Position numbers and translations under genes: made by a program. This document shows positions 1 to 64,000 of a stretch of 64,000 bases of DNA, one piece after another. Within the stretch, counting starts at the first letter, position 1. Each line of letters opens with the position of its first letter. Under the pieces are notes generated by a model. It was not told where the DNA came from. It was given only the letters and a program-made list of their open reading frames with translations, and made no database searches. The stretch is from an uncultured Verrucomicrobia subdivision 3 bacterium (GTDB taxonomy: Bacteria > Verrucomicrobiota > Verrucomicrobiia > Limisphaerales > UBA11358). The stretch spans positions 11,009-75,008 of the forward strand of contig CAJAQO010000286.1 in NCBI GenBank assembly GCA_903944085.1. Reading direction: 5' to 3'.

Positions 1-479
1 CGCTGATGAAAATCCGCGAGCAGCGCAAATAAATTTTTCGCGGAGTTGAGCCGGTCAATTTTTTTCAAGTCATTCAGAATTGGTTTCAGGCCCAACTGCT
101 CGATGTGGTTGGTATCCATGACCGAGGTAAAAAAATCGCCCACCTCGCGCTGGGGCGAATGTGCGGCAACCGGTTGGTTCGGCGATGCGGCCTCATCCAG
201 AATTTCGTGGATCAAATACCAGTTGCGCTCCGCCAGTTCGGTGAACGCGGCCCAGCGCGATTTGTCGGGCGGCACCGGATTATCTTTCAACCATTGCCCG
301 TCGGCGAAATGATAAAAATCGGCGCCGGGACTCACGGAGCGGTCCATATAAGCCATCGAGAACGCCGGCACGCGCGGTGCCGCCGGCGATAAATTGGTGA
401 CTGCTTCATCCGCCGCCAACGCCCTGAAGCTGGCGGCAAATAGTGAAATAATGGCGTAAAAATTCGCGGTCGTTTTCAT
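1..479 (-). CDS. M13 family zinc metallopeptidase (PepO/neprilysin-like), N-terminal part only; gene runs off the left edge
   Basis: Own translation of the minus strand from ATG at 479-477: MKTTANFYAIISLFAASFRALAADE (signal peptide) ... MDRSVSPGADFYHFADGQWLKDNPVPPDKSRWAAFTELAERNWYLIHEILDEA. This matches the DFYxYxNGxW ... P.D.s.w..F block typical of M13 peptidase N-termini. It is absent from the ORF track because no stop lies inside the window. Confidence 0.6.
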   Translation of the reverse strand, partial: MKTTANFYAIISLFAASFRALAADEAVTNLSPAAPRVPAFSMAYMDRSVSPGADFYHFADGQWLKDNPVPPDKSRWAAFTELAERNWYLIHEILDEAASPNQPVAAHSPQREVGDFFTSVMDTNHIEQLGLKPILNDLKKIDRLNSAKNLFALLADFHQ

Positions 480-571
480 GATGGAATTGGCGCAGTAATA
501 TTGTTTTAAGTGGAACGCAGTGACTGATGAGGTTGGAATAAAGGCAAACTTGGTGAAAGCGTTTTAGTGGT

Positions 572-1840
572 TCAGAGCAAAAATCCGGCGAGACACGCGG
601 TCATGTAGGCGGCGAGCAAGCCGCCGATCATCGCGCGAAAACCGAGCTGCGCCATTTCGCTGCGGCGCTCCGGCGCGAGCGAGCCGATGCCGCCGACCTG
701 GATCGCGATGCTGGAAAAATTCGCGAAGCCGCACAGCGCATAAGTCGCAATCGTGAAGCTGCGCGGATCAAGCGCGAGCGTTTTCGCGTTCTCGGTCAAA
801 TCCAGATAGCCGACAAATTCGTTCAGCACGATGCGTTCGCCGAGGATTTGCCCGATCTTCAGGCAATCCTGCGTCGGCACGCCCATGAGCCAGGCGAACG
901 GTGCGTTGACCCAGCCGAAAATATTTTGGAGTGTGAATGCGTGCGTCATCCCAACGTGCAATTGCGCGAAGGCAAAAACATAATTCGCCAGCGCAATGAT
1001 GGCGATGAAAGCTATCAGCATGGCGCAAATGTTCAGCGCCAGTTGAAAGCCGTCGCCTGCGCCGCGACAAATGGCGTCCACGGAATTGGCCGTGGTGCGC
1101 GGCACCGTGGCGGGCGAACTGCCGGCGGTTTCGCTGACCTGCGTTTCCGGCAGCATGATTTTGGCGATGAGCAGCGCCGCCGGACAGTTCAGCACCGACG
1201 CCGTGAGCAGATGCCCGGCGGTGTTCGGATAGCCGGCGGCCATGCCCATCGCCGCGTAAACCGCTGCCACGCCGCCGGCGATGTGCGCCATGCCGCAGAC
1301 CATGATGGTCATGAGTTCGCTGCGTGTCATGCGCGGGACGTAAGGCCGGATGACGAGCGGTGCCTCGGTCTGGCCCATGAAAATATTCGCGGCGGCGGAG
1401 AGCGTCTCGCTGCCGCTGGTGCCCATCGCCTTGCGCATCACCCACGCGACCGCACGCACGACGCGCTGCAAAATGCCCCAGTGATAAAACAGCGATGACA
1501 GCGCGGCTACAATGACCACCGTGCCGCAAACCAAAATGGCGAAAACCAAACCGTGTCCGGGTCCGAAGTTTTTGCCAAGCAGATCCGCATCCGCGAGCGG
1601 CCCGAAAACAAATTTCGTTCCGTCGGTGGAAAACTGGATCAGCTTCTGCACGACCTTGCCGGCGAATTCAAAAAGCTTTGCGCCCCACGGCGTGTCGAGC
1701 ACGAGAATGGCCAGCGTGAGTTGCAGGCCAAGTCCCCAAATGACCGTGCGCCACGGAAAATTTCTGCGGTTGTAGGAAATGCCCCAAGCGAACAGCAGCA
1801 TCGCCGCCCAGCCAAACAGGTTCGCAAAATGCAGGTGCAT
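572..1840 (-). CDS. nupC: NupC/CNT family concentrative nucleoside transporter
   Basis: 422-aa polytopic ORF with CNT blocks GTKFVFGP, NIFMGQTEAPLVIRPY, MVCGMAHIAGG and GFANFSSIAIQVGG. Its ATG overlaps the hpt stop by 1 nt (TAATG on the coding strand). Confidence 0.85.
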   Translation of the reverse strand: MHLHFANLFGWAAMLLFAWGISYNRRNFPWRTVIWGLGLQLTLAILVLDTPWGAKLFEFAGKVVQKLIQFSTDGTKFVFGPLADADLLGKNFGPGHGLVFAILVCGTVVIVAALSSLFYHWGILQRVVRAVAWVMRKAMGTSGSETLSAAANIFMGQTEAPLVIRPYVPRMTRSELMTIMVCGMAHIAGGVAAVYAAMGMAAGYPNTAGHLLTASVLNCPAALLIAKIMLPETQVSETAGSSPATVPRTTANSVDAICRGAGDGFQLALNICAMLIAFIAIIALANYVFAFAQLHVGMTHAFTLQNIFGWVNAPFAWLMGVPTQDCLKIGQILGERIVLNEFVGYLDLTENAKTLALDPRSFTIATYALCGFANFSSIAIQVGGIGSLAPERRSEMAQLGFRAMIGGLLAAYMTACLAGFLL

Positions 1841-2544
1841 TATTTCTGGATGACGCGTTGGATGACTTCCTTGTAAATGTGCGGGTGCAGCACGCCGACG
1901 AACGGCAGGTTGCGGTAGCGCTCGGCAAAATCAAGCCCGTAGCCGACGACAAATAAATCCGGAATTTCGAAGCCGACGAAATCCGCCTCAATGTCAAATG
2001 TCCGGCGCGCGGGCTTGTCCAGCAGCACGCAGGTTTTGATGCGGCGCGGCTTGAGCAGCTCCAGCTTGGGCAGCACGCGGCTCATGGTTTTGCCGGTGTC
2101 GAGAATGTCATCCACCAGCAGCACGTCGCGTCCGCGCACGTCGAGGCGCAGTTCCTTGGTGAAAACCAGTTCGCCGGATTCGGTGCCGAGGCCGTAGCTG
2201 GAAACGCCGATGAAATCCAGGCGCAGCGGCAAATTCAAATGCCGGATCAAATCCGCGAGAAACATCACCGTGCCGCTCAACAGCGAGACCACGACCATTT
2301 CGCGCCCGCGAAAATCTTTTTCAATTTCCCGCGCCAGAATTTTGATGCGCTTGGCGAGTTGTTCGTCGGTGATGAGGATGCGCTCGACTTCCTGGCGCCA
2401 GCGCACCGGCACAGTGGGCTTGGTTTTGGTTTTTTTAGTTTTGGGTTGGGTGCTCACAAAATGCGATGGCCGGAATCGTAAAGTTTTTTTGCCGCTTGCC
2501 GAGAAATATTTGCGTCCGCGCATCCGGCCGAGGCCGCTGCCCAT
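1840..2544 (-). CDS. hpt: hypoxanthine(-guanine) phosphoribosyltransferase
   Basis: PRTase signature: MVVVSLLSGTVMFLADLIRHLNLPLRLDFIGVSSYG ... DVLLVDDILDTGKTM ... KTCVLLDKP. The ORF is open to 2655, but the recognisable region starts near 2400. The true start is unresolved (ATG 2544 or 2523, or GTG 2457). Confidence 0.85.
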   Translation of the reverse strand: MGSGLGRMRGRKYFSASGKKTLRFRPSHFVSTQPKTKKTKTKPTVPVRWRQEVERILITDEQLAKRIKILAREIEKDFRGREMVVVSLLSGTVMFLADLIRHLNLPLRLDFIGVSSYGLGTESGELVFTKELRLDVRGRDVLLVDDILDTGKTMSRVLPKLELLKPRRIKTCVLLDKPARRTFDIEADFVGFEIPDLFVVGYGLDFAERYRNLPFVGVLHPHIYKEVIQRVIQK

Positions 2545-2676
2545 TTCAAGGAGAATTTTGCGCCGCTCGAAATCAGCCTCGCAAACCGCGCGGCCCCCTT
2601 TGCCCGCGCAGATCAATGGCTGAACCGCAAAGCTGGGTTTGCCGCTGATGATCAATGGAAGCGCGGCACCCTGCCG

Positions 2677-3270
2677 TCAATTATGAAGCAAGCGCAGTTT
2701 TTTCAGCGTGCGGCTCAAAAAGCGAAGCGGCTGGTCACTGCTGGAGTTGGTCTGGAGCTGTGGCATTGGCCGGTGCGTGGAACTATTGGACCGGTGCCGG
2801 GGCTGCGGAGTTGGCACCAAGTTTTTGGCCGGGCAGCGAATTTGCTCGGCCACGTTTTCCACCGGGGAGCTTTTGAGCAGGTAGCCCGATGCCCCATTGC
2901 TGAACGCCCGTTCCTGCCAGGCCGGATTAAAGCAGGAGGTGAACATCAGCACGCGGGTCGAACGGGTGAGCGATTTGATCGGGCGCACAGCGTCCAATCC
3001 GTTGCGGTCGCCCATCTGGACATCCATCAAAATGACATCCGGCCCGGGCTGGCTCGCGAGTTCGCTCAGCAACGCGTCCGGCGAGGAAAAATGGCGGGCG
3101 CATTCTATGCCGCCCTGAAGGCTTAGCAATTCGGCCAGCAGCCTGCGGATTTCGTCATCATCATCCACCAGCCAGACTTTCACCTTTGGCGACAAGGATT
3201 CGCTAGGTTGCCCGGCAACCGCAGTGGTCCCGGTTGGTGGCGGAGTGGCGGGCAAAGAGTTTTCATCCAT
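2677..3270 (-). CDS. stand-alone response-regulator receiver domain protein
   Basis: KVWLVDDDDEIRRLLAELL ... DVILMDVQMGDRNGLDAVRPIK ... VLMFTS ... GYLLKS is a CheY-like receiver with the phospho-acceptor Asp, and no output domain is visible. Start taken at MDENS (3270); the ORF is open to 3366. Confidence 0.7.
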   Translation of the reverse strand: MDENSLPATPPPTGTTAVAGQPSESLSPKVKVWLVDDDDEIRRLLAELLSLQGGIECARHFSSPDALLSELASQPGPDVILMDVQMGDRNGLDAVRPIKSLTRSTRVLMFTSCFNPAWQERAFSNGASGYLLKSSPVENVAEQIRCPAKNLVPTPQPRHRSNSSTHRPMPQLQTNSSSDQPLRFLSRTLKKLRLLHN

Positions 3271-3464
3271 CGCCGGCTTGAAGCTTTCCCAATGCCAACC
3301 GCCATGCTTTGAATGCCGACCTCGAAAATCGCCTGTCATTGCAAGGGTAAATTTATGAAGGCACAAAGTCTCGCCGGGACTTCGCTGTCGTGGTGGCGGA
3401 AAACCCTTGCGGGATTTTAGTCAACGGGTTTGAAAATTAACATCCGGCCGGTGCTCGGGCTGTG

Positions 3465-3544
3465 TCTTAATCCTAAGCGTCATCGTAATCTTAATCTGCT
3501 TCAAACCACGATTACGATTAAGAACAAGATTAAGATTAGGATTG
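3465..3544. repeat. inverted pair of short TAATC-type / GATTA-type tandem units (no cargo)
   Basis: Left arm: tcttaatcctaagcg ... cgtaatcttaatct (3465-3497). Right arm: cgattacgattaaga ... agattaagattagg (3509-3540). The arms are reverse complements at 13/15 and 12/14 positions. Intergenic, upstream of the nucleoside hydrolase gene. Confidence 0.7.
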
Positions 3545-3599
3545 CACCGGCGCTCGACGAAAATTGACGCAGCGGCGGTTCCGGCACACAATTCCCGAC

Positions 3600-4643
3600 A
3601 TGTCCGCGCCCGCACTCATCAACTTTTCCGCCGCGTGTTTCTCATCGTGGCGACTCGGTTTCTGTCTCGCCTTGCTCGGCATGGGCTTGGCATTCCCGCC
3701 CGCATCCGCCCGCGCCGCCGAAACCGCCGCCGTCAAGGCCGCTCCCATTCCCGTCATTCTCGACACCGACATCGGCGACGACATTGACGATACTTGGGCG
3801 CTCGCGCTCCTGCTCAAATCTCCCGAACTGGACCTGAAACTCGCGGTGGGCGATTACGGCAAAGCCGAATACCGCGCGCGTTTGCTCGCGAAGTTGCTCG
3901 CACGCTCCGGGCGCGGGGATGTGTCCGTGGGCCTCGGCCTTGATGTCGCGCCGCGCGGCGGGGGCCGGCAGGACGCGTGGGTGAAAGACTACGAACTCAA
4001 ATCCTATCCGGGCAAAGTCTTCACCAACGGAGTGCAGGCCATCATTGACACGATCATGAACTCGCCGCAGCGCGTGACCTTGATCTGCATCGGCCCGGTG
4101 CCGAACATTGCCGCCGCACTGCAACGCGAGCCGCGCATTGCCCGGCACGCGCGCTTCATCGGCATGGACGGCAGCGTGCGCCTGGGTTATGGCGGCGCGC
4201 CGTCGCCTTGCGCAGAATGGAACGTGAAGGCCGATCCGAAATCCTTGCAACAAGTTTTTGCCGCGCCTTGGGACATTACCATCACGCCGCTCGACACCTG
4301 TGGCCGGGTGAGCCTCGCCGGCGAAAAATATCGGCGCGTCCGTGACACGACCGACCGCACCGCCGCCGACGTGATCGCCAACTACCGGCTCTGGCTGGGC
4401 AGCGACCCGGCATCGTCGCCGAACGCTGCCGACCAGCACAGCAGCACCTTGTTTGATCCCGTGGCGGTTTATCTCGCCCTTCAGCCGGAGCTTTGCGTGA
4501 TGGAGCGAATGAACCTTCGCGTCACCGATGAAGGTTTTACCGTCCTGGACCCGCAGGGCAGGCCGGTCAACGTGGCGACGAAATGGAAAGACCTGGGCGC
4601 GTTCGAGGATTTTCTGGTGACCCGCCTGACGGGAAAACCTTGA
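3600..4643 (+). CDS. secreted inosine/uridine-preferring nucleoside hydrolase family protein
   Basis: Signal peptide MSAPALINFSAACFSSWRLGFCLALLGMGLAFPPASARA, then PVILDTDIGDDIDDTWALALLL, the DxDxxxDD motif of the IUNH family. The ORF is open from 3564; ATG 3600 is preferred. Confidence 0.8.
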   Translation: MSAPALINFSAACFSSWRLGFCLALLGMGLAFPPASARAAETAAVKAAPIPVILDTDIGDDIDDTWALALLLKSPELDLKLAVGDYGKAEYRARLLAKLLARSGRGDVSVGLGLDVAPRGGGRQDAWVKDYELKSYPGKVFTNGVQAIIDTIMNSPQRVTLICIGPVPNIAAALQREPRIARHARFIGMDGSVRLGYGGAPSPCAEWNVKADPKSLQQVFAAPWDITITPLDTCGRVSLAGEKYRRVRDTTDRTAADVIANYRLWLGSDPASSPNAADQHSSTLFDPVAVYLALQPELCVMERMNLRVTDEGFTVLDPQGRPVNVATKWKDLGAFEDFLVTRLTGKP

Positions 4644-4887
4644 GGCCCATCAACACTTCCTAAACCGGAATGACGCGGTTGAAAAGTGAAGCGGCGATGC
4701 GCGTAGCTGCGACGCCTCCGTTGCCGAGGGTGCCGGCGACGCCTCATCGCCGACTCCAGCCACCCAACCAAATGGTGGGTTTGGTTTAGCGCGCGATGCG
4801 GGCGTCGCGCCCACTTTCTGCGACGGGGCGTCGCCGCCACGGCCGCCGGCAGCGGCAGCGTTCCGGCTAAAAAGCGATAGTTTTCGG

Positions 4888-4956
4888 GTTCCCGAACCAA
4901 CCGCGCTGGCCCTGGGTGGATTGGGAGCCTTGTTATTGCGGTTCCGTCACTGGCGA
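4888..4956 (+). pseudogene. orphan PEP-CTERM-like sorting-signal remnant
   Basis: Frame 1 reads VPEPTALALGGLGALLLRFRHWR (PEP, hydrophobic helix, Arg-rich). There is no protein-like sequence or ATG upstream (stop at 4687) and no stop directly after the basic cluster. Confidence 0.35.
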
Positions 4957-5157
4957 CATTCTTCGCGGGGGCAAGGAAATCATGAAACCATTTGGCTTTC
5001 TCGACATTTGCCATGGGCGACAGGGAAGTTGTCGCGCCGCGACAAAGAATCCGTGTTTCATCCGTGGCTAAAAACAATTGGTCACCCCGTCCTGCTCCCA
5101 GCCGCCAGGCGCGGGGATGCAAAAACGCCGATTTTTGATGGATGTATATGTTTTTTG

Positions 5158-5500
5158 GACAAAGCCGTTGTTTCGGCAGGCCACTCCGGTGATTTTTTAG
5201 GCTACTCCGTTGCTGCGGATGGCCACTCCGGTAAATTTTTTGACCACTCCGTTGTCGCCGACGACCACTCCGGTGATTTTTCAGCCTGCTCCGGGGAAAT
5301 TTTAGTCCGCTCCATTGTCGCGGATCATCACTCCGGTGAAATTTAAGGCTGCGCCGTTGATTTTGAACGTCGCGCTGTTGCCGCCGATGGTCACTCCCTT
5401 GATTTTGAAGTCCACTCCGTTGATTCCGAAGCCCACTCCGTTGCCGCAAGTGCTTACTCCGTAGCTTCAGAAGGTCACGCCGTTGGCTTGGACGCCCGCA
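5158..5500. repeat. degenerate tandem array of about 16 units of about 21 nt (20-22 nt variants)
   Basis: Units share the core CACTCCGKT, e.g. gccactccggtgattttttag / gctactccgttgctgcggatg / gccactccggtaaattttttga / ccactccgttgtcgccgacga ... gtcacgccgttggcttggac. On the minus strand they read as heptads of the form x-N-G-V-x-F-x, interrupted by stops and frameshifts. Confidence 0.75.
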
Positions 5501-5632
5501 CCCGGCGGCAGCAACCGGCTCCCTTGCCGTGAACGGTCAATGTTGCGCCCGCCACTTCGGGTGACGGTGCTTTAGGTGGGGCGGAAGTTTTCCGTGCGGC
5601 GGGCGGCGGGTGGGTGCCGGCCGCAGTTATGG

Positions 5633-6028
5633 TCACGCAGCTTTGTTTTCGCTGGGAGTTGTCGGCGGCGGGTCATTCGGCTTCGACGGATGCAGCGGCA
5701 GGTTGATGCGATACGGCTTGAGTTCGGCGTAGATGGATTGCGCGAGGCCGGACTTGGTAAAGCCGACGGCTTTGGCACCTTTGACTCCAAAAAACGTCTC
5801 AAACTCCGCCGCCGTGAAATGCTGCACGACGGGATAGTGCGTGAAATCTTTCAACACCTCCTCGCGGCTGGCTTCGGCGATGTCCGTGGTGATGAGGACG
5901 AAATGCAGCTTGCCCTTGTTCGCGCGCAGCGTGTCGCGGCCCACGAGCAGCGCGCGGGTTTTCAGCACGAACGGGAACAGCCGTTCGACGGAATGGGGTT
6001 GGACTGGTTCGGAGTCGCTCATTTGCAA
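5633..6028 (-). CDS. L7Ae/L30e-fold RNA-binding protein (YlxQ-like)
   Basis: 131 aa. The stretch LLVGRDTLRANKGKLHFVLITTDIAEASREEVL ... VGFTKSGLAQSIY follows the YlxQ/L7Ae pattern (xxSGxxxvxkxxxxgkxxLVxxaxDasxxtxkk). Pattern recognition only. Confidence 0.55.
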   Translation of the reverse strand: MQMSDSEPVQPHSVERLFPFVLKTRALLVGRDTLRANKGKLHFVLITTDIAEASREEVLKDFTHYPVVQHFTAAEFETFFGVKGAKAVGFTKSGLAQSIYAELKPYRINLPLHPSKPNDPPPTTPSENKAA

Positions 6029-6036
6029 TTTATTTC

Positions 6037-6093
6037 GGCTGCGCGGCAGCGCAGCCCTACCAACATTGGTAGGGCGAAGCTGCGGCTTCGCCC
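6037..6093. repeat. three consecutive GC-rich hairpins (REP-like cluster)
   Basis: Three stems: ggctgcgc-ggca-gcgcagcc (6037-6056), ccctacc-aacatt-ggtaggg (6055-6074) and gggcgaagc-tgcg-gcttcgccc (6072-6093). Located between the deaD stop and the start of the L7Ae-like gene. Confidence 0.65.
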
Positions 6094-6109
6094 ATTTTCT
6101 TTATCCCGC

Positions 6110-8218
6110 TCACGCCACTTTTACTTTCACTTTGATGCCTTTGATCTCGGCGCGGTTCAGCTTGGCGATGATGCCGTTGGCGTGCTCGCTCGCCACGTCC
6201 ACGAACGAATGCCGTTCGCGCACGTCCACCGTGCCGACGACTTTGCCCGGCAAGCCGGTTTCGCCGGCGACGGAATTCACGAAATCAATCGGCACGACGC
6301 CTTGTTCCTTGCCGACGCTGATCCAAAGCCGTGTTTGGTCCGGTGGCGTCGCGCGGCTGACCTTGGGCCTGGGCGCGGCGACCGGTGCGGACTTGGGCTT
6401 GAGAAATAATTTCGATTCCGGCTTCGGTTCGGGAGTTTTTACCGAGGCCAGAATTTCCGCATCGGAATACGTTTTCACCGCGTCCGCTTTGGTTTCAATG
6501 GGACTGGCCGCTTCTTTCGGGCTGCTCACCGGTTGTTCCGCGTGGGCGGGCAGGGGAGTGGCCGCCTTGCTTTCAACCAGTTTCGCCGCCGGCGGGACAA
6601 TGTTTTTTGCCGGCTGCGAGGGCAAAGCTTTCCACGGCGCGGTTTTACTTTTTTGCGGAGCGCCAAACTCCGCTTCGGCGCGCGGCGAAAAAGCTTTGGG
6701 ACTGGCCGATCTGGAGATCGGCGCTCCGGCGCGCGGCGGACGGTCTTCAAACCGGCGCGGACGTTCGTCACGACGATCCTCAAAACGTGGGCGGCGGTCT
6801 TCGCGTTGCGGGCCACGGTCAGCGAATCGGTCACGCGGGCCGCGATCCTCGCGGTCGCGGAACGCCGGACGTTCATCGCGTTCCGGTCGGTCATATTCCT
6901 CGGTCTTGGGCGCGGATTTGCCCGCGCTTTCGCCGGTGTGCAATTGATGAATCAGCGCGGACACGATGTCGTTGGCCGCAAAACCTTCTTCGGTCAGCCG
7001 CTCGACGAGGCGGTCTTGTTTTTCAAATTCGCCGCTGGTCAAAAGCGAGCGGAGCTTGTCGAGGAAAACATTTTCGCGCGCGGCTTCGACTTCGTGCTCG
7101 GTCGGAATGCGCCCGCGCTGGATGCGGACGTTGGTGAAGCGCTCAATGTTGCGGATTTGAAACAGCTCGCGGCCGGGCACGAGTGAAATCGCCTTGCCGC
7201 TTTTGCCCGCGCGGCCCGTGCGCCCGATGCGGTGGACGTAATCTTCCACGTCGTAAGGCAAATCGTAATTGAACACCACCTGCACGTCGTCCACGTCAAT
7301 GCCGCGCGCCGCGACATCCGTGGCCACGAGAAACTCCAGGCCGGATTTTCGAAATTTGTTCATCACGCGGTCGCGCATGTTCTGCGTCATGTCGCCGTGC
7401 AAGCGGTCGGCCTGATAACCTTGCGCTTCGAGATGGTCCACCAAGTCGTCCACCATGCGCTTGGTGTTGCAAAAAATAATTCCCAGCTTCACGTCGTAAA
7501 TGTCAATCAGCCGCGTGAGCAGTTCGATCTTGTAACGGCGGTCCACTTCAAAATAAACCTGCTCGACGGTCGGCACGGTCATCGCCTTTTGCTCGACCTT
7601 CACGTTCTGCGGATCGCGCGAATATTTTTCGATGAGATCGCGGATCGGCTTCGGCATCGTGGCGGAAAAGAACGCGGTCTGGCGCTCCTTCGGCGCGTCT
7701 TTCAAAATGGTTTCGATGTCGTCGCGGAAACCCATGTTGAGCATCACGTCGGCCTCGTCGAGAATGACCATCTTGATGTTATCCAACCGCAATGTGCCGC
7801 GCCGCATGTGATCCATCACGCGGCCCGGCGTGCCGATGACAATCTGCGCGCCCTGCCGCAGGCCGTAAAGCTGGCGGTCATAAGATTGCCCGCCGTAGAT
7901 CGGCAGCGCGATGATGCCGCGCTTGAAAAAAGCGAGCTTGTGAATTTCCTCCGAAACCTGCATCGCCAGTTCGCGCGTGGGGGCGAGGATCAGGATTTGC
8001 ACGGCGCGTTTGTTCGCGTCCACTTTTTCCACGGCGGGGATGCCGAAGGCGCAGGTTTTGCCGGAGCCGGTCTGCGATTGGCCGACGATGTCCTTGCCTT
8101 CCATCAGCAACGGAATGGCCGCCGCCTGGATGGGTGCCGCCTGTTCAAAGCCGAGTTTGTCAATGGCCTTCAGCACTTCGGCGGAAAGTCCCATTTCGGA
8201 AAAAAGTTTTGGTGTCAT
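6110..8218 (-). CDS. deaD: DEAD-box ATP-dependent RNA helicase with Arg/Asp-rich linker and C-terminal DbpA-type RNA-binding domain
   Basis: Motifs: Q-motif F..LGL..A..AAIP, GSGKTCAF, PTRELA, DEAD, SAT and HRIGRTGRAG. The C-terminus RLWISVGKEQGVVPIDFVNSVAGETGLPGKVVGTVDVRERHSFVDV is DbpA-like. Confidence 0.9.
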   Translation of the reverse strand: MTPKLFSEMGLSAEVLKAIDKLGFEQAAPIQAAAIPLLMEGKDIVGQSQTGSGKTCAFGIPAVEKVDANKRAVQILILAPTRELAMQVSEEIHKLAFFKRGIIALPIYGGQSYDRQLYGLRQGAQIVIGTPGRVMDHMRRGTLRLDNIKMVILDEADVMLNMGFRDDIETILKDAPKERQTAFFSATMPKPIRDLIEKYSRDPQNVKVEQKAMTVPTVEQVYFEVDRRYKIELLTRLIDIYDVKLGIIFCNTKRMVDDLVDHLEAQGYQADRLHGDMTQNMRDRVMNKFRKSGLEFLVATDVAARGIDVDDVQVVFNYDLPYDVEDYVHRIGRTGRAGKSGKAISLVPGRELFQIRNIERFTNVRIQRGRIPTEHEVEAARENVFLDKLRSLLTSGEFEKQDRLVERLTEEGFAANDIVSALIHQLHTGESAGKSAPKTEEYDRPERDERPAFRDREDRGPRDRFADRGPQREDRRPRFEDRRDERPRRFEDRPPRAGAPISRSASPKAFSPRAEAEFGAPQKSKTAPWKALPSQPAKNIVPPAAKLVESKAATPLPAHAEQPVSSPKEAASPIETKADAVKTYSDAEILASVKTPEPKPESKLFLKPKSAPVAAPRPKVSRATPPDQTRLWISVGKEQGVVPIDFVNSVAGETGLPGKVVGTVDVRERHSFVDVASEHANGIIAKLNRAEIKGIKVKVKVA

Positions 8219-8531
8219 GTAAATTAAATTGCCAGCATCGCAATAATAACCGAACCGGCGGCGAAAGCAGAGCTAAATCTGGGGAGGTTAATTTACCGCC
8301 TGCGCGGATTGAGATTTGGAGAATGCGGGCAAATCATCCATCCGGTATCGTGTTTGTTACACACACGATTGATTGCTGTATGGTTCAGAAGCATTTTTTA
8401 TTTGGGCCTTTCGCTTGGCGATAATTCCGGGACTTACGCATACCGACGATCCCGACTGCCACAATCACCGTCCGGCCAGAGCGTAAGTTTTAAGCGCCGG
8501 GAAATTCTTTTCCTCTGCCGGCTGTCGGATT

Positions 8532-10166
8532 ATGCTCCGGCGCATGAAATCCATTCTTTGCCTGTCGCTGGCCGTGTTGTCGCTAGTTGCGCTGGAGCGC
8601 AATGCACTTGGCGCGGAAACCAATCATAATTTTGCGGTTTGGGAAAAGGAAATTTCCGCCTACGAAAAAATGGACGCCACCAATCCGCCGGCGAAAGGCG
8701 GATTTGTGTTCACCGGCTCCTCGACCATCCGGTTTTGGAAAACGCTCGCGCAAGATTTCCCCGGCCAGCCGGTGCTGAATCGCGGGTTCGGCGGCTCGGA
8801 ACTTTGCGACGCGACCCATTTCGCGGACCGGATTATTTTTCCCTACGCGCCCACAAGAATTTTTCTGCGCGCGGGCGGCAACGACATTGCGAATGGCAAA
8901 TCGCCGGAGCAGGTCTTCGCGGATTTTCAGGAATTCGTCGCGCTCGTTCACGCGAAGCTGCCGACGACGGAAATCTATTTTATTTCGTGGAGCCCGAGCG
9001 GGCTGCGCTGGAAACAGCACGACAAGGAAAAGGCTCTGGACCTGATGGTCGCTGATTTTATCCGGGGCAAAGCTCACCTCCAATACATTGAAACCTACGA
9101 TCTGCCGCTCGGCACCGACGGCTTGCCGCGACCGGAATTGTTTGTCGCGGACAGGTTGCATTTCAGTCCCGCCGGTTATCAGTTGCTGGCCGCGCGCGTG
9201 CGGCCGTTTGTCACCAATTCTGTCGCCGCCGAAATAAAATCTGCCGGCTGGACCGCCGACAAACCGACGGCGCCGGCGGTGCTGCCCGGCAGCGGCCTCG
9301 CGCAACATGATTTCTTTTACGCCGGCGAAGCCAAGACGCGCGACATGTATGTCGTGCAGCATGGCCAAGTGGTTTGGGCTTACAACGATGCCACCAACCG
9401 GGGCGAAATCAGCGATGCCGTCCGGCTGTCGAACGGAAATATTTTGTTCGCGCACCAGTTCGGCGTGACGCTCATTTCTCCGGACAAACAAGTGCTCTGG
9501 AATTATGACGCGTCGCCCCAATGCGAAACGCACACCGCGCAGCCCATTGGCACCAATCACGTCATCTTCATTCAGAACGGCCCGGCGCCGAAATTGTTTG
9601 TGGCCAATCTTGCTTCCGGCCAGATGGAAAAAGAAATTTCCCTGCCGGTCAGAAACCCCAACAGCACGCACGGACAATTCCGTCACGCGCGCCTGACTGA
9701 TGCCGGCACTTATCTCGTCGCGCACATGGATTTGGGCAAAGTGGTGGAATACGATGAGACGGGCGCGGCGGTCTGGTCCGTGGACGCACCCGGCGTGTGG
9801 TCGGCGGTGCGCCTGCCCAACGGCAACACACTTATTTGTGGCAAGACGGTGCGTGAGATTAAAACGTCCGGCGAGACCGTTTGGGAATTTACATCCGCCG
9901 ATGTGCCGGATTACAAATTCAATTCGATGCAGCTTGCGTCGCGCCTGCCCAATGGCGACACATTGATCAACAACTGGGTCAACCAGTGGAATGGCAACGT
10001 GGATTTGGCCACCGCGCCGGTGCAGGCGCTGGAAATTTCACCGGACAAAAAAATCGTATGGGCTTTGCGCGCTTGGACAAATCCCAATTTGGGACCGGCC
10101 ACAACCATTCAATTGCTCGACGAACCCGCCGCGCCGGAGAATGTGCATTTTGGCCGGTTCAAGTAA
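8532..10166 (+). CDS. secreted SGNH/GDSL hydrolase fused to a beta-propeller-like C-terminal domain
   Basis: Signal peptide, then SGNH blocks FVFTGSSTI, GFGGSE, GGNDI and DRLHFS. The C-terminal roughly 300 aa has repeated G..VW / NG..L strands, which I infer to be propeller-like. Confidence 0.65.
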   Translation: MLRRMKSILCLSLAVLSLVALERNALGAETNHNFAVWEKEISAYEKMDATNPPAKGGFVFTGSSTIRFWKTLAQDFPGQPVLNRGFGGSELCDATHFADRIIFPYAPTRIFLRAGGNDIANGKSPEQVFADFQEFVALVHAKLPTTEIYFISWSPSGLRWKQHDKEKALDLMVADFIRGKAHLQYIETYDLPLGTDGLPRPELFVADRLHFSPAGYQLLAARVRPFVTNSVAAEIKSAGWTADKPTAPAVLPGSGLAQHDFFYAGEAKTRDMYVVQHGQVVWAYNDATNRGEISDAVRLSNGNILFAHQFGVTLISPDKQVLWNYDASPQCETHTAQPIGTNHVIFIQNGPAPKLFVANLASGQMEKEISLPVRNPNSTHGQFRHARLTDAGTYLVAHMDLGKVVEYDETGAAVWSVDAPGVWSAVRLPNGNTLICGKTVREIKTSGETVWEFTSADVPDYKFNSMQLASRLPNGDTLINNWVNQWNGNVDLATAPVQALEISPDKKIVWALRAWTNPNLGPATTIQLLDEPAAPENVHFGRFK

Positions 10167-10200
10167 GCTTGAAGCCAGCCTTTCGGCTTTACCAGAAACC

Positions 10201-10593
10201 TTAGCTTTTTTTCTTATACATTTGTTCAGGCGTGAGCAGTTGCGCCTCGGTGGTCTTGAACGTCTCGCCATTGCCCTCGACCGAGCGGAAGAAACAGGAA
10301 TTATAGCCCTCGTGGCACGCCGGGCCTTTTTGCTCGACCTGAATCAAGAGCGTATCGCCGTCGCAATCGAAGGCGATGTCTTTTACGGTTTGTGTGTTGC
10401 CGCTTTCTTCGCCTTTCATCCAGTATTTTTGGCGCGAACGGCTCCAGAAATGCGTCTTGCCCGTTTTGATGGTGTCTTCCAGCGAGGCGCGGTTCATCCA
10501 CGCCATCATCACCACGCGGCCGGTTTTCTGTTCCTGAATGATCGCGGGAATCAATCCGTTGGCGTCAAATTTTAATTTGTCGTAGAAGCTCAT
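10201..10593 (-). CDS. hisI: phosphoribosyl-AMP cyclohydrolase
   Basis: [56 protein letters not shown] ... [27 protein letters not shown]. Confidence 0.9.
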
Positions 10594-10600
10594 GGGAAGA

Positions 10601-10668
10601 ATTTACGATATGCGATTTGCGATTTACGAGCCTTAAATCAGCCGGCGCGTAAATCGTAAATCGAAAAT
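10601..10668. repeat. cargo-less inverted heptamer arrays (ATTTRCG)x4 / (CGTAAAT)x3
   Basis: Left arm: atttacg atatgcg atttgcg atttacg (10601-10628). A 19-nt spacer follows. Right arm: cgtaaat cgtaaat cgaaaat (10648-10668). This fills most of the gap between the TPR-gene stop and the hisI start. Confidence 0.85.
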
Positions 10669-10677
10669 GGTAATCCA

Positions 10678-11769
10678 CTACGGTTTTTGTTCGCGCAACG
10701 GCGGCGGCGCGGCCAGCAAACGAATTGTCTTCGGCGTCGCCACCGGTGGATTGGCGGGCGCGGGCGCGGCATTGGTCGCGGCAGGCAGCGGATTGGTGAC
10801 CACGCTCACACGGTTCGTCACAATCTCGGGAATGGAATTTGTGGGCGGATTTTTGTGGTCGTTCAGGCTGCGAATCAACCGGGTTTTCATGTCGGCAAAA
10901 GCGCGGTTGGTCACGGCGTCGAGCTGCGCCTGCGCTTCGTCGTAAAAGCCGGCGGAGATTTTCACGCGCGCTAGGTGAATGCGCACGCCTTCGCGCTCGT
11001 TGTCATCCTTGGCGATGTTAAATGCATTGGTCCACGCGGCCAGCGCGTCGTTCGTGCGCAGCGGGCGGATGCCGTAATAGCTTTCAGCATAATCCGTCGC
11101 GAGGACGAGATTTTCCGGCGCGAGTTTCATGGCCTGCTGATAAAGCCCCAGCGCCTTGTCGAACACCTGCTGCTCGTTGATGCCGTAAAATTGCTTGGCG
11201 TCGGTGCGATAAAGATAAACGGTCGTGGCGAAATTCTGGTAATAAGTCGGCTCGGTCGGGTCCAGGCGGATGGCTTCGGTGTAATCCGCGAAGGCGTTTG
11301 TCAGCCCGCCATGTTCGCCGAAATAATTGGCCAGCTGATTCCACACGGCGGGATTTTTCGGATCGAGCTGCTTGGAATTTTCGTATTGCACCTTCGCGCC
11401 GTCCTCATCGCCGATGTCGTTCAAAAAGCTGCCGTAGGCGAGAAACCCGCGTGCGTGATCGGGATGATTGCGGAGAAAATTTTCGTAGCCGTGCTTCACC
11501 CCGTCAAACCGCGCGATGATTTTTTGGTTCAGCGCGGCTGTGCCGTTGGTGTCCGTGCGGGGAATCTGGTTGGTGCTGATCCAAGCGTTCACTTCGTCCA
11601 GCGCGGCATCATCGGCGATCATCAGATTGCGCAACTCGCTTTCCACCGGATCGTTGGCAGCCACGATCGGCACCGAGACGCCGGTGTGCTCCTGCACCAG
11701 ATTGCTGACGGCTTGCGGCTGGTTGGTGGCCAGCAGCGCGCTCAAAAGTCCAATGGTCAAATCACTCAC
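10678..11769 (-). CDS. secreted TPR-repeat protein
   Basis: N-terminal hydrophobic signal, then repeated A..Y..A..L.P.N motifs (e.g. AFADYTEAIRLDPTEPTYYQNFA, ALGLYQQAMKLAPEN). Pro/Ala-rich C-terminal tail. Confidence 0.6.
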   Translation of the reverse strand: MSDLTIGLLSALLATNQPQAVSNLVQEHTGVSVPIVAANDPVESELRNLMIADDAALDEVNAWISTNQIPRTDTNGTAALNQKIIARFDGVKHGYENFLRNHPDHARGFLAYGSFLNDIGDEDGAKVQYENSKQLDPKNPAVWNQLANYFGEHGGLTNAFADYTEAIRLDPTEPTYYQNFATTVYLYRTDAKQFYGINEQQVFDKALGLYQQAMKLAPENLVLATDYAESYYGIRPLRTNDALAAWTNAFNIAKDDNEREGVRIHLARVKISAGFYDEAQAQLDAVTNRAFADMKTRLIRSLNDHKNPPTNSIPEIVTNRVSVVTNPLPAATNAAPAPANPPVATPKTIRLLAAPPPLREQKP

Positions 11770-11881
11770 GCGTTCAAGGTATCAATCCTGAAAACAAAAG
11801 ACAGAATTACCAGAATGGACATAATTTCCACCGGTGAGTTCAGCTTGAAAAAACGTTTTGAAATTTTGTCCCAGACTTTTT

Positions 11882-12325
11882 TCACTTCACCAGATCGTGC
11901 GGCGAAAAGCGGAAGACGAAATAAGTCGCGCGGTTGGTGCCGATGTTGCGCAGGCCGTGCATTTCGTTTGACGCCTCGAAAATAATTCCGCCGGCCTCAA
12001 CGATGTTTGTCTTGTCGCCCTGTAGTGCCGCCAGCGTGCCTTCCTTGATAACCATCAATTCCTCGTCCGCGTGCTGATGTGGCGGATGCGGCGATTCGCC
12101 GGGATTAAGTGTCGTGATATGGCACTCGAAATCCGCGAGCGCCGGCGTGGGCGCGTCAAACACCGTGCGCCGCGCGCCCTGTTTGGTTGGCACGACTTTG
12201 AGGTCGGCCCAGTTGAAGACGGCGGAATGCATCACCGGCTTGCCGCTGGATTCCGCCAGCGCGAGGCCCGCGACGGCGATGGACATGGAAACGGCCGCCA
12301 CACACAAATCTCGACGGGTAATCAT
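11882..12325 (-). CDS. secreted cupin-domain protein
   Basis: MITRRDLCVAAVSMSIAVAGLALA looks like a Tat-type signal. Cupin motifs are GESPHPPHQHADEEL and GGIIFEASNEMHGLRN. The ORF is open to 12490; ATG 12325 is preferred. Confidence 0.65.
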   Translation of the reverse strand: MITRRDLCVAAVSMSIAVAGLALAESSGKPVMHSAVFNWADLKVVPTKQGARRTVFDAPTPALADFECHITTLNPGESPHPPHQHADEELMVIKEGTLAALQGDKTNIVEAGGIIFEASNEMHGLRNIGTNRATYFVFRFSPHDLVK

Positions 12326-12568
12326 CCGCGCATTTCGGCGGGAAAGCGAAATGAAGTCAAGCGGACAATTGCCGAACCAGTCGCCGCCATTCGCAAGCCG
12401 CTGAAGCCTTTCTGCTCCAGTGCTGCCAAAACCACCCGAAAGAGTGGCTGGCAGTTTTGCCCGCGCCTCATAAACTAGCGCCACAACCAAGTCTGCAACC
12501 GCGATTTTTTAGGCTGGGAAATTCTGGCCGGAAACTGCCGAGTGGACTTTGAAATCAATTACAACACC

Positions 12569-13225
12569 ATGAAAAATAAAACTTGTTTGATCCGCTGGTC
12601 GTTTGTCCCGCTGATGTTTGCGTCTGCCGCGATTTTGCTGGCCGGCTGCCAATCCTCAAAAACCAGTTGCTGTCAGAAACCGGAAACGGTGGCAGCGCCC
12701 GCAGCGGCGGCATCGGCAGTCGCGCCCGTGGTCACGCCGACTGCAACGCCGGCTTCGGCGGTTGCTGAATCAACTTTTCCCCTGCGCATCAAGGCCGGCC
12801 TCACCACGCCGCTCAAGGATGCGGATGGCAACACTTGGCTGCCGGAAACTGGCTTCGCGGATGGCGACACGATTGAGCGCGAAGACCTACAGATTGAAAA
12901 CACCAAGACGCCGGCGTTGTATCGCTCCGAGCATTACAGCATGAGCAAGTTTTCCGTGAATGTGCCCAACGGCAAATACACGGTGAAGCTGCATTTTTGC
13001 GAAACGTTTGACGGCATCGAAGGGCCGGGGCAGCGCGTGTTTTCCTTCAATGTCCTGGGCCATGAATTCAAGGATTTCGACGTGTGGGTCAAGGCGGGCG
13101 GCCCGCGCAAGGCTTATGTGGAAACCGTCACCGGGGATGTGACCGGCGGCAAACTGGAGATCAATTTCACCAGCAACATCGAGAATCCGCAGATCAACGC
13201 CATCGAAATCATTCCGGCGTCGTGA
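12569..13225 (+). CDS. malectin-domain lipoprotein
   Basis: Lipobox LLAGC after the signal peptide. C-terminal IKAG....KDADGNTW.PE ... LYRSEHY ... Y.VKLHFCETF ... GQRVFSFNV.G ... INAIEI matches the malectin (PF11721-type) pattern. Confidence 0.7.
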   Translation: MKNKTCLIRWSFVPLMFASAAILLAGCQSSKTSCCQKPETVAAPAAAASAVAPVVTPTATPASAVAESTFPLRIKAGLTTPLKDADGNTWLPETGFADGDTIEREDLQIENTKTPALYRSEHYSMSKFSVNVPNGKYTVKLHFCETFDGIEGPGQRVFSFNVLGHEFKDFDVWVKAGGPRKAYVETVTGDVTGGKLEINFTSNIENPQINAIEIIPAS

Positions 13226-13244
13226 TCTGAATTGTGCGGCAGAA

Positions 13245-13592
13245 CTATTTTTGTTTCGGACGTCGTTTGGGCTTGGCGGCTGCGATTTTTAGGGCGCGTT
13301 GCGCCCAAGCCGTGAGTTCGTGCGGCTGCTCCAGCACGTCCGGCGGCACCTCGTGATACGCCATCGTCATCGCCTTGTCGTTCATTTCGTAAGTGAACGG
13401 CCCCATGCCGCGCGCCGTGTAATCGGCTTGAGACGCCGCGTCAGTTTTGAAGAACAACCGGCCTTCGTCCAGAAGGCCGAAGAATTTTTCGCCGCTATAC
13501 AATCCATGCGCGCCGAACATCGCCTTGGCGCGCAAGTCCGGCACCGCGTGCAATTGGTCCAACACAAACGCGTTGAAAGAATCATCTGCCAT
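13245..13592 (-). CDS. TfoX N-terminal domain protein
   Basis: FVLDQLHAVPDLRAKAMFGAHGLYSGEKFFGLLDEGRLFFKTD ... YHEVPPDVLEQPHELTAWAQRAL follows the TfoX_N pattern. Confidence 0.65.
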   Translation of the reverse strand: MADDSFNAFVLDQLHAVPDLRAKAMFGAHGLYSGEKFFGLLDEGRLFFKTDAASQADYTARGMGPFTYEMNDKAMTMAYHEVPPDVLEQPHELTAWAQRALKIAAAKPKRRPKQK

Positions 13593-13775
13593 GCGGGCAG
13601 TTTAAACGCGCGGCCGTGTTCCGGCAACCGCGCGGCATCATTTTTGTCTCGACATTTCGACGGAAATGGCAATTCATTAAACCAATCAAGAAAGATGTGC
13701 GTTCAAAGTCCATGAAACATTAACCGACGATTGCGGGACGGATCGGTCGTCCAGCCATTCAACCATGACAAAATT

Positions 13776-14078
13776 ATGACCCTGACCAAACGCGACTTAG
13801 TTGTGCGCATCAGCGAGGAAACCGGGCTGATCCAAACCCAGGTTTTTGATGTCGTGCAAAAAACGCTGGACTACATTGCCGAGGCGCTGGCCAAGGGCGA
13901 CAAGGTGGAGTTGCGCAACTTCGGCGTGTTCGACGTGAAAATCCGCAAGGCGCGTGTCGGGCGCAACCCCAACAAGCCGGCGACCGACGTGCCGATCCCG
14001 GCGCGCGCGATGGTGAAATTCAAGGCCGGCAAGGAAATGCGCGCCGAAGTCCTGAAGCTCACGCCGGGCACCAAGTAA
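13776..14078 (+). CDS. HU/IHF family DNA-binding protein
   Basis: MTLTKRDLVVRISEETGL ... LAKGDKVELRNFGVFDVKIRKARVGRNPNKPATDVPIPARAMVKFKAGKEM. The ORF-track start at 13731 is an alternative-codon extension. Confidence 0.85.
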   Translation: MTLTKRDLVVRISEETGLIQTQVFDVVQKTLDYIAEALAKGDKVELRNFGVFDVKIRKARVGRNPNKPATDVPIPARAMVKFKAGKEMRAEVLKLTPGTK

Positions 14079-14087
14079 CCAAACGAC

Positions 14088-14168
14088 TTTATCCGCAGAT
14101 GACGCGGATTAACGCAGATTGTCCGAAGTGGTTTTAATCTGCGAACATTCGTGTCATCTGCGGATAAA
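14088..14168. repeat. 81-nt composite palindromic element (REP-like)
   Basis: The outer arms tttatccgcagatgacgcg (14088-14106) and cgtgtcatctgcggataaa (14150-14168) are 18/19 complementary. Inner cgcagatt / aatctgcg also pair. Sits between the HU/IHF gene stop and the hisS start. Confidence 0.7.
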
Positions 14169-14214
14169 TCTGATTCGTCTTCTCTTTTCACCGCCAATTT
14201 TTTAGACTAGCCGG

Positions 14215-15453
14215 ATGGAACGACTGCCTGGATTCCGCGATTTTTATCCCGAACCGCTCCCGCACCAAGACGTGTGGAGCGCCGACGCGCGCCAGTATAT
14301 TTTTGAAAAATGGCGGGCCATCGCCCGCCGCTACGGATTCCGCGAATACGACGGCCCGCCGCTGGAGCCGCTCGAACTCTTCACCACCAAGAGCGGCGCG
14401 GAGATCGTCGGCCAGCTCTACAATTTCATGGATAAAGGCGAACGCGCCGTCTCGCTGCGGCCGGAAATGACGCCGACGCTCGCGCGCATGGTCGCCGCGC
14501 ACGAACGCAATTACAAAAAGCCCATCAAGTGGTTCGCCATTCCGCAGCTCTTCCGCTACGAGCGCCAGCAGAAAGGCCGCCTGCGCGAACATTTTCAGTT
14601 CAACGCCGACCTCATCGGCGAGACCGATCCGGCGGCGGATGCGGAATTGATCGCGCTGCTCATTGACACGCTGCGCGCGTTCGGCCTGACCGCCGAGGAT
14701 TTTGTCATCCGCCTGAGCAGCCGCAATGCGTGGCACGATTTTTTCAAACACGGCGGCGGCGACACCGCGCACGAATACGATTTTTTCCAGGTAATTGACA
14801 AGCTGGAACGCAGCGCGCCGGAGGAGTCGGAAAAAAAACTTTCCGCGATGGGTTTTTCCGTGGCGCAGGTGAATGAGTTTATTACTTCGGGAAAACCGAC
14901 GGCGGAGTTGCAAAGCATCCTCGACAATCTGGCGGCGCGCGGGCTGAAGGATTTTGTAAAAATTGATTACCAGGTGATTCGCGGGCTGGCGTATTACACC
15001 GGCGTCGTGTTCGAGGCGTTTGACCGCAAGGGCGAGTTTCGCGCCATCGCGGGCGGCGGCCGCTACAACAATCTCGTGAAGCTCATCAGCGGCGGGAAGG
15101 TGGATTTGCCCGCGCTCGGCTTCGGCATGGGCGACGTGGTGCTGCTGGAAATTTTGAAAGCGCGCGGCCTGCTGCCGAAATTTGATTCGCCGATGGACGT
15201 GTATGTGCTAATCGAAGACGAGGCGCTGCGGCCCGATTCGCTGAAACTCATTCACGAATTGCGCGCCGCCGGCTACGCGGTGGAATATCCGCTCACGCCA
15301 ACGAAATCGGACAAGCAATTCAAGCGCGCGCAAGAATTGAAAGTGGCCCGCACCGCGCGTTTGGAGAACGATTCTTATGTTCGCATCCGCAATTTGAAAA
15401 CACGCGAGGAAATCGTCACCGGCATTGCCGGCGCGGCGAATCATCTCGGCTGA
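14215..15453 (+). CDS. hisS: histidine--tRNA ligase
   Basis: Class II aaRS HisRS blocks: PGFRDFYPE, LRPEMTP, RYERPQKGRLREHFQ-like (FRYERQQKGRLREHFQFN), GGGRYNNL and an anticodon-binding C-terminus. Confidence 0.92.
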   Translation: MERLPGFRDFYPEPLPHQDVWSADARQYIFEKWRAIARRYGFREYDGPPLEPLELFTTKSGAEIVGQLYNFMDKGERAVSLRPEMTPTLARMVAAHERNYKKPIKWFAIPQLFRYERQQKGRLREHFQFNADLIGETDPAADAELIALLIDTLRAFGLTAEDFVIRLSSRNAWHDFFKHGGGDTAHEYDFFQVIDKLERSAPEESEKKLSAMGFSVAQVNEFITSGKPTAELQSILDNLAARGLKDFVKIDYQVIRGLAYYTGVVFEAFDRKGEFRAIAGGGRYNNLVKLISGGKVDLPALGFGMGDVVLLEILKARGLLPKFDSPMDVYVLIEDEALRPDSLKLIHELRAAGYAVEYPLTPTKSDKQFKRAQELKVARTARLENDSYVRIRNLKTREEIVTGIAGAANHLG

Positions 15454-15475
15454 ATTTTTTTATAAATATAAAACT

Positions 15476-15507
15476 CCGGCGCTGACTTGTTCACCGCCGG
15501 TTTTTTT
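15476..15507 (+). terminator. intrinsic terminator after hisS
   Basis: Stem ccggcg (15476-15481), 13-nt loop, cgccgg (15495-15500), followed by ttttttt (15501-15507). Confidence 0.7.
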
Positions 15508-15732
15508 GCGCCGTTTTGCGGTGAATAACTCAATGGGTGCAACAGTCGGAAACCTTGATTTTACAAGTGAATCTGAATTATTCATCCGTTGCTCACCGCG
15601 CATTTTTGGTGGATAAGTTGTGCATATCAAATCGTAGGCAAAAACAGGAACTATGATATGATGTTTTCAGTTCATTGAAAGAACGAAGCGGGCAGTGGAA
15701 AGTAAAATTGACGCTGTTCGTTTCAAGATAAT

Positions 15733-16541
15733 CCCAGGCGACTGGGGAAAAGTCAGGTCAGGCTGGTTGATCTGGCTCCTCAAAAACCGGAGCGCAAGTT
15801 TCGGCGAGGCAGAATTCACCAGTTCCTCTGGCGGTGTTCGCACACCGTCACATGCGAATGAGGGACTTGGCGGCGAGGAACGATGAGAAGCCGTTCCAAA
15901 CCGAGTCAAGTATTTCAGGAAAGTTTCGATCCTGAATGAATCGCAGTCACCCAGAGGGTGAACGGTTGCTACTGTGTATCAGCACGGACGGATGACTCTG
16001 GCGGGTTCAAAAATAAAAAGTTGGGACCGCCAAAAGAAAGACGCTGAAAGGCGGGACAAAGGGAGCATTCGAACCGGGAAGACCACGACGGCCAGGCAAG
16101 CCGCGTGAAAAACTTCCGAGCGCCGGCGATGTTAAAAACGACACCGCTGGACTGTGAGATAAAATGCAACTTGAGAGAGCAGAGGCGAGACCCGTGGTTT
16201 TGGGCGAACGCACCGCCAAAAGCGGTGGCTGACCCGGAGCCAGTGGTCAAGACGCGAACAAAAAAATCGCAGGCGTGTCTTGACCTGGTTCGCAGGCCGG
16301 TGGCGCAACCACCAGCCGAAGCGAGCTGAAAAGCCTCACTCAAAATTCGCGCGGCGCAAGCCGCCGGACGGCCCTGCTACGAGGCCGACAACTCCGCTTG
16401 CCGTGGAGAATGGCGTCGGGAAACCAGCAGCCGCTGAAAAGCGTGCGCCAAATGCTGGCACGGGAAAGAGAGCTTGGCGAACTCCCATCCCCCATTTGTC
16501 CCGGTCTGACCGCAAGGTTGGACCGGGACTTATTGTTTTCA
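15733..16541 (+). ncRNA. candidate large structured RNA (family not recognised); boundaries approximate
   Basis: ORF-poor 1.3-kb gap between convergent hisS and acnA. On the + strand there are at least 11 local hairpins, five capped by GNRA or GNRA-like loops: GCGA 15738-41, GCAA 15794-97, CGCAA 16304-08, GCAA 16356-59, GCAA 16512-15. The last is a 14-bp stem followed by a T-rich tail (16499-16541). No covariation evidence is available. Confidence 0.3.
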
Positions 16542-16760
16542 GGTTGAAAGAATTCTAGTCAAGCCTGCTTTCGCTCATCGCACGAAGGTGATTTTCAAGC
16601 GGATCGGTTCGCCAATTGACTGGTAAAGCAGGGTTTTCGAAAAAATAGGATCGAGTCCCGCTTCAATCAAAAAACGTCTCTCATCAGCGCGCACCCGATT
16701 GCGATCAAAATACGTCGAATGAACAAAGACCAAAGGCGTTTTCCCTTGGCCTTTAATTAT

Positions 16761-19586
16761 TCAAGCCTTTGCCACCAACTGCCGCAACACATACGGCAAA
16801 ATGCCGCCATGCTGGTAGTAGTCAATTTCGATGGGCGTATCAATGCGGCAGCGGACGGCGACATTCTCCACGGAGCCGTCCTTGCGCGTGATCTTCAGCG
16901 TGAGGTCCTGCTGCGGCTTGATGTTTGCGTCGAGGCCAACGATGTCGTAGGTCTCCGTGCCGTCGAGTTTCAAGGTCTGCGCGGTGGTGCCTTCCTTGAA
17001 CTGTAGCGGCAACACGCCCATGCCGACGAGATTGCTGCGGTGGATGCGCTCAAAACTCTGCGCCACGACGGCTTTCACGCCGAGGAGATTGGTGCCTTTC
17101 GCGGCCCAGTCGCGGGACGAGCCGGTGCCGTATTCCTGTCCGGCCAAAATCACGAGCGGCGTGCCGCGTTTCTGATATTCCATGGACGCGTCGTAGATCG
17201 AAACTTTTTTGCCTTCCGGTTGCAGCAACGTGTCGCCGCCTTCCTGGCCGGCGAGCATCAGGTTTTTGATGCGCACGTTGGCGAACGTACCGCGCGTCAT
17301 CACGCGGTCGTTGCCACGTCGCGAGCCGTAGCTGTTGAAATCTTCCGCCGTCACGCCGTTCTCGATGAGATATTTTCCGGCCGGCGAGGTTTTCTTGATG
17401 GAACCGGCGGGCGAAATGTGATCGGTCGTTACGCTGTCGCCGAAAATCGCCAGCGCGCGGGCGCCGGTGATCGGCGCGAGGCTGCCGGGCGTCAACGCGA
17501 AGTTCGTGAAGAACGGCGGCTCTTGGATGTAGGTGGACTTGCGGTCCCACTCGTAAACGTTGCCGGTGCTGGAAGGAATTTCGTTCCACTTCGGATTTTG
17601 CGCGGCGAAATCCTTATACAAGCGGCGGAACACATCCGGCTCGAGCGCGGCCTGCATCAAGTCGCGGACTTCTTTCAGGCTCGGCCAGATGTCGCGCAGG
17701 TGGACGGGCTTGCCGTCCTTGCCGGTGCCGAGCGCGTCGTTGGCCAGATCAATATCCACGCGGCCCGCCAGCGCAAACGCCACGACAAGCGGCGGCGACA
17801 TGAGGAAATTTGCCTTGATGTTCTGGTGGACGCGCGCCTCGAAATTGCGGTTGCCGGAAAGCACCGACGCGGCGACCAAATTATTTTTTACAATCGCATC
17901 CTCGATGGCCGGATGCAGCGGGCCGGAGTTGCCGATACAGGTGGTGCAGCCGTAGCCGACGAGATTGAAACCGAGCTTGTCGAGGAACGGTTGCAAACCC
18001 GTCTTGTCCAAATAATCGCTGACGACGCGCGAGCCGGGCGCGAGCGAGGCCTTGACCGTGGAGTTGACCGTCAGACCTTTTTCCACGGCCTTCTTCGCGA
18101 GCAAACCGGCGGCGAGCATCACGGAAGGATTGCTGGTGTTGGTGCAGCTTGTGATGGCGGCGATCAGCACGGAACCATTGCGCACGTGGCCGTCCAGCCG
18201 CGGAGCCTTGGCGTGAATCGGATCGGCGGTCGGATGCTCAATGGCCATCTCGCGCTCGCTGGGCGGCAGTTGGCTGTTTGGGATGGCCTGCTGGCTGCCA
18301 CCACTCGGATGAATTTCGCCGCCGGCGGAAACATGCACGGAGCGCGACAACTCCTCGGCCTTCATGCCAAAACCGCTTTCCGTGACCGGCTTGCTGAACG
18401 CGCTGATGAATTCGTTTTTGAGTTTCGGCAGTTCGATGCGATCCTGCGGTCGTTTTGGGCCGGCTACGCTCGGCAACACGGTGCTGAGATCCAGTTCGAT
18501 TTCTTGCGAGTAGGTAATGTCACCCTTCTTCGGAATGCCCCACAAGCCTTGCGCCTTGTAATAATTTTCGTAGGTCTTGACCGCTTCATCCGTGCGGCCG
18601 GTGGCGCGGAGATAATTGACGCACTCGGCATCAATCGGGAAGAAGCCCATCGTCGCGCCATATTCGGGCGCCATGTTCGCGATGGTCGCGCGGTCCACGA
18701 GCGGCAACGCCGCCGCGCCGGGGCCTAAAAATTCCACAAACTTGCCGACGACTTTCGCCTTCCGCAAAATCTGCGTGACGGTGAGCGCGACATCGGTGGC
18801 GGTGACGCCCTCGCGAATCGAACCGGTGAGGTGAACGCCCACGACATCCGGCGTGAGAAAATAAACCGGCTGGCCCAACATGCCGGCTTCCGCCTCGATG
18901 CCACCGACGCCCCAGCCGACGATGCCGAGACCGTTGATCATCGTGGTATGCGAGTCCGTGCCGACGAGCGTGTCGGGATAATAAATTTCGCCCGCGTTCA
19001 GCACGCCCTTGGCGAGATATTCCAAATTGACTTGATGCACAATGCCGATGCCCGGCGGCACGACCTTGAACGTGTCGAACGCCTGCATGCCCCACTTCAA
19101 AAACTGGTAGCGCTCGCGGTTGCGCGTAAATTCCAAATCCAGATTCTTCGCCATCGAATCCGCGCCGCCGGCAAAATCCACCTGCACGGAATGATCCACG
19201 ACCAAATCCACCGGCACGAGCGGCTCGATGATTTTGGGGTTTTTGCCGATCTTGGCGACCGCAGTGCGCATCGCCGCCAAGTCCACCAGCAGCGGCACAC
19301 CGGTGAAATCCTGCAGCACGATGCGCGCGACCACGAACGGGATTTCCGCCGTGCGCGTCTCGGCGGCTTGCCAGTTGGCGAGCTCTTTGATATTCGCTTC
19401 GCTAACTTTCTTGCCATCGCAATTGCGCAGGACGGATTCCAGCACAAGTCGGATGGAAACCGGCAGTTTCGCGATCGGGCCGACGCCGGCTTTTTCCAGC
19501 GCGGGCAATGAATAGAATTTTCCCGGCTGGCCATTGCCGAGTTCAAACGTTTGCAGTGTGCCAAAAAGATTGTGTGGTGTGCTCAT
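16761..19586 (-). CDS. acnA: aconitate hydratase A
   Basis: 941 aa, collinear with AcnA/IRP: [51 protein letters not shown] and SGNRNFEAR. Confidence 0.93.
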
Positions 19587-19752
19587 TTAATTCCTATAAT
19601 TAAAAAAATAACGGCAAGAAAATGAAGTCTGCGCGCGACGGTGTCAAGCGAAGCGCACGAAAAGTCACCAGTTAATCGGCACCCGGCGCGACGCGCGAAT
19701 TATCCGGAAATGCGCCCAGAATTAGGACTTGGATTTTGATGACAAACGGGAA

Positions 19753-20133
19753 TCAAGTGGCTAATGGCACGAGGTTCAGCAATTCGCCAATGCGTTTTTC
19801 CAGGCGGGCCAAGTCAAGCGGTTTGGTGAAAAAATCCTCGGCGTGCATCGTGGCGGTGCGCTTGGTGATGTCGCCCGTGAGCGCGCTCATGAAGATGACC
19901 GGAATTTTTTTGGTGCCCGGCTGGCGGCGCAAAATTTCGCAGACGGACAGGCCATCGAGATCGGGCAGCAAAATATCAAGCAGGATGAGATTCGGCTTTT
20001 GCGTCCGCGCCTGGCTCAACGCATGAACGCCGTCGTTGGCCACGATCAGCTCATAGCCATGCCCCGCGAGTTTGTATTGCAACAGCTCGATGAAATCATT
20101 CTCGTCATCCACGATCAAAATACGCGGCACCAT
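19753..20133 (-). CDS. CheY-like single-domain response regulator
   Basis: MVPRILIVDDENDFIELL ... LILLDILLPDLDGLSVCEILR ... IPVIFMSA ... KP. Confidence 0.75.
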   Translation of the reverse strand: MVPRILIVDDENDFIELLQYKLAGHGYELIVANDGVHALSQARTQKPNLILLDILLPDLDGLSVCEILRRQPGTKKIPVIFMSALTGDITKRTATMHAEDFFTKPLDLARLEKRIGELLNLVPLAT

Positions 20134-20251
20134 CCTGACAACTTAGCTTACTCTGCGCCGAACACAAAGACGGCCCGGTTAAAACCAAGTGACGAACTGG
20201 CAACGAAGAAATCATTTCGTCGCCGGCGGCTGTGGCGGAATTCCATTTTGC

Positions 20252-23200
20252 TCAAAATTGCAACTCGCCATCGCTGTGAACCCGATTGCCCGCCGGGTCC
20301 ACGATGGTCGCCGTGACGAAGATCACTACCTCCTTGCCGTTGGCTTTTGTCTTTCGTTTGACCACCACGCCGTTGACATAATTTTCCACCGGCAAACCGC
20401 CAAGCACGGCCGTCTGGTCGTCCCACAAATTCAAGGTTGTCGTCATTTGCCGGACGGCGAAACGGGGCAATACTCTCGGCAGATCAATTTTTTCACCGGC
20501 GCGATTGTAAGCCGCCGTGGTGTTGGTGGACTTGTCGTAGCCCAGAAACTCCGTCAAAGAAGGGATGAGCGCCAGATTGATGGTATAGCCATCCGCCAAA
20601 ACATAAGGCACCACGTCCAAAATCGGGCCGGTTTCAACCGTCGTGGTTTGGGGGACGATGGCATTGGAAACCACCAGCCCGTTTTGATTGGTGTAAATTT
20701 CTTCAAAGGCCGTGTTGGTGACGACCGTAATCATGGTGGTCGCCCGCATTTGCGTTTGCCGACCGCTGAGCGTGGTCACTTCCGGCTCGGCCAAAACTTC
20801 AATGCCTGATTGGGCTTGCAGCGCGTGCCTGACCGCAGTCGCATTCGTGGTGGTGAGAATTCCCGTGAACTGCGCCGCCGAATTTGACAACACTCCAAAT
20901 TTCTGCAAGCCGAGCAAAGTTTCCCTCGGCACTTTGTAAAACCGCGCCTTGATGTGGATTTGCGGCGGAACCTGGTTGAGCACTTGGATGGAGCGCTCAA
21001 TCGTGTCTAAATCGTCCTCCGTCGCTTTGACAAAAAGGTAGCCGAGGCGGTCGTTGAAAAAAACCGCCTTGCCCGGCGGTTCCTGAAGATTGACGCCCAA
21101 ATTGGCGAAGAACATCCGGGCCAGCGTGCTCGGCGTCGTGGTGTTAGTTTTCGTGGTGGCGTATGGCAACCCGTCCGGACCGACGCCGATGTCTATGCTT
21201 CGGTTGCTGACGTTTTCCAAACCGAGGTAAAAAGCGTGGGGATCCACGCGGAAGGTGCGCATGAAAAGCTGTGGAGGTTCTTCGGAACTTTTGGCTGAAA
21301 ATATGACGTCGGAATCCCGAATACTATACTTGATCGGGTGTTCCGCCACCAACACGATGGCATCCAGCACATCTGCGAGCCGCACGTCCGTCAAGTTCGG
21401 TATCTTGATTGTCATCGCGCCGACATCCTCCGACGCGGCGGTGTTTGTCCCGCCAGAATTGATGGCGAAATCAATTCCCTTCCGCTCCGGATCACGCCAT
21501 TTGGATTCTCCATTAAGCTGCGCCAGCACTTCGCGCAACGGCTTGCCGGCCTCACCGGTGGAAAATTTCTCCAGGCGGATTCGGTCCAGCTTGGCGACGA
21601 TATTCGTGTGCGTCGCGGCATAATAAACAGGCGGCGAATCAATTCGATTGACGCCCCGGCCACTGATCGTGGTGACTTCGGGTTCAGCCAACGAGCCAGC
21701 GCCGCCACGCTGTTGCAAAGCCCGCAGCGCGGCTTGAAAATTTGTGCCGGACAAAATCCCCGTGCCGTTGGTCGGATTCTGCGGCAAAGCAGGCTGGGGC
21801 GGCGTTCCCGGCGGAATTTCGGGTAGCACGCGAAGGGCTTTTTCAATTAAATCCAAATCCACAGCCGTGGCTTTCACGAAAAAAACTCCGCGCGTGGCGT
21901 TGTAAAAAAGTGTCTGGCCCTTGGGCGATTCCATGTTTATGCCGAGATTTTTGATAAAACTTCCCATCACTTCCGACGCCGAGCCGGCTGGCGGCGTGCC
22001 CATTGCCTGCATGGCGGTGTAGAGAACATTGGTGTCCAATTTGAACGTGCGATTGAAAAGCTGCACCGGCCCCGGCACTTTGGCGGAAAACACGACGGCA
22101 AAATCCTGAACGGAATACTTGATGGGATGATCCGCAGCCAACACAACGGCATCGAGCAAGTCGGCAAAGCACATGTTGGTCAGGCTGGGAATTTTGATGA
22201 GACAGGAACCGACATCCACCGGTTCATTGGTGGTTGCCGCTGTTTCGGCGGTCGGCCCCGCAACCGGCTGCCCCGAACGGTCCGGATTATTGTTGATCAG
22301 GAAGTTGATGCCTTTGCGTTCGGGATCACGCAATCTGGATTGTCCGGCCAACTGCCTGAGCACTTCGGTCAGCGGCAAGCCGCGGTCGCTTGTGGAGAAA
22401 TTTTCCAGCCGGATCGTTTCGAGCTGGCGGATAATTTGCTGTCGGCCGGCGCTGGTTTGAACAAGCTTTGGACCTTGCCGGTTGGTTTGAATCAATCCCA
22501 AATAATAATTTGCCGTTGCGTTTTGTGGGTCCGCAGCCAGGGCTGCTTCCAATTTCATTTGCGCCGCATCCAGTTTGCCCATTTCAAAAAGCAGTTTGCC
22601 ATCCTGCACCAATTGCTTTTCCTGGCTTGGCGCGCTCATCGCGTTGGTATTTCCCAACGGCACCAGCCGTTGCTCGAAATGTTTCGCCGGCGAATTGGTG
22701 ACCAACTCCACGCCGATGACCGCGACCAGATTGCTCGCCGTGAGTCCATCCAGGCGAATCACCACGCCGCCTAAATTTTCCGCCGAAGCGCTGGCGCGAA
22801 ATTGATTGGTCAAAAGCTTGTTTCCAGCGCCATCAACCACTTGGCCGTGAACCGCCATAGCGATCCGTTCGCCGTTCACAACTGGCGTGCAATCAAGTTC
22901 GATGCTGTTGGTGCCATTGCCCACATACATTTGCGCCGGCGTGCTGCTCGAAGTTAGGACACGTGGCGAAATCAGCGGACTCAGACCGTAAATCGCCACC
23001 GTGTTTTTCAGCGTTCGATACAGCCAGGGTGAAGCTGACCACCAAGAATCCTCGTTGGCGCCACTGTGGTTAAATTGCAAATTGGCCACCAGGTTTTTGA
23101 AATCGTCGGTCCGCATTTGGTAGATTTGCGCTGACACGACGACGGCGGGGCAATTTGTTTGTGGCACCGAACCAGATGGCGAATTAGTGGCCGCCGAGGC

Positions 23201-24280
23201 TGGCGCGGCAAGTGGAGTTTTTTCCGTCGGTGCCGGCCCTTCGCCCATCGGCAATGCCACCGCGCTGAAAGCAAAAATTCCGCAGAGCGACGCGAAGGTC
23301 AGCCCGGCTCTGCGCGGCGCGCGAAAATCCACCAACCGCTCGATGCGCTGCCGCAGCGCGCTCCGCGATTCCATGATGCCAACCAGGCCGAGACTCAGCA
23401 GCGGTCGGCGAAAGGCCAGCTTGGCGACTTCGAGCAGCGTCGGCGCATAGCTGTCCGCTTCGTCGCGCAGGGCCAGCATTACCGCATCGTCCACTGCTTC
23501 CTCGCGCACGCGGCGGATGCGCGCGTTTGCGACCCACAGCAGCGGATGCCACCAGTAAACAATTTGCAGCAACGCCTGCGCGCAGTTCAACCAGACATCC
23601 TTGCGCCGGAGATGAAACAATTCGTGCAGCAGCACGGCGCGCAATTGTCCGGCGGAAAGTCGTTCCGCCAGCGCGCGCGGCAGCAAAATCACCGGACGAA
23701 ACAGGCCGCACACGGCGGGCGACATGCGGGCGTCCGTAATCTTCAAACGCGCCGAGGAACGCCATCCGGCGGATCGTCGCGCCTCGTGGAGCGGTTCAAA
23801 AATATTTTCGGAGACGATTGCCTGGCGAACCATTTGGCGCACCTGCCACCAGCGAAACGCCAGCCACAACAGCAGTCCGGCGCTCACGGACTCGGAAGCC
23901 AGCAAAGTCCAGCCAGCCCCATCCAACTTTGGCGCGGGCGGCTCAGGCGGGACGAAAGATTGCGCCGGCAAATCCAACTGGGGCGCGACGTTGTCGTAAG
24001 TAACGACGTAATTTTTTATCGCGGGCGCTTTCATCGGCGGTTTGGCGGGAAAGAGCCACCAGGCCGCGCCGGTGGGCAGGGCAAGCGCAGGCGGCAATAG
24101 CAATTTCACCAGCACCGCCAGCCACAGCGCGTAGCGGACAGCCGCGCGGATTTTTCGCGCCAGCAGAAAATCGAGCGCGAGGACGAACCCGATGAGCAGG
24201 CTGGATTGCCAAAGCATTGGCCACGCGAACTGCAAAAATTGTCCGCCCAATTGATTCACGGTTTCAATCAAAGCATTCAT
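20252..24280 (-). CDS. BlaR1-type M56 sensor-metalloprotease fused to a large periplasmic region with duplicated STN-like modules and secretin-type domains
   Basis: N-terminal TM helices plus HELFHLRRKD (HExxH, aa 219-223, nt 23612-23626). Secretin-type blocks appear in three places. The first is VVVSAQIYQMRTDDF ... ISPRVLTSSSTPAQMYVG (aa about 379-455). The second is LAEPEVTTISGRG (aa 864-876). The third is a full C-terminal domain: QIHIKARFYKV ... IEVLAEPEVTTLSGRQTQM ... GPILDVVPYVLADGYTINL ... LWDDQTAVLGGL ... VIFVTATIV. Confidence 0.8.
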   Translation of the reverse strand: MNALIETVNQLGGQFLQFAWPMLWQSSLLIGFVLALDFLLARKIRAAVRYALWLAVLVKLLLPPALALPTGAAWWLFPAKPPMKAPAIKNYVVTYDNVAPQLDLPAQSFVPPEPPAPKLDGAGWTLLASESVSAGLLLWLAFRWWQVRQMVRQAIVSENIFEPLHEARRSAGWRSSARLKITDARMSPAVCGLFRPVILLPRALAERLSAGQLRAVLLHELFHLRRKDVWLNCAQALLQIVYWWHPLLWVANARIRRVREEAVDDAVMLALRDEADSYAPTLLEVAKLAFRRPLLSLGLVGIMESRSALRQRIERLVDFRAPRRAGLTFASLCGIFAFSAVALPMGEGPAPTEKTPLAAPASAATNSPSGSVPQTNCPAVVVSAQIYQMRTDDFKNLVANLQFNHSGANEDSWWSASPWLYRTLKNTVAIYGLSPLISPRVLTSSSTPAQMYVGNGTNSIELDCTPVVNGERIAMAVHGQVVDGAGNKLLTNQFRASASAENLGGVVIRLDGLTASNLVAVIGVELVTNSPAKHFEQRLVPLGNTNAMSAPSQEKQLVQDGKLLFEMGKLDAAQMKLEAALAADPQNATANYYLGLIQTNRQGPKLVQTSAGRQQIIRQLETIRLENFSTSDRGLPLTEVLRQLAGQSRLRDPERKGINFLINNNPDRSGQPVAGPTAETAATTNEPVDVGSCLIKIPSLTNMCFADLLDAVVLAADHPIKYSVQDFAVVFSAKVPGPVQLFNRTFKLDTNVLYTAMQAMGTPPAGSASEVMGSFIKNLGINMESPKGQTLFYNATRGVFFVKATAVDLDLIEKALRVLPEIPPGTPPQPALPQNPTNGTGILSGTNFQAALRALQQRGGAGSLAEPEVTTISGRGVNRIDSPPVYYAATHTNIVAKLDRIRLEKFSTGEAGKPLREVLAQLNGESKWRDPERKGIDFAINSGGTNTAASEDVGAMTIKIPNLTDVRLADVLDAIVLVAEHPIKYSIRDSDVIFSAKSSEEPPQLFMRTFRVDPHAFYLGLENVSNRSIDIGVGPDGLPYATTKTNTTTPSTLARMFFANLGVNLQEPPGKAVFFNDRLGYLFVKATEDDLDTIERSIQVLNQVPPQIHIKARFYKVPRETLLGLQKFGVLSNSAAQFTGILTTTNATAVRHALQAQSGIEVLAEPEVTTLSGRQTQMRATTMITVVTNTAFEEIYTNQNGLVVSNAIVPQTTTVETGPILDVVPYVLADGYTINLALIPSLTEFLGYDKSTNTTAAYNRAGEKIDLPRVLPRFAVRQMTTTLNLWDDQTAVLGGLPVENYVNGVVVKRKTKANGKEVVIFVTATIVDPAGNRVHSDGELQF

Positions 24281-24292
24281 ACGCGTCCCAGG

Positions 24293-24682
24293 TTATTTTT
24301 TTGCTGCCTTCTTTCGCGCCTTGATCATCGCCTCCAACTCTGCCAGTTCCTTCGTGTTCAAATCCTTGCTGTCGAGCAGGCATTGCACCATCGGCGTGAG
24401 CGCGCCATTGAAAGCGTGCTTGAGCGCGTAAAATAATTCGCCGCTCTGCGCCTGCGCGCGCGTGACGGCCGACTGGTAAATCGTCAACTTGCCTTCTTTC
24501 TTCGCCTTGAGCATGCCTTTGGCGACCATGCGGTCCATCAAGGTGCGGACGGTCGAGTAATGCCAGCCGGTCGGCTTGAGCAGTTTTTCCTGGATGGCGG
24601 GCGCGGTGCAGGGTTCGGTTTCCCAAACGGCCTTGATGACGGACCATTCGGACTCGGTGAGTTCCACCGTGGGCTTGGACAT
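24293..24682 (-). CDS. blaI: BlaI/MecI/CopY family transcriptional repressor
   Basis: LTESEWSVIKAVWETEPCTAPAIQEKLLKPTGWHYSTVRTLMDRMVAKGMLKAKKEGKLTIYQ is the winged-helix Penicillinase_R pattern. It lies immediately upstream of, and co-oriented with, the M56 gene. Confidence 0.85.
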   Translation of the reverse strand: MSKPTVELTESEWSVIKAVWETEPCTAPAIQEKLLKPTGWHYSTVRTLMDRMVAKGMLKAKKEGKLTIYQSAVTRAQAQSGELFYALKHAFNGALTPMVQCLLDSKDLNTKELAELEAMIKARKKAAKK

Positions 24683-24694
24683 GTGCCTAGATTC

Positions 24695-24708
24695 TCTACA
24701 AATGTAGA
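24695..24708. promoter_or_regulatory. putative BlaI operator 1 (TCTACA-AA-TGTAGA)
   Basis: Perfect 6+2+6 dyad containing the TACA/TGTA half-sites typical of BlaI/MecI operators, 13 nt upstream of the blaI ATG. Confidence 0.6.
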
Positions 24709-24725
24709 TAATGTCAAGCGGAATA

Positions 24726-24739
24726 TTTACAAATGTAGA
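24726..24739. promoter_or_regulatory. putative BlaI operator 2 (TTTACA-AA-TGTAGA)
   Basis: A second copy of the same dyad, 31 bp centre-to-centre from operator 1 (about 3 helical turns). Confidence 0.55.
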
Positions 24740-24805
24740 TATTGCGGCAAATAAAAAGAGCGAAAGGAAATCCTCTCGCTCTTCGGAAAAAACTGTTTTG
24801 TGAAT

Positions 24806-25282
24806 CTACTTCAGCTTTGCCAGTGTTGCCTTGACGGCTTCAAAATTCGGCAAATCCTTCGGCGTCGGCGTCTGTTCGCTGTATTGCACCACGCCGCTTT
24901 TATCAATGACAAACGCCGCGCGTGCGGACGTGTCGCCCACGCCCGCGAGCATCGGGAACACCACGTCGTAAGCCTTGGTCACGGTTTTGTTCAAATCGCT
25001 GGCGAGCGTGATGCCGATTTTTTCCTGCTTGGCCCACGCGGCCTGCGCAAACGGGCTGTCCACGCTGACGGCGATGACCTCCGCGCCGAGGCTGGCATAC
25101 GCGTCGAGGCCGGCGGTGAGGCTGCACATTTCCGCCGTGCAAACGCCGGTGAACGCGAGCGGAAAGAACAGCAGCACGGTGTTTTTCTTGCCGAAATTGT
25201 TGCTTAACTTGACTTCCACATCCACGGGAGATTTGGATTTGAGGGTGAAATCAGGAGCTTTGGAGCCGACGGGAATTGCCAT
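24806..25282 (-). CDS. peroxiredoxin (AhpC/TSA family, AhpE-like)
   Basis: GSKAPDFTL ... VLLFFPLAFTGVCTAEMC ... VIAVSVDSPFAQAAWA. Confidence 0.85.
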   Translation of the reverse strand: MAIPVGSKAPDFTLKSKSPVDVEVKLSNNFGKKNTVLLFFPLAFTGVCTAEMCSLTAGLDAYASLGAEVIAVSVDSPFAQAAWAKQEKIGITLASDLNKTVTKAYDVVFPMLAGVGDTSARAAFVIDKSGVVQYSEQTPTPKDLPNFEAVKATLAKLK

Positions 25283-25873
25283 AATGTTATTTGTGTAATT
25301 TGGTTGATTGGTTATGCCACCGCCAAATTTTTACCATTCACCGCGCCGCTGTCAAATGGGGATTTTGTGAAAGATCCGATCCGGGCCACAGTCGCCAAGG
25401 AGGCGGGACAGGGGATGTCCACTGAAGAAACGACTGTGCGCCCGGATCAAAATTGGTGTGTATTCGCCTCCACGTTGCCCGCCGCTGAACCTGGCGGCAA
25501 CGTTTCCTGTAGCCAAGGCACGCCGCAATGAAACCCCGTCTCGTCTTCAAAGCCAACGGGCACTTGCGGGGTTATCGCCTGCCGCAATTGGGCGGCGACC
25601 CGCTCCATCCAGGCGGCATGATTTTGAACTGCCGGCTCGCGATCGTATCGCGCCGTTGCCAATCGGTTCGTGCATTTTTTCGAAAAATGACAGCCAAAGT
25701 TCATGCTTCAACTATCGAGCGGACTTCGAAATGCATCTAACCATATTTAGCCAGACATCTTACAAATATTGTTAAAACAAGCTGGCAAGCCCTTGAAGCA
25801 CAACGCCGGAAAATGGTGAGCCGGTCAAAGGGGAGCAAGAGCGGAAGTCGAGCGCCGCCGCCGGCGGCGTCCG

Positions 25874-26347
<474 letters not shown>

Positions 26348-26387
26348 AAATTTTCAACTGCCGATAAATGCGTCGGGGAATGTTGTT

Positions 26388-26999
26388 TCATCCGCGTTTA
26401 TCCGGATTTTTATTTTTTGCCGGTAAACTGGCGGGGTGCGCGCCAAGCTGCTGGCTGCCGTCCCAGACGTAAAGCAGACCGGAAGCGGCGGTGAAAAGGC
26501 CGGCGCCAAGAAGCCAGAGCGGCAGGAAACGTCCGTGAAAGCTGACATCCCAGCGCAGCAAAATCCAGAGCACCACGATCATCTGAAACACCGTGGCGAT
26601 TTTGCCGGTGAGGCGCGGCTGCACAGTGAGTTTGCCGACCACCAGCCGCACGATCACCGCGCCGAGGCCCAGCAGCAGATCGCGGCCGATGATGGTGCCG
26701 GTGAGCCAAAGGGGAATCGTCGCCAGCCGCGGCGCATGGTCGAAGCTCAACACCACGATGCCGGAGACCAGCAGCAGTTTGTCCGCGAGCGGGTCCAGCA
26801 CCGTGCCGAGTTCGCTCGATTGGTGGTAGCGCCGGGCGACATAGCCATCCACGCCGTCGAGAATCGCCGCCACGGCGAAGGTGAGCAGTGCCGCCAGCCG
26901 GTGCAGTTCGTTGCCCGTCTCGACGTAATAAAGAATCTCCACCACGAAAACCGGGATCAGCAAAATTCGCAGGATGGTGATTTTGTTTGCCGTGGTCAT
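26388..26999 (-). CDS. pgsA: CDP-alcohol phosphatidyltransferase (phosphatidylglycerophosphate synthase-like)
   Basis: NKITILRILLIPVFV ... DGVDGYVARRYHQSSELGTVLDPLADKLL is the D(x)2DG(x)2AR...G(x)3D(x)3D motif. The ORF is open to 27038; MTTANK start preferred. Confidence 0.8.
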   Translation of the reverse strand: MTTANKITILRILLIPVFVVEILYYVETGNELHRLAALLTFAVAAILDGVDGYVARRYHQSSELGTVLDPLADKLLLVSGIVVLSFDHAPRLATIPLWLTGTIIGRDLLLGLGAVIVRLVVGKLTVQPRLTGKIATVFQMIVVLWILLRWDVSFHGRFLPLWLLGAGLFTAASGLLYVWDGSQQLGAHPASLPAKNKNPDKRG

Positions 27000-27084
27000 C
27001 GTCGCCGGGATTCTCGCATGTTTGGTGGAAAATTCCATGAATTAAACCGGCCCCGCCGGACCGAGAGTTTGCTTGCGCGCCCAG

Positions 27085-27112
27085 CGTAAATCGTAAATCG
27101 TAAATCGCAAAT
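27085..27112. repeat. solo heptamer array (CGTAAAT)x3 + CGCAAAT
   Basis: cgtaaat cgtaaat cgtaaat cgcaaat. The last unit supplies the A and T of the acpS ATG (27111). Same unit as the right arm at 10648-10668. Confidence 0.85.
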
Positions 27113-27488
27113 GATTCTTGGCACCGGCATTGACATCATCGAAGTGGCGCGCATCGCGGCGTCGTTTGAGAAATTCGGCGAACGGTTTGTGAACCGGATT
27201 TTGCGGCCCGATGAAATCGCGTATTGCCGGTCGCACAAAAATCCCGCGCCGTTTCTGGCCGTGCGCTTTGCGGCGAAAGAGGCGATTTCCAAAGCGTTCG
27301 GCACCGGCATCGGGGCGCAACTCGGCTGGCTGGACGTGGAAATCCGGCGGAAGGAATCCGGCGAACCGTTCGTGGTGCTGCATGGCAAGGGCCTGGATTT
27401 ACTCGCCAATCGCGGGGCAAAAAATTTGCACGTCAGCCTGAGCCACACGGAACATTACGCCGCCGCCACGGCGATTTTGGAAAATTAA
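27111..27488 (+). CDS. acpS: holo-[acyl-carrier-protein] synthase
   Basis: MILGTGIDIIEVARI ... FAAKEAISKAFGTGIG ... SLSHTEHYAAATAILE. Confidence 0.9.
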   Translation: MILGTGIDIIEVARIAASFEKFGERFVNRILRPDEIAYCRSHKNPAPFLAVRFAAKEAISKAFGTGIGAQLGWLDVEIRRKESGEPFVVLHGKGLDLLANRGAKNLHVSLSHTEHYAAATAILEN

Positions 27489-27563
27489 GCGGTGCGCGCA
27501 GGCGGCGCGGAATGTTTGCATCCTAACAGATAATGGACGGCCGGTTTTGCAGAGCTCTCTAAA

Positions 27564-27620
27564 AGCCGTTAAAACGGCTGTTGCCGCCGGGCTCCGAGAT
27601 CACCGGGCTGAAGCCCGGTG
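27564..27620. repeat. two REP-like hairpins between convergent acpS and the ABC-F gene
   Basis: agccgt-taaa-acggct (27564-27579) and caccgggc-tgaa-gcccggtg (27601-27620). Confidence 0.6.
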
Positions 27621-27774
27621 CTAATATGAAAGTCAGGCTCAGCTTGAACGCGAACTAGACCAAGCTTTCGCCCGGCGCGGAAAAGGCAGCGCGGTTCCAC
27701 CGTTTCCCGTCGTCGAGCCAAAATGCGCGTCGTCCGCCCGGAAGCGCGCCGGCCAATAGCGGAAATAACCGGGA

Positions 27775-29679
27775 TCAGCCGTTTCCGGCGGCCGCCCGGA
27801 TGGCCTCCAACTTCTCCCAGCGCGAATAAAGCTGCGTGACTTTTTCCTTCGCCGCGTCGAGTTCGTGAGTGAGGTCATTCACCTTGGCCGCGTGCTTGCG
27901 AAAAAATTCCGGGTCGGCGAACAAGCCTTCGATGCGCGCCACTTCCGCCTCGATGGTGTGAATCTGCGCTTCCATGCCTTCCAGCTCGCGCTGCTCCTTG
28001 AATGAAAGCTTGCGCGGCTTGGATTTCTGCGCAGCGGCGTCGCGGGAGAGCGCCGCTGATTTATTAATTGCAAGGATTGCGGCGCTCTGCCGAGACGCCG
28101 CGGCGGCGGCTTTTTCTTTCTTCTCCAAATAATAATCGTAGTCGCCGACGCTGTGATGAATTTTGCCGTCGCCTTCAAACGCCAGAATGTCGGTGCAAAC
28201 GCGATTGAGAAAATAGCGGTCATGGCTGACCACGCACGTCACGCCGGGAAACGCAATTAGCGCCTCCTCCAGCACGCGCAACGTCGGGAGATCGAGATCG
28301 TTCGTCGGTTCGTCAAGAATCAGGAAATTGCCGCCGCTTTTCAAAATGCGCGCAAGCAGCAGCCGGCTGCGTTCGCCGCCGGAAAGTTTTTTCACCAGCG
28401 TCATGATCCGGTCGTCTGCGAACAGAAACCGTTTCAGATACGAACGCACGGAAATTTTCGTCTCGCCCCATTGCACGAATTCCGTGCCGTCGGAAACTTC
28501 ATCCAGCACCGTGCGCTCTTCATTCAGTTGCAGCCGGCCCTGATCAACATAATTGAACTTCGTTAGCTGGCCGGTTTTCACCGTGCCTTCCGTCGGCGCC
28601 TGCTGGCCGATGATGATGCGCAGCAGCGTGGATTTTCCGAGCCCGTTGCGTCCGCAGATGCCGACGCGCTTACCGTTTTCAAAGGTGAAATTGAAACCGG
28701 AAAATAATTTCTTCCCGGCGATTTCCATGCCGAGGCCGGCGACCTCGACGGTGCGATTGCCAAGCTGCGGCGGCGGCGGGATGACCAGTTCCACGTCTTC
28801 CTCAATCACAGGTCCGTCTTTGGCCGCTTCGTTGTAATAGCGCTCGAAACGGTCTTTTTGTTTGCTGCGTTGCGCGCGCGGGCCTTGGCGCACCCACGCG
28901 AGTTCCTTTTTCAGAAACATCTGACGCTTGTGCTCGATCACCGCGTCGGCGGACTGGCGTTCGGCCTTGTCGAGCAGGTAATCGGTGTAATTGCCGGCGT
29001 GTGAAAAAAACTTGCCGTCGCACAATTCGAGAATGCTGGAGGCGACGCGATCCAAAAAATAGCGATCATGCGTGACGACGAGAAAGCTGCCGCCAAAATT
29101 TTCCAGAAACTCCGCGACCCACTCGATGGATTCTGGGTCAAGATGGTTCGTTGGCTCGTCGAGCATCAGGAAATCCGGACGCGAAACAATCGCGCGGCAC
29201 ATCGCCACGCGCCGCTTCTCGCCGCCGGAAAGCGTTTCGATGCGCCGCTCGCCGGCGGGACAATTCAGGTGCGCCATTGCGATCTCAATGCGCCGGTCCA
29301 CCGTCCAGCCATCCAGCACCGCGATGCGTTGCTCCAGTTCCTCGTGCCGTTTCGAGTCATGCGGCAGCGACTCAAACTCTTTGATCAAATCCAGAACGTG
29401 TTGCGCGCCATCGTGGATATTTTCGGCCACGGTTTTCGTGGCATCCAGCATGAAATCCTGCGGCAAATAACTTGCGACGAGATCGCGCTGCCGGGAAACT
29501 TCGCCGCTGTCCGGCGCTTGCAGGCCGGCAAGAATTTTCAGGAACGTCGTCTTGCCGCAGCCGTTGCGGCCGACGAGGCCGATGCGGTCGCCTTCCTGGA
29601 TGCCGAGCGTAATATCGTCGAGCACCGTGTGCTGATTGTAGCGCACGGTGACGTCGGAGGCGGAAATGATGGTGGACAT
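27775..29679 (-). CDS. ABC-F family ATPase (Uup-like, two ABC domains plus C-terminal coiled coil)
   Basis: Two Walker A sites (GRNGCGKTT, GRNGLGKST), two LSGGE signatures and no TM domain. Coiled-coil tail ELEGMEAQIHTIEAEVARIE. Confidence 0.85.
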   Translation of the reverse strand: MSTIISASDVTVRYNQHTVLDDITLGIQEGDRIGLVGRNGCGKTTFLKILAGLQAPDSGEVSRQRDLVASYLPQDFMLDATKTVAENIHDGAQHVLDLIKEFESLPHDSKRHEELEQRIAVLDGWTVDRRIEIAMAHLNCPAGERRIETLSGGEKRRVAMCRAIVSRPDFLMLDEPTNHLDPESIEWVAEFLENFGGSFLVVTHDRYFLDRVASSILELCDGKFFSHAGNYTDYLLDKAERQSADAVIEHKRQMFLKKELAWVRQGPRAQRSKQKDRFERYYNEAAKDGPVIEEDVELVIPPPPQLGNRTVEVAGLGMEIAGKKLFSGFNFTFENGKRVGICGRNGLGKSTLLRIIIGQQAPTEGTVKTGQLTKFNYVDQGRLQLNEERTVLDEVSDGTEFVQWGETKISVRSYLKRFLFADDRIMTLVKKLSGGERSRLLLARILKSGGNFLILDEPTNDLDLPTLRVLEEALIAFPGVTCVVSHDRYFLNRVCTDILAFEGDGKIHHSVGDYDYYLEKKEKAAAAASRQSAAILAINKSAALSRDAAAQKSKPRKLSFKEQRELEGMEAQIHTIEAEVARIEGLFADPEFFRKHAAKVNDLTHELDAAKEKVTQLYSRWEKLEAIRAAAGNG

Positions 29680-29797
29680 GCCAATTTTAGAATATCCAAA
29701 ACCACGGGCGGAGTCGAATCAAAGTCGTCGCGGCCTCGCCAGTTTTTGCCGCCGATTAAAGTGGACTTTCGGTGGTGGCGAAATAAATAATTACTTT

Positions 29798-31819
29798 ATG
29801 AACCTAATTAAATGCCTGACGCGGGAGCTTTTGTTTTCAAAGCGCACAGTTCTATTTTCCATTTTCACCGGCGCAACCGTGATGCTGGCGCAAGCGCAGA
29901 CGAATGCGCCGGTGCCGGTTCTGCAAATCAAAGCCGATCAGGTGACCACGAAAGTCAGCCCGGTGCTTTACGGCCTGATGACGGAGGAAATTAATTATTC
30001 CTACGAAGGCGGGCTTTACGGTGAACTCATCCGCAACCGCGCCTTCAAGGCGAACGCGACGAACGCGGTGTTTTGGAACCTGATCGGCAACGGCGCCATT
30101 TCGCTCGACCCGACCGCGCCGCTGAACGACGCGTTGAATACCAGCTTGAAACTGGACGCGACGCAGGCGGCGAAAAATGCGCCGGCGGGAATTGCCAATG
30201 GCGGCTACTGGGGAATTCCGGTGAAACCGAAGTCGAGCTACCAGGTTTCGTTTTATGCCAAAGCTGCGGGCGGATTTAGCGGCCCGCTGACCGTGAGCAT
30301 TGAAAGCGCGGACGGCAAAAAAGTTTTTGCCCGCGCCGAGATTTCCGGCCTCACCGGCGATTGGAAAAAATATGACGTCACGTTGAAAATTAAAAATGTG
30401 AAGCCGTCGAAAGACAACGTTTTCAAAATCACCACGGTGTCGCCCGGCACGATCTGGTTTCAAAATGTTTCGCTGTTTCCGCCGACGTTTGCCAATCGCG
30501 CGAATGGCAACCGGCCTGACATCATGCAACTGCTTGCGGACATGCACCCGAAATTTCTGCGGCTGCCCGGCGGCAATTATCTGGAAGGCGATTACATCAA
30601 CGAGCGCTTTGATTGGAAGAAAACCATCGGCGACGTTTCGCAGCGGCCCGGCCACCGCAGCCCGTGGAATTATTGGTCCACGGACGGTTTCGGCCTGATG
30701 GAATATCTCGGGTGGTGCGAGGATTTGAAAATGGAGCCGCTGCTCGCGGTGTTCGCCGGCTACGCGCTGCGGCACGATTACATCAAGCCCGGTCCCGACC
30801 TTGAGCCTTACGTTCAGGATGCACTCGATGAAATTGAATACGTCACCGGCGACGCCGCGACGACGAAGTGGGGCGCGCAACGCGCGAAAGACGGCCATCC
30901 CGCGCCGTTTCCGCTGCATTACGTCGAAGTGGGCAACGAAGATTGGTTTGACCGTTCCGGCAGTTACGACGGACGGTTCACGCAATTTTTCAACGCCATC
31001 AAGGCGAAATATCCCAGCCTGCAAATCATCGCCACGGCCGATGTCAAAAGCAGCGTGCCGGATTTGCTTGATGAGCATTACTACAAATCGCAGGAGGAAA
31101 TGGAATCGCAGTCGCACCTGTATGACACACGCGAACGCGGCGGGCCGACCAAGGTCTTCGTCGGCGAATGGGCCACGCGCGTTGGCCGGCCCACGCCGAA
31201 CATGGCGGGCGCGCTCGGCGACGCCGCCTGGATGTGCTGCATGGAACGCAATTCCGACCTCGTCCTTTTGGAATCGTATGCGCCGCTGTTTGTCAACGTC
31301 AGCGACCTGGCCCGCGGCGGCTCGATGCAATGGCCGAGCGACCTCATCGGCTACGACGCGCTCACCAGCTACGGTTCGCCATCGTATTACGCGCAGGTGA
31401 TGTTCAGCACGCATCACGGCGACAATGTGCTGGCGACGGATTCGCAAAACATTCCCACCTACGAATGGAAAGTTCCCACGCGCCGCCGCAACGGAGCGGA
31501 CCAGCCGGCCTCGACCCGGCAGGTGCCCGCGCTGTTCTTTGACGCCACGCGCGACAGCGCCAGCGGCGTCATTTATCTCAAAGTCGTCAACCGCCAAAGC
31601 ACGCCGCAGCCGGTGGCCATTGACATCAGCGGCGTCGCCGCCATCGCCGCCAAAGGCCACGCCACCGTCATGAAAGCCGGCAAGCCGGACGACACGAATT
31701 CACTGCAAGATCCAAAGCACATTATTCCCGTCTCCGAAAAGGCCAAAGGTCTCGGCAAAAATTTTACGCGCATCTTCCCGCCTTACTCCATCACGATTTT
31801 GGAACTGAAGACGAAGTAA
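29798..31819 (+). CDS. abfA: secreted alpha-L-arabinofuranosidase (GH51-like) with N-terminal carbohydrate-binding module
   Basis: Signal peptide MNLIKCL...AQAQ. FLRLPGGNYLEGDYINERFDWKKTIG, GLMEYLGWCEDLKMEPLLAV and YVEVGNEDW (acid/base Glu) fit GH51. The ORF is open from 29648. Confidence 0.8.
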   Translation: MNLIKCLTRELLFSKRTVLFSIFTGATVMLAQAQTNAPVPVLQIKADQVTTKVSPVLYGLMTEEINYSYEGGLYGELIRNRAFKANATNAVFWNLIGNGAISLDPTAPLNDALNTSLKLDATQAAKNAPAGIANGGYWGIPVKPKSSYQVSFYAKAAGGFSGPLTVSIESADGKKVFARAEISGLTGDWKKYDVTLKIKNVKPSKDNVFKITTVSPGTIWFQNVSLFPPTFANRANGNRPDIMQLLADMHPKFLRLPGGNYLEGDYINERFDWKKTIGDVSQRPGHRSPWNYWSTDGFGLMEYLGWCEDLKMEPLLAVFAGYALRHDYIKPGPDLEPYVQDALDEIEYVTGDAATTKWGAQRAKDGHPAPFPLHYVEVGNEDWFDRSGSYDGRFTQFFNAIKAKYPSLQIIATADVKSSVPDLLDEHYYKSQEEMESQSHLYDTRERGGPTKVFVGEWATRVGRPTPNMAGALGDAAWMCCMERNSDLVLLESYAPLFVNVSDLARGGSMQWPSDLIGYDALTSYGSPSYYAQVMFSTHHGDNVLATDSQNIPTYEWKVPTRRRNGADQPASTRQVPALFFDATRDSASGVIYLKVVNRQSTPQPVAIDISGVAAIAAKGHATVMKAGKPDDTNSLQDPKHIIPVSEKAKGLGKNFTRIFPPYSITILELKTK

Positions 31820-31826
31820 AAGATTT

Positions 31827-31910
31827 TTGGAGTGCGGCGACGCGTTGCCGCTTTCCAACTGGGAGACAGGTCTCCCAGTTCCAAAGCCCGGCCACGTCCG
31901 CGCACTCCAA
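31827..31910. repeat. 84-nt nested palindromic element (REP-like) between convergent genes
   Basis: Outer arms ttggagtgcg (31827-36) and cgcactccaa (31901-10) are perfectly complementary, as are inner aactgggagac (31857-67) and gtctcccagtt (31870-80). It fills the entire gap between the abfA stop (31819) and the next gene's stop (31912). Confidence 0.75.
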
Positions 31911-31911
31911 G

Positions 31912-32763
31912 TCAAAACGCCGCTTCCGGATTCGCCGCCAGCCATTCGCTCAATCGTGGCAATGGCGTGGATAAAATTTTCTGCACCTTGGAAATATCCA
32001 GCGATGTGTCCAAGGCGCGCAGTGGCCCCGGAAAATCTTTCGCCGAACCGGAGGCGATCTTCGTTGCCACCTCGGGCCAGCGTTTGACGAGCAGTTCGCC
32101 GATTTGCCGCCGCGACAATTTCTCCGCGCCGGCAACGTGATAAATGCCCGCGCCATTTTTCTCCACCAGCTTCCCAACCGCCCGCGCCGTTTCCACCGCC
32201 GGAATGGGACAGCGAAATTCATCCGTGAAAAGTGTCATCGGTTGCGCGGCCGACTGCAACGAGCGGCGCAACTGCTCGTTGAATGCGCGGCTGCCGGACG
32301 GCGATGCGCCGCCGTTGAGGGAAGTGCGGACGACCAGATGGCGCGGATTTTTCAGGATGATTTCTTCCGCCGCCAGCTTCGTCTCGCCATAAACATGCAG
32401 CGGATTCGGCGCGTCCGTCTCGGCATAATTTCCTTTGCGCCCGTCGAAAACCAAATCGGTGGAGAAAAACACGAACGGAATTTCCGCCGCCAGTTCCGCG
32501 AGCTGCTTGGTGGCCTCGACATTCACGCGCCAGGCGAGCGTCGGATTTTTCTGCGCTTCGCTGACGACGGTGATGGCGGCGCAGTGAATGACAAGTTGCG
32601 GTTTGTCCTTCTGAAAGGCTCGTTCGATGGCGGCGAAGTCGAGCAAATCAAAATCCGCGCGCGTCAGCGCCCGCACGCGCCAGTGAGGGGCAAAGTGGGG
32701 CGCGGTCTGGACGAGATAATTGCCAATCAGCCCGTTCGCGCCGGTGATCCAAACCAGTTTCAT
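31912..32763 (-). CDS. RmlD-like NAD(P)-dependent sugar-nucleotide reductase (SDR family)
   Basis: MKLVWITGANGLIGNYL (Rossmann GxxGxxG) ... VIHCAA ... STDLVFDG ... PLHVYGETKLAAE (YxxxK). The ORF is open to 32901. Confidence 0.7.
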   Translation of the reverse strand: MKLVWITGANGLIGNYLVQTAPHFAPHWRVRALTRADFDLLDFAAIERAFQKDKPQLVIHCAAITVVSEAQKNPTLAWRVNVEATKQLAELAAEIPFVFFSTDLVFDGRKGNYAETDAPNPLHVYGETKLAAEEIILKNPRHLVVRTSLNGGASPSGSRAFNEQLRRSLQSAAQPMTLFTDEFRCPIPAVETARAVGKLVEKNGAGIYHVAGAEKLSRRQIGELLVKRWPEVATKIASGSAKDFPGPLRALDTSLDISKVQKILSTPLPRLSEWLAANPEAAF

Positions 32764-33205
32764 CCGGCGAATTTTACCGTTTGGCAACCCATTTGCAAAT
32801 ACCGCGAAAACCACGTTCGCCACTGAAAAACGGAAAGCTGCGCGGGGTGACATTTTGCGCGTGGGCACTTCTGTCGGTGGGACGTGGGCGAAAGCCGTCA
32901 TTGCTTGGAACCGCCGGACAAACGAAGTGTGTTCGGGGCAGCTTGAGGCGGCACAGGATTTGATTACTGGCTGTTGAAATTTGACGGCGTGACCGGCAAC
33001 AAGGACAAGGAGCTGGACGATCCGAAGGGTTACGGCGCGATTGAATATGCGGATTACCTGATGGTGCAGCCGGCACGAGTGACCGGAACGGTGCGATCAG
33101 CCTGACCGCCGACTAAAAAACTATTATGCCGAACCTTTCCCCAACCGAGCGCGCCAGGAAATACGGCGCGCTCTTTTTGTCCTGGTGGATGGCCAGCCGC
33201 CCGCT

Positions 33206-34633
33206 TCAGCACACCCGCGCGACTTCGAGCTCCAGTAGTTGGCCGAGTTTGTTGATTTTATCGGCGATGCGGCCGACGCCGACGGCGCAATGATGCGCCG
33301 GGCCGTGGGCGTTCCAGTCGTTCACAAATTTTCGCGCGCCGATGCTGAAGCGATAACGACTGTTCGTGTTGCCAATTTCAAGAATCGGGCCGGGCACGGA
33401 TTCGCCCTCGGCCACGAGCAACTTTAATTTTCCATCCGCCGTTTCCACGACTGAGAGCAAGGTCACCGGGCCATGCTTCACGGACATTTCCACCGAAAGT
33501 CCCCGGCCCACTTTGCCGTGATACACTTTCAGCGGACGCACTTTGGTTTTGCCTTCCGCAATTTTGATGTGGCCCGGTCCGTCGTGGCCCATCAAAACGA
33601 CGTCGTCAGCAAAATCCATCGCATAATATTCCGTGAACGAGCCGCCCACGCCGAACGTGTCCATGATTTTCATGGCCTGCGCATTTTTCACTTCGTATTC
33701 GCCGGCGACGGGAATGCCGCGCGCGGTGAGCAATGAGTTCCCGAGAATGATCGAGCTGATGACGTCTTCATTTTCCGCGTTGCCGGTGCCGCTGTAAAAA
33801 TAGGCGAGCGAGCCGAGGTCGTGTTCTTTCACCAAGCGGTCGAGCGCGACGGAAGTTTTGGCGGCGCGTTCCAGCTCCGCCCGCGAACAGTCGGCCTGCA
33901 CGGCAAAAACCTTTCTAAATTGCGCGACGCGTGCTTTGATTTGGGCGGCGGAAACTTCGCGGCGCAAGGCGGCGAGTTCCTCCACTTCTAGAATTTCCAA
34001 GTGGCCGCCGAACGTGGCGCATTGCAGCGTCGTGTCGGAATAAATATCCAGCATCCCGCCGTAATAATGGCCCAGCAAGCCGAGGCGGTTGTGAAACATC
34101 GTGTGCGCCACGCGCGCGGCTTCGATCCACGCATCCACTTCGTTCCAGCAAACCGGATCGTCGTGCAGCATCCCGGTGACCTGATGAAAATCAATGCCGG
34201 CGCGGCTGAAGACGTTGGCGATTTCCGGCACCGGGCACGCGGCGCAATGCGCCAGCCAATCGCCGGTCATCGCCGTGCGGTCGCCCAGCGCATTGAACTT
34301 GGCATAATCAATCGCGGCGGCGGGTTGCAAATTCAAAATGATGACGGGCACTTTCGCGCGCTGCACCACCGGCAAAACGGTGGACGAAAGGGCATAAGTC
34401 GTGACGTGGAGAAAAATCACGTCCACATCCGCCGCGCGAAATTGATGGCCGGCTTCGAGCGCCTTCACCGGATTGTCAATCAGGCCGAGATTCACAACCT
34501 CGACGCCGGGACGTTCCAGCTTTTTTTGGACGGCGCGGACGTAGCCTTCGAGGCGCGGTTTAAGCCCTTTGAACTGCGGCCAATAGGTGTCGAGCCCGAT
34601 GCCGAAAAGACCGACGCGAAGTTGGCGTTTCAT
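33206..34633 (-). CDS. L-arabinose/L-fucose isomerase family protein
   Basis: 475 aa. N-terminal LRVGLFGIGLDTYWPQF ... VDVIFLHVTTYALSS and C-terminal GPAHHCAVGVG follow the AraA/FucI-family layout. Neighbours are a mutarotase and an arabinofuranosidase. Confidence 0.7.
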   Translation of the reverse strand: MKRQLRVGLFGIGLDTYWPQFKGLKPRLEGYVRAVQKKLERPGVEVVNLGLIDNPVKALEAGHQFRAADVDVIFLHVTTYALSSTVLPVVQRAKVPVIILNLQPAAAIDYAKFNALGDRTAMTGDWLAHCAACPVPEIANVFSRAGIDFHQVTGMLHDDPVCWNEVDAWIEAARVAHTMFHNRLGLLGHYYGGMLDIYSDTTLQCATFGGHLEILEVEELAALRREVSAAQIKARVAQFRKVFAVQADCSRAELERAAKTSVALDRLVKEHDLGSLAYFYSGTGNAENEDVISSIILGNSLLTARGIPVAGEYEVKNAQAMKIMDTFGVGGSFTEYYAMDFADDVVLMGHDGPGHIKIAEGKTKVRPLKVYHGKVGRGLSVEMSVKHGPVTLLSVVETADGKLKLLVAEGESVPGPILEIGNTNSRYRFSIGARKFVNDWNAHGPAHHCAVGVGRIADKINKLGQLLELEVARVC

Positions 34634-34731
34634 TTTGTTAAAGGATTAAGAATGGCAACCGCGAACCATCGCAGAATACGCGAACCATTTTTAATTTCGC
34701 CTGGTTTGCGTATTGCTCGGTTCAATCATTT

Positions 34732-35121
34732 TCAGCCGGAAATCAAAATGGTGTTCGCATATTGCGTGGTGTCGCCGGTGCGGATGAGGCCGATGGCGTG
34801 CGGCACGCGCTTCTTGAATTCGCCATGCGCCTCGAACTTGGTGGGAATGCGCTTGAGCGCGCGCGCAAACTTCTCCTGCATCGTCTTGAAATTATTTTTT
34901 TGAAATTCCTTCGCCATGTAGGCCTGCGTAAAATTGTGGTTTTTGCGCAGGGCGGTGATGAGCTGCAGCACGGTCGGCAAATCGTCCACGACGGAAACAT
35001 CCACCGTCTCGATTTCCGGCCAGAAGGGAAAGCCCCGGTCGGCGATGACGAGCGCGTTGGTGTGCCGCACACGGGCGAGCAGGGAAAGGATTTGCGGATT
35101 GAGAATGCCGGTGTTGATCAT
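34732..35121 (-). CDS. RbsD/FucU family sugar mutarotase
   Basis: GILNPQILSLLARVRHTNALVIADRGFPFW ... IRTGDTTQYANTILISG. Confidence 0.8.
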   Translation of the reverse strand: MINTGILNPQILSLLARVRHTNALVIADRGFPFWPEIETVDVSVVDDLPTVLQLITALRKNHNFTQAYMAKEFQKNNFKTMQEKFARALKRIPTKFEAHGEFKKRVPHAIGLIRTGDTTQYANTILISG

Positions 35122-35133
35122 AGTCCGGAGAAT

Positions 35134-36555
35134 CTAATTGCCCAGCAGCTGCTCGCCAAGCCTCAAAAGTTTCTGCACGGCGGCATCCGATGTCGCCTCG
35201 GCGTAAATGCGCAGCACCGGCTCGGTGCCGGAGCCGCGCAGCATCAGCCACGTCGAATCGGCCGCGACAAATTTCACGCCGTCGCGCGCGTCCACTTTCG
35301 CCAGCGGCGAGCGGAGGAGTTTTTTGGGCGGATTGCTTTTCAGGCGTTCCATGAGCGCGGCGCGTTTTTCCAGCGGATAGTGCGCGTCGAAGCGGGCATA
35401 ACGATGCGGACCAAATTCCTTTTCCAGGCACGCATAAATTTTGTTCACGGAAATTTTTTCCATGGCCAGCATTTCGAGCAGGAACAAGCCGGCCGCCAGC
35501 CCGTCGCGTTCGGGAATGTGATTCGCAAAGCCGACCGAGCCGCTTTCTTCCGCGCCGAACAGCGCGCCGGGCTTCATCAGCTCCGGCGCGATGAAGCGGA
35601 AGCCGATGCCGACTTCCGTGAGCGGCAGATTCCACGCGGCGCACATCTTGTCCACCATCGCGGTAGTATTAAAAGTCTTTGTCACCACGCCGCGATCGCC
35701 GCGATTGCGCACGAGATGATGCAGCAACAGCGCGATGACCTGCTGGTTGGTCAGCGGGCCACCGCGACCGTCCATCGCGCCGATGCGGTCGGAATCGCCG
35801 TCAGTCACGAGGCAAATGTCGTGCGGATTGCGCCGCAACTGCGCGCCACCAAGCGCGTAATTTTTCGGCAACGGTTCCGGGCAGATGCCGCCGAACAGAA
35901 TGTCATGCGCGCCGTTGAGCGTCGTGACGTGGCAAGAAGTTTTGGCGAGCAGCGTTTCAAAGACGCCCGCGCCGACACCAAACAAGGCATCATGCGCCAC
36001 GCGCAATTTTGATTGCGCGATCAACTTGAAATCCACGAGCCGCTTGATGGCGGCGAAGTGCGCGGGGCGGACGTCCAAATTGGCGATTGGCGATTGGCGA
36101 TTGACGATTGATTTGGGAGCGGTTGCGTCCAGAAGTTTTTCCACGGCCTGACATTCTTCCGCGCTGCTGCTGCCGCCGAAATGCGACTTGAGTTTGAAGC
36201 CGTTGAAAATCGGCGGATTATGGCTGGCCGTAATCATCACGCCGCCGACGGCGCCAAGATTTTTTACCGCATAGGAAATGGATGGCGTCGGCGTCGGTTC
36301 CGGCGTGAGCACGACCTTAAAATCATTGCCGGCAAAAACCTCGGCGGTGAGTTGCGCGAAACGGTCGGACAAAAAACGCCGGTCGTAGCCGATGACCACC
36401 TTTGGCTCGCGCCCGAAAATTTCCGATTTCCGATTTCCGATTTCCGATTTCCAAAAATCCGCCGTCGCCTGCGCCACGCGCGCGACGTTGGCAAAAGTAA
36501 AATCTTCCGCGATAACCGCGCGCCAGCCGTCGGTGCCGAATTTGATTTGAGTCAC
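35134..36555 (-). CDS. alpha-D-phosphohexomutase (phosphoglucomutase/phosphomannomutase)
   Basis: FGTDGWRA, ITASHNPPIFNGFK (catalytic Ser loop), VTDGDSDR (Mg site) and GEESG. Carries two translated heptamer arrays (see repeats 36079 and 36421). Confidence 0.85.
   Translation of the reverse strand: MTQIKFGTDGWRAVIAEDFTFANVARVAQATADFWKSEIGNRKSEIFGREPKVVIGYDRRFLSDRFAQLTAEVFAGNDFKVVLTPEPTPTPSISYAVKNLGAVGGVMITASHNPPIFNGFKLKSHFGGSSSAEECQAVEKLLDATAPKSIVNRQSPIANLDVRPAHFAAIKRLVDFKLIAQSKLRVAHDALFGVGAGVFETLLAKTSCHVTTLNGAHDILFGGICPEPLPKNYALGGAQLRRNPHDICLVTDGDSDRIGAMDGRGGPLTNQQVIALLLHHLVRNRGDRGVVTKTFNTTAMVDKMCAAWNLPLTEVGIGFRFIAPELMKPGALFGAEESGSVGFANHIPERDGLAAGLFLLEMLAMEKISVNKIYACLEKEFGPHRYARFDAHYPLEKRAALMERLKSNPPKKLLRSPLAKVDARDGVKFVAADSTWLMLRGSGTEPVLRIYAEATSDAAVQKLLRLGEQLLGN
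36079..36113. repeat. in-frame heptamer array (ATTGGCG)x3 plus 2 degenerate units inside the phosphohexomutase CDS
   Basis: attggcg attggcg attggcg attgacg attgatt, translated on the minus strand as SIVNRQSPIANLD. Confidence 0.85.
36421..36455. repeat. in-frame heptamer array (TTCCGAT)x4 plus 1 degenerate unit inside the phosphohexomutase CDS
   Basis: ttccgat x4 then ttccaaa, translated on the minus strand as WKSEIGNRKSEIF. Confidence 0.85.
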
Positions 36556-36714
36556 GCCATGAGCTTGCTCAAAAACCGGCGGCTTGCCAAGTTCGCTTGA
36601 ATCTCCGCGCAGACCGGCGGCTGCTTCGCGCCCGGTCTTTGTGCTGCATTTCGAAAACGACGGGTAGGGTTTTACCCCATTTCGTTTGATGGGTTTTGAG
36701 GCGATGCTGGGCTC

Positions 36715-37161
36715 ATGAAAAACATAACATTGTTCGTCACCTTACTTTCCGCCGCGAGTTTTGCCGTGGGTTGCGACAAGGAAAAAACCACCGCCCAACA
36801 AATCGAAACGGTCAAGACCGAAACCAAGCAGGCCGCGCAGGACATGAAAGATTACACGTTTGCGCAAAAGGCTGAATTCGTCGCGGCCATGCAGGCGCAG
36901 TTGACCACGCTGAATCAGGATTTGGACAAGCTTTCGGCCAAAATTGACAGTTCCACTGACGCCGTCAAAGCCGAGGCCAAACCCAAGCTGCAAGCGTTGC
37001 GCGAGCAGGCCACGAAATTAAATCAGCAATTGACCGAGGCCCAGAACGCCACGGAATCCACCTGGGACAGTGTCAAAGCTGATTCCAAAAAAGCTTACGA
37101 CTCATTGGCGAACGGTTTCACGGAAGCCCGCCAATGGGTGAGCGACAAAATCGCCCCGTAA
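36715..37161 (+). CDS. hypothetical helical lipoprotein
   Basis: Signal plus lipobox (SFAVGC). The remainder is Lys/Glu/Gln/Ala-rich and predicted helical. No family recognised. Confidence 0.5.
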   Translation: MKNITLFVTLLSAASFAVGCDKEKTTAQQIETVKTETKQAAQDMKDYTFAQKAEFVAAMQAQLTTLNQDLDKLSAKIDSSTDAVKAEAKPKLQALREQATKLNQQLTEAQNATESTWDSVKADSKKAYDSLANGFTEARQWVSDKIAP

Positions 37162-37205
37162 AAAATTTCGCCGATCATCAAACGTCCATAACCGAAAGCG
37201 TTGTT

Positions 37206-37355
37206 ATGTTATACACGATTGCAATGGTGCTGTTAATCCTCTGGCTGCTGGGCTTGGTGTCCGGGGCCACGCTGGGAGGTTTCATTCATGTGCTGCTCGT
37301 CATCGCCATCGTGATGATTTTGATCCGGCTCATCTCCGGGAGAAAAGTGGTATGA
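37206..37355 (+). CDS. lmo0937-family small membrane protein
   Basis: MLYTIAMVLLILWLLGLVSGATLGGFIHVLLVIAIVMILIRLISGRKVV matches the characteristic 2-TM roughly 50-aa family pattern (ILWLLG...G..IHLLLVIA...I....GR). Confidence 0.6.
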   Translation: MLYTIAMVLLILWLLGLVSGATLGGFIHVLLVIAIVMILIRLISGRKVV

Positions 37356-37567
37356 ATGCAAAAACCATCTTCGCCGTGGTGTTGATCACGCTGGGCATTG
37401 TCGTGCTGGCTTATTCGGGCCTGAGTTTCACGACGCCGGGCAAACCAATTGAGTTTTTGGGAATGCATATTGCGACCACGGACAGCCATTTCATCCCGCC
37501 CGCGGTCGGCGCGCTCGCACTCGTTGGCGGCATCGTGCTGCTGCTCGTCAAACCTAAAAGCGTGTGA
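37352..37567 (+). CDS. small two-TM membrane protein
   Basis: 71 aa with two clear hydrophobic helices. ATG overlaps the preceding stop (ATGA). Family uncertain. Confidence 0.45.
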   Translation: MNAKTIFAVVLITLGIVVLAYSGLSFTTPGKPIEFLGMHIATTDSHFIPPAVGALALVGGIVLLLVKPKSV

Positions 37568-37952
37568 TGAACCAAGCCGAACCGACCGCCGCCAACATCG
37601 TTGCCAAATGCCTGCGGCGTTTGAAATGGAACGAACGAGTCCAGGTTGGCGACTTCGTTGAGGATGGCAAAGCGGGGTTTGAACCGTGGACGGGCCCAAG
37701 CGGTTTCCGCGCCGATGCGTTTGTGAAAACAATTTACCGCCGGCTGCGACCCGTTGCCGCCCGGAAATCAGCATGAATATTCTAAAGCGTCTCGGCCTGA
37801 AGATTGGACAATTTTTTGAACGGCGAAAGCGGGCGACCAGCTTGAAGGCATTTGAAGTCGAGCGACTCGATCGCATCCGCAATCCGTCAAAGTATGCTGG
37901 AAAATAATTATGCAATGCGCTCGGGCCGGTCGATAATGAACGATTATTTAAA

Positions 37953-38852
37953 ATGAGCTGGACTCCACTCAACCTCACCGTCCGCGTTGGCTGCCATCTC
38001 GCCTACGAAACCACCGTGCAAACGCCCGTGCTGTTTGTGCTCAAGCCGCGGCTCGAAGGCAAGGTGCTCGTCATGCAGGAGCGGCTGTCGTTCGGCATCG
38101 GCCTGCCGTCGTATGAATTTCAGGACAGCCATGGCAACATCACCTATCGCTCCACGTTCATGCCGGGCCGGAATGAAATTCGTCATGACGCGCTCGTCGC
38201 GGTATCTTCGCTGCCCGACAGCCGGGAAATTTATGGCCCTCTGCGGCCCGTCGGCCAGCTCCCGCACGAATTGTTGCGCTACACACTGCCCAGCCGCTAC
38301 TGCGATTCCGACAAGCTGATGAATTTTGCGTGGAATAATTTTGGCCAGATTCCCCACGGCTTGCCGCGCGTGCAGGCCATCTGCGACTGGGTTCACAACA
38401 ATATTGAATACCGCTTCGGTTCTGGCCGTCCGGATCTGTCCGCTTCGGAAGTAATTGCGCGCCGGCATGGTGTCTGCCGTGATTTTGCGCACACCGCCAT
38501 TGCGCTCTGCCGCGCGTTCAATCTGCCCGCCCGCTATGTCACGGGCCATTTGCCAGACATCGGCTTTAATGACCCCGGCACGCCGATGGATTTTCATGCC
38601 TATTGTGAAGTTTATCTCGGCAACGAATGGCTTACCTTCGACGCACGCTATAATGTTCCGCGCATCGGCCGCGTCAAAGTCGCGCACGGTGCGGACGCGG
38701 TGGACGGCGCCTTTGCGACGATCTATGGCGAGGCGAACCTGACTTATTTTCAAATCTGGGCTTATCAGGTGAATCCGCAGCAAGTGTCCGTCGGCGATCC
38801 GATTGACCTGTCCAAACGACTCGATGGCACAACGACACTGCGGTTCAATTAA
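37953..38852 (+). CDS. transglutaminase-like cysteine protease family protein
   Basis: N-terminal Bact_transglu_N-like region, then RHGVCRDFAHTAIALCRAFNLPARYVTGHL (catalytic Cys) ... DFHAYCEVYL (His) ... FDAR (Asp). Confidence 0.85.
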   Translation: MSWTPLNLTVRVGCHLAYETTVQTPVLFVLKPRLEGKVLVMQERLSFGIGLPSYEFQDSHGNITYRSTFMPGRNEIRHDALVAVSSLPDSREIYGPLRPVGQLPHELLRYTLPSRYCDSDKLMNFAWNNFGQIPHGLPRVQAICDWVHNNIEYRFGSGRPDLSASEVIARRHGVCRDFAHTAIALCRAFNLPARYVTGHLPDIGFNDPGTPMDFHAYCEVYLGNEWLTFDARYNVPRIGRVKVAHGADAVDGAFATIYGEANLTYFQIWAYQVNPQQVSVGDPIDLSKRLDGTTTLRFN

Positions 38853-38872
38853 CCGGTGGTCCGCCGAATGAT

Positions 38873-40135
38873 TTACTGAACGTAAATGACCGAGGGAATA
38901 TTCACCCGCAGCCGGACTTCGGACGGCAGCTTGAATTCCTTCGGATGGGCGGCGGAAAGATTGTTCAGCATCTGGCCGGCGATGATGTGAAAACTTTGCG
39001 CCCAAGCGAGTGGCGTATTGTGGCCGGTCTGTCCGCCCAGATACATTTCCGGCACGCACCCTTCCGGCGTCATGTTTTTTTCCAGTTTCTCGAAATAGTG
39101 AACGGCCTTGTCGAAGTAGGCGCGACGCTGTGCCTCGTCGAGGTGAACCGGCTTGTGAAAGTGATCAAAATCGCGCCCATGCTCGGCAAGCTTCGCGTAA
39201 CAAATCGCCAGCCACGCGAGGCCCAGCGGCCATTCGGCGGTTTCATTGTCGCCGGGCACCAGCCCTTTGCCGCAATAGACATCGTTCGGATAACGCCGCA
39301 CGCCGCGCTCGCCGACGAGGTGCGTTTCGATATTGTGGAGAATGATTTTCTTCGTGTGAAAATCCACGATGTTGTAAGGCCAGATGAGGCTTAACTGCGA
39401 CATGTCATAAGGCCGGCTCTCCGACTCGCGCGGCAACACGCGCGCCAACGCCTTCGTGCCATCGGCGATCATGCGTTCGCTGATGGGAACGTAGTGGCTG
39501 ATCTCGATCTTGTGCTTGTATTTGTAATCATAAAAGCCCTGATCAAACCACATCATCAAACCGCCCAGCACCGCGCCGAAGCTGCTGGAATGTTCCTCCG
39601 GCCCTTCCTCCCACATGCCGTAATCCGGCTCGAAACCCATGTTGAAAATGTAATTGCGGATGTGGCTTAACAGGAAAAAATCCTCCTGCTTGAACCGGAA
39701 GCCGTAACCTTTTTTGATCAGGTCACCCATTTTATACATGAACAAACCATACACATCGAGCTGGTGATGACCCCACGCATCCGTGATGGTATCCAGCGTC
39801 GTCGGATGCACGCGCGCCGGCATGAACTGGCCGGTCTGATGCCGCACGTCCGGCTTGATGATGGACGCCTGGATGATGCGAGCGTGATAGCGTTTGAAAA
39901 TATCCAGCACGAGCCGGAAACTCTCGACCATTTTGTCAAAGCAGCCAAGATATTCGTTGGCGTAAGTCGCGAACATGATGTCGCGAATCCAGAAAACATT
40001 GTAGGCATCGCCCGAACCATCTTCGGCGGTGTAAGGACTGGCGATGTAACCGCCGTTCGGCCGGCGCATCCGCTCGAGCTGCTGGTGGGAAACATTGATG
40101 CGTTCCTCCAGCGTAAGTTCGTAAAAAGTTTTCAT
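38873..40135 (-). CDS. glycoside hydrolase family 15-like (glucoamylase/glucodextranase superfamily)
   Basis: NGGYIASP ... YNVFWIRD ... WGHHQLDVYGLF ... MWEEGPEEHSSSFGAV ... fits an (alpha/alpha)6 barrel catalytic region pattern. Confidence 0.7.
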   Translation of the reverse strand: MKTFYELTLEERINVSHQQLERMRRPNGGYIASPYTAEDGSGDAYNVFWIRDIMFATYANEYLGCFDKMVESFRLVLDIFKRYHARIIQASIIKPDVRHQTGQFMPARVHPTTLDTITDAWGHHQLDVYGLFMYKMGDLIKKGYGFRFKQEDFFLLSHIRNYIFNMGFEPDYGMWEEGPEEHSSSFGAVLGGLMMWFDQGFYDYKYKHKIEISHYVPISERMIADGTKALARVLPRESESRPYDMSQLSLIWPYNIVDFHTKKIILHNIETHLVGERGVRRYPNDVYCGKGLVPGDNETAEWPLGLAWLAICYAKLAEHGRDFDHFHKPVHLDEAQRRAYFDKAVHYFEKLEKNMTPEGCVPEMYLGGQTGHNTPLAWAQSFHIIAGQMLNNLSAAHPKEFKLPSEVRLRVNIPSVIYVQ

Positions 40136-40312
40136 GGTAAAAGCAAATAGCCGTCGGAATGACGTTTATTTGGGCCGCCTCCTTAAATTGGCGAATCCAA
40201 ATGCGGCGGCAAGTTGCCAGCAATTGTTATCGGAATCAAGCCCGCTTGTAAAACACCGCGAACGCGAATGCTCACCGGCGCACCAGCCGACGACAGCTTC
40301 GGCCGGCGGCGG

Positions 40313-41683
40313 TTACAGATTCACCACCGCCGGGTCGCCGTAGAGCGTGAAGGAACCGGTGCGCTCGATTTTTACCTCCATGAGCTGCCCCTGATGGCGA
40401 GTGCTGCCATCAAACAGCACGATGCGGTTGCAGCGGGTGCGGCCGGTATAGCGCGCCGCATTTTTCTTGCTCGGCCCTTCGACGAGAATTTCCACCTGCC
40501 GCCCGATGAAGGCGTCGTATTTTTTTGCCGCGATTTCATTGACGAGATTCAGCAGGCGTTCATTGCGTTCCTCGCGGATTGTCTGCGGCACTTGGTCGGG
40601 CATTTCAGCGGCAGGCGTGTCACGCCGCGGCGAATACTTGAAAATGTAGGCGTTGTCGAACTGCACTTCGCGGCAGAGCGAGAGCGTCAGTTCAAAATCC
40701 TCTTCGGTCTCGCCCGGAAAGCCGACGATGATGTCCGTGGTGATGCCGATCCCCGGTTTGGCGCGGCGAAGTTTTCCGACAATGCCGAGAAACTTTTCGC
40801 GCGAGTAGCCGCGGTGCATCAATTTCAAAATGCGGTCGCTGCCGCTTTGCAGCGGAATGTGCGCGCTCTCGCACAATTTCGGCAGCCGCGCGTATGCCTC
40901 AACCAGATCATCGCCATAGCCTTTCGGATGCGGCGAGGTAAAACGGATGCGGTCCAAACCGTCAAGCTCGTGAACGGCGTCGAGCAGTTGGACAAAACCG
41001 GATTTGCCGTCGAGCCCAGGGTAGTCGCGTTTGCCGAAGCTCGTGACAATCTGGCCAAGCAAGATTATTTCCCGCACGCCGCGCGCCACCAGTTCGCGAC
41101 ATTCGGCGACAATGTCCGGAATGGTGCGGCTGCGTTCTTCGCCGCGCGTGGCCGGCACGATGCAAAATGTGCAATGCTGATTGCAGCCCTGCATGATGCT
41201 GACGAACGCGGACACGGAAGTCTTCGCGCTGCCATTGAGCAAATGTTCGCGGATGGTCGCCTCGCTTTTTTCTTCCGCGGCCACGTCCACGATTTTTTTG
41301 CGGGTGCCGGCGAGCAGTTCATCGAGGTATTCCGCCGCGCGATGAAATTTTTGCGTGCCGAGCACCAAGTCCACATCCGGCAGCTTGTCAATCAACTCCT
41401 GCCCGCGGCTCTGCGCCATGCAGCCCATGAAGCCGACGATCTGGTCGCGTTTTTCGCTGCGCGCGGTGCCGACGATGTTTTGCATCTTGTTGATGGCTTT
41501 CTGCTCGGCGAAATCGCGCACACTACAGGTGTTCAGCAGCACCACATCGGCGGTGGCCTCGGACTTGGCGAGTGAATAGCCCTTGGCCACGAGCTGCGCC
41601 GCGACGGCTTCGCTGTCGCGCTCGTTCATCTGGCAACCGTAAGTTTTTATGTAAACGCTCGGCATGGTTTGAGAGAAAGCCAA
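40313..41683 (-). CDS. miaB: tRNA-2-methylthio-N6-dimethylallyladenosine synthase
   Basis: VYIKTYGCQMNERDSE, radical-SAM CNQHCTFCIVP and a TRAM domain at the C-terminus. Confidence 0.92.
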   Translation of the reverse strand: MAFSQTMPSVYIKTYGCQMNERDSEAVAAQLVAKGYSLAKSEATADVVLLNTCSVRDFAEQKAINKMQNIVGTARSEKRDQIVGFMGCMAQSRGQELIDKLPDVDLVLGTQKFHRAAEYLDELLAGTRKKIVDVAAEEKSEATIREHLLNGSAKTSVSAFVSIMQGCNQHCTFCIVPATRGEERSRTIPDIVAECRELVARGVREIILLGQIVTSFGKRDYPGLDGKSGFVQLLDAVHELDGLDRIRFTSPHPKGYGDDLVEAYARLPKLCESAHIPLQSGSDRILKLMHRGYSREKFLGIVGKLRRAKPGIGITTDIIVGFPGETEEDFELTLSLCREVQFDNAYIFKYSPRRDTPAAEMPDQVPQTIREERNERLLNLVNEIAAKKYDAFIGRQVEILVEGPSKKNAARYTGRTRCNRIVLFDGSTRHQGQLMEVKIERTGSFTLYGDPAVVNL

Positions 41684-41851
41684 GTTAAATCATTCGCGCG
41701 GACTTGGAAAGGCGGCAGTGCGGACAAATCCGATTAAAGAATTAGCAAAAAAGGGCTGGCAATTTCAGAGAGGCTGCGTTTAATTGGCCGTGGTCATGAG
41801 AGCAACACCAACAGTTCAACGACCGTCAACCTTCAACCTGGAGGCATTCCA

Positions 41852-42106
41852 ATGGACTTGCATCACCCGTTCGTAAAAGAGTTCCCGGCGCACCGCGAAA
41901 CCATCCGCTCGCTCAAGCTGGCGGATACGAAGTTCCGCGCATCGTTCGAGGAGTATCACCAACTGGACGACGAAATCTGCCGCATCGAGGAAGACGTCGA
42001 ATATGCCAGCGACCAGCAGATTGACGAACTCAAATTCAAGCGCGCGAAATTGAAAGACGCGCTTTATACCGCCGTCCAGAAGCACGAAGCGGCGGTGGCG
42101 CGTTAG
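41852..42106 (+). CDS. DUF465 (YdcH-like) protein
   Basis: HPFVKEFPAHRETIRSLKLADTKFRASFEEYHQLDDEICRIEE. Confidence 0.75.
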   Translation: MDLHHPFVKEFPAHRETIRSLKLADTKFRASFEEYHQLDDEICRIEEDVEYASDQQIDELKFKRAKLKDALYTAVQKHEAAVAR

Positions 42107-42312
42107 ACGCCACGCGCGACAAACAACTCCGCAGCGCAGCCGCTGCGCGTTGAATGGAGCTGCCCGCTTTCGGCGTTGCCGTGGAACGCGCGATTCCGAG
42201 TAATGCCGGCAGACAAAACTCGGTTTATTCGCGCGACCAATGCCTGCGACGCGCGCAATTACAAAACCCCGGCCCGAAAATTCGCGCCGGGGTTTTTGGC
42301 GAAAACGGATGG

Positions 42313-43803
42313 CTACGGCCCGCCGTTGTGGCAGTCAATGCAGGAGGGATTGTCGTCCAGATCGCCGCCGGGGTGGATGAACTTCTGGCCGGCGGGCGCC
42401 AGTTTGTCGAGTTCGGCACCGGCACCTTGCGCGAGAATCGTGTGACAAGTATTGCAATCGTTGGCCTTGATGGTCAGCTTTTTGTCCTCGGTCTTGTGCT
42501 GGCCATCGTGGCAGCGGAAGCAGCCGGGCCAGATCATGTGCCCCACGTTGTCCGGATAGGAAATCCAACTGGCCTTCATTTCCGGGAAAAAATTATCGGC
42601 GTAAATTTCCTGCACCACTTCCGTGGCCGCTTTGATGCGCGCATCGGTCGGATACTTCGCCGCGAGCGCGCTGGCGATGCCGTCTTTCGCCTCGTCGTCG
42701 GATTTGTAAGGCCGCGTCAGCACATACAGCGCGTTGGTTTTGATCCACGGAATCGTCGGATCGATTTTGTTCAGCGCCATCGCCTGGTTCACCGCTTTTT
42801 CCGGCGAAAGATACCGGTGCGAAGGACGGGTGTGGCAGTCCATGCAATCCATCGTGCGCATTTCGGCCTTGGAAACATCGTTCGTAAAGTTTTTCGTCTT
42901 GAACACGGTGACTTTGCCCTGCGCATCGGTTACGCGCACCCAAGGAATTTTCTGGCGGGCATTGTCGGTGGCAATGTATTCGACCTTGTTGCCAGGCAAG
43001 TTGTGCCAGTGAATGCCGCCGACCGGCCCGCGGCGCGGATCGCTGCCGCCGATCTTCAGGAGCAGGCGAATCGAATAAGGCGAGTTTGACGCGTCGCTCT
43101 GGAAATAATTAAACGTCCGGTCCAGATTGCCGACGAACGACTGCGGCCAGTGGCATTCTTCGCAGGTGTCGCGCGCCGGGCGCAAATTATGAATCGGCGT
43201 GCCGATCGGCCGCGAGTATTTGTTGAAGGCCACGGAATAAAGCTGATACGAGCCGGAAATTTTCGACTTCACAAACCACGAGACGCCCTTGCCAACGTGG
43301 CATTCCACGCAGGCTACGCGCGCGTGCGGGCCGTGGTCATGCGTGACTTTCTCCGGCTTCATGACCTTGTGGCAGGTCTCGCCGCAGAACGTCACCGACT
43401 CGGTGAAATTAAACGCGTTGTAAGAACCGATGGCCGTCAGCAAAAGAAACACCACGCTGCCCGTGACGAACGTCACCAGCACGCGCCGGTCGCGCGGATT
43501 GTTCAAATCAATCTTCAACGACGCCGGCCCGGTGCCCGCCGCGCGACGGCGGCGTTCCAGCCACGCGCCAAAAAACGAGAGCGCAATGCCGCCGATCAAA
43601 AACGCTGGCACGCCCATGTAAGTCAAAATGCTGACATAGGGGTTGGCGAATTTGGACAGCGCGTCCAGCACGAACAGCAGCAGGAACGAAAACAGCGCGC
43701 CGATGGCCACCACCATGCCGACAAAACTGATCCAGTTGCGAAACAACGAAGGCGGCTTGGGCGGGGCAGATTCAGAATTCATGGGGACAGGATTATTTAA
43801 CAA
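42313..43803 (-). CDS. membrane-anchored multihaem c-type cytochrome (7 CxxCH, NapC/NirT-like N-terminus)
   Basis: Two N-terminal TM helices. Haem motifs: CGETCH, CVECH, CEECH, CMDCH, CFRCH, CNTCH and CIDCH. Confidence 0.75.
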   Translation of the reverse strand: MLNNPVPMNSESAPPKPPSLFRNWISFVGMVVAIGALFSFLLLFVLDALSKFANPYVSILTYMGVPAFLIGGIALSFFGAWLERRRRAAGTGPASLKIDLNNPRDRRVLVTFVTGSVVFLLLTAIGSYNAFNFTESVTFCGETCHKVMKPEKVTHDHGPHARVACVECHVGKGVSWFVKSKISGSYQLYSVAFNKYSRPIGTPIHNLRPARDTCEECHWPQSFVGNLDRTFNYFQSDASNSPYSIRLLLKIGGSDPRRGPVGGIHWHNLPGNKVEYIATDNARQKIPWVRVTDAQGKVTVFKTKNFTNDVSKAEMRTMDCMDCHTRPSHRYLSPEKAVNQAMALNKIDPTIPWIKTNALYVLTRPYKSDDEAKDGIASALAAKYPTDARIKAATEVVQEIYADNFFPEMKASWISYPDNVGHMIWPGCFRCHDGQHKTEDKKLTIKANDCNTCHTILAQGAGAELDKLAPAGQKFIHPGGDLDDNPSCIDCHNGGP

Positions 43804-43827
43804 GTTGTATCAAGCTCGATCTCAATT

Positions 43828-43874
43828 AAAAAAAACTGGCTGCCGAACGGAACCATAAACCGTCCGGCAGCCAG
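43828..43874 (-). terminator. strong intrinsic terminator between the two cytochrome genes
   Basis: The minus-strand RNA reads ctggctgccggacgg-tttatggtt-ccgttcggcagccag followed by tttttttt. That is a 15-bp stem with one G-U pair and a U8 tract ending 25 nt upstream of the multihaem gene ATG. Confidence 0.75.
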
Positions 43875-43887
43875 AACCACAACCAAA

Positions 43888-44217
43888 TTATTTTTTCAAA
43901 CCGTGAACATAGGCCACGAGCGCCTTCACTTCATCATCGGTCAAAGTGTCAAACGGCTTCATCAAAGTTTTGTCTTCCGGGGATTTCAAGCCTTCCTTGA
44001 TGGCCTTGGTGGCGGCGTCATCTTTCAAGTCGGCCTGCACTTTGGCATCGGTGAAATCCTTGCAGCCGAGTTTCTGGCCCATCTTGGTGTCACCCTTGCC
44101 TTCGGCGCCATGGCACTTCGCGCACAGATTGTCCCAGTTTTCCTTGGCGTCCGCCGCTTTGGCGGACAGCGCCGCCGCAAGGCCAAACAGCGTGACTAAC
44201 AGAATAATTTTTTTCAT
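43888..44217 (-). CDS. secreted monohaem cytochrome c
   Basis: Signal MKKIILLVTLFGLAAALSAKA, one CAKCHG site and a distal Met region (KTLMKPF). The ORF is open to 44259. Confidence 0.75.
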   Translation of the reverse strand: MKKIILLVTLFGLAAALSAKAADAKENWDNLCAKCHGAEGKGDTKMGQKLGCKDFTDAKVQADLKDDAATKAIKEGLKSPEDKTLMKPFDTLTDDEVKALVAYVHGLKK

Positions 44218-44427
44218 CGTCGTATGTCGGTTGAGGTTCATGTTGCCGGTGCAAAGCACCGGATTCAGTCCAAATTATCACCCACCAGACGATTTTCAAC
44301 TAACCATTTTTTGACCAATGGTTGACATTTTTTGATAAGTCGCACGGTTACGACCGATTCATTGCCGGGACAAAACCTGTTCGTTTGAAAGTGGCGAAGG
44401 TAAAATCAAAGCGAAAAATGGGCGAAA

Positions 44428-45144
44428 TTGATTGTTTTCACGCGCGCCGCCGCTTTAATTGTCAGGTCTGTGGCTGAACCCATCGTCAAAATCCGCGAGC
44501 TGACCAAGCTGTATTCCCAAGGCGAAATCCAAGTGACCGCGCTCGACCGCATCACGCTCGACATCGCCGCCGGGGAATTCCTCGCGCTCATGGGACCGTC
44601 CGGCTCCGGCAAATCCACGCTGTTGCACATCATCGCCGGCGTGGACCGCCCGACCAGCGGCCAATGTCTTGTGCAAGGTGTGGATGTGACCAAGCTGAAC
44701 GAATCGGCACTCGCCGACTGGCGCAACCACAATGTCGGCTTCATTTTTCAAACCTTCAATTTGATTCCCGTTTTGACCGCTGCCGAAAATGTGGAACTGC
44801 CGCTGCTGCTCACGCGGTTGAGCCGGACGCAACGTCGCAAGCAAGTTGAAACCGCGCTCGAAGTCGTCGGCCTCGCTGACCGCGCGAAACATTTGCCGCG
44901 CCAGCTTTCCGGCGGACAGGAACAGCGCGTGGCCATCGCCCGCGCGCTCGTGACCGACCCGGCGCTCATCGTCGCCGACGAGCCGACCGGCAATCTCGAT
45001 TCGCACAGCGCGCAAGAAGTTCTTGGAGCGTTGCAATCGCTCCGCAAGGACGCCGGCAAAACCATCATCATGGTCACGCACGATCCGAAAGCGGCGGCGT
45101 TCGGCACGCGGCAAATCCATTTGGAGAAAGGCGAGCTGTCTTGA
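44428..45144 (+). CDS. ABC transporter ATP-binding protein (MacB/LolD type)
   Basis: [11 protein letters not shown] (Walker A), [15 protein letters not shown] and [11 protein letters not shown] (Walker B). Exact start uncertain. Confidence 0.88.
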
Positions 45145-45145
45145 T

Positions 45146-45563
45146 TTCCAATTTTCAATTGCCAATCGCCAATTTGAAATTATGAACGCCGAAGAGATGA
45201 AATTGCGCACGAAAAAATTCGCGCTGCGAATCATGAAGCTGGCGGATTCTTTGCCACGCTCGCCATCGGGTCGAACGTTGGCTGGACAAATTGTGCGGTC
45301 CGGAACTTCTGTAGCGGCCAATTACCGAGCGGCGGGCAAAGGTCGTTCCAAGGCTGAATTCATCGCCAAACTGGGCATTGCCGAGGAAGAAGCCGATGAA
45401 ACTCAATTTTGGCTGGAGTTGATTATCGAGTCTGGAGTGGTGAAAGAAAATTTGATCCAGCCATTATTGCAAGAAGCCCGCGAGTTGACCGCCATCATTG
45501 CCGCCTCGCGGAAATCAACCGCGCAGAATAAATAAATTGGCAATTGGCGATTGAAAATTGGAA
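45146..45563 (+). mobile_element. 418-bp cassette: four-helix-bundle gene bounded by inverted heptamer arrays, inserted at the ATPase/permease junction
   Basis: Left array: ttccaat tttcaat tgccaat cgccaat ttgaaat (45146-45180). Right array: attggca attggcg attgaaa attggaa (45536-45563). The reverse complement of the right array matches the left at 26/28 positions. No transposase is present. Confidence 0.45.
45182..45535 (+). CDS. four-helix-bundle protein (23S rRNA intervening-sequence protein family, TIGR02436/PF05635-like)
   Basis: MNAEEMKLRTKKFALRIMKLADSLP ... GQIVRSGTSVAANYRAAGKGRSKAEFIAKLGIAEEEADETQFWLELI carries the family signature GTS..ANY.EA ... S..(D/E)F..K...A.KEA.ET..WL. Confidence 0.85.
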   Translation: MNAEEMKLRTKKFALRIMKLADSLPRSPSGRTLAGQIVRSGTSVAANYRAAGKGRSKAEFIAKLGIAEEEADETQFWLELIIESGVVKENLIQPLLQEARELTAIIAASRKSTAQNK

Positions 45564-45572
45564 ATACCCGAG

Positions 45573-46718
45573 ATGACCATCCCGACGTTCATCCTAAAAA
45601 ACGCCCTGCGCAACAAGCGCCGCGCGCTGCTTTCCATTTCCAGCGGGGCGGTCAGCTTGTTTCTGTTGGTTACGTTGCAAGTCGCGCTGCGCGAACTCAC
45701 GCTGCCGCCGCAGAGCGCGGGCGCGGAACTGCGTGTCGCGGTGCGAAACAAAATTTCGATCACCAATCCTTTGCCGGTCCGGCAGCGCGGCATCATCGAG
45801 AAAATTCCCGGCGTCGAGGCCGTCACGCCGTTCACCTGGTTCGGCGGAAAATATAAAGGTGAGGAGGGCATGAGCTTTGCGCAATTTGCGATGGACGCGG
45901 ACAAGCTGCATTCCGTTTTTGGCGAGGCGAAGATGAACGGGGACGGCTACGAAAAATTTAACGCCACGAAAGACGCCTGCGTCCTCGGCAAAATCACGGC
46001 GGACAAATATCATTTGAAAGTCGGCGACCAGATGACGCTCGACAGCACGATTTATCCCGGCTCACTTTCGTTTCACATCGCCGGTATTTATTTCGGCACG
46101 CCGGACGACCGCAACATGCTTTTTCGCCAGGATTATCTGGACGAGTCCATCGGCGAACCGGGCTACGTCGGCATGTGGTGGCTCAAGGTGAAATCCGCCG
46201 ACGACATGGTGCCCGTCATCAAGGCAATCAACGCCGCGTTTCAAAATACTTCCGCCGAAGTGCGCGCGGAAAGCGAGCGCAACTTCCAGCTCGGTTTCAT
46301 TTCCATGCTCGGCAACATCAAAACGCTCATCGCGTCCATCAGCACCGTGGTCGTGTTCACGCTCGTGCTCGTCACCGCCAGCACAATGAGCATGGCCGTC
46401 CGCGAACGGTTTCGCGAGCTGGCCATTTTGAAAGCGCTGGGTTTCCGCCGACGCGAATTGTTTGCCTTCATCCTCGCCGAAAGTTTTGGCCTCGCCGTCG
46501 CCGGCGCGTTGCTCGGAATTGGCGGCGCTTACTGCCTCTACACTTTTGGCGACATCGGCAAAATGACGGCGGGAATTTTTGTTTCGTTTGAAGTCACGCC
46601 GCGCATCATGGGCGTTGCGGCGCTCGTCGCTGCGTTGCTCGGAATTATTGCCGCCGTCGCGCCGTCGCTGTCCGTCGCGCGCATGAGCGTGGTGAACGGC
46701 TTGAAAACATTGGATTAA
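45573..46718 (+). CDS. ABC transporter permease (FtsX/MacB-like)
   Basis: N-terminal TM, a large periplasmic loop and a C-terminal FtsX 3-TM bundle with ELAILKALGFRRREL. Confidence 0.85.
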   Translation: MTIPTFILKNALRNKRRALLSISSGAVSLFLLVTLQVALRELTLPPQSAGAELRVAVRNKISITNPLPVRQRGIIEKIPGVEAVTPFTWFGGKYKGEEGMSFAQFAMDADKLHSVFGEAKMNGDGYEKFNATKDACVLGKITADKYHLKVGDQMTLDSTIYPGSLSFHIAGIYFGTPDDRNMLFRQDYLDESIGEPGYVGMWWLKVKSADDMVPVIKAINAAFQNTSAEVRAESERNFQLGFISMLGNIKTLIASISTVVVFTLVLVTASTMSMAVRERFRELAILKALGFRRRELFAFILAESFGLAVAGALLGIGGAYCLYTFGDIGKMTAGIFVSFEVTPRIMGVAALVAALLGIIAAVAPSLSVARMSVVNGLKTLD

Positions 46719-46719
46719 A

Positions 46720-47883
46720 ATGGCTTTGCCGCTGACATATAATTTCCGCAATGTATTCGTCCGCTGGCGCGCGACGCTGGCGACGATTCTCGGCATCGGG
46801 CTGGTGGTCGCGGTGTTCGTGCTGGTGCAGGCGCTGGCGGTCGGATTGGAAAAATCCGCCAGCAACACCGGCGACCCGCGCAACATTATGATTGTCCGCA
46901 AAGGCTCGACCGCTGAATCCACCAGCATGGTTTCGCTCGCGCAATTTCAAATCATCCGCTACTGGGAACAAATCGCGCGCAACGAAGCCGGCGTGCCGCT
47001 GGTTTCCGCCGATGTCATCACGCTCATCAGCCAGCCGCGCATTGACGGTCGCGGCGAGGCGAATGTTTCCGTGCGCGGTTTGACGCCGGTGGGAATGTCG
47101 CTGCGTCCGCAGGTAAAATTAATTTCCGGCCGCTGGTTCACGCCGGGCAAACGCGAGGTGGCCGTGAGTCAAAAACTGGCGCGACGCTTTGCCGGTTTTC
47201 ATGTCGGCGACACGTTTCGCACCGCCGGCAACACGCTCACGGTGGTCGGCGAATTTGACGGCAGCAACAGCGCCTTTGATTCCGAGGTCTGGATGGACGC
47301 CGATGAAACGCGCTCGCTGTTTGACCGGCAGAATTATTCCAGCCTGCTCGTGCGTGCGGCGAGTCCGGCGGCGGGCAAGAAAATCATTTCGCGTATCGAA
47401 GCCGACAAGCGGCTGCCGCTGCTGGCGGAACCGGAAGTGAAATATTATGGCGACCAGACCGCGACGGCGCTGCCGATCAAAATTCTCGGCAACTTTCTCG
47501 CCACCGCCATGTCCATCGGCGCGGTGTTCGCGGCGATGAACACGATGTATGCGAGCGTCGGCTCGCGCACGCGCGAGATCGGCACGTTGCGCGTGCTGGG
47601 ATTTCGCCGACGCACCATCCTCGCGGGCTTCATCATCGAAGGCGCACTGCTGGCGGCTATCGGCGGCGTGATTGGTTGTGTGCTGGCGCTGCCGTTGGAC
47701 GGCATGTCCACCGGCACGATGAGTTTTAATTCATTCAGCGAAACGGTTTTTGAATTTCGCATCACGCCCTGGCTTGCAGCGAAGGGAATGATTTTCGCCG
47801 TGGTCGTCGGCGTCATCGGCAGCCTGCTGCCGGCCATCCGCGCGTCGCGATTGCCGGTCATCACCGCCTTGAAATCCGTCTGA
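46720..47883 (+). CDS. ABC transporter permease (FtsX/MacB-like), second copy
   Basis: Same architecture; EIGTLRVLGFRRRTIL motif. Confidence 0.85.
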   Translation: MALPLTYNFRNVFVRWRATLATILGIGLVVAVFVLVQALAVGLEKSASNTGDPRNIMIVRKGSTAESTSMVSLAQFQIIRYWEQIARNEAGVPLVSADVITLISQPRIDGRGEANVSVRGLTPVGMSLRPQVKLISGRWFTPGKREVAVSQKLARRFAGFHVGDTFRTAGNTLTVVGEFDGSNSAFDSEVWMDADETRSLFDRQNYSSLLVRAASPAAGKKIISRIEADKRLPLLAEPEVKYYGDQTATALPIKILGNFLATAMSIGAVFAAMNTMYASVGSRTREIGTLRVLGFRRRTILAGFIIEGALLAAIGGVIGCVLALPLDGMSTGTMSFNSFSETVFEFRITPWLAAKGMIFAVVVGVIGSLLPAIRASRLPVITALKSV

Positions 47884-47913
47884 CCATCGGTTAATTCATT
47901 CACAACGCTTTTC

Positions 47914-48912
47914 ATGAACACTGAAAAATTAAAAGCCCTGCAAATCGCGCCGGCGGAAAAAATCCGGCCGCAGCGCGCGTTTTGGAGCATCGTGATCGTG
48001 GTCGCCGCCGTGCTGCTGGGCACGATTGTGTTCATCAAACCGTGGGCGAAGGACAAACGTGAACTCGCCGGCAACGGTGCCGACGCTGCCAGCAATTCCA
48101 TTTCCACCGGAACCGACGCTGCGAAAACAGCCACGGCTCCGCCGGCAGAAAAAAATTCCACCGCCGCCAGCAATGACAGCGTGCTGACGGTCAACGGCTA
48201 CATCATCAACCGCGAGCGCATCGAAATCAGCCCGCGTTTCCTCGGCATGGTGAAATGGATCGGCGTGAAAAAAGGCGATGCCGTGACCAACGGCCAAGTG
48301 GTTGTGCAGTTGGACGACACCGAGTATCGCGCACAGCTGCATCAGGCCGAAGGCCAGTTGAACAACGCCCGTGCCGCCGTGGAACGCGACGAACTGAATT
48401 ACCAGCGCATCACCAATCTCATCAGCAGCGCGGTTGAATCCAAGCAGGCCGAGGACAACGCGCGGCTTGCGCTGGCGGCCGACCGCGCCAGCTTGCAGGC
48501 GGCGCAGGGCGCTTACGACCTGGCGAACACTTACGTGGGCTGGTGCGTGATCCATTCGCCCATCAATGGCGTCGTGCTGGAAAAGCTCGTCAATCCGGGC
48601 GAGCTGGTGATGCCGCAAAGTTTCGGCGGCGCGCGCGGCCCGAGCACGGCGCTGATGGCCGTGGCTGATTTGAAAGATTTGCAGGTGGAGATTGATGTGA
48701 ACGAAGCCGATCTTTCCAAAATTTCGCTGAACCAAAAATGCCGCGTCAGTCCGGAAGCCTATTCCGAAAAAACTTACGAGGGTTACGTCGCCGAAATCGC
48801 GCCCGAAGCCGACCGCGCCAAAGGCACCTTGCAGATCAAGGTGCAGATTGTGAATCCGGACAAATATCTGACGCCGCAGTTGAGCGCGAAGGTGGATTTT
48901 CTGAAGGATTAA
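47914..48912 (+). CDS. efflux periplasmic adaptor (HlyD/MacA family)
   Basis: N-terminal TM, a lipoyl-like VKKGDAVTNGQVVVQLDD, a coiled-coil hairpin and a beta-barrel C-terminus (GTLQIKVQIVNPD). Confidence 0.85.
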   Translation: MNTEKLKALQIAPAEKIRPQRAFWSIVIVVAAVLLGTIVFIKPWAKDKRELAGNGADAASNSISTGTDAAKTATAPPAEKNSTAASNDSVLTVNGYIINRERIEISPRFLGMVKWIGVKKGDAVTNGQVVVQLDDTEYRAQLHQAEGQLNNARAAVERDELNYQRITNLISSAVESKQAEDNARLALAADRASLQAAQGAYDLANTYVGWCVIHSPINGVVLEKLVNPGELVMPQSFGGARGPSTALMAVADLKDLQVEIDVNEADLSKISLNQKCRVSPEAYSEKTYEGYVAEIAPEADRAKGTLQIKVQIVNPDKYLTPQLSAKVDFLKD

Positions 48913-49065
48913 TTTGATCGCCCATTTTTCGGTGAGAAAAAGTGGTGGCAGCACCAGCATTGAACCGGGGACGCTGCGCGCACTTTTTCAACTTTTTAAA
49001 ATCTTTCGCCCGGAAGTTGCGCCATTCAAGCTCATGCGTCCTTTTTTCTGGCATCGTTTAATCAA

Positions 49066-51924
49066 GTGAGTTTTACTGGTTCCATGCCAGATTTACCCCG
49101 CCGTCTTCCTTTGCAGGTTGCACTTGGGGCGCTGGTGCTTTACACGCTGACCTTGAGTCACGGCGTGACGATGAACAGCTTGGCGCTGACCGCCAAGATT
49201 GCCGGCTGGAACTCGGAGCCAATGCTGGGACAACCGTTGCTTTGGCTGCTGACGCTGCCATTGCGGCTGCTGCCGGAAGCTTGGACGGCATGGGAGCTCA
49301 ATTTTTTTTCCGCAGTCATCGCCGCGCTGACGCTGGGATTGCTGGCCCGTTCGATCCAATTATTGCCTTGGAACAAGCCTTGGGAAAATGCCCAAGCTGG
49401 CGCGTTGCCAGTTTTGTTGGCGTGCGTTCTTTGTGGCTTGGAATTCAACTTCTGGCAGGAAGCCACCGCCGCCACCGGCGAGATGCTGGACTTGCTGCTG
49501 CTGGCAACGTCCGTCTGGCTGCTGCTGGAATACCGTGTCCGCCGTGAATCCCGCTGGGTGAACGCGGCGGCTTTCGTTTGGGGGCTGGGCATGACGGAAA
49601 ACTGGCTGATGCTGCTGACGCTGCCGATTTTTGTCGTGAGCCTGATCTGGCTGCGCAAACGGCACTTCCTGCGACCGAGCTTTTTGTTGCGGATGGCCGG
49701 ACTTGGTCTGGCCGGATTTTCTTTTTACGTCCTGCTGCCGCTGGCTAATGGATTGAATCCGCATTCTCCCTGGAGCCTGGGGCAGGCCTGGCTCGCCAGT
49801 TTGCGGCAGTCCAAAAACCTGATCCAAATATTTTACCATCAATTCTGGATGTCGCACCAGTTGGTAACGCTGGCGGTGGCGGTGTATTTTCTGGTGCCCA
49901 CGCTGGCCTGTCTGGTGCGGCTCCGCGAGGATGGCGTTAAAAACAAATCGCGGGTGGAGCGTTTTCAACTGTGGATTTACTGGCGGGTGCGGCTGGCCTT
50001 GCTGCTGGCCTGCCTGGTGCTGGCGTTTGACCCGGTCATCGGCCCGCGACAAATTCTGCATCAACAATTGGGCGTCTCCATGCCGCTGCTGACGTTTGAT
50101 TATTTGAACGCCGTGGGCGCCGCCTTTTTGGCCGGCAACTTGATGCTGATTTCACAGCGCGCGGGGCTGCGCCGCCAGCGTTCTAAAAATAAAATCAAGT
50201 GGCGGCAACTGGTGTTCCCATTCGGTGCCGCCTGCCTCGGCCTGCTGATCTTGGGGCTCGTTGGAAAAAATGCCGGAGCCATTCTGAATCCAAATTTTCA
50301 TCCCTTGCAACGCTTCGGTGAACTGGCCTTTGAGTCCTTGCCCGCCGGTCCGGGAATAATGTTGGCCGACGAACCGCAGAAACTTTGGGTCTTTCAAGCT
50401 GCCTTGGCCCATCAGCGACGGCGGGCAGATTGGCTGGCCGTGGATACGCACCAGTTGCCAAACGTGGCCTATCGCGCCCGGCTCGAACACCGGCGGGCGC
50501 TCGGCTGGCTGACCGATGAAAACCGGCACGAACTGTCGCCCATCGAAACCACGCATTTGCTCGAACAAATCGCCCGCACCAACCGCTTGTTCTATCTGCA
50601 TCCCAGCTATGGTGCTTTTTTCGAGCGGTTCTATCTGGAGCCCAACGGTGCCAGTTACAAAATGATCCTGCGTGAAAGCCAAAACCCGGAGCTTCCCCAG
50701 TTATCCGCCGCCGTCGTGAACGCAAATGAAAACTTCTGGAACAATGCCTGGCAAAACGAACTGGAGCCGCTCGTGCCTGCGGCTGCCCGACGGCTGACGG
50801 ACAGACAGATCAAACTCGAAAAACTCGGCTTCACCCGGACGCCGCGGATACAGAATCTTCTGCTGGCCGACTGGTATTCGATGACGCTAGACGGCTGGGG
50901 CGTGATGCTGCAAGGTCAAGGCCGTTGGTCCGGGTCGCAGCAACGCTTGGAACAGGCGTTGCAATTGAACACGAATAATTTTTCGGCGCGGATCAGTCTG
51001 GTCTGCAACACCAACCTCCAGTCGGGCCGCAAGCTGGGGCTGGCCGAGTTACACACCGTGGCCGGCCAGTTGGAAAATCCCCGGCGCTTGAGCCTGCTGA
51101 TGAACCAATGCGGCCCGTTTGACGAACCGGTTTTTTGCTATCTGCTCGGCTGCACCTATGCGCAATCCGGTCTGCTGCTGCAGGCGGCCCGCCAGTTCGA
51201 ACGCACCCGCTCGCTCGCGCCCGGCGTGCCTGCTCCGGAATTTGCCCTCGCGGACGTTTACACCCGGCTCCAACAAACTGACCGTGCCCGGCCGATCATC
51301 AGTCATTTGCGGGATGAAGCCAAAAAAATTTCGGCTGATGGGGCCGTGGATTTTGAACTGGCGGTGCTGGAGGCGAATTTCTGGCTGGCGCAAACCAACA
51401 TCGCCAACGCCCGCAATGCGCTCCAGTCGGTTTTGCAGCAGCATCCCGATGATCCCCAGATCCGGAATCGGGTAATGAGCGCCTACCTGGCTTTTGGAGA
51501 TTTCACCAACGCCCTCCAGATCGTCAACGCGCAGCTCGATCAGTCACCGGACGACGTGCCAGGGCTGAACCGCCAGGCCGCCATTTTGATTCAGTCGGGC
51601 AATCCCGCCGCCGCCATTCCGGTGCTGAACCGCGTCCTCACCCTCACCAACCAGCCGATGGCCCGGCTCAATCGAGCCATCGCCCAATTGGCCTGTCAGG
51701 ATTTCGCGGCGGCGGAAACCGATTTCCGCGACCTCGACAAATCAGGTTGGGAACCCGGCCGTGTCAACTATGGCTTGGCGGCGATTGCCGAGCAGCGGCA
51801 CGACACGAACCAAATTGTGCATTGCTTGCGGCTTTGTCTCAGCAACACCCCGGCGGGAACGCTCTTCTGGCACGAAGCCAGCATCCGGTTGCAGCGGCTT
51901 GGAGCCGATCCCAGCGCACGCTAG
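49066..51924 (+). CDS. large polytopic membrane protein (DUF2723/glycosyltransferase-C-like N-terminus) with C-terminal TPR repeats
   Basis: About 12 hydrophobic segments in the first roughly 400 aa. The C-terminal roughly 350 aa has TPR-like A..F....L.P motifs. Family assignment is from pattern only; start is GTG 49066 or ATG 49084. Confidence 0.5.
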   Translation: MSFTGSMPDLPRRLPLQVALGALVLYTLTLSHGVTMNSLALTAKIAGWNSEPMLGQPLLWLLTLPLRLLPEAWTAWELNFFSAVIAALTLGLLARSIQLLPWNKPWENAQAGALPVLLACVLCGLEFNFWQEATAATGEMLDLLLLATSVWLLLEYRVRRESRWVNAAAFVWGLGMTENWLMLLTLPIFVVSLIWLRKRHFLRPSFLLRMAGLGLAGFSFYVLLPLANGLNPHSPWSLGQAWLASLRQSKNLIQIFYHQFWMSHQLVTLAVAVYFLVPTLACLVRLREDGVKNKSRVERFQLWIYWRVRLALLLACLVLAFDPVIGPRQILHQQLGVSMPLLTFDYLNAVGAAFLAGNLMLISQRAGLRRQRSKNKIKWRQLVFPFGAACLGLLILGLVGKNAGAILNPNFHPLQRFGELAFESLPAGPGIMLADEPQKLWVFQAALAHQRRRADWLAVDTHQLPNVAYRARLEHRRALGWLTDENRHELSPIETTHLLEQIARTNRLFYLHPSYGAFFERFYLEPNGASYKMILRESQNPELPQLSAAVVNANENFWNNAWQNELEPLVPAAARRLTDRQIKLEKLGFTRTPRIQNLLLADWYSMTLDGWGVMLQGQGRWSGSQQRLEQALQLNTNNFSARISLVCNTNLQSGRKLGLAELHTVAGQLENPRRLSLLMNQCGPFDEPVFCYLLGCTYAQSGLLLQAARQFERTRSLAPGVPAPEFALADVYTRLQQTDRARPIISHLRDEAKKISADGAVDFELAVLEANFWLAQTNIANARNALQSVLQQHPDDPQIRNRVMSAYLAFGDFTNALQIVNAQLDQSPDDVPGLNRQAAILIQSGNPAAAIPVLNRVLTLTNQPMARLNRAIAQLACQDFAAAETDFRDLDKSGWEPGRVNYGLAAIAEQRHDTNQIVHCLRLCLSNTPAGTLFWHEASIRLQRLGADPSAR

Positions 51925-52040
51925 AAGAATGTTTAATCAGAGATATAAATTTCTTCTAAAGTGGGTTGACGGGCAACGCGGCTTTTGTTTTAATTCGCTG
52001 TAACGAAGCGAACTGTGCAGAATAATCACCAAAAAAATCT

Positions 52041-52721
52041 ATGAGTTTAAAAATTGCCGGACAATTCTCAATGGCTGTTACCTGCGCGGCTGGTTTGACG
52101 TGCGCCATGCTTCCAATTTCCGCAAATGCCCAATCAACCATTCCCGGTGTTTTTAGCACGGGGGTTGATAGTTTGGGAAATCTCCTGCCTGGCGCACAGA
52201 TTGACCCGCACTACACGATCACCAGTTCTCCGCTCGGCAGCAGTTCAGCCTATGCCACTTCGCCGATAAATCCATATTGGGGGGCAAACACCGTCACCTC
52301 GGCTTGGATCAATCAAACCGGGGATGCCACTGGACCCACCGATGATGAACCGGCGGGAACTTATGTTTATACCTTGACGTTTAATCTGGTCGGATTCAAT
52401 CCGGCCACGGCAAACATTACCGGCGAATGGCTTTCCGACGACTCCTCAAGCATCTGGCTTAACGGGGTTCAAACTGCATTTTCAAATACCTCCAACACCG
52501 CGTTTGCCTTTTTCACGCTCAATAGCGGATTTACCGCCGGCGTCAACACGCTGCAGTTTTACATAACCCAGATCGCCCAAGGCCCGATTAACCCCGAAGG
52601 CTTGCAGGCAAACATTTTCACTGCAACTGCGGTGGCAGTGCCTGAACCGGCACCGGTCAGCCTTTCACTCATCGGCTGCCTGAGCTGGTTTCTGATCCGA
52701 AAGCTTAAAAAGCAGGTTTGA
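52041..52721 (+). CDS. PEP-CTERM-anchored secreted protein
   Basis: N-terminal signal peptide. The C-terminus VPEPAPVSLSLIGCLSWFLIRKLKKQV has PEP, a TM helix and a basic tail. Confidence 0.8.
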   Translation: MSLKIAGQFSMAVTCAAGLTCAMLPISANAQSTIPGVFSTGVDSLGNLLPGAQIDPHYTITSSPLGSSSAYATSPINPYWGANTVTSAWINQTGDATGPTDDEPAGTYVYTLTFNLVGFNPATANITGEWLSDDSSSIWLNGVQTAFSNTSNTAFAFFTLNSGFTAGVNTLQFYITQIAQGPINPEGLQANIFTATAVAVPEPAPVSLSLIGCLSWFLIRKLKKQV

Positions 52722-53168
52722 TATTTTCTTAAGTGTTAGGTGTGGCGTTGAAGAAGGCGGCGCGGGCTTTGTAGCGCTGAACCGGGTTTTTTTGATCTCG
52801 GCCTCAATCGCAGCCAATTGGCGCTGATGCTCGATGATTTTATCTGGATCTCCCGCGTCGAATGTTTCGACCAACTCCTCGCGCTATTGCGCCAACCGTT
52901 GCAACTGGTGTTCGGGCGTCTCGCCCGATGATCGAACTGGCGGTGAGACGCCGCCGGCACTCGCCGCCGAGGACGGCCGCGCTACCTTGGCTCCGGTTCA
53001 GGGATGCAAGGCGCGAAATTCGTTCTCGAGAAATTCTTGCGGACACCCTTGCTCGGCACATGGGGGGCGATTGCCCGTCAAGTCAGCCGTGAAGCCAAAG
53101 CCAATTTTTATTTCGCCGCCGGTCGCTTCCTGCTAAAACTTTTGCAGGTGGATTTACCCAAACCAGCC

Positions 53169-56100
53169 ATGTCTCCGGTCACCGGCGAACGCCTCGTGCG
53201 CTTCATCGGCGACAAAATCCTTTTCTCCATCAACGCCGGCAGGAATTTCGCCGCGCCGAAAAACTGGCGCGCGCGACTCCGCACCAATCTCGGCCGCGCC
53301 GCCGCCCGCCGCCAAGAAATCATCTCCGCCCATGCCGGCCGGGCGGTGGTCGCCAATTCCTCCTGGCGGGACGTGCCGATGCAACCAACCGCCGAAGGCT
53401 GGGCCATTGAGCTGCCGCTCGCGGAAGTCGGCTACTTTCAGGCCAAGGCTTACCTGCTCGACGAAAAAAACTGGCAGCACTGGCCCGATGGCGCGGACGC
53501 CGGCATTTCGGTGCATCCGAATTTTGCCCGGACGGCGAACACCCTTTACTGCGCCTTCACCCGGCTTTTCGGGGCGACCAAAAATCTCGCGGCCACCGCC
53601 GATGAAAAATTGGATACGCAGTTGAAATCGCTGGAAGCGCAAGGCTACGCCACGCTGCCGCCGTCGGGCAAATTCCGCGACCTCACGCGGCAGTTGCCCT
53701 TCATCGTCAACCAACTCGGCTGCCGGATCATTCATCTCTTGCCGGTGCATCCGACGCCCACGACCTACGCGCGCTTCGGTCGTTTCGGCAGTCCTTACGC
53801 CGCGCTGGATTTGACGGCGGTTGATCCCGCGCTCGTCGAATTCGACCAATGCACCACCGGTATTGACCAGTTTTGCGAACTAACTTACGCGGCACATTCG
53901 CTCGGCGCGCGCGTGTTCATTGATATCGTCATCAACCACACCGGCTGGGGTTCGAGCTTGCAGGAAAATCACCCGGAGTTTTTCCTGAAAAATCCCGACG
54001 GCTCATTCGCCAGTCCCGGCGCGTGGGGCACGGTCTGGGAAGATTTGGTGGAACTCGAACAGCACAGCGTCAAACTTTGGGATCTCATCGCCGACTCGCT
54101 GCTCGTCTGGTGCCGGCGCGGCGTGGATGGTTTTCGCTGCGACGCCGGCTACAAAATTCCCGCGCCCGCCTGGCAATACATCGTCGCCCGCGTGCAGGAG
54201 GAATTTCCCGAAACCATTTTTCTGCTCGAAGGTCTTGGCGGCTCGTGGGACGCGACGGAACTTTTGCTAACCGAAGGCGGGATGCAATGGGCGTATTCCG
54301 AATTGTTCCAAAATTATTCCGGCAAAGAGGTCGCGTGGTATCTCGACTACGCCAGCCGGCAAAATGAACGCGTCGGCAGCTACGTGAATTATTCCGAAAC
54401 GCACGATAACGACCGTCTCGCGAAAAAAGGCCGCGCCTGGTCGCTCCTGCGAAATCGGCTGTGCGCGCTGACCAGTCCGAGCGGCGGTTTCGGTTTCACC
54501 TGCGGCGTGGAATGGCTGGCGACGGAAAAAATAAAAGTCCACGGCAACACCGGCCTGAACTGGGACGCCGCCGAAAACATCGTGCCCGAACTCGCGCAGC
54601 TCAACCAGCTCGTCGCCGATCATCCATGCTTTTTCGACGGCGCAAGACTCACGCGCCTGAGTGCGCCCGATTCACCAGTTTACGCGCTGCTCCGCGAATC
54701 CGCCGAAGGCAAGGATTTCGTTTTAATTTTGGTCAACACGGAGCTGGAAAATCCAAACGCGCTGACGCTCGAAGTTTCCGCTTTCCACTTTCCGCTTTCC
54801 GCTTTTGCGTTTGATTTGCTCGGCCAGCCGCTCCCGAAAATTTCCGCCACCAAAAACGAAATCGCGTTCACACTTCCGCCGGGCGCAGTCTTCTGCCTCG
54901 CGCCGACCGAGAAACCTGCCGGTTTGAGCGGCGATAATTACCGCCGTGTCCGCGCGCAAGCCGCCTGGGCCTTGGAATCATTGAATAAAATCGTTGCCGC
55001 CGAAACCATTGACGGCCTCGACTGGCTGTGGCTCGCGGCGCAGGTTGAATCGTCGCCGAAAAATTTTCTCGCCGCTGCCAGCGAATTCGCCGCGCGCGAA
55101 GCCAAAACTTCGCTCGCCGATTTGTTGGCTGAAGTCAGCGCCGGAAAGGTTTTTCCCCGCGTGGTCGAATGGACATTGCTGGATGCCCGCCGCGTCACGC
55201 TCGTGCCGCCCGGTCATTGGCTGCTGATTGAAGATTCCGCGCCGTTCCGGGCCGAATTGCGAAGTCAGAAGCCAGAAGTCAGAAGTCAGAATGAAACTGC
55301 GGTCACGTGCCACATCCAGTCCATCGCCGTCGGCGACCGGCACATCGCAACATTTGCGCCGCGCGATACAACGGCCGAATCCAATTTAATTGTGGAACGC
55401 TACGCGACCACTTCGCCAAAAGTTTCCGCCGCCATTCGTTTTCTTTCCGCCAATCCGCAATCCGCAATCCGCAATCCGCAATCCGGCGACCTGGTTTTAT
55501 TGACGAATGGTATCGGCGGCATGGCGCGGCTGTGCGTGGACCTGGGCCGCATAAATTCCAAATACGACTGCGCGCTCGGCGCAAATCTGAATCCCGCCGT
55601 GCCGGTGGACCGCCACGTTTTGGTGAAGCGAATCCGCGCCTGGGTGAATGCGGACGGTTTTCTGTCGCCGTTGGATTTCAAAAATCTCGCGTCGTTCCAG
55701 CCCGGCTCGCCGGCCGTCTGGAATTTTGTGGCGAACGCCGGCGACGGCCGCACGGTGGAAATTGAACTGCGCGCGGAAATGCTCGACGGCAAAAACACCA
55801 CCGTTTTTTACTTTCGCCGGCCCACGGAAAAACTCGCACAGGGAAAACAGTTGCCTGCCGACGCCGATGTGCGCTTGACCGTGCGCGTGGACATCGAAGA
55901 CCGGAATTTTCACAGCGAAACCAAACGCAACAGCGGCGCGGATTTCCATTTCGCGTCGAATTGCCATCCGATTGGTAGCAGCCGACGTGAGGAGGCTCAT
56001 TCTAAAAAGGCGCAAGGCGGAAGGCAGAAGGCGGAAATTAATTTGAGCCTCGTCACCTCGGCTGCTACAGAATTATTAACGGGCTTCATCTTCACGCCCG

Positions 56101-57587
56101 CCCCTGACCGCCAGTTGCGCGTCTTTGCCGACGCCGGCGAATATCATCCGCAGCCAGAGTGGTGCGAAAACATTCCGCATCCGGTCGAGCAGACGCGCGG
56201 CCAAACCGGCAGCGGCGATGCCTACAGCCCCGGCTGGTTTGAAATTCCGCTCGCAAAAGGCACCGAGGCAACGCTGGTGCTGACGGCGGAAACGGAGCAA
56301 AGCAAAAGCGGAAAGCGGAAAGCGGAAAGCGGAAAGGCAGAAGCCAATTTTGAAGCGCAACTTGCACGCGCGGCGAAACAATTCGTCGTGCGCCGCGATG
56401 AGGGCAAAACGGTCATCGCCGGCTACCCGTGGTTTCTCGACTGGGGTCGCGATTCGCTGATTTGTGCGCGCGGGCTTTTAGCCGCCGGCATGGTTGACGA
56501 GGTGAGGCAGCTTTTGCTCACGTTCGCCAAATTTGAAAAAGACGGCACGCTGCCCAACACGATTCACGGCAACGACGTTTCCAACCGCGACACGTCGGAT
56601 GCACCGCTGTGGTTCGCGGTCGTGTGCGAAGAAATTTCCAAGATTAAAAATCCGAAATTAAAAACCAAAGATTTTTACGCGACGCTGGTGGATGAAAATG
56701 GCCGCACCCTCCGCGACGTGCTCGCGAGCATCGCCGAAAACTACGCCAAAGGCACGCCGAACGGCATCCGCATGGACGCCGATTCCGCGCTCATCTGGAG
56801 TCCGAGCCATTTCACCTGGATGGACACGAATTTTCCCGCCGGCACGCCGCGCGAAGGTTATCCCGTCGAAATTCAAGTGCTGTGGATTCGCCTGCTGCGG
56901 CTGCTGGCAACTATTTCCGCCAAGACCGATCAAAAGAAATGGCAGGATCTCGCCGAACACGCGCTGGCCTCGTTTGAAAAACTTTTCTGGCTCGAAAATA
57001 AAGGCTGGTTTGCCGACGTGTTGATCGCCAAATCAAATGTCATCGCGCGCGACGCCGCGGCGAGCGATGCATTGCGCAGCAATTGTCTTTTCGCCGTCAG
57101 CCTCGGCCTCGTCACCGGCGAACGCGCGAAACGCTGCGTCGCGGCGGCGCAAAAATATCTCGTCGTGCCGGGCGCGCTGCGCTCGCTCGCACCGCTGCCG
57201 GTGGCCGTGCCGCTGCCGATTTTCAGCAACGACGGACGGCTGATCAACAATCCGCCGGAGCCGTATTGGCCGCGTTACGAAGGCGATGAGGACACGCGCC
57301 GCAAGCCCGCGTATCACAACGGCACGGCGTGGACGTGGACGTTTCCCAGCTTTTGTGAGGCGATCGTGCGTGCATGGGATTTTTCGCCGGCAGCCGTGGT
57401 GGCGGCAAAAGCGCATTTAGTCAGCGCGGAAAAAATTCTGAATGAAGGCTGCCTCGGACAAATCCCGGAAATTCTCGACGGCGACGCGCCGCACACGCAG
57501 CGCGGCTGCGATGCGCAGGCGTGGGGTGTGACCGAAACGCTACGCGTGTGGAAAATGTTGAATTCGCACGCTGCGCAGGCAAAATGA
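53169..57587 (+). CDS. bifunctional-looking GH13 alpha-amylase-family domain + glycogen-debranching amylo-alpha-1,6-glucosidase (GDE_N/GDE_C) fusion
   Basis: GH13 regions: FIDIVINHTG, DGFRCDAGYK, FLLEGLG and YSETHDND. The central part LLTNGIGGMARL ... DRHVLV is GDE_N-like. The C-terminal part is GYPWFLDWGRDSLICARGLL ... YHNGTAWTWTFPSF ... CDAQAWG (GDE_C). The ORF is open from 53004; ATG 53169 is preferred. It contains five translated repeat insertions. Confidence 0.8.
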   Translation: MSPVTGERLVRFIGDKILFSINAGRNFAAPKNWRARLRTNLGRAAARRQEIISAHAGRAVVANSSWRDVPMQPTAEGWAIELPLAEVGYFQAKAYLLDEKNWQHWPDGADAGISVHPNFARTANTLYCAFTRLFGATKNLAATADEKLDTQLKSLEAQGYATLPPSGKFRDLTRQLPFIVNQLGCRIIHLLPVHPTPTTYARFGRFGSPYAALDLTAVDPALVEFDQCTTGIDQFCELTYAAHSLGARVFIDIVINHTGWGSSLQENHPEFFLKNPDGSFASPGAWGTVWEDLVELEQHSVKLWDLIADSLLVWCRRGVDGFRCDAGYKIPAPAWQYIVARVQEEFPETIFLLEGLGGSWDATELLLTEGGMQWAYSELFQNYSGKEVAWYLDYASRQNERVGSYVNYSETHDNDRLAKKGRAWSLLRNRLCALTSPSGGFGFTCGVEWLATEKIKVHGNTGLNWDAAENIVPELAQLNQLVADHPCFFDGARLTRLSAPDSPVYALLRESAEGKDFVLILVNTELENPNALTLEVSAFHFPLSAFAFDLLGQPLPKISATKNEIAFTLPPGAVFCLAPTEKPAGLSGDNYRRVRAQAAWALESLNKIVAAETIDGLDWLWLAAQVESSPKNFLAAASEFAAREAKTSLADLLAEVSAGKVFPRVVEWTLLDARRVTLVPPGHWLLIEDSAPFRAELRSQKPEVRSQNETAVTCHIQSIAVGDRHIATFAPRDTTAESNLIVERYATTSPKVSAAIRFLSANPQSAIRNPQSGDLVLLTNGIGGMARLCVDLGRINSKYDCALGANLNPAVPVDRHVLVKRIRAWVNADGFLSPLDFKNLASFQPGSPAVWNFVANAGDGRTVEIELRAEMLDGKNTTVFYFRRPTEKLAQGKQLPADADVRLTVRVDIEDRNFHSETKRNSGADFHFASNCHPIGSSRREEAHSKKAQGGRQKAEINLSLVTSAATELLTGFIFTPAPDRQLRVFADAGEYHPQPEWCENIPHPVEQTRGQTGSGDAYSPGWFEIPLAKGTEATLVLTAETEQSKSGKRKAESGKAEANFEAQLARAAKQFVVRRDEGKTVIAGYPWFLDWGRDSLICARGLLAAGMVDEVRQLLLTFAKFEKDGTLPNTIHGNDVSNRDTSDAPLWFAVVCEEISKIKNPKLKTKDFYATLVDENGRTLRDVLASIAENYAKGTPNGIRMDADSALIWSPSHFTWMDTNFPAGTPREGYPVEIQVLWIRLLRLLATISAKTDQKKWQDLAEHALASFEKLFWLENKGWFADVLIAKSNVIARDAAASDALRSNCLFAVSLGLVTGERAKRCVAAAQKYLVVPGALRSLAPLPVAVPLPIFSNDGRLINNPPEPYWPRYEGDEDTRRKPAYHNGTAWTWTFPSFCEAIVRAWDFSPAAVVAAKAHLVSAEKILNEGCLGQIPEILDGDAPHTQRGCDAQAWGVTETLRVWKMLNSHAAQAK
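54775..54816. repeat. in-frame heptamer array (TTTCCGC-type, 6 units)
   Basis: tttccgc tttccac tttccgc tttccgc ttttgcg tttgatt, translated as VSAFHFPLSAFAFD. Confidence 0.85.
55261..55295. repeat. in-frame heptamer array (GAAGTCA-type, 5 units)
   Basis: gaagtca gaagcca gaagtca gaagtca gaatgaa, translated as RSQKPEVRSQNE. Confidence 0.85.
55451..55485. repeat. in-frame heptamer array (CAATCCG)x5
   Basis: Five perfect copies of caatccg, translated as ANPQSAIRNPQSG. Confidence 0.9.
55975..56068. repeat. 94-nt in-frame palindromic element: 25-nt terminal inverted repeats around an (AAGGCGG)x4 array
   Basis: The left arm gtagcagccgacgtgaggaggctca (55975-55999) and the right arm tgagcctcgtcacctcggctgctac (56044-56068) are complementary at 23/25 positions. 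Inside lies aaggcgc aaggcgg aaggcag aaggcgg (56007-56034). Translated as SSRREEAHSKKAQGGRQKAEINLSLVTSAAT. Confidence 0.85.
56305..56339. repeat. in-frame heptamer array (AAAGCGG)x4 plus degenerate unit
   Basis: aaagcgg x4 then aaaggca, translated as KSGKRKAESGKA. Confidence 0.9.
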
Positions 57588-57591
57588 CGGG

Positions 57592-58077
57592 ATGAATTTC
57601 CGCAGTAAAATCATCGCGTGGGATCAGTTGCCAGCGTGGCGAAAAAGTTTTCGCGCGAGCGGCAGAAAACTCGTCGTCACCAACGGCTGCTTCGACATTT
57701 TGCATCTGGGCCACGTCACCTACCTGGAAGACGCGCGCAACCGTGGCGACGCGCTGCTCATCGGCGTCAACAGCGACGCGGCGGTGCGCGGCTTGAAAGG
57801 CGCGGGCCGGCCGGTGAATTCGGAGACGGACCGCGCCTCGGTGCTGGCCGCGCTGCAAAGCGTGGACGGTGTCTGCATTTTCACCGACACGACGGCGACG
57901 AAATTTCTCGCCGCCGCGCAGCCGGATATTTACGTCAAGGGCGGCGATTACACTTTGGAGACGTTGAATCAGGACGAGCGGCGCGCGGTGGAATCGACGG
58001 GTGGAAAAATTGTGCTCGTGCCGTTCGTGCCGGGCAAATCCACCACGGGGCTGCTGGAAAAAATTTCACGCCTGTGA
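57592..58077 (+). CDS. hldC: D-glycero-beta-D-manno-heptose 1-phosphate adenylyltransferase (RfaE domain II-like cytidylyltransferase)
   Basis: KLVVTNGCFDILHLGHVTYLEDAR ... LLIGVNSDAAVRGLKG..RPVNSE.DRA.VLAAL..VD.V.IF. Confidence 0.85.
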   Translation: MNFRSKIIAWDQLPAWRKSFRASGRKLVVTNGCFDILHLGHVTYLEDARNRGDALLIGVNSDAAVRGLKGAGRPVNSETDRASVLAALQSVDGVCIFTDTTATKFLAAAQPDIYVKGGDYTLETLNQDERRAVESTGGKIVLVPFVPGKSTTGLLEKISRL

Positions 58078-59138
58078 AAATCCTGGTCATCTCCCTCGCG
58101 GGCATCGGCGACACGCTGATCGCCACGCCGCTCATCCACGAGTTGCGCACCAATTTTCCCGACGCGACCATTGATGTGCTGACGAAAGAAGCCGGCGGCC
58201 GGGATTTGCTGGAAAGCAACCCGTGCGTCAACCGCGTCATCTACAAAAATTTGATGCAGTGCGGCACGTTGGAGACGCTGCGGTTTCTCTGGTCGCTGCG
58301 GCGCGAGCGTTACCAGCTTTCCGTCAATACTCATCCGCAAAGCCGCATTCATTACCGCGCTGCGGCCTTCATTGTGGGCGCGCAGGTGCGAATCAGCCAT
58401 GAATACGAATGTTTCACCTGGCTGGACCGCTGGCTGATCACCGGCACGCTGCCGCAGGATTACGCGCGCCATTCGATCGAAAATAATTTTGACGTGCTGC
58501 CCTTGATTGGCGCGAATAAAAAAATGGCGGCGCATGAAATGGAATTCTTTCTGACGCCGTCGGAAGAACGCTTCGCAGAAGATTTTTTGGTGAAGCACCG
58601 ACTGGTCGGACAGAAAATCCTGGGAATCCACGTCGGTTCCGGCGGCACCAAAAATCTGAGGCTGAAACGCTGGCCCTTAAAAAATTACGCCGGACTGGTG
58701 CGACAATTGAACAAGGAACGACCGGACATCCGCGTCTTGCTTTTCGGCGGACCGGAGGAGGCAAAAGACCATGAAATCATTCTGGCGCAGGCGAACCGCG
58801 AGCTGACGCTGGAGGCGAAGACGAAAAATCTGCGCGAGACGGCGGCGCTGATGAAGCGTTGCAGCGCGTTTTTGAGCGTGGACACGGCGCTGATGCACAT
58901 CGCGGCGGCGATGAAGGTGCCGAATCAAATTGTCATCGAAGCGCCGACGTTGAATGTGACGAACTGGCCTTACGGAAATAATTTCACGCTCGTGAAAAAT
59001 CCGGTGGTGAATGGGCGCGGCCTGGATTTTTACCGCTACGACGGCGGCGACATCAAAGGCACGCGCGAGGAATTGCTCGCCTGCATGGAATCGGTGAAAG
59101 TTCCGGATGTTTTTGCGACCGTGACGAAATTGATTTGA
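58074..59138 (+). CDS. glycosyltransferase family 9 (LPS heptosyltransferase-like)
   Basis: VKILVISLAGIGDTLIATPLIHEL ... KRWPLKNYAGL ... LFGGPEE ... FLSVDTALMHIAAA. GTG start overlaps the hldC stop (GTGA). The upstream part of the 506-aa track ORF is rejected. Confidence 0.8.
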   Translation: MKILVISLAGIGDTLIATPLIHELRTNFPDATIDVLTKEAGGRDLLESNPCVNRVIYKNLMQCGTLETLRFLWSLRRERYQLSVNTHPQSRIHYRAAAFIVGAQVRISHEYECFTWLDRWLITGTLPQDYARHSIENNFDVLPLIGANKKMAAHEMEFFLTPSEERFAEDFLVKHRLVGQKILGIHVGSGGTKNLRLKRWPLKNYAGLVRQLNKERPDIRVLLFGGPEEAKDHEIILAQANRELTLEAKTKNLRETAALMKRCSAFLSVDTALMHIAAAMKVPNQIVIEAPTLNVTNWPYGNNFTLVKNPVVNGRGLDFYRYDGGDIKGTREELLACMESVKVPDVFATVTKLI

Positions 59139-59861
59139 TCAGAGCGAAAAGCCTGCCGCTTTGGCGTCGTTGGCGAACATCTTCACGGTGTCGAGCGAAA
59201 GTTCGTCCAAATCCATGCCGGCCATTTTGATTGCTTTGGCCAGAATATCGTGTGGCACGGTGACAATGTGCGAACCACAGTCGTTCGCCTGAAAAATGTT
59301 CAGCACTTCGCGCACGCTGGCCCAGAGGAGTTCGGCGTGCGGCAAATCTTTCAAAACGGTTTTGCTCTGGGCCATGATGGCCACCGGATCAACGCCCGTG
59401 TCCGCGATGCGGCCGGCAAAAACGGAAACGACGGCCGGAACATTTGGGTTCAAAGCCTCAGTTACGCCCTCAACCTGGGCCAGGGAGAGAATCGCCGTGA
59501 CGTTTAATTTCACGCCTTCCTTCGCCAGTTCCTTGATGAGCGGCAGCGACGATTCTTTGCGCGTGTTGGTGATGGGGATTTTGACGTAAACATTTTTCCC
59601 CCAGCCATTGATCTTCAAACCTTGGCGCTTCATTTCGGAAAACTCGTCGGAAAACACTTCGAGCGACAGCGGCTTGACGGTGATGGTTTGCAGCACGTCC
59701 CGCGCGAACGCCTCGAAATCCGTCAGGCCGGCCTTGCGCATCAGCGTCGGGTTCGTGGTCAAACCTTGGATGAGCGGATTGGCATTCAATTCCAACATGC
59801 CTTTTTTGTCGGCGCCGTCGGCAAAAATTTTCACCGACAAATCTTTCAGGGTTCGCTTCAT
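59139..59861 (-). CDS. transaldolase / fructose-6-phosphate-aldolase family protein
   Basis: VKIFADGADKKGM ... IQGLTTNPTLM ... NVYVKIPITN (Schiff-base Lys) ... LNVTAI ... SVFAGRI. Confidence 0.8.
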   Translation of the reverse strand: MKRTLKDLSVKIFADGADKKGMLELNANPLIQGLTTNPTLMRKAGLTDFEAFARDVLQTITVKPLSLEVFSDEFSEMKRQGLKINGWGKNVYVKIPITNTRKESSLPLIKELAKEGVKLNVTAILSLAQVEGVTEALNPNVPAVVSVFAGRIADTGVDPVAIMAQSKTVLKDLPHAELLWASVREVLNIFQANDCGSHIVTVPHDILAKAIKMAGMDLDELSLDTVKMFANDAKAAGFSL

Positions 59862-59865
59862 AAAA

Positions 59866-60405
59866 TTATTTGTTCGTTTGGGCCAAGATAATGTCAGCCG
59901 CCTCGCCCAGATTGCGAGCGGAAAAATCAGGTTTCTGCTTCAACTCCTCGGCATACCCACGATCAATAAAAATTGTTTTACAGTCCGCCGCATGGCCGCA
60001 ATCCACATCGCGCCAGCGGTCGCCGACCATCCAGCTTTGCGCGAGATCAATGCCAAGTTCACGCGCGGCGCGCAGCAACATGCCGGGTTTGGGTTTGCGG
60101 CAATCGCAGTCGGACAAACCTTTGCCGGCGTGAAAACAAACTTCGACGCGATCAATCGGCAGTTGCGCCAGCATGTGCGCGTGAATTTTTTCGACGACTT
60201 CCTGCTTCAATGTGCCACGGCCGACATCCGGCTGGTTCGTGGCCACCACCAATAAAAATCCGGCGGCTTTCAGTTTGGCACACGCGGCGGGAACTTCGGG
60301 AAGAATTTCAAATTCGGCGAGGCTCGTCGGCGGATATGGCTTGGATTCCTTTTCCAACGCACGATTAATCACACCATCGCGATCGAGAAAAACCGCGCGA
60401 CGCAT
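59866..60405 (-). CDS. gmhB: D-glycero-D-manno-heptose 1,7-bisphosphate phosphatase (HAD-IIIA)
   Basis: MRRAVFLDRDGVIN, VVATNQPDVGRG, CDCRKPKPGML and MVGDRWRDVDCG. The track ORF extends to 60570 through the repeat and into gmhA; ATG 60405 is preferred. Confidence 0.85.
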   Translation of the reverse strand: MRRAVFLDRDGVINRALEKESKPYPPTSLAEFEILPEVPAACAKLKAAGFLLVVATNQPDVGRGTLKQEVVEKIHAHMLAQLPIDRVEVCFHAGKGLSDCDCRKPKPGMLLRAARELGIDLAQSWMVGDRWRDVDCGHAADCKTIFIDRGYAEELKQKPDFSARNLGEAADIILAQTNK

Positions 60406-60434
60406 TTCCGCTTTCCGCTTTCCGCTTTCCGCTT
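60405..60434. repeat. solo heptamer array (TTTCCGC)x4 filling the whole gmhA-gmhB spacer
   Basis: The coding strand reads TAA-aa-gcggaaa-gcggaaa-gcggaaa-gcggaaA-TG. The array runs from the gmhA stop directly into the gmhB ATG. Confidence 0.9.
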
Positions 60435-61031
60435 TTACTTCGTGCTTTCCCATTTGGTCTGGGCAACTTTCAATTTCGGATGCGACACGAACAAATGCCA
60501 GATGACGCCTTGAAACGCCTCGCTGTGCGGCGTGACGTGCGTGGGATTCACCGTCGGGACGATTACGCACGCGGTCGCCTGCTGCGCCGTGTAACCGCCA
60601 TCGCGGCCGACGATGCCGACCACCGAGGCCCCGACCGATTTGGCCACCTGAATCGCGCTGACGAGATTGGGGCTGACATTTTTTTCAAGGTTGCCGCCGC
60701 CAACCGAAAAAATCAGGAGTCCGTCCTGCGCATTGATGCGACTGCCCTTCAACCATTCGGAAAAAACCGTCGCCCAGCCTTCGTCATTCGTGCGCGCCGT
60801 GAGTTCGGAAACATTGTCCGTGGGCGCGTAAGCCTCAAAGCCGCAGATTTTGCGGAAATCATTCACCGCATGGCCGGCGTTGCCTGCGCTGCCGCCCACG
60901 CCGAGGATGAACAGCCGTCCGCCGCGCGCGCGGATGGCGGCCAGTTCGTCCGCGCATTTTTCAATGGCCGCTTCGTCGAGTTGGGCCGTGATCTGCTGCG
61001 CTTCGGCGAGAAATTGTCTGGTAAAACTCAT
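60435..61031 (-). CDS. gmhA: SIS-domain sedoheptulose-7-phosphate isomerase
   Basis: RLFILGVGGSAGNAGHAVNDF ... LLIFSVGGG ... VVGIVGRDGG; context with gmhB, hddA and hddC. Confidence 0.8.
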   Translation of the reverse strand: MSFTRQFLAEAQQITAQLDEAAIEKCADELAAIRARGGRLFILGVGGSAGNAGHAVNDFRKICGFEAYAPTDNVSELTARTNDEGWATVFSEWLKGSRINAQDGLLIFSVGGGNLEKNVSPNLVSAIQVAKSVGASVVGIVGRDGGYTAQQATACVIVPTVNPTHVTPHSEAFQGVIWHLFVSHPKLKVAQTKWESTK

Positions 61032-61076
61032 GGAAATTTCAAATTACGAATTTTTAATGCCGATTGAAAGCAGAGT

Positions 61077-61787
61077 TTATCGCGGCTTCAAAATTGTTTC
61101 CAACTCCGCCAAACCCGCCGGCGAACCCATTTCGTAAAATCGCTCCAGCACTTCGTAGCCGGCCAGTTGCTTTTCGCGGACGAGCCGGCCCATGACTTCG
61201 GCGAGATCAAAAACCTGGTCGGCGGCATACGCATCAAACACCGACGACTTGAACAGGCTCAAGCCGTAGTCAATGTGCCGCATTTCGGGTAGCTTCTGTT
61301 TTTTGTCGTAGATTTTTATTTCGCCGTCGGCAAAAACCACATTGCTCGCGTCATATTTGCCGTCATTGCGATAAACCGTCATTAGGCCGAGCTTGCCGCT
61401 GCGATGAAAGGTTTCCGCGACGGGCGCGTAAGGAATCGGCAGATACGAATCGCCGTAGAGAATAAAAAACTCTTCGCCCAGCTTGGGCAGCGCGCGCTTG
61501 ATCGCGCCGCCGGTGCCGAGCAATTTTTCGCCGTCGAAGGAATAATCGAGCTGGATGCCGAACGCTTCGTTGCCAAATTCGCGCTGAATCATTTCGCCAA
61601 GAAAGCCGATGCACAAAACGACGCGGCGAATGCCGCGCGCGTGGAGCATTTCCAATTGGTGCGCGAGAAACGGCCGCCCCGCGACCGGCACAAGCGACTT
61701 GGGAATTTTTTCCGTGATGGGCCGCAACCGCGTGGCGAGTCCGCCCGCGAGAATGGCGACGGGAATGTTTTCCTGCGTGACGCTCAC
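61077..61787 (-). CDS. hddC: sugar-1-phosphate nucleotidyltransferase (D-glycero-alpha-D-manno-heptose-1-P guanylyltransferase-like)
   Basis: VAILAGGLATRLRPITEKIPKSLVPVAGRPFL. GTG start overlaps the hddA stop (GTGA). Confidence 0.75.
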   Translation of the reverse strand: MSVTQENIPVAILAGGLATRLRPITEKIPKSLVPVAGRPFLAHQLEMLHARGIRRVVLCIGFLGEMIQREFGNEAFGIQLDYSFDGEKLLGTGGAIKRALPKLGEEFFILYGDSYLPIPYAPVAETFHRSGKLGLMTVYRNDGKYDASNVVFADGEIKIYDKKQKLPEMRHIDYGLSLFKSSVFDAYAADQVFDLAEVMGRLVREKQLAGYEVLERFYEMGSPAGLAELETILKPR

Positions 61788-62764
61788 GAGATCACCAGTT
61801 TCGTGCCCTCGAAATCAAATCGGAAGCGCACTTCCTTCAAACCGCTTTGGCGCATCGCGTGACGCAGCTTCGCCTTGGCTTCCGCGTAAAACATCAGGAA
61901 GCCGCCACCGCCCGCGCCGATGAGCTTGCCGCCGAGCGCGCCGTTGGCCAGCGCGAGGTCATACCATTCGTTAATTTTCGGATTGCTCATGCCGCCGCTG
62001 CGCTGTTTTTTGCGCTGCCAGTGGACATCCATCAGCCGCGCGAATTCGTGCAGATTGCCCGATTCCAGCGCGGCTTTGCTTTGCAGACCGAGATCCTTGA
62101 CGAAGTGCAAATTCTCAATCATGGACTTGTCGTCCGCTTTGGATTTGGTGTCCTGTTCCTTCAGAATCGCCGAGGCGCTGCGCGAATAGCCGGTGAAAAA
62201 CAACAGCAGATTATCTTCCAGATTGTCGCGCGTCTCATCGGAAACTTTCAGCGGCCACGCCTCCACTTTTCCGCCTGGCAAAAAGTTGAAGCACGTCAAA
62301 CCGCCGAACGCGGCGATGTATTGGTCCTGCTTGCCGATGGGTTCGTGCAGGCGGTTCAATTCGATGTCGCACGCTTGTTCGGCGAGTTCGGCGGGATGAA
62401 TGAGATCCTTTTTTTGCGCGTGCAAGGCTTTCAGCAACGCCGTCGTGAAACTGCCGGAAGAACCCAGACCGGTGCCGGACGGGATGTCCGCCATCGAGGT
62501 CAGCTCCAGCCCTTGCCCGTCGAGGCCAACGAGATCAAATGCCTCACGAATGATGGGATGCTCGACCTTGGCGGCGCTTTCGACCCGCTCCAGCCGCGAG
62601 TATTTGACAATCAGGTCAGGCGTGAAGTTTTCGTGCAACGTGATGTAAACGTAGCGGTCAATCGCCCCGGCGATGAGAAAGCCGCCGAACTTTTCGTAAT
62701 ACGACGGCAAATCCGTGCCGCCGCCGCCGAGCGAAATGCGCAAGGGTGAACGGGCAATGATCAT
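61784..62764 (-). CDS. hddA: GHMP-family sugar kinase (D-glycero-alpha-D-manno-heptose-7-P kinase-like)
   Basis: MIIARSPLRISLGGGGTDLPSYY ... DIPSGTGLGSSGSFT ... GKLIGAGGGGFLMF. Confidence 0.8.
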   Translation of the reverse strand: MIIARSPLRISLGGGGTDLPSYYEKFGGFLIAGAIDRYVYITLHENFTPDLIVKYSRLERVESAAKVEHPIIREAFDLVGLDGQGLELTSMADIPSGTGLGSSGSFTTALLKALHAQKKDLIHPAELAEQACDIELNRLHEPIGKQDQYIAAFGGLTCFNFLPGGKVEAWPLKVSDETRDNLEDNLLLFFTGYSRSASAILKEQDTKSKADDKSMIENLHFVKDLGLQSKAALESGNLHEFARLMDVHWQRKKQRSGGMSNPKINEWYDLALANGALGGKLIGAGGGGFLMFYAEAKAKLRHAMRQSGLKEVRFRFDFEGTKLVIS

Positions 62765-62768
62765 AAGC

Positions 62769-63220
62769 AAAAGCGGAAAGCGGAAAGCGGAAAGCGGAAA
62801 CTCCCGCGACTACGGTTAAATTTCGTTCTCATAAAATTTTCTTCGTTTTGCGGCCAATGGTAATCAAAATTGCCAGTAATTGACCAGACTCGTCCAGCAG
62901 TTCAGCGATTTGTGCTTCAGATCCAAGACCAGTATCCTGGCAAATTTCCAACCAATAAACCGTCTCGGCGGCTTCCTTTTCCGCCACACCGATTTTGTGA
63001 ACGAAATCGCTTTTGGATTCGGTGCGATTCGCTTCTCGGTAGTTTGCCCCGATTGAAGTGCCAGCCTTAAGCAATTGCCGTCCGATAATTTGTCCCTCGG
63101 CGTTTTTGGGAAAAGCCGCAACCGTTTTGACCACTTGCACGGCAAACTTTCGCGTCCGTTCTTCCAATTCGGTTCGCATACAAATTCAATTTCCGCTTTC
63201 CGCTTTCCGCTTTCCGCTTT
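62769..63220 (-). mobile_element. 452-bp cassette: four-helix-bundle gene bounded by a perfect 31-nt inverted repeat made of GCGGAAA heptamers
   Basis: aaagcggaaagcggaaagcggaaagcggaaa (62770-62800) is the exact reverse complement of tttccgctttccgctttccgctttccgcttt (63190-63220). It sits between the oxidoreductase 3' end and the hddA ATG. No transposase is present. Confidence 0.45.
62829..63179 (-). CDS. four-helix-bundle protein (23S rRNA intervening-sequence protein family)
   Basis: MRTELEERTRKFAVQVVKTVAAFP ... GRQLLKAGTSIGANYREANRTESKSDFVHKIGVAEKEAAETVYWLEI, the same signature as the 45182 gene. Confidence 0.85.
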   Translation of the reverse strand: MRTELEERTRKFAVQVVKTVAAFPKNAEGQIIGRQLLKAGTSIGANYREANRTESKSDFVHKIGVAEKEAAETVYWLEICQDTGLGSEAQIAELLDESGQLLAILITIGRKTKKIL

Positions 63221-64000
63221 GATAAATCTGTTCCACAACGCTCAAAGCTGCTTTCGCCTCCTTCAATCCCGGCACCGGACAACGTTTCAAACGGATGTCT
63301 TCAAAAAATTCCGCCATCTCAATTTTCCACGACTCGTCGCCGCGCGGGAACTCGTAAATGGTCGTTTCCGGCGGGCCCATTTGCGGCAGCATTTTGTAAT
63401 AGGTCAGCCGTTCGATGCCGTAGCTGCCGCCCAGTCCTTCCCAGTGCAATTTGGCGTCGCGCCCATAAATTTCGAGGCTGAAAAGATTTTTCCACTCGCT
63501 GCAACTGACGTGTAGCCAGGCCGTGTTGCCGTTGGCATTGCGCAGGCTTAAAAACGCGTTGTCATCCACGGGCATTTTCCAGAAATACGTTGCCGCATGG
63601 CCTTCGACCGTGGTGAACTCGCCGAGAAAAATTCCCGCGAGATCAATCAGGTGAACACCTTGATCAATTAACTCGCCGCCGCCGGAAAGCTGCGGGTCCG
63701 CGCGCCATTCCTTTTCGTAGCCGATGCGCCCGCCCTGGCCGTAGCGCCCGCGCACAAACATCATCGGGCCGAGCGCGCCGCTGCGGAAAATTTCCAGCGC
63801 CTTCAAGCCGGCCGGATGATAGCGGTGATTATAACCGACGCGGACGAGCGCGCCGGTTTTTTGCGCAGCAGTTTCCAGCGCTTCAAGTTCATTCACCGAA
63901 ATCCCCGCCGGCTTTTCCACCAGCACATGTTTGCCGTTTTTTACCGCCGCCAGCGCGATGGGCGCGAGCAGGGAATTCAGCGTGGCGATGAAAATTACTT
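63186..64000 (-). CDS. Gfo/Idh/MocA family oxidoreductase, 5' end beyond the window
   Basis: HVLVEKP (continues upstream of the track start, own translation: VIFIATLNSLLAPIALAAVKNGKHVLVEKP) plus the C-terminal alpha/beta domain. The last 10 residues, SGKRKAESGN, are encoded by the heptamer array. Confidence 0.8.
   Translation of the reverse strand, partial: VIFIATLNSLLAPIALAAVKNGKHVLVEKPAGISVNELEALETAAQKTGALVRVGYNHRYHPAGLKALEIFRSGALGPMMFVRGRYGQGGRIGYEKEWRADPQLSGGGELIDQGVHLIDLAGIFLGEFTTVEGHAATYFWKMPVDDNAFLSLRNANGNTAWLHVSCSEWKNLFSLEIYGRDAKLHWEGLGGSYGIERLTYYKMLPQMGPPETTIYEFPRGDESWKIEMAEFFEDIRLKRCPVPGLKEAKAALSVVEQIYQSGKRKAESGN

Follow-up and report, generated by a model that had tools for sequence, protein, structure and literature searches.

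The 64,000 nucleotides of DNA analysed here (the window) raise the question of what a 451-bp segment (62770-63220, minus strand) containing a gene for a small four-helix-bundle (4HB) protein represents, and how it came to lie within a sugar-nucleotide operon. The segment stands between a gene for a Gfo/Idh/MocA oxidoreductase and one for an HddA-like GHMP kinase (hddA), with the three genes all encoded on the minus strand, in agreement with the co-directional arrangement noted in the first-pass annotation. The oxidoreductase gene leaves the window at 64000; on longer contigs it encodes 332 amino acids. As that annotation had also claimed, the 116-aa 4HB gene (62829-63179) is enclosed by two 31-nt heptamer arrays that are exact reverse complements (100% complementary, with 389 nt in between), all on the minus strand: a proximal (5') array at 63190-63220, with 4.4 copies of the sense unit AAAGCGG, forms the left end of the cassette, and a distal (3') array at 62770-62800, with 4.4 copies of TTTCCGC, forms the right end. 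A 10-nt 5' spacer (ttgaatttgt, 63180-63189) leads from the proximal array to the 4HB ATG, and a 28-nt 3' spacer (62801-62828), which is not conserved between species, leads from the 4HB stop to the distal array. The gap from the distal array to the hddA ATG (62762-62764) is 5 nt (tgctt), and the earlier value of 8 nt was wrong.

The 14-mer GCGGAAAGCGGAAA occurred 15 times in the window with one mismatch allowed, against 0.22 occurrences expected from shuffles. In the minimum-free-energy fold, a 33-bp stem closed the 4HB reading frame (z = -3.8). No sigma-70-like promoter site was found within the cassette, a terminator search of it returned one weak terminator-like match on the antisense strand, below shuffle expectation, and no known RNA family was detected in it at the Rfam gathering thresholds. 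The sole Rfam match in the window was a MISL RNA at 15.7 kb.

The segment had been described as an inserted cassette, and comparison with cassette-free relatives bore this out. In the closest of these (L010 and L014) the oxidoreductase|hddA junction measures 3 nt (...TATCAGAAGTAAATT-ATG, with a protein end of IYQK*), in many distant relatives the two genes share an ATGA overlap, and in 25 of the 51 relatives having both genes the oxidoreductase stop lies no more than 15 nt from, or overlaps, the hddA start. These alignments indicated that 62770-63220 is an insertion into an otherwise tight or overlapping junction. The cassette is present at this junction in the window species (15 contigs, of which the 8 retrieved were identical) and in two other species, L012 and L089; among the 8 retrieved assemblies of the window species there were no empty-site or copy-number variants, and both arrays were identical. 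The single-gene tree of hddA was star-like, with cassette-bearing and empty lineages interleaved, so that one gain is indistinguishable from several gains or losses. Other lineages have independent, divergent cassettes in the same operon, located at oxidoreductase|hddA (L061), hddC|gmhA (L075), gmhA|gmhB (L018) and hddA|hddC (L086).

The insertion also accounted for the unusual end of the upstream protein. The oxidoreductase frame runs through the proximal array (...IYQ SGKRKAESGN*; the protein in the window ends ...IYQSGKRKAESGN), with the SGKRKAESGN codons at 63218-63189 and the stop TGA at 63186-63188, within the 5' spacer and 6 nt before the 4HB ATG; the element-derived end of the gene thus covers 63186-63218 on the minus strand. 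The tail is assigned to the element because the closest empty sites end in ...IYQK*. The proposal that the last 10 residues and the stop codon were supplied by the element was therefore correct, and in the comparison of orthologous C-termini that had been recommended, no cassette-free oxidoreductase had an SGKRKAESGN tail. Comparison of filled and empty sites shows that the proximal array took the place of the oxidoreductase gene's last codon and stop, with the 10-residue tail as a by-product.

Among the three cassette-bearing species, the proximal array was identical in L012 and had one mismatch in L089, and a 33-nt stretch including the distal array was identical in all three. As these alignments indicate, unit sequence and copy number were kept constant while silent sites diverged by 34-64%. 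The internal spacers of the cassette were unalignable among the three species; the 5' spacers of L012 and L089 were unrelated, 24-27 nt long and G+C-rich, and an AT-rich spacer, formerly listed as a common feature of such cassettes, was not borne out. The 4HB protein showed 79-88% identity among the three species, with differences at 56-64% of 4-fold sites, and by this measure is under purifying selection.

The 116-aa protein belongs to the 23S-IVS-protein / Avd-like family, with scores of 77.5 bits against PF05635 (cutoff 33.8) and 91.8 bits against TIGR02436 (cutoff 24). A single-sequence search for such proteins gave 10,457 clusters at 50% identity. S23p / four-helix-bundle proteins were first met in intervening sequences (IVSs) of 23S rRNA. 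We know of no function for them outside diversity-generating retroelements (DGRs), and to our knowledge none has been assigned to the 23S IVS proteins in 30 years. Residues 6-113 of the protein matched PDB 2rld_A (E = 4e-18), and the 2rld entry consists of 5 chains; a homopentamer has been reported for the relatives Xcc0516 and Avd (PMC10053308).

The survey of 4HB flanks that the first-pass annotation had called for was made on metagenomic loci. A tandem array of at least 2.8 copies was present in 132 of 160 flanks (82%) of diverse 4HB genes, compared with 35 of 822 control windows (4%) having an array of at least 3 copies; the flanking arrays were inverted and their unit sequence was variable. 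Period 7 was commonest, and the median copy number was 4.4 among the 97 arrays of period 7, 4.3 among the 26 of period 9 and 4.0 among the 10 of period 10; array length scaled with the unit from 31 to 40 nt, and the number of copies was about 4.3 whatever the unit length. At 44 of 70 loci, complementarity of the two flanks exceeded the 95th percentile for mismatched pairs, and at 62 of 68 the upstream (5') arm had a purine-rich sense strand (p=8e-13). A co-directional upstream ORF ended at, in or just beyond the proximal array in 54 of 69 loci; a co-directional downstream ORF was present in 35 of 63, starting at a median of 11 nt past the distal array. No rRNA context was detected when 20 other cassette loci were searched with Rfam.

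A sister cassette with arms of another unit (ATTTCCA/ATTGGCG type) lies in the window itself at 45144-45565 on the plus strand, between genes for an ABC ATPase and a MacB/FtsX permease. Its arms (45144-45175 and 45534-45565) are 94% complementary and enclose a second 4HB gene (ATG at 45182, stop at 45535; TIGR02436, 90.3 bits), in line with the like architecture that had been noted at 45.1 kb. The view that the two window cassettes share a mechanism and not an end sequence was supported by about 80 other 4HB genes, over which the unit sequence is free to vary while the inverted plan, with about 4.3 units per side and the purine-rich arm upstream, is constant. Cassettes with the unit GGCTGAA (83-88% amino-acid identity) adjoin genes as different as those for PBP2, a NuoL/M-like protein, Fic and Amidase_3/GH35, and DNA homology within this family begins and ends at the array edges across unrelated loci. 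Because homology spans both arrays and stops at their outer edges, the arrays mark the ends of the moving unit.

Arrays also occur apart from 4HB genes, where they far outnumber the cassettes; the first-pass annotation overlooked arrays standing alone, as ORF-less hairpins and in frame within genes. About 15 period-7 arrays, each of 3.7-5.6 copies, lie in the window; they include solo arrays, an ORF-less hairpin (10603-10673, with an 11-nt loop) and in-frame intragenic arrays. The unit types number at least 8, as against just two 4HB genes. Junctions of the same operon often have a solo array or an ORF-less hairpin. One solo array (60405-60435, minus strand; sense AAAGCGG in 4.4 copies) fills the 32-nt gmhA|gmhB junction and abuts the gmhB ATG; at this site L010 has an AAAGCGG array as in the window, and L020 and L024 have the same 32-nt spacer with the unit GTCCGAA. 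Per 100 kb, period-7 arrays outside cassettes numbered 20 on 4HB contigs, 17 in the window and 3 at hddA loci without a 4HB gene. Of 34 further arrays on contigs with a cassette, 13 had the unit of that cassette, against 1.3 expected.

From these results, the segment is probably best explained as an inserted copy of a widespread 4HB cassette having inverted arrays of about 4.4 units as its ends, which would be transcribed with the operon, form an RNase III-cut stem and encode an array-binding pentamer. The closest known system is the 23S IVS with an S23p ORF of Coxiella burnetii and Leptospira, which has long been suspected of being mobile or selfish by a mechanism that is not known. In both the IVS and the cassette a PF05635 protein is encoded inside the element, and its ORF lies within a stem of about 28-31 bp made by terminal inverted repeats. 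In Coxiella, the 28-bp terminal stem is cut by RNase III, at the start of the first heptamer, and 3-4 tandem heptamers (GACAGAT) lie directly 5' of the S23p ORF (PMC4990558). The cassette differs in lying between protein-coding genes of an mRNA operon and not in 23S helix 25 or 45, in that its entire stem consists of perfect heptamer arrays, in rewriting the C-terminus of a neighbouring protein, and in that RNase III processing is for the cassette an inference.

By analogy with the IVS, the cassette, promoterless as far as detectable, would be transcribed with its host operon, and the two arrays would pair in the transcript to form a 31-33-bp stem enclosing the 4HB frame, as the terminal repeats of the 23S IVS do. 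RNase III would then cut this stem, separating the upstream and downstream cistrons and freeing the 4HB message; the enzyme needs roughly 20 bp, and the 31-bp stem of the cassette is far longer. The 4HB protein, a pentamer in solved relatives, may recognise its own array units, and in this way unit identity and number would be held constant; such recognition would also tie the cassette to the many nearby ORF-less arrays of the same unit. Pairing as sense RNA was examined from the types of mismatch between arms, and G.U-type and A.C-type mismatches (75 vs 58) did not differ significantly (p=0.17); the stem could matter in DNA instead.

The abundance of arrays without a 4HB gene suggests another order of events, in which heptamer arrays and hairpins are a general genome feature arising at gene junctions by slippage or a host process, and a 4HB gene landed in, or was captured by, a hairpin already present; the arrays would then not be ends of a 4HB element. 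Bacterial heptamer arrays have been described in cyanobacteria, Beggiatoaceae (TAACTGA), Xanthomonas (GGGAATC) and Geobacter metallireducens (Gmet_H4xx) as 7-nt units, mostly in about 4 copies, lying between or inside genes, often at a start codon, singly or in convergent pairs and at conserved positions (PMC4679880, PMC4692102, PMC2700814, 10.1101/309039), and among the periodic repeats between prokaryotic genes, tandem heptamers rank first in abundance (10.1101/309039). The solo, hairpin and intragenic arrays of the window match this description; the cassette arrays differ from it in bounding a gene cassette and in the many unit sequences that occur within one genome. Such an origin would fit the many solo arrays and hairpins lacking an ORF at junctions of this operon, the short-looped hairpin of the window and the arrays found within genes. 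It would also fit one relative, L025, which has an ORF-less hairpin of the GCGGAAA type at oxidoreductase|hddA; inverted arrays without a 4HB gene at this junction had been named as a finding that would count against the cassette, and the hairpin in L025 may be either a remnant or a precursor. We nevertheless consider arrays coming first unlikely, because arrays are so much more frequent at 4HB flanks than in control windows, cassettes at unrelated loci are homologous with their arrays included, array polarity relative to the ORF is strict, and in the GGCTGAA family the unit travels consistently with the gene. A search for 4HB remnants in hairpins without an ORF (spacers of 61-340 nt) found none, but their loops are too short to be informative. 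The same search of hairpin loops uncovered the two divergent cassettes in L061 and L075.

Movement of the cassette might alternatively depend on a transposase encoded elsewhere (e.g. HUH/Y1) that uses the hairpin ends of a non-autonomous REP/MITE-like DNA transposon, with the 4HB gene as cargo. The cassette resembles the REP/BIME and RAYT system in having a gene between inverted short repeats that are also scattered alone and in hairpin pairs at junctions. It resembles MITEs and small insertion sequences in its terminal inverted repeats, small size, location at junctions or sometimes in frame within genes, sharp common boundaries at unrelated loci, and presence or absence at orthologous sites; nested hairpins in L045 agree with this reading as well. 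However, no target-site duplication was found either in the filled vs empty comparison at oxidoreductase|hddA or in the four-locus alignment of the GGCTGAA family, and it is the number of units, not the end sequence, that is conserved: the cassette ends are tandem arrays of variable sequence where REP has a conserved palindrome. All cassettes have cargo of one and the same protein family, and the protein covaries with the unit. Whereas RAYT is an HUH/Y1 transposase, the sole ORF of the cassette encodes a 116-aa helical bundle without a recognised catalytic fold, matching only PF05635/TIGR02436. No transposase, integrase or reverse transcriptase was found in or adjoining the cassette, and the classified genes surrounding arrays and cassettes serve ordinary metabolism or transport, with no transposase among the metabolic neighbours. 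A REP/MITE-like transposon is accordingly an improbable reading.

Still more doubtful is a host regulatory module that is not selfish, in which array and 4HB protein exert post-transcriptional control of the operon, either with arrays as translational operators at start codons or as a signal for mRNA processing or stability, and patchiness reflects regulatory turnover. Arrays do touch start codons (that at 60405-60435 abuts the gmhB ATG, and the median gap past distal arrays is 11 nt), they are strongly conserved, and those of Xanthomonas are transcribed and positionally conserved (PMC4692102). Against this, near-identical cassettes occur in functionally unrelated operons, most relatives have the same heptose operon without a cassette, and a regulatory role is hard to picture for in-frame arrays inside enzymes.

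A phase-variable contingency locus, in which slippage of perfect tandem repeats whose unit length is not a multiple of 3 would toggle the oxidoreductase tail (one array overlaps that frame) or hddA expression (the other lies in its 5' leader), is contradicted and hardly credible, as 8 independent assemblies agree in copy number, three species have essentially the same number, and the family-wide values centre tightly on 4.3-4.4.

Two further element types were rejected. An integron gene cassette is a promoter-less ORF with a single 3' attC, in an array beside an integrase gene and attI; the segment has two symmetric tandem-repeat ends, stands as a single copy in a housekeeping operon and has no integrase gene nearby. 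The accessory protein Avd acts on nucleic acid together with the DGR reverse transcriptase. It is a homopentamer (PMC10053308) and belongs to a four-helix-bundle family homologous to that of the cassette protein. In contrast to a DGR, there is no reverse transcriptase, template or variable repeat (TR/VR pair) beside the cassette gene, and for 6 kb to either side its neighbours belong to the sugar-nucleotide pathway, so a DGR remnant was dismissed.

Returning to the inserted 4HB cassette as the favoured reading, we offer, as a tentative joint hypothesis, that the short tandem heptamer arrays of many bacterial genomes have their missing protein partners in the PF05635 4HB family. Each subunit of a 4HB homopentamer would bind one unit, the whole pentamer an array of about 4-5 units, as RNA or DNA, with every paralogue specific for a unit sequence of its own. 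The cassette (array, gene, inverted array) would be the autonomous form; arrays standing alone, hairpins without an ORF and arrays in frame within genes would be non-autonomous, either as its progeny or as its targets. The partnership, if real, would account for the conservation of unit number rather than length. It would also explain why units are unchanged between species that differ at 34-64% of silent sites, and why the unit changes in concert over whole arrays at orthologous sites. Protein identity and unit distance were correlated (Spearman -0.34; 0 of 2000 Mantel permutations as extreme), a relation confounded by joint descent and host repertoire.

Apart from the Coxiella IVS heptamers, no published link between 4HB genes and heptamer arrays was found in the full-text literature searched or in the Beggiatoaceae and Geobacter supplements, although a description elsewhere is possible; the heptamer-array literature found had no link to a protein-coding cassette or the PF05635 family, and we found no published description of a class of movable, heptamer-bounded 4HB cassettes. 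By the survey and the locus comparisons, 4HB genes as a rule lie between inverted arrays and travel with them, possibly a new way of gene movement, and something counts units rather than base pairs. Two old puzzles, the 4HB family and the heptamer arrays, are thereby joined in one testable protein-repeat hypothesis, and if the partnership holds, the 23S IVS proteins would acquire a function.

The arrays also bear on annotation: a cassette rewrites the C-terminus of the protein encoded next to it, called ORFs grow longer through stop-free arrays, and in-frame arrays insert 10-11 residues into enzymes. Translated intragenic arrays were present twice in a PGM/PMM gene and five times in the gene for a 1527-aa glycogen-debranching enzyme. 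Two of the latter, both on the plus strand, are an in-frame TTTCCGC array with one variant unit (54775-54805) and 4.6 copies of AAAGCGG (56305-56336), read in frame as KSGKRKAESGK.

The segment at 62770–63220 (451 bp) contained two inverted arrays of a GCGGAAA-type heptamer (AAAGCGG/TTTCCGC) bracketing a four-helix-bundle (4HB) gene, as the first-pass annotation had described. The distal array, on the 3′ side of the gene (62770–62800), was a 31-nt arm with 4.4 copies of AAAGCGG, and the 31-nt proximal array on the 5′ side (63190–63220) was its exact reverse complement; the two arms were thus 100% complementary and 389 nt apart. With one mismatch tolerated, the 14-mer GCGGAAAGCGGAAA occurred 15 times in the window, whereas shuffled sequence gave an expectation of 0.22. 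The 116-aa minus-strand ORF between the arms (62829–63179) matched Pfam PF05635 (23S rRNA intervening sequence protein; 77.5 bits, cutoff 33.8), NCBIfam TIGR02436 (four helix bundle protein; 91.8 bits, cutoff 24) and PDB 2rld (E = 4e-18). Upstream lay a Gfo/Idh/MocA oxidoreductase gene that leaves the window; HddA-, HddC-, GmhA- and GmhB-like genes followed downstream, and every one of these genes was encoded by the minus strand. The oxidoreductase frame continued into the proximal array (...IYQ-SGKRKAESGN) and stopped at 63186–63188, 6 nt before the 4HB ATG. The gap between the distal array and the hddA ATG (62762–62764) was 5 nt rather than the 8 nt noted earlier, and an AT-rich spacer, proposed as a common cassette feature, was not conserved among orthologous cassettes. 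No promoter or terminator of its own was detectable in the cassette.

The identical 4HB protein was recorded on 15 contigs, with like gene order in all 10 listed, and both arrays were identical in the eight same-species loci retrieved as DNA (including NCBI GCA_903944655.1). An HddA scan with one genome per species yielded 80 related loci, mostly from Verrucomicrobiota, and both genes could be placed in 51. The oxidoreductase stop was within 15 nt of, or overlapped, the hddA ATG in 25 of these 51 loci, and the commonest state of the junction was an ATGA overlap, which reached to Planctomycetota and Gammaproteobacteria; this bore out the view of the segment as an inserted cassette. The junctions of the nearest cassette-free relatives, L010 and L014, read ...ATTTATCAGAAGTAAATT-ATG and ...ATTTATCAGAAGTGACTT-ATG, respectively, and both proteins ended in ...IYQK*. 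This indicated that the native last codon and stop of the oxidoreductase were replaced by the element, and the SGKRKAESGN tail was found in no cassette-free orthologue. The earlier claim that the cassette rewrites this C-terminus therefore held when orthologue C-termini were compared, and, on the evidence of this comparison, the 10-residue tail and its stop are element sequence. A same-unit cassette occupied the oxidoreductase–hddA junction in two more species, represented by locus L012 and metagenome contig L089. In five further loci (L015, L016, L017, L020 and L022), a decayed TTTCCGC-like tract lay directly before the hddA ATG, though the oxidoreductase gene was no longer upstream; these synteny breaks at the array suggested that arrays are rearrangement points.

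Scanning metagenome contigs (31–65% G+C) with an alignment of six 4HB proteins gave 80 further loci with 44–88% identity. Tandem arrays reached 2.8 copies or more in 132 of 160 flanks of 4HB genes, and three copies or more in 35 of 822 control windows from the same contigs. Bracketing by inverted arrays is thus the rule for the 4HB family, which comprised 10,457 clusters at 50% identity in a single-sequence search. The commonest period was 7 (97 flanks), followed by 9 (26) and 10 (10), with median copy numbers of 4.4, 4.3 and 4.0. Median length, in contrast, increased from 31 to 40 nt, so that unit number and not length is conserved. In 44 of 70 loci, the upstream and downstream flanks were more complementary to each other than 95% of mismatched pairs. 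The upstream arm was rich in purines on the sense strand in 62 of 68 loci (p = 8e-13), and the downstream arm was rich in pyrimidines in 48 of 61. The same plan was followed by L061 (unit GTGAAAG) and L075 (unit GGGAGTGA), two cassettes belonging to the more classical 'SNIEEGYGR' subfamily. Units differed across 4HB loci and the plan of copy number, inversion and polarity was kept, in agreement with the proposal that the cassettes have a mechanism, and not an end sequence, in common. Units of 9 or 10 nt, still in about four copies per arm, replaced heptamers in L150, L157, L123, L147 and about 30 other metagenome flanks (for example GTGACTAAA, GTGCCTAAA and ATGCCTAAA/ATGATCTAAA). Many database 4HB proteins (P0121–P0270) were called 30–50 residues too long at the N-terminus, probably because gene callers pass through stop-free upstream arrays; the GmhB call in the window also had an array-encoded extension at its N-terminus (195 versus about 178 aa).

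Cassettes with GGCTGAA/GGCTAAA units, whose proteins were 83–88% identical, occurred in at least four unrelated contexts, next to a PBP2 gene, a NuoL/M-like gene, a Fic gene and an Amidase_3/GH35 pair. Their homology ran from the outer edge of the proximal array to that of the distal array, with unrelated sequence outside, and judged by this alignment the arrays are the ends of a moving unit. GCGGAAA-type cassettes were also found in reverse orientation at hddC–gmhA (L025/L098) and outside the heptose operon (L091 and L094), and L090 had this unit in the downstream arm only. Within the heptose operon of differing lineages, independent cassettes with differing units lay at gmhA–gmhB (L018), hddA–hddC (L086), hddC–gmhA (L075) and oxidoreductase–hddA (L061). 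In general, cassettes were wedged between co-directional genes; the sister cassette of the window (45144–45565, plus strand) separated an ABC ATPase gene from its MacB/FtsX permease gene. The end of a co-directional upstream ORF fell 0–20 nt short of the proximal array in 26 of 69 loci, within the array in 20 and past it in 8, indicating that C-terminal rewriting recurs, in a minority of cases only. A co-directional downstream ORF was present in 35 of 63 loci and started at a median of 11 nt past the distal array. The 4HB family thus appears to travel as array-bounded cassettes, and the cassette studied here is very probably an inserted member of this mobile class.

At four-fold degenerate sites, the window and L012 differed by 34–41% in the oxidoreductase and hddA genes, and the 4HB genes of the three cassette-sharing species by up to 56–64%; the spacers within the cassette could not be aligned. 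The 4HB proteins were 79–88% identical despite this silent divergence, which indicated purifying selection. Apart from a single mismatch in L089, the proximal array was identical in the three species, as was, without exception, a stretch of 33 nt including the distal array. This constancy ruled out a slippage-driven phase-variable locus and implies that the exact unit is under selection or that the arrays are continually homogenised. Over greater distances, entire arrays switched unit in concert with their spacing retained: the 32-nt gmhA–gmhB spacer had GCGGAAA-type units in L010, as in the window species, and GTCCGAA-type units in L020 and L024, and arrays at fixed positions within the glycogen-debranching enzyme (GDE) encoded either FPLSAFR or FKFQISN, depending on the orthologue.

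Arrays also occurred without a 4HB gene. The window held about 15 period-7 arrays of at least eight different units and only two 4HB genes. A solo GCGGAAA array (60405–60435) occupied the gmhA–gmhB junction and touched the gmhB ATG, and a solo CGTAAAT array (27085–27112) abutted the start of the acpS (holo-ACP synthase) gene. An ORF-less hairpin (10603–10673) with 30-nt, 83% complementary ATTTACG-type arms and an 11-nt loop lay between a TPR-protein gene and hisI (PRA-CH). In-frame translated arrays in the minus-strand PGM/PMM gene (36079–36110 and 36419–36452) formed an 8+2-residue insert relative to PDB 1tuo, and five arrays lay inside the plus-strand GDE gene (1527 aa), among them in-frame arrays at 54775–54805, 55261–55291, 55446–55485 and 56305–56336. 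The peptides added by such in-frame arrays were about 10–11 residues long and had a period of seven residues, as in KSEIGNRKSEIF and KSGKRKAESGK; at some positions every orthologue had an array, though of a differing unit. Operon junctions of relatives carried solo arrays of about 32 nt and array–loop–array hairpins of 80–340 nt, and in L025 an ORF-less GCGGAAA-type hairpin lay at the oxidoreductase–hddA junction itself. The 307-nt hddA–hddC spacer of L045 had three nested array pairs, each with a different unit (A B C ... C′ B′ A′), an arrangement that resembles repeated insertion into the middle of an existing hairpin.

Outside cassettes, period-7 arrays numbered 20 per 100 kb on 4HB-bearing contigs, 17 in the window and 3 at hddA loci without a 4HB gene. 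The cassette's own unit was found in 13 of 34 non-cassette arrays on the same contigs (1.3 expected), and protein similarity predicted unit similarity (Spearman −0.34; 0 of 2000 Mantel permutations as extreme), all three results being confounded by shared descent or host taxonomy and repertoire. Arrays and 4HB genes occur together, and the family is statistically tied to heptamer arrays; that the 4HB protein is their specific partner we regard as possible, though less likely than not.

Among known systems, the 23S rRNA intervening sequence (IVS) lies in rRNA, whereas no rRNA context was detected by Rfam for the cassette or 20 other cassette loci, so that strict class membership fails; every other anatomical IVS feature was present. 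The Coxiella IVS has a 28-bp terminal stem cut by RNase III at the first repeat, and an S23p ORF of the 4HB family with 3–4 tandem heptamers immediately 5′ (PMC4990558). REP/RAYT elements are similar in layout, but the cassette gene is not an HUH transposase. The cassette did not pass as a MITE or insertion sequence: no transposase lay in or adjoining it, and neither the oxidoreductase–hddA junction nor the GGCTGAA family showed target duplication. No excision footprint was seen. A diversity-generating retroelement was discarded for lack of a reverse transcriptase, and an integron cassette and a contingency locus each failed their test. The arrays matched heptamer arrays that have been published without an explanation: the 'four tandem heptanucleotide repeats' of Geobacter metallireducens, present at 49 sites between and within genes (PMC2700814), the GGGAATC arrays of Xanthomonas, which mostly have four units and include 70 convergent pairs (PMC4692102), and the TAACTGA repeats of Beggiatoaceae, which abut start codons (PMC4679880). 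Among intergenic periodic repeats, tandem heptamers are the most abundant, and they have no known function (10.1101/309039). In the literature covered, which was incomplete, we found no published account that joins PF05635 genes to inverted heptamer arrays on their flanks as a mobile architecture of general occurrence. The wider pattern, of a 4HB family that appears to travel in cassettes and is statistically tied to heptamer arrays, outweighs the single locus in interest.

Since the cassette has no detectable promoter or terminator and lies in sense orientation within the operon, it is probably transcribed with it. The proximal and distal arrays would then pair in the transcript and close off the 4HB ORF; in the minimum-free-energy fold (−167.8 kcal/mol, z = −3.8), a 33-bp stem enclosed the entire ORF. 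By analogy with the 23S IVS, whose similar stem is cut by RNase III, a cut would be expected here, and we give even chances to the stem being an RNase III processing site. Where the cassette is absent, the oxidoreductase and hddA messages are translationally coupled; cutting would separate them and set the 4HB message free. Ribosomes that translate the oxidoreductase frame pass through the proximal arm and terminate 6 nt short of the 4HB start codon, so that they would also open the stem and could link 4HB translation to that of the upstream gene. A test for sense-RNA pairing was not significant (75 G·U-type versus 58 A·C-type mismatches, p = 0.17), so the stem might act in DNA. As a weaker step, each array unit may bind one 4HB subunit, each paralogue recognising its own unit; this is the simplest reading of homopentameric relatives and about 4.3 units at any unit length. 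The 4HB relative PDB 2rld has five chains, and Avd is homologous to the family (PMC10053308).

Just past the right end of the window, at 4070–4097 of the same-species contig L001, another TTTCCGC array lay at an epimerase–short-chain dehydrogenase junction of the same operon. Arrays of the same unit therefore alternate in orientation along the operon transcript (Y ... R-[4HB]-Y ... R), and any purine-type array in it could pair with any pyrimidine-type array. A second type of small palindromic element lay in frame in the GDE gene (55975–56068, plus strand), with 25-nt, 92% complementary arms (GTAGCAGCCGACGTGAGGAGGCTCA/TGAGCCTCGTCACCTCGGCTGCTAC) and an AAGGCGG heptamer array in its loop (56007–56036). 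Its 27-residue insert was absent from most GDE orthologues, and its arm sequence formed the gmhA–gmhB spacer in L009 and L015. Adjacent hexamer arrays, TCTTAA ×5.5 (3465–3497) and GATTAA ×5.7 (3510–3543), lay in a divergent intergenic region, and repeats of 42 nt (×3.4) and 21 nt (×2.5) were found at 5151–5293 and 5392–5443. The sole Rfam match of the window at the gathering threshold was a full-length MISL RNA (RF03079, 751-nt model) at 15726–16485 on the plus strand (606 bits, E = 1e-183).
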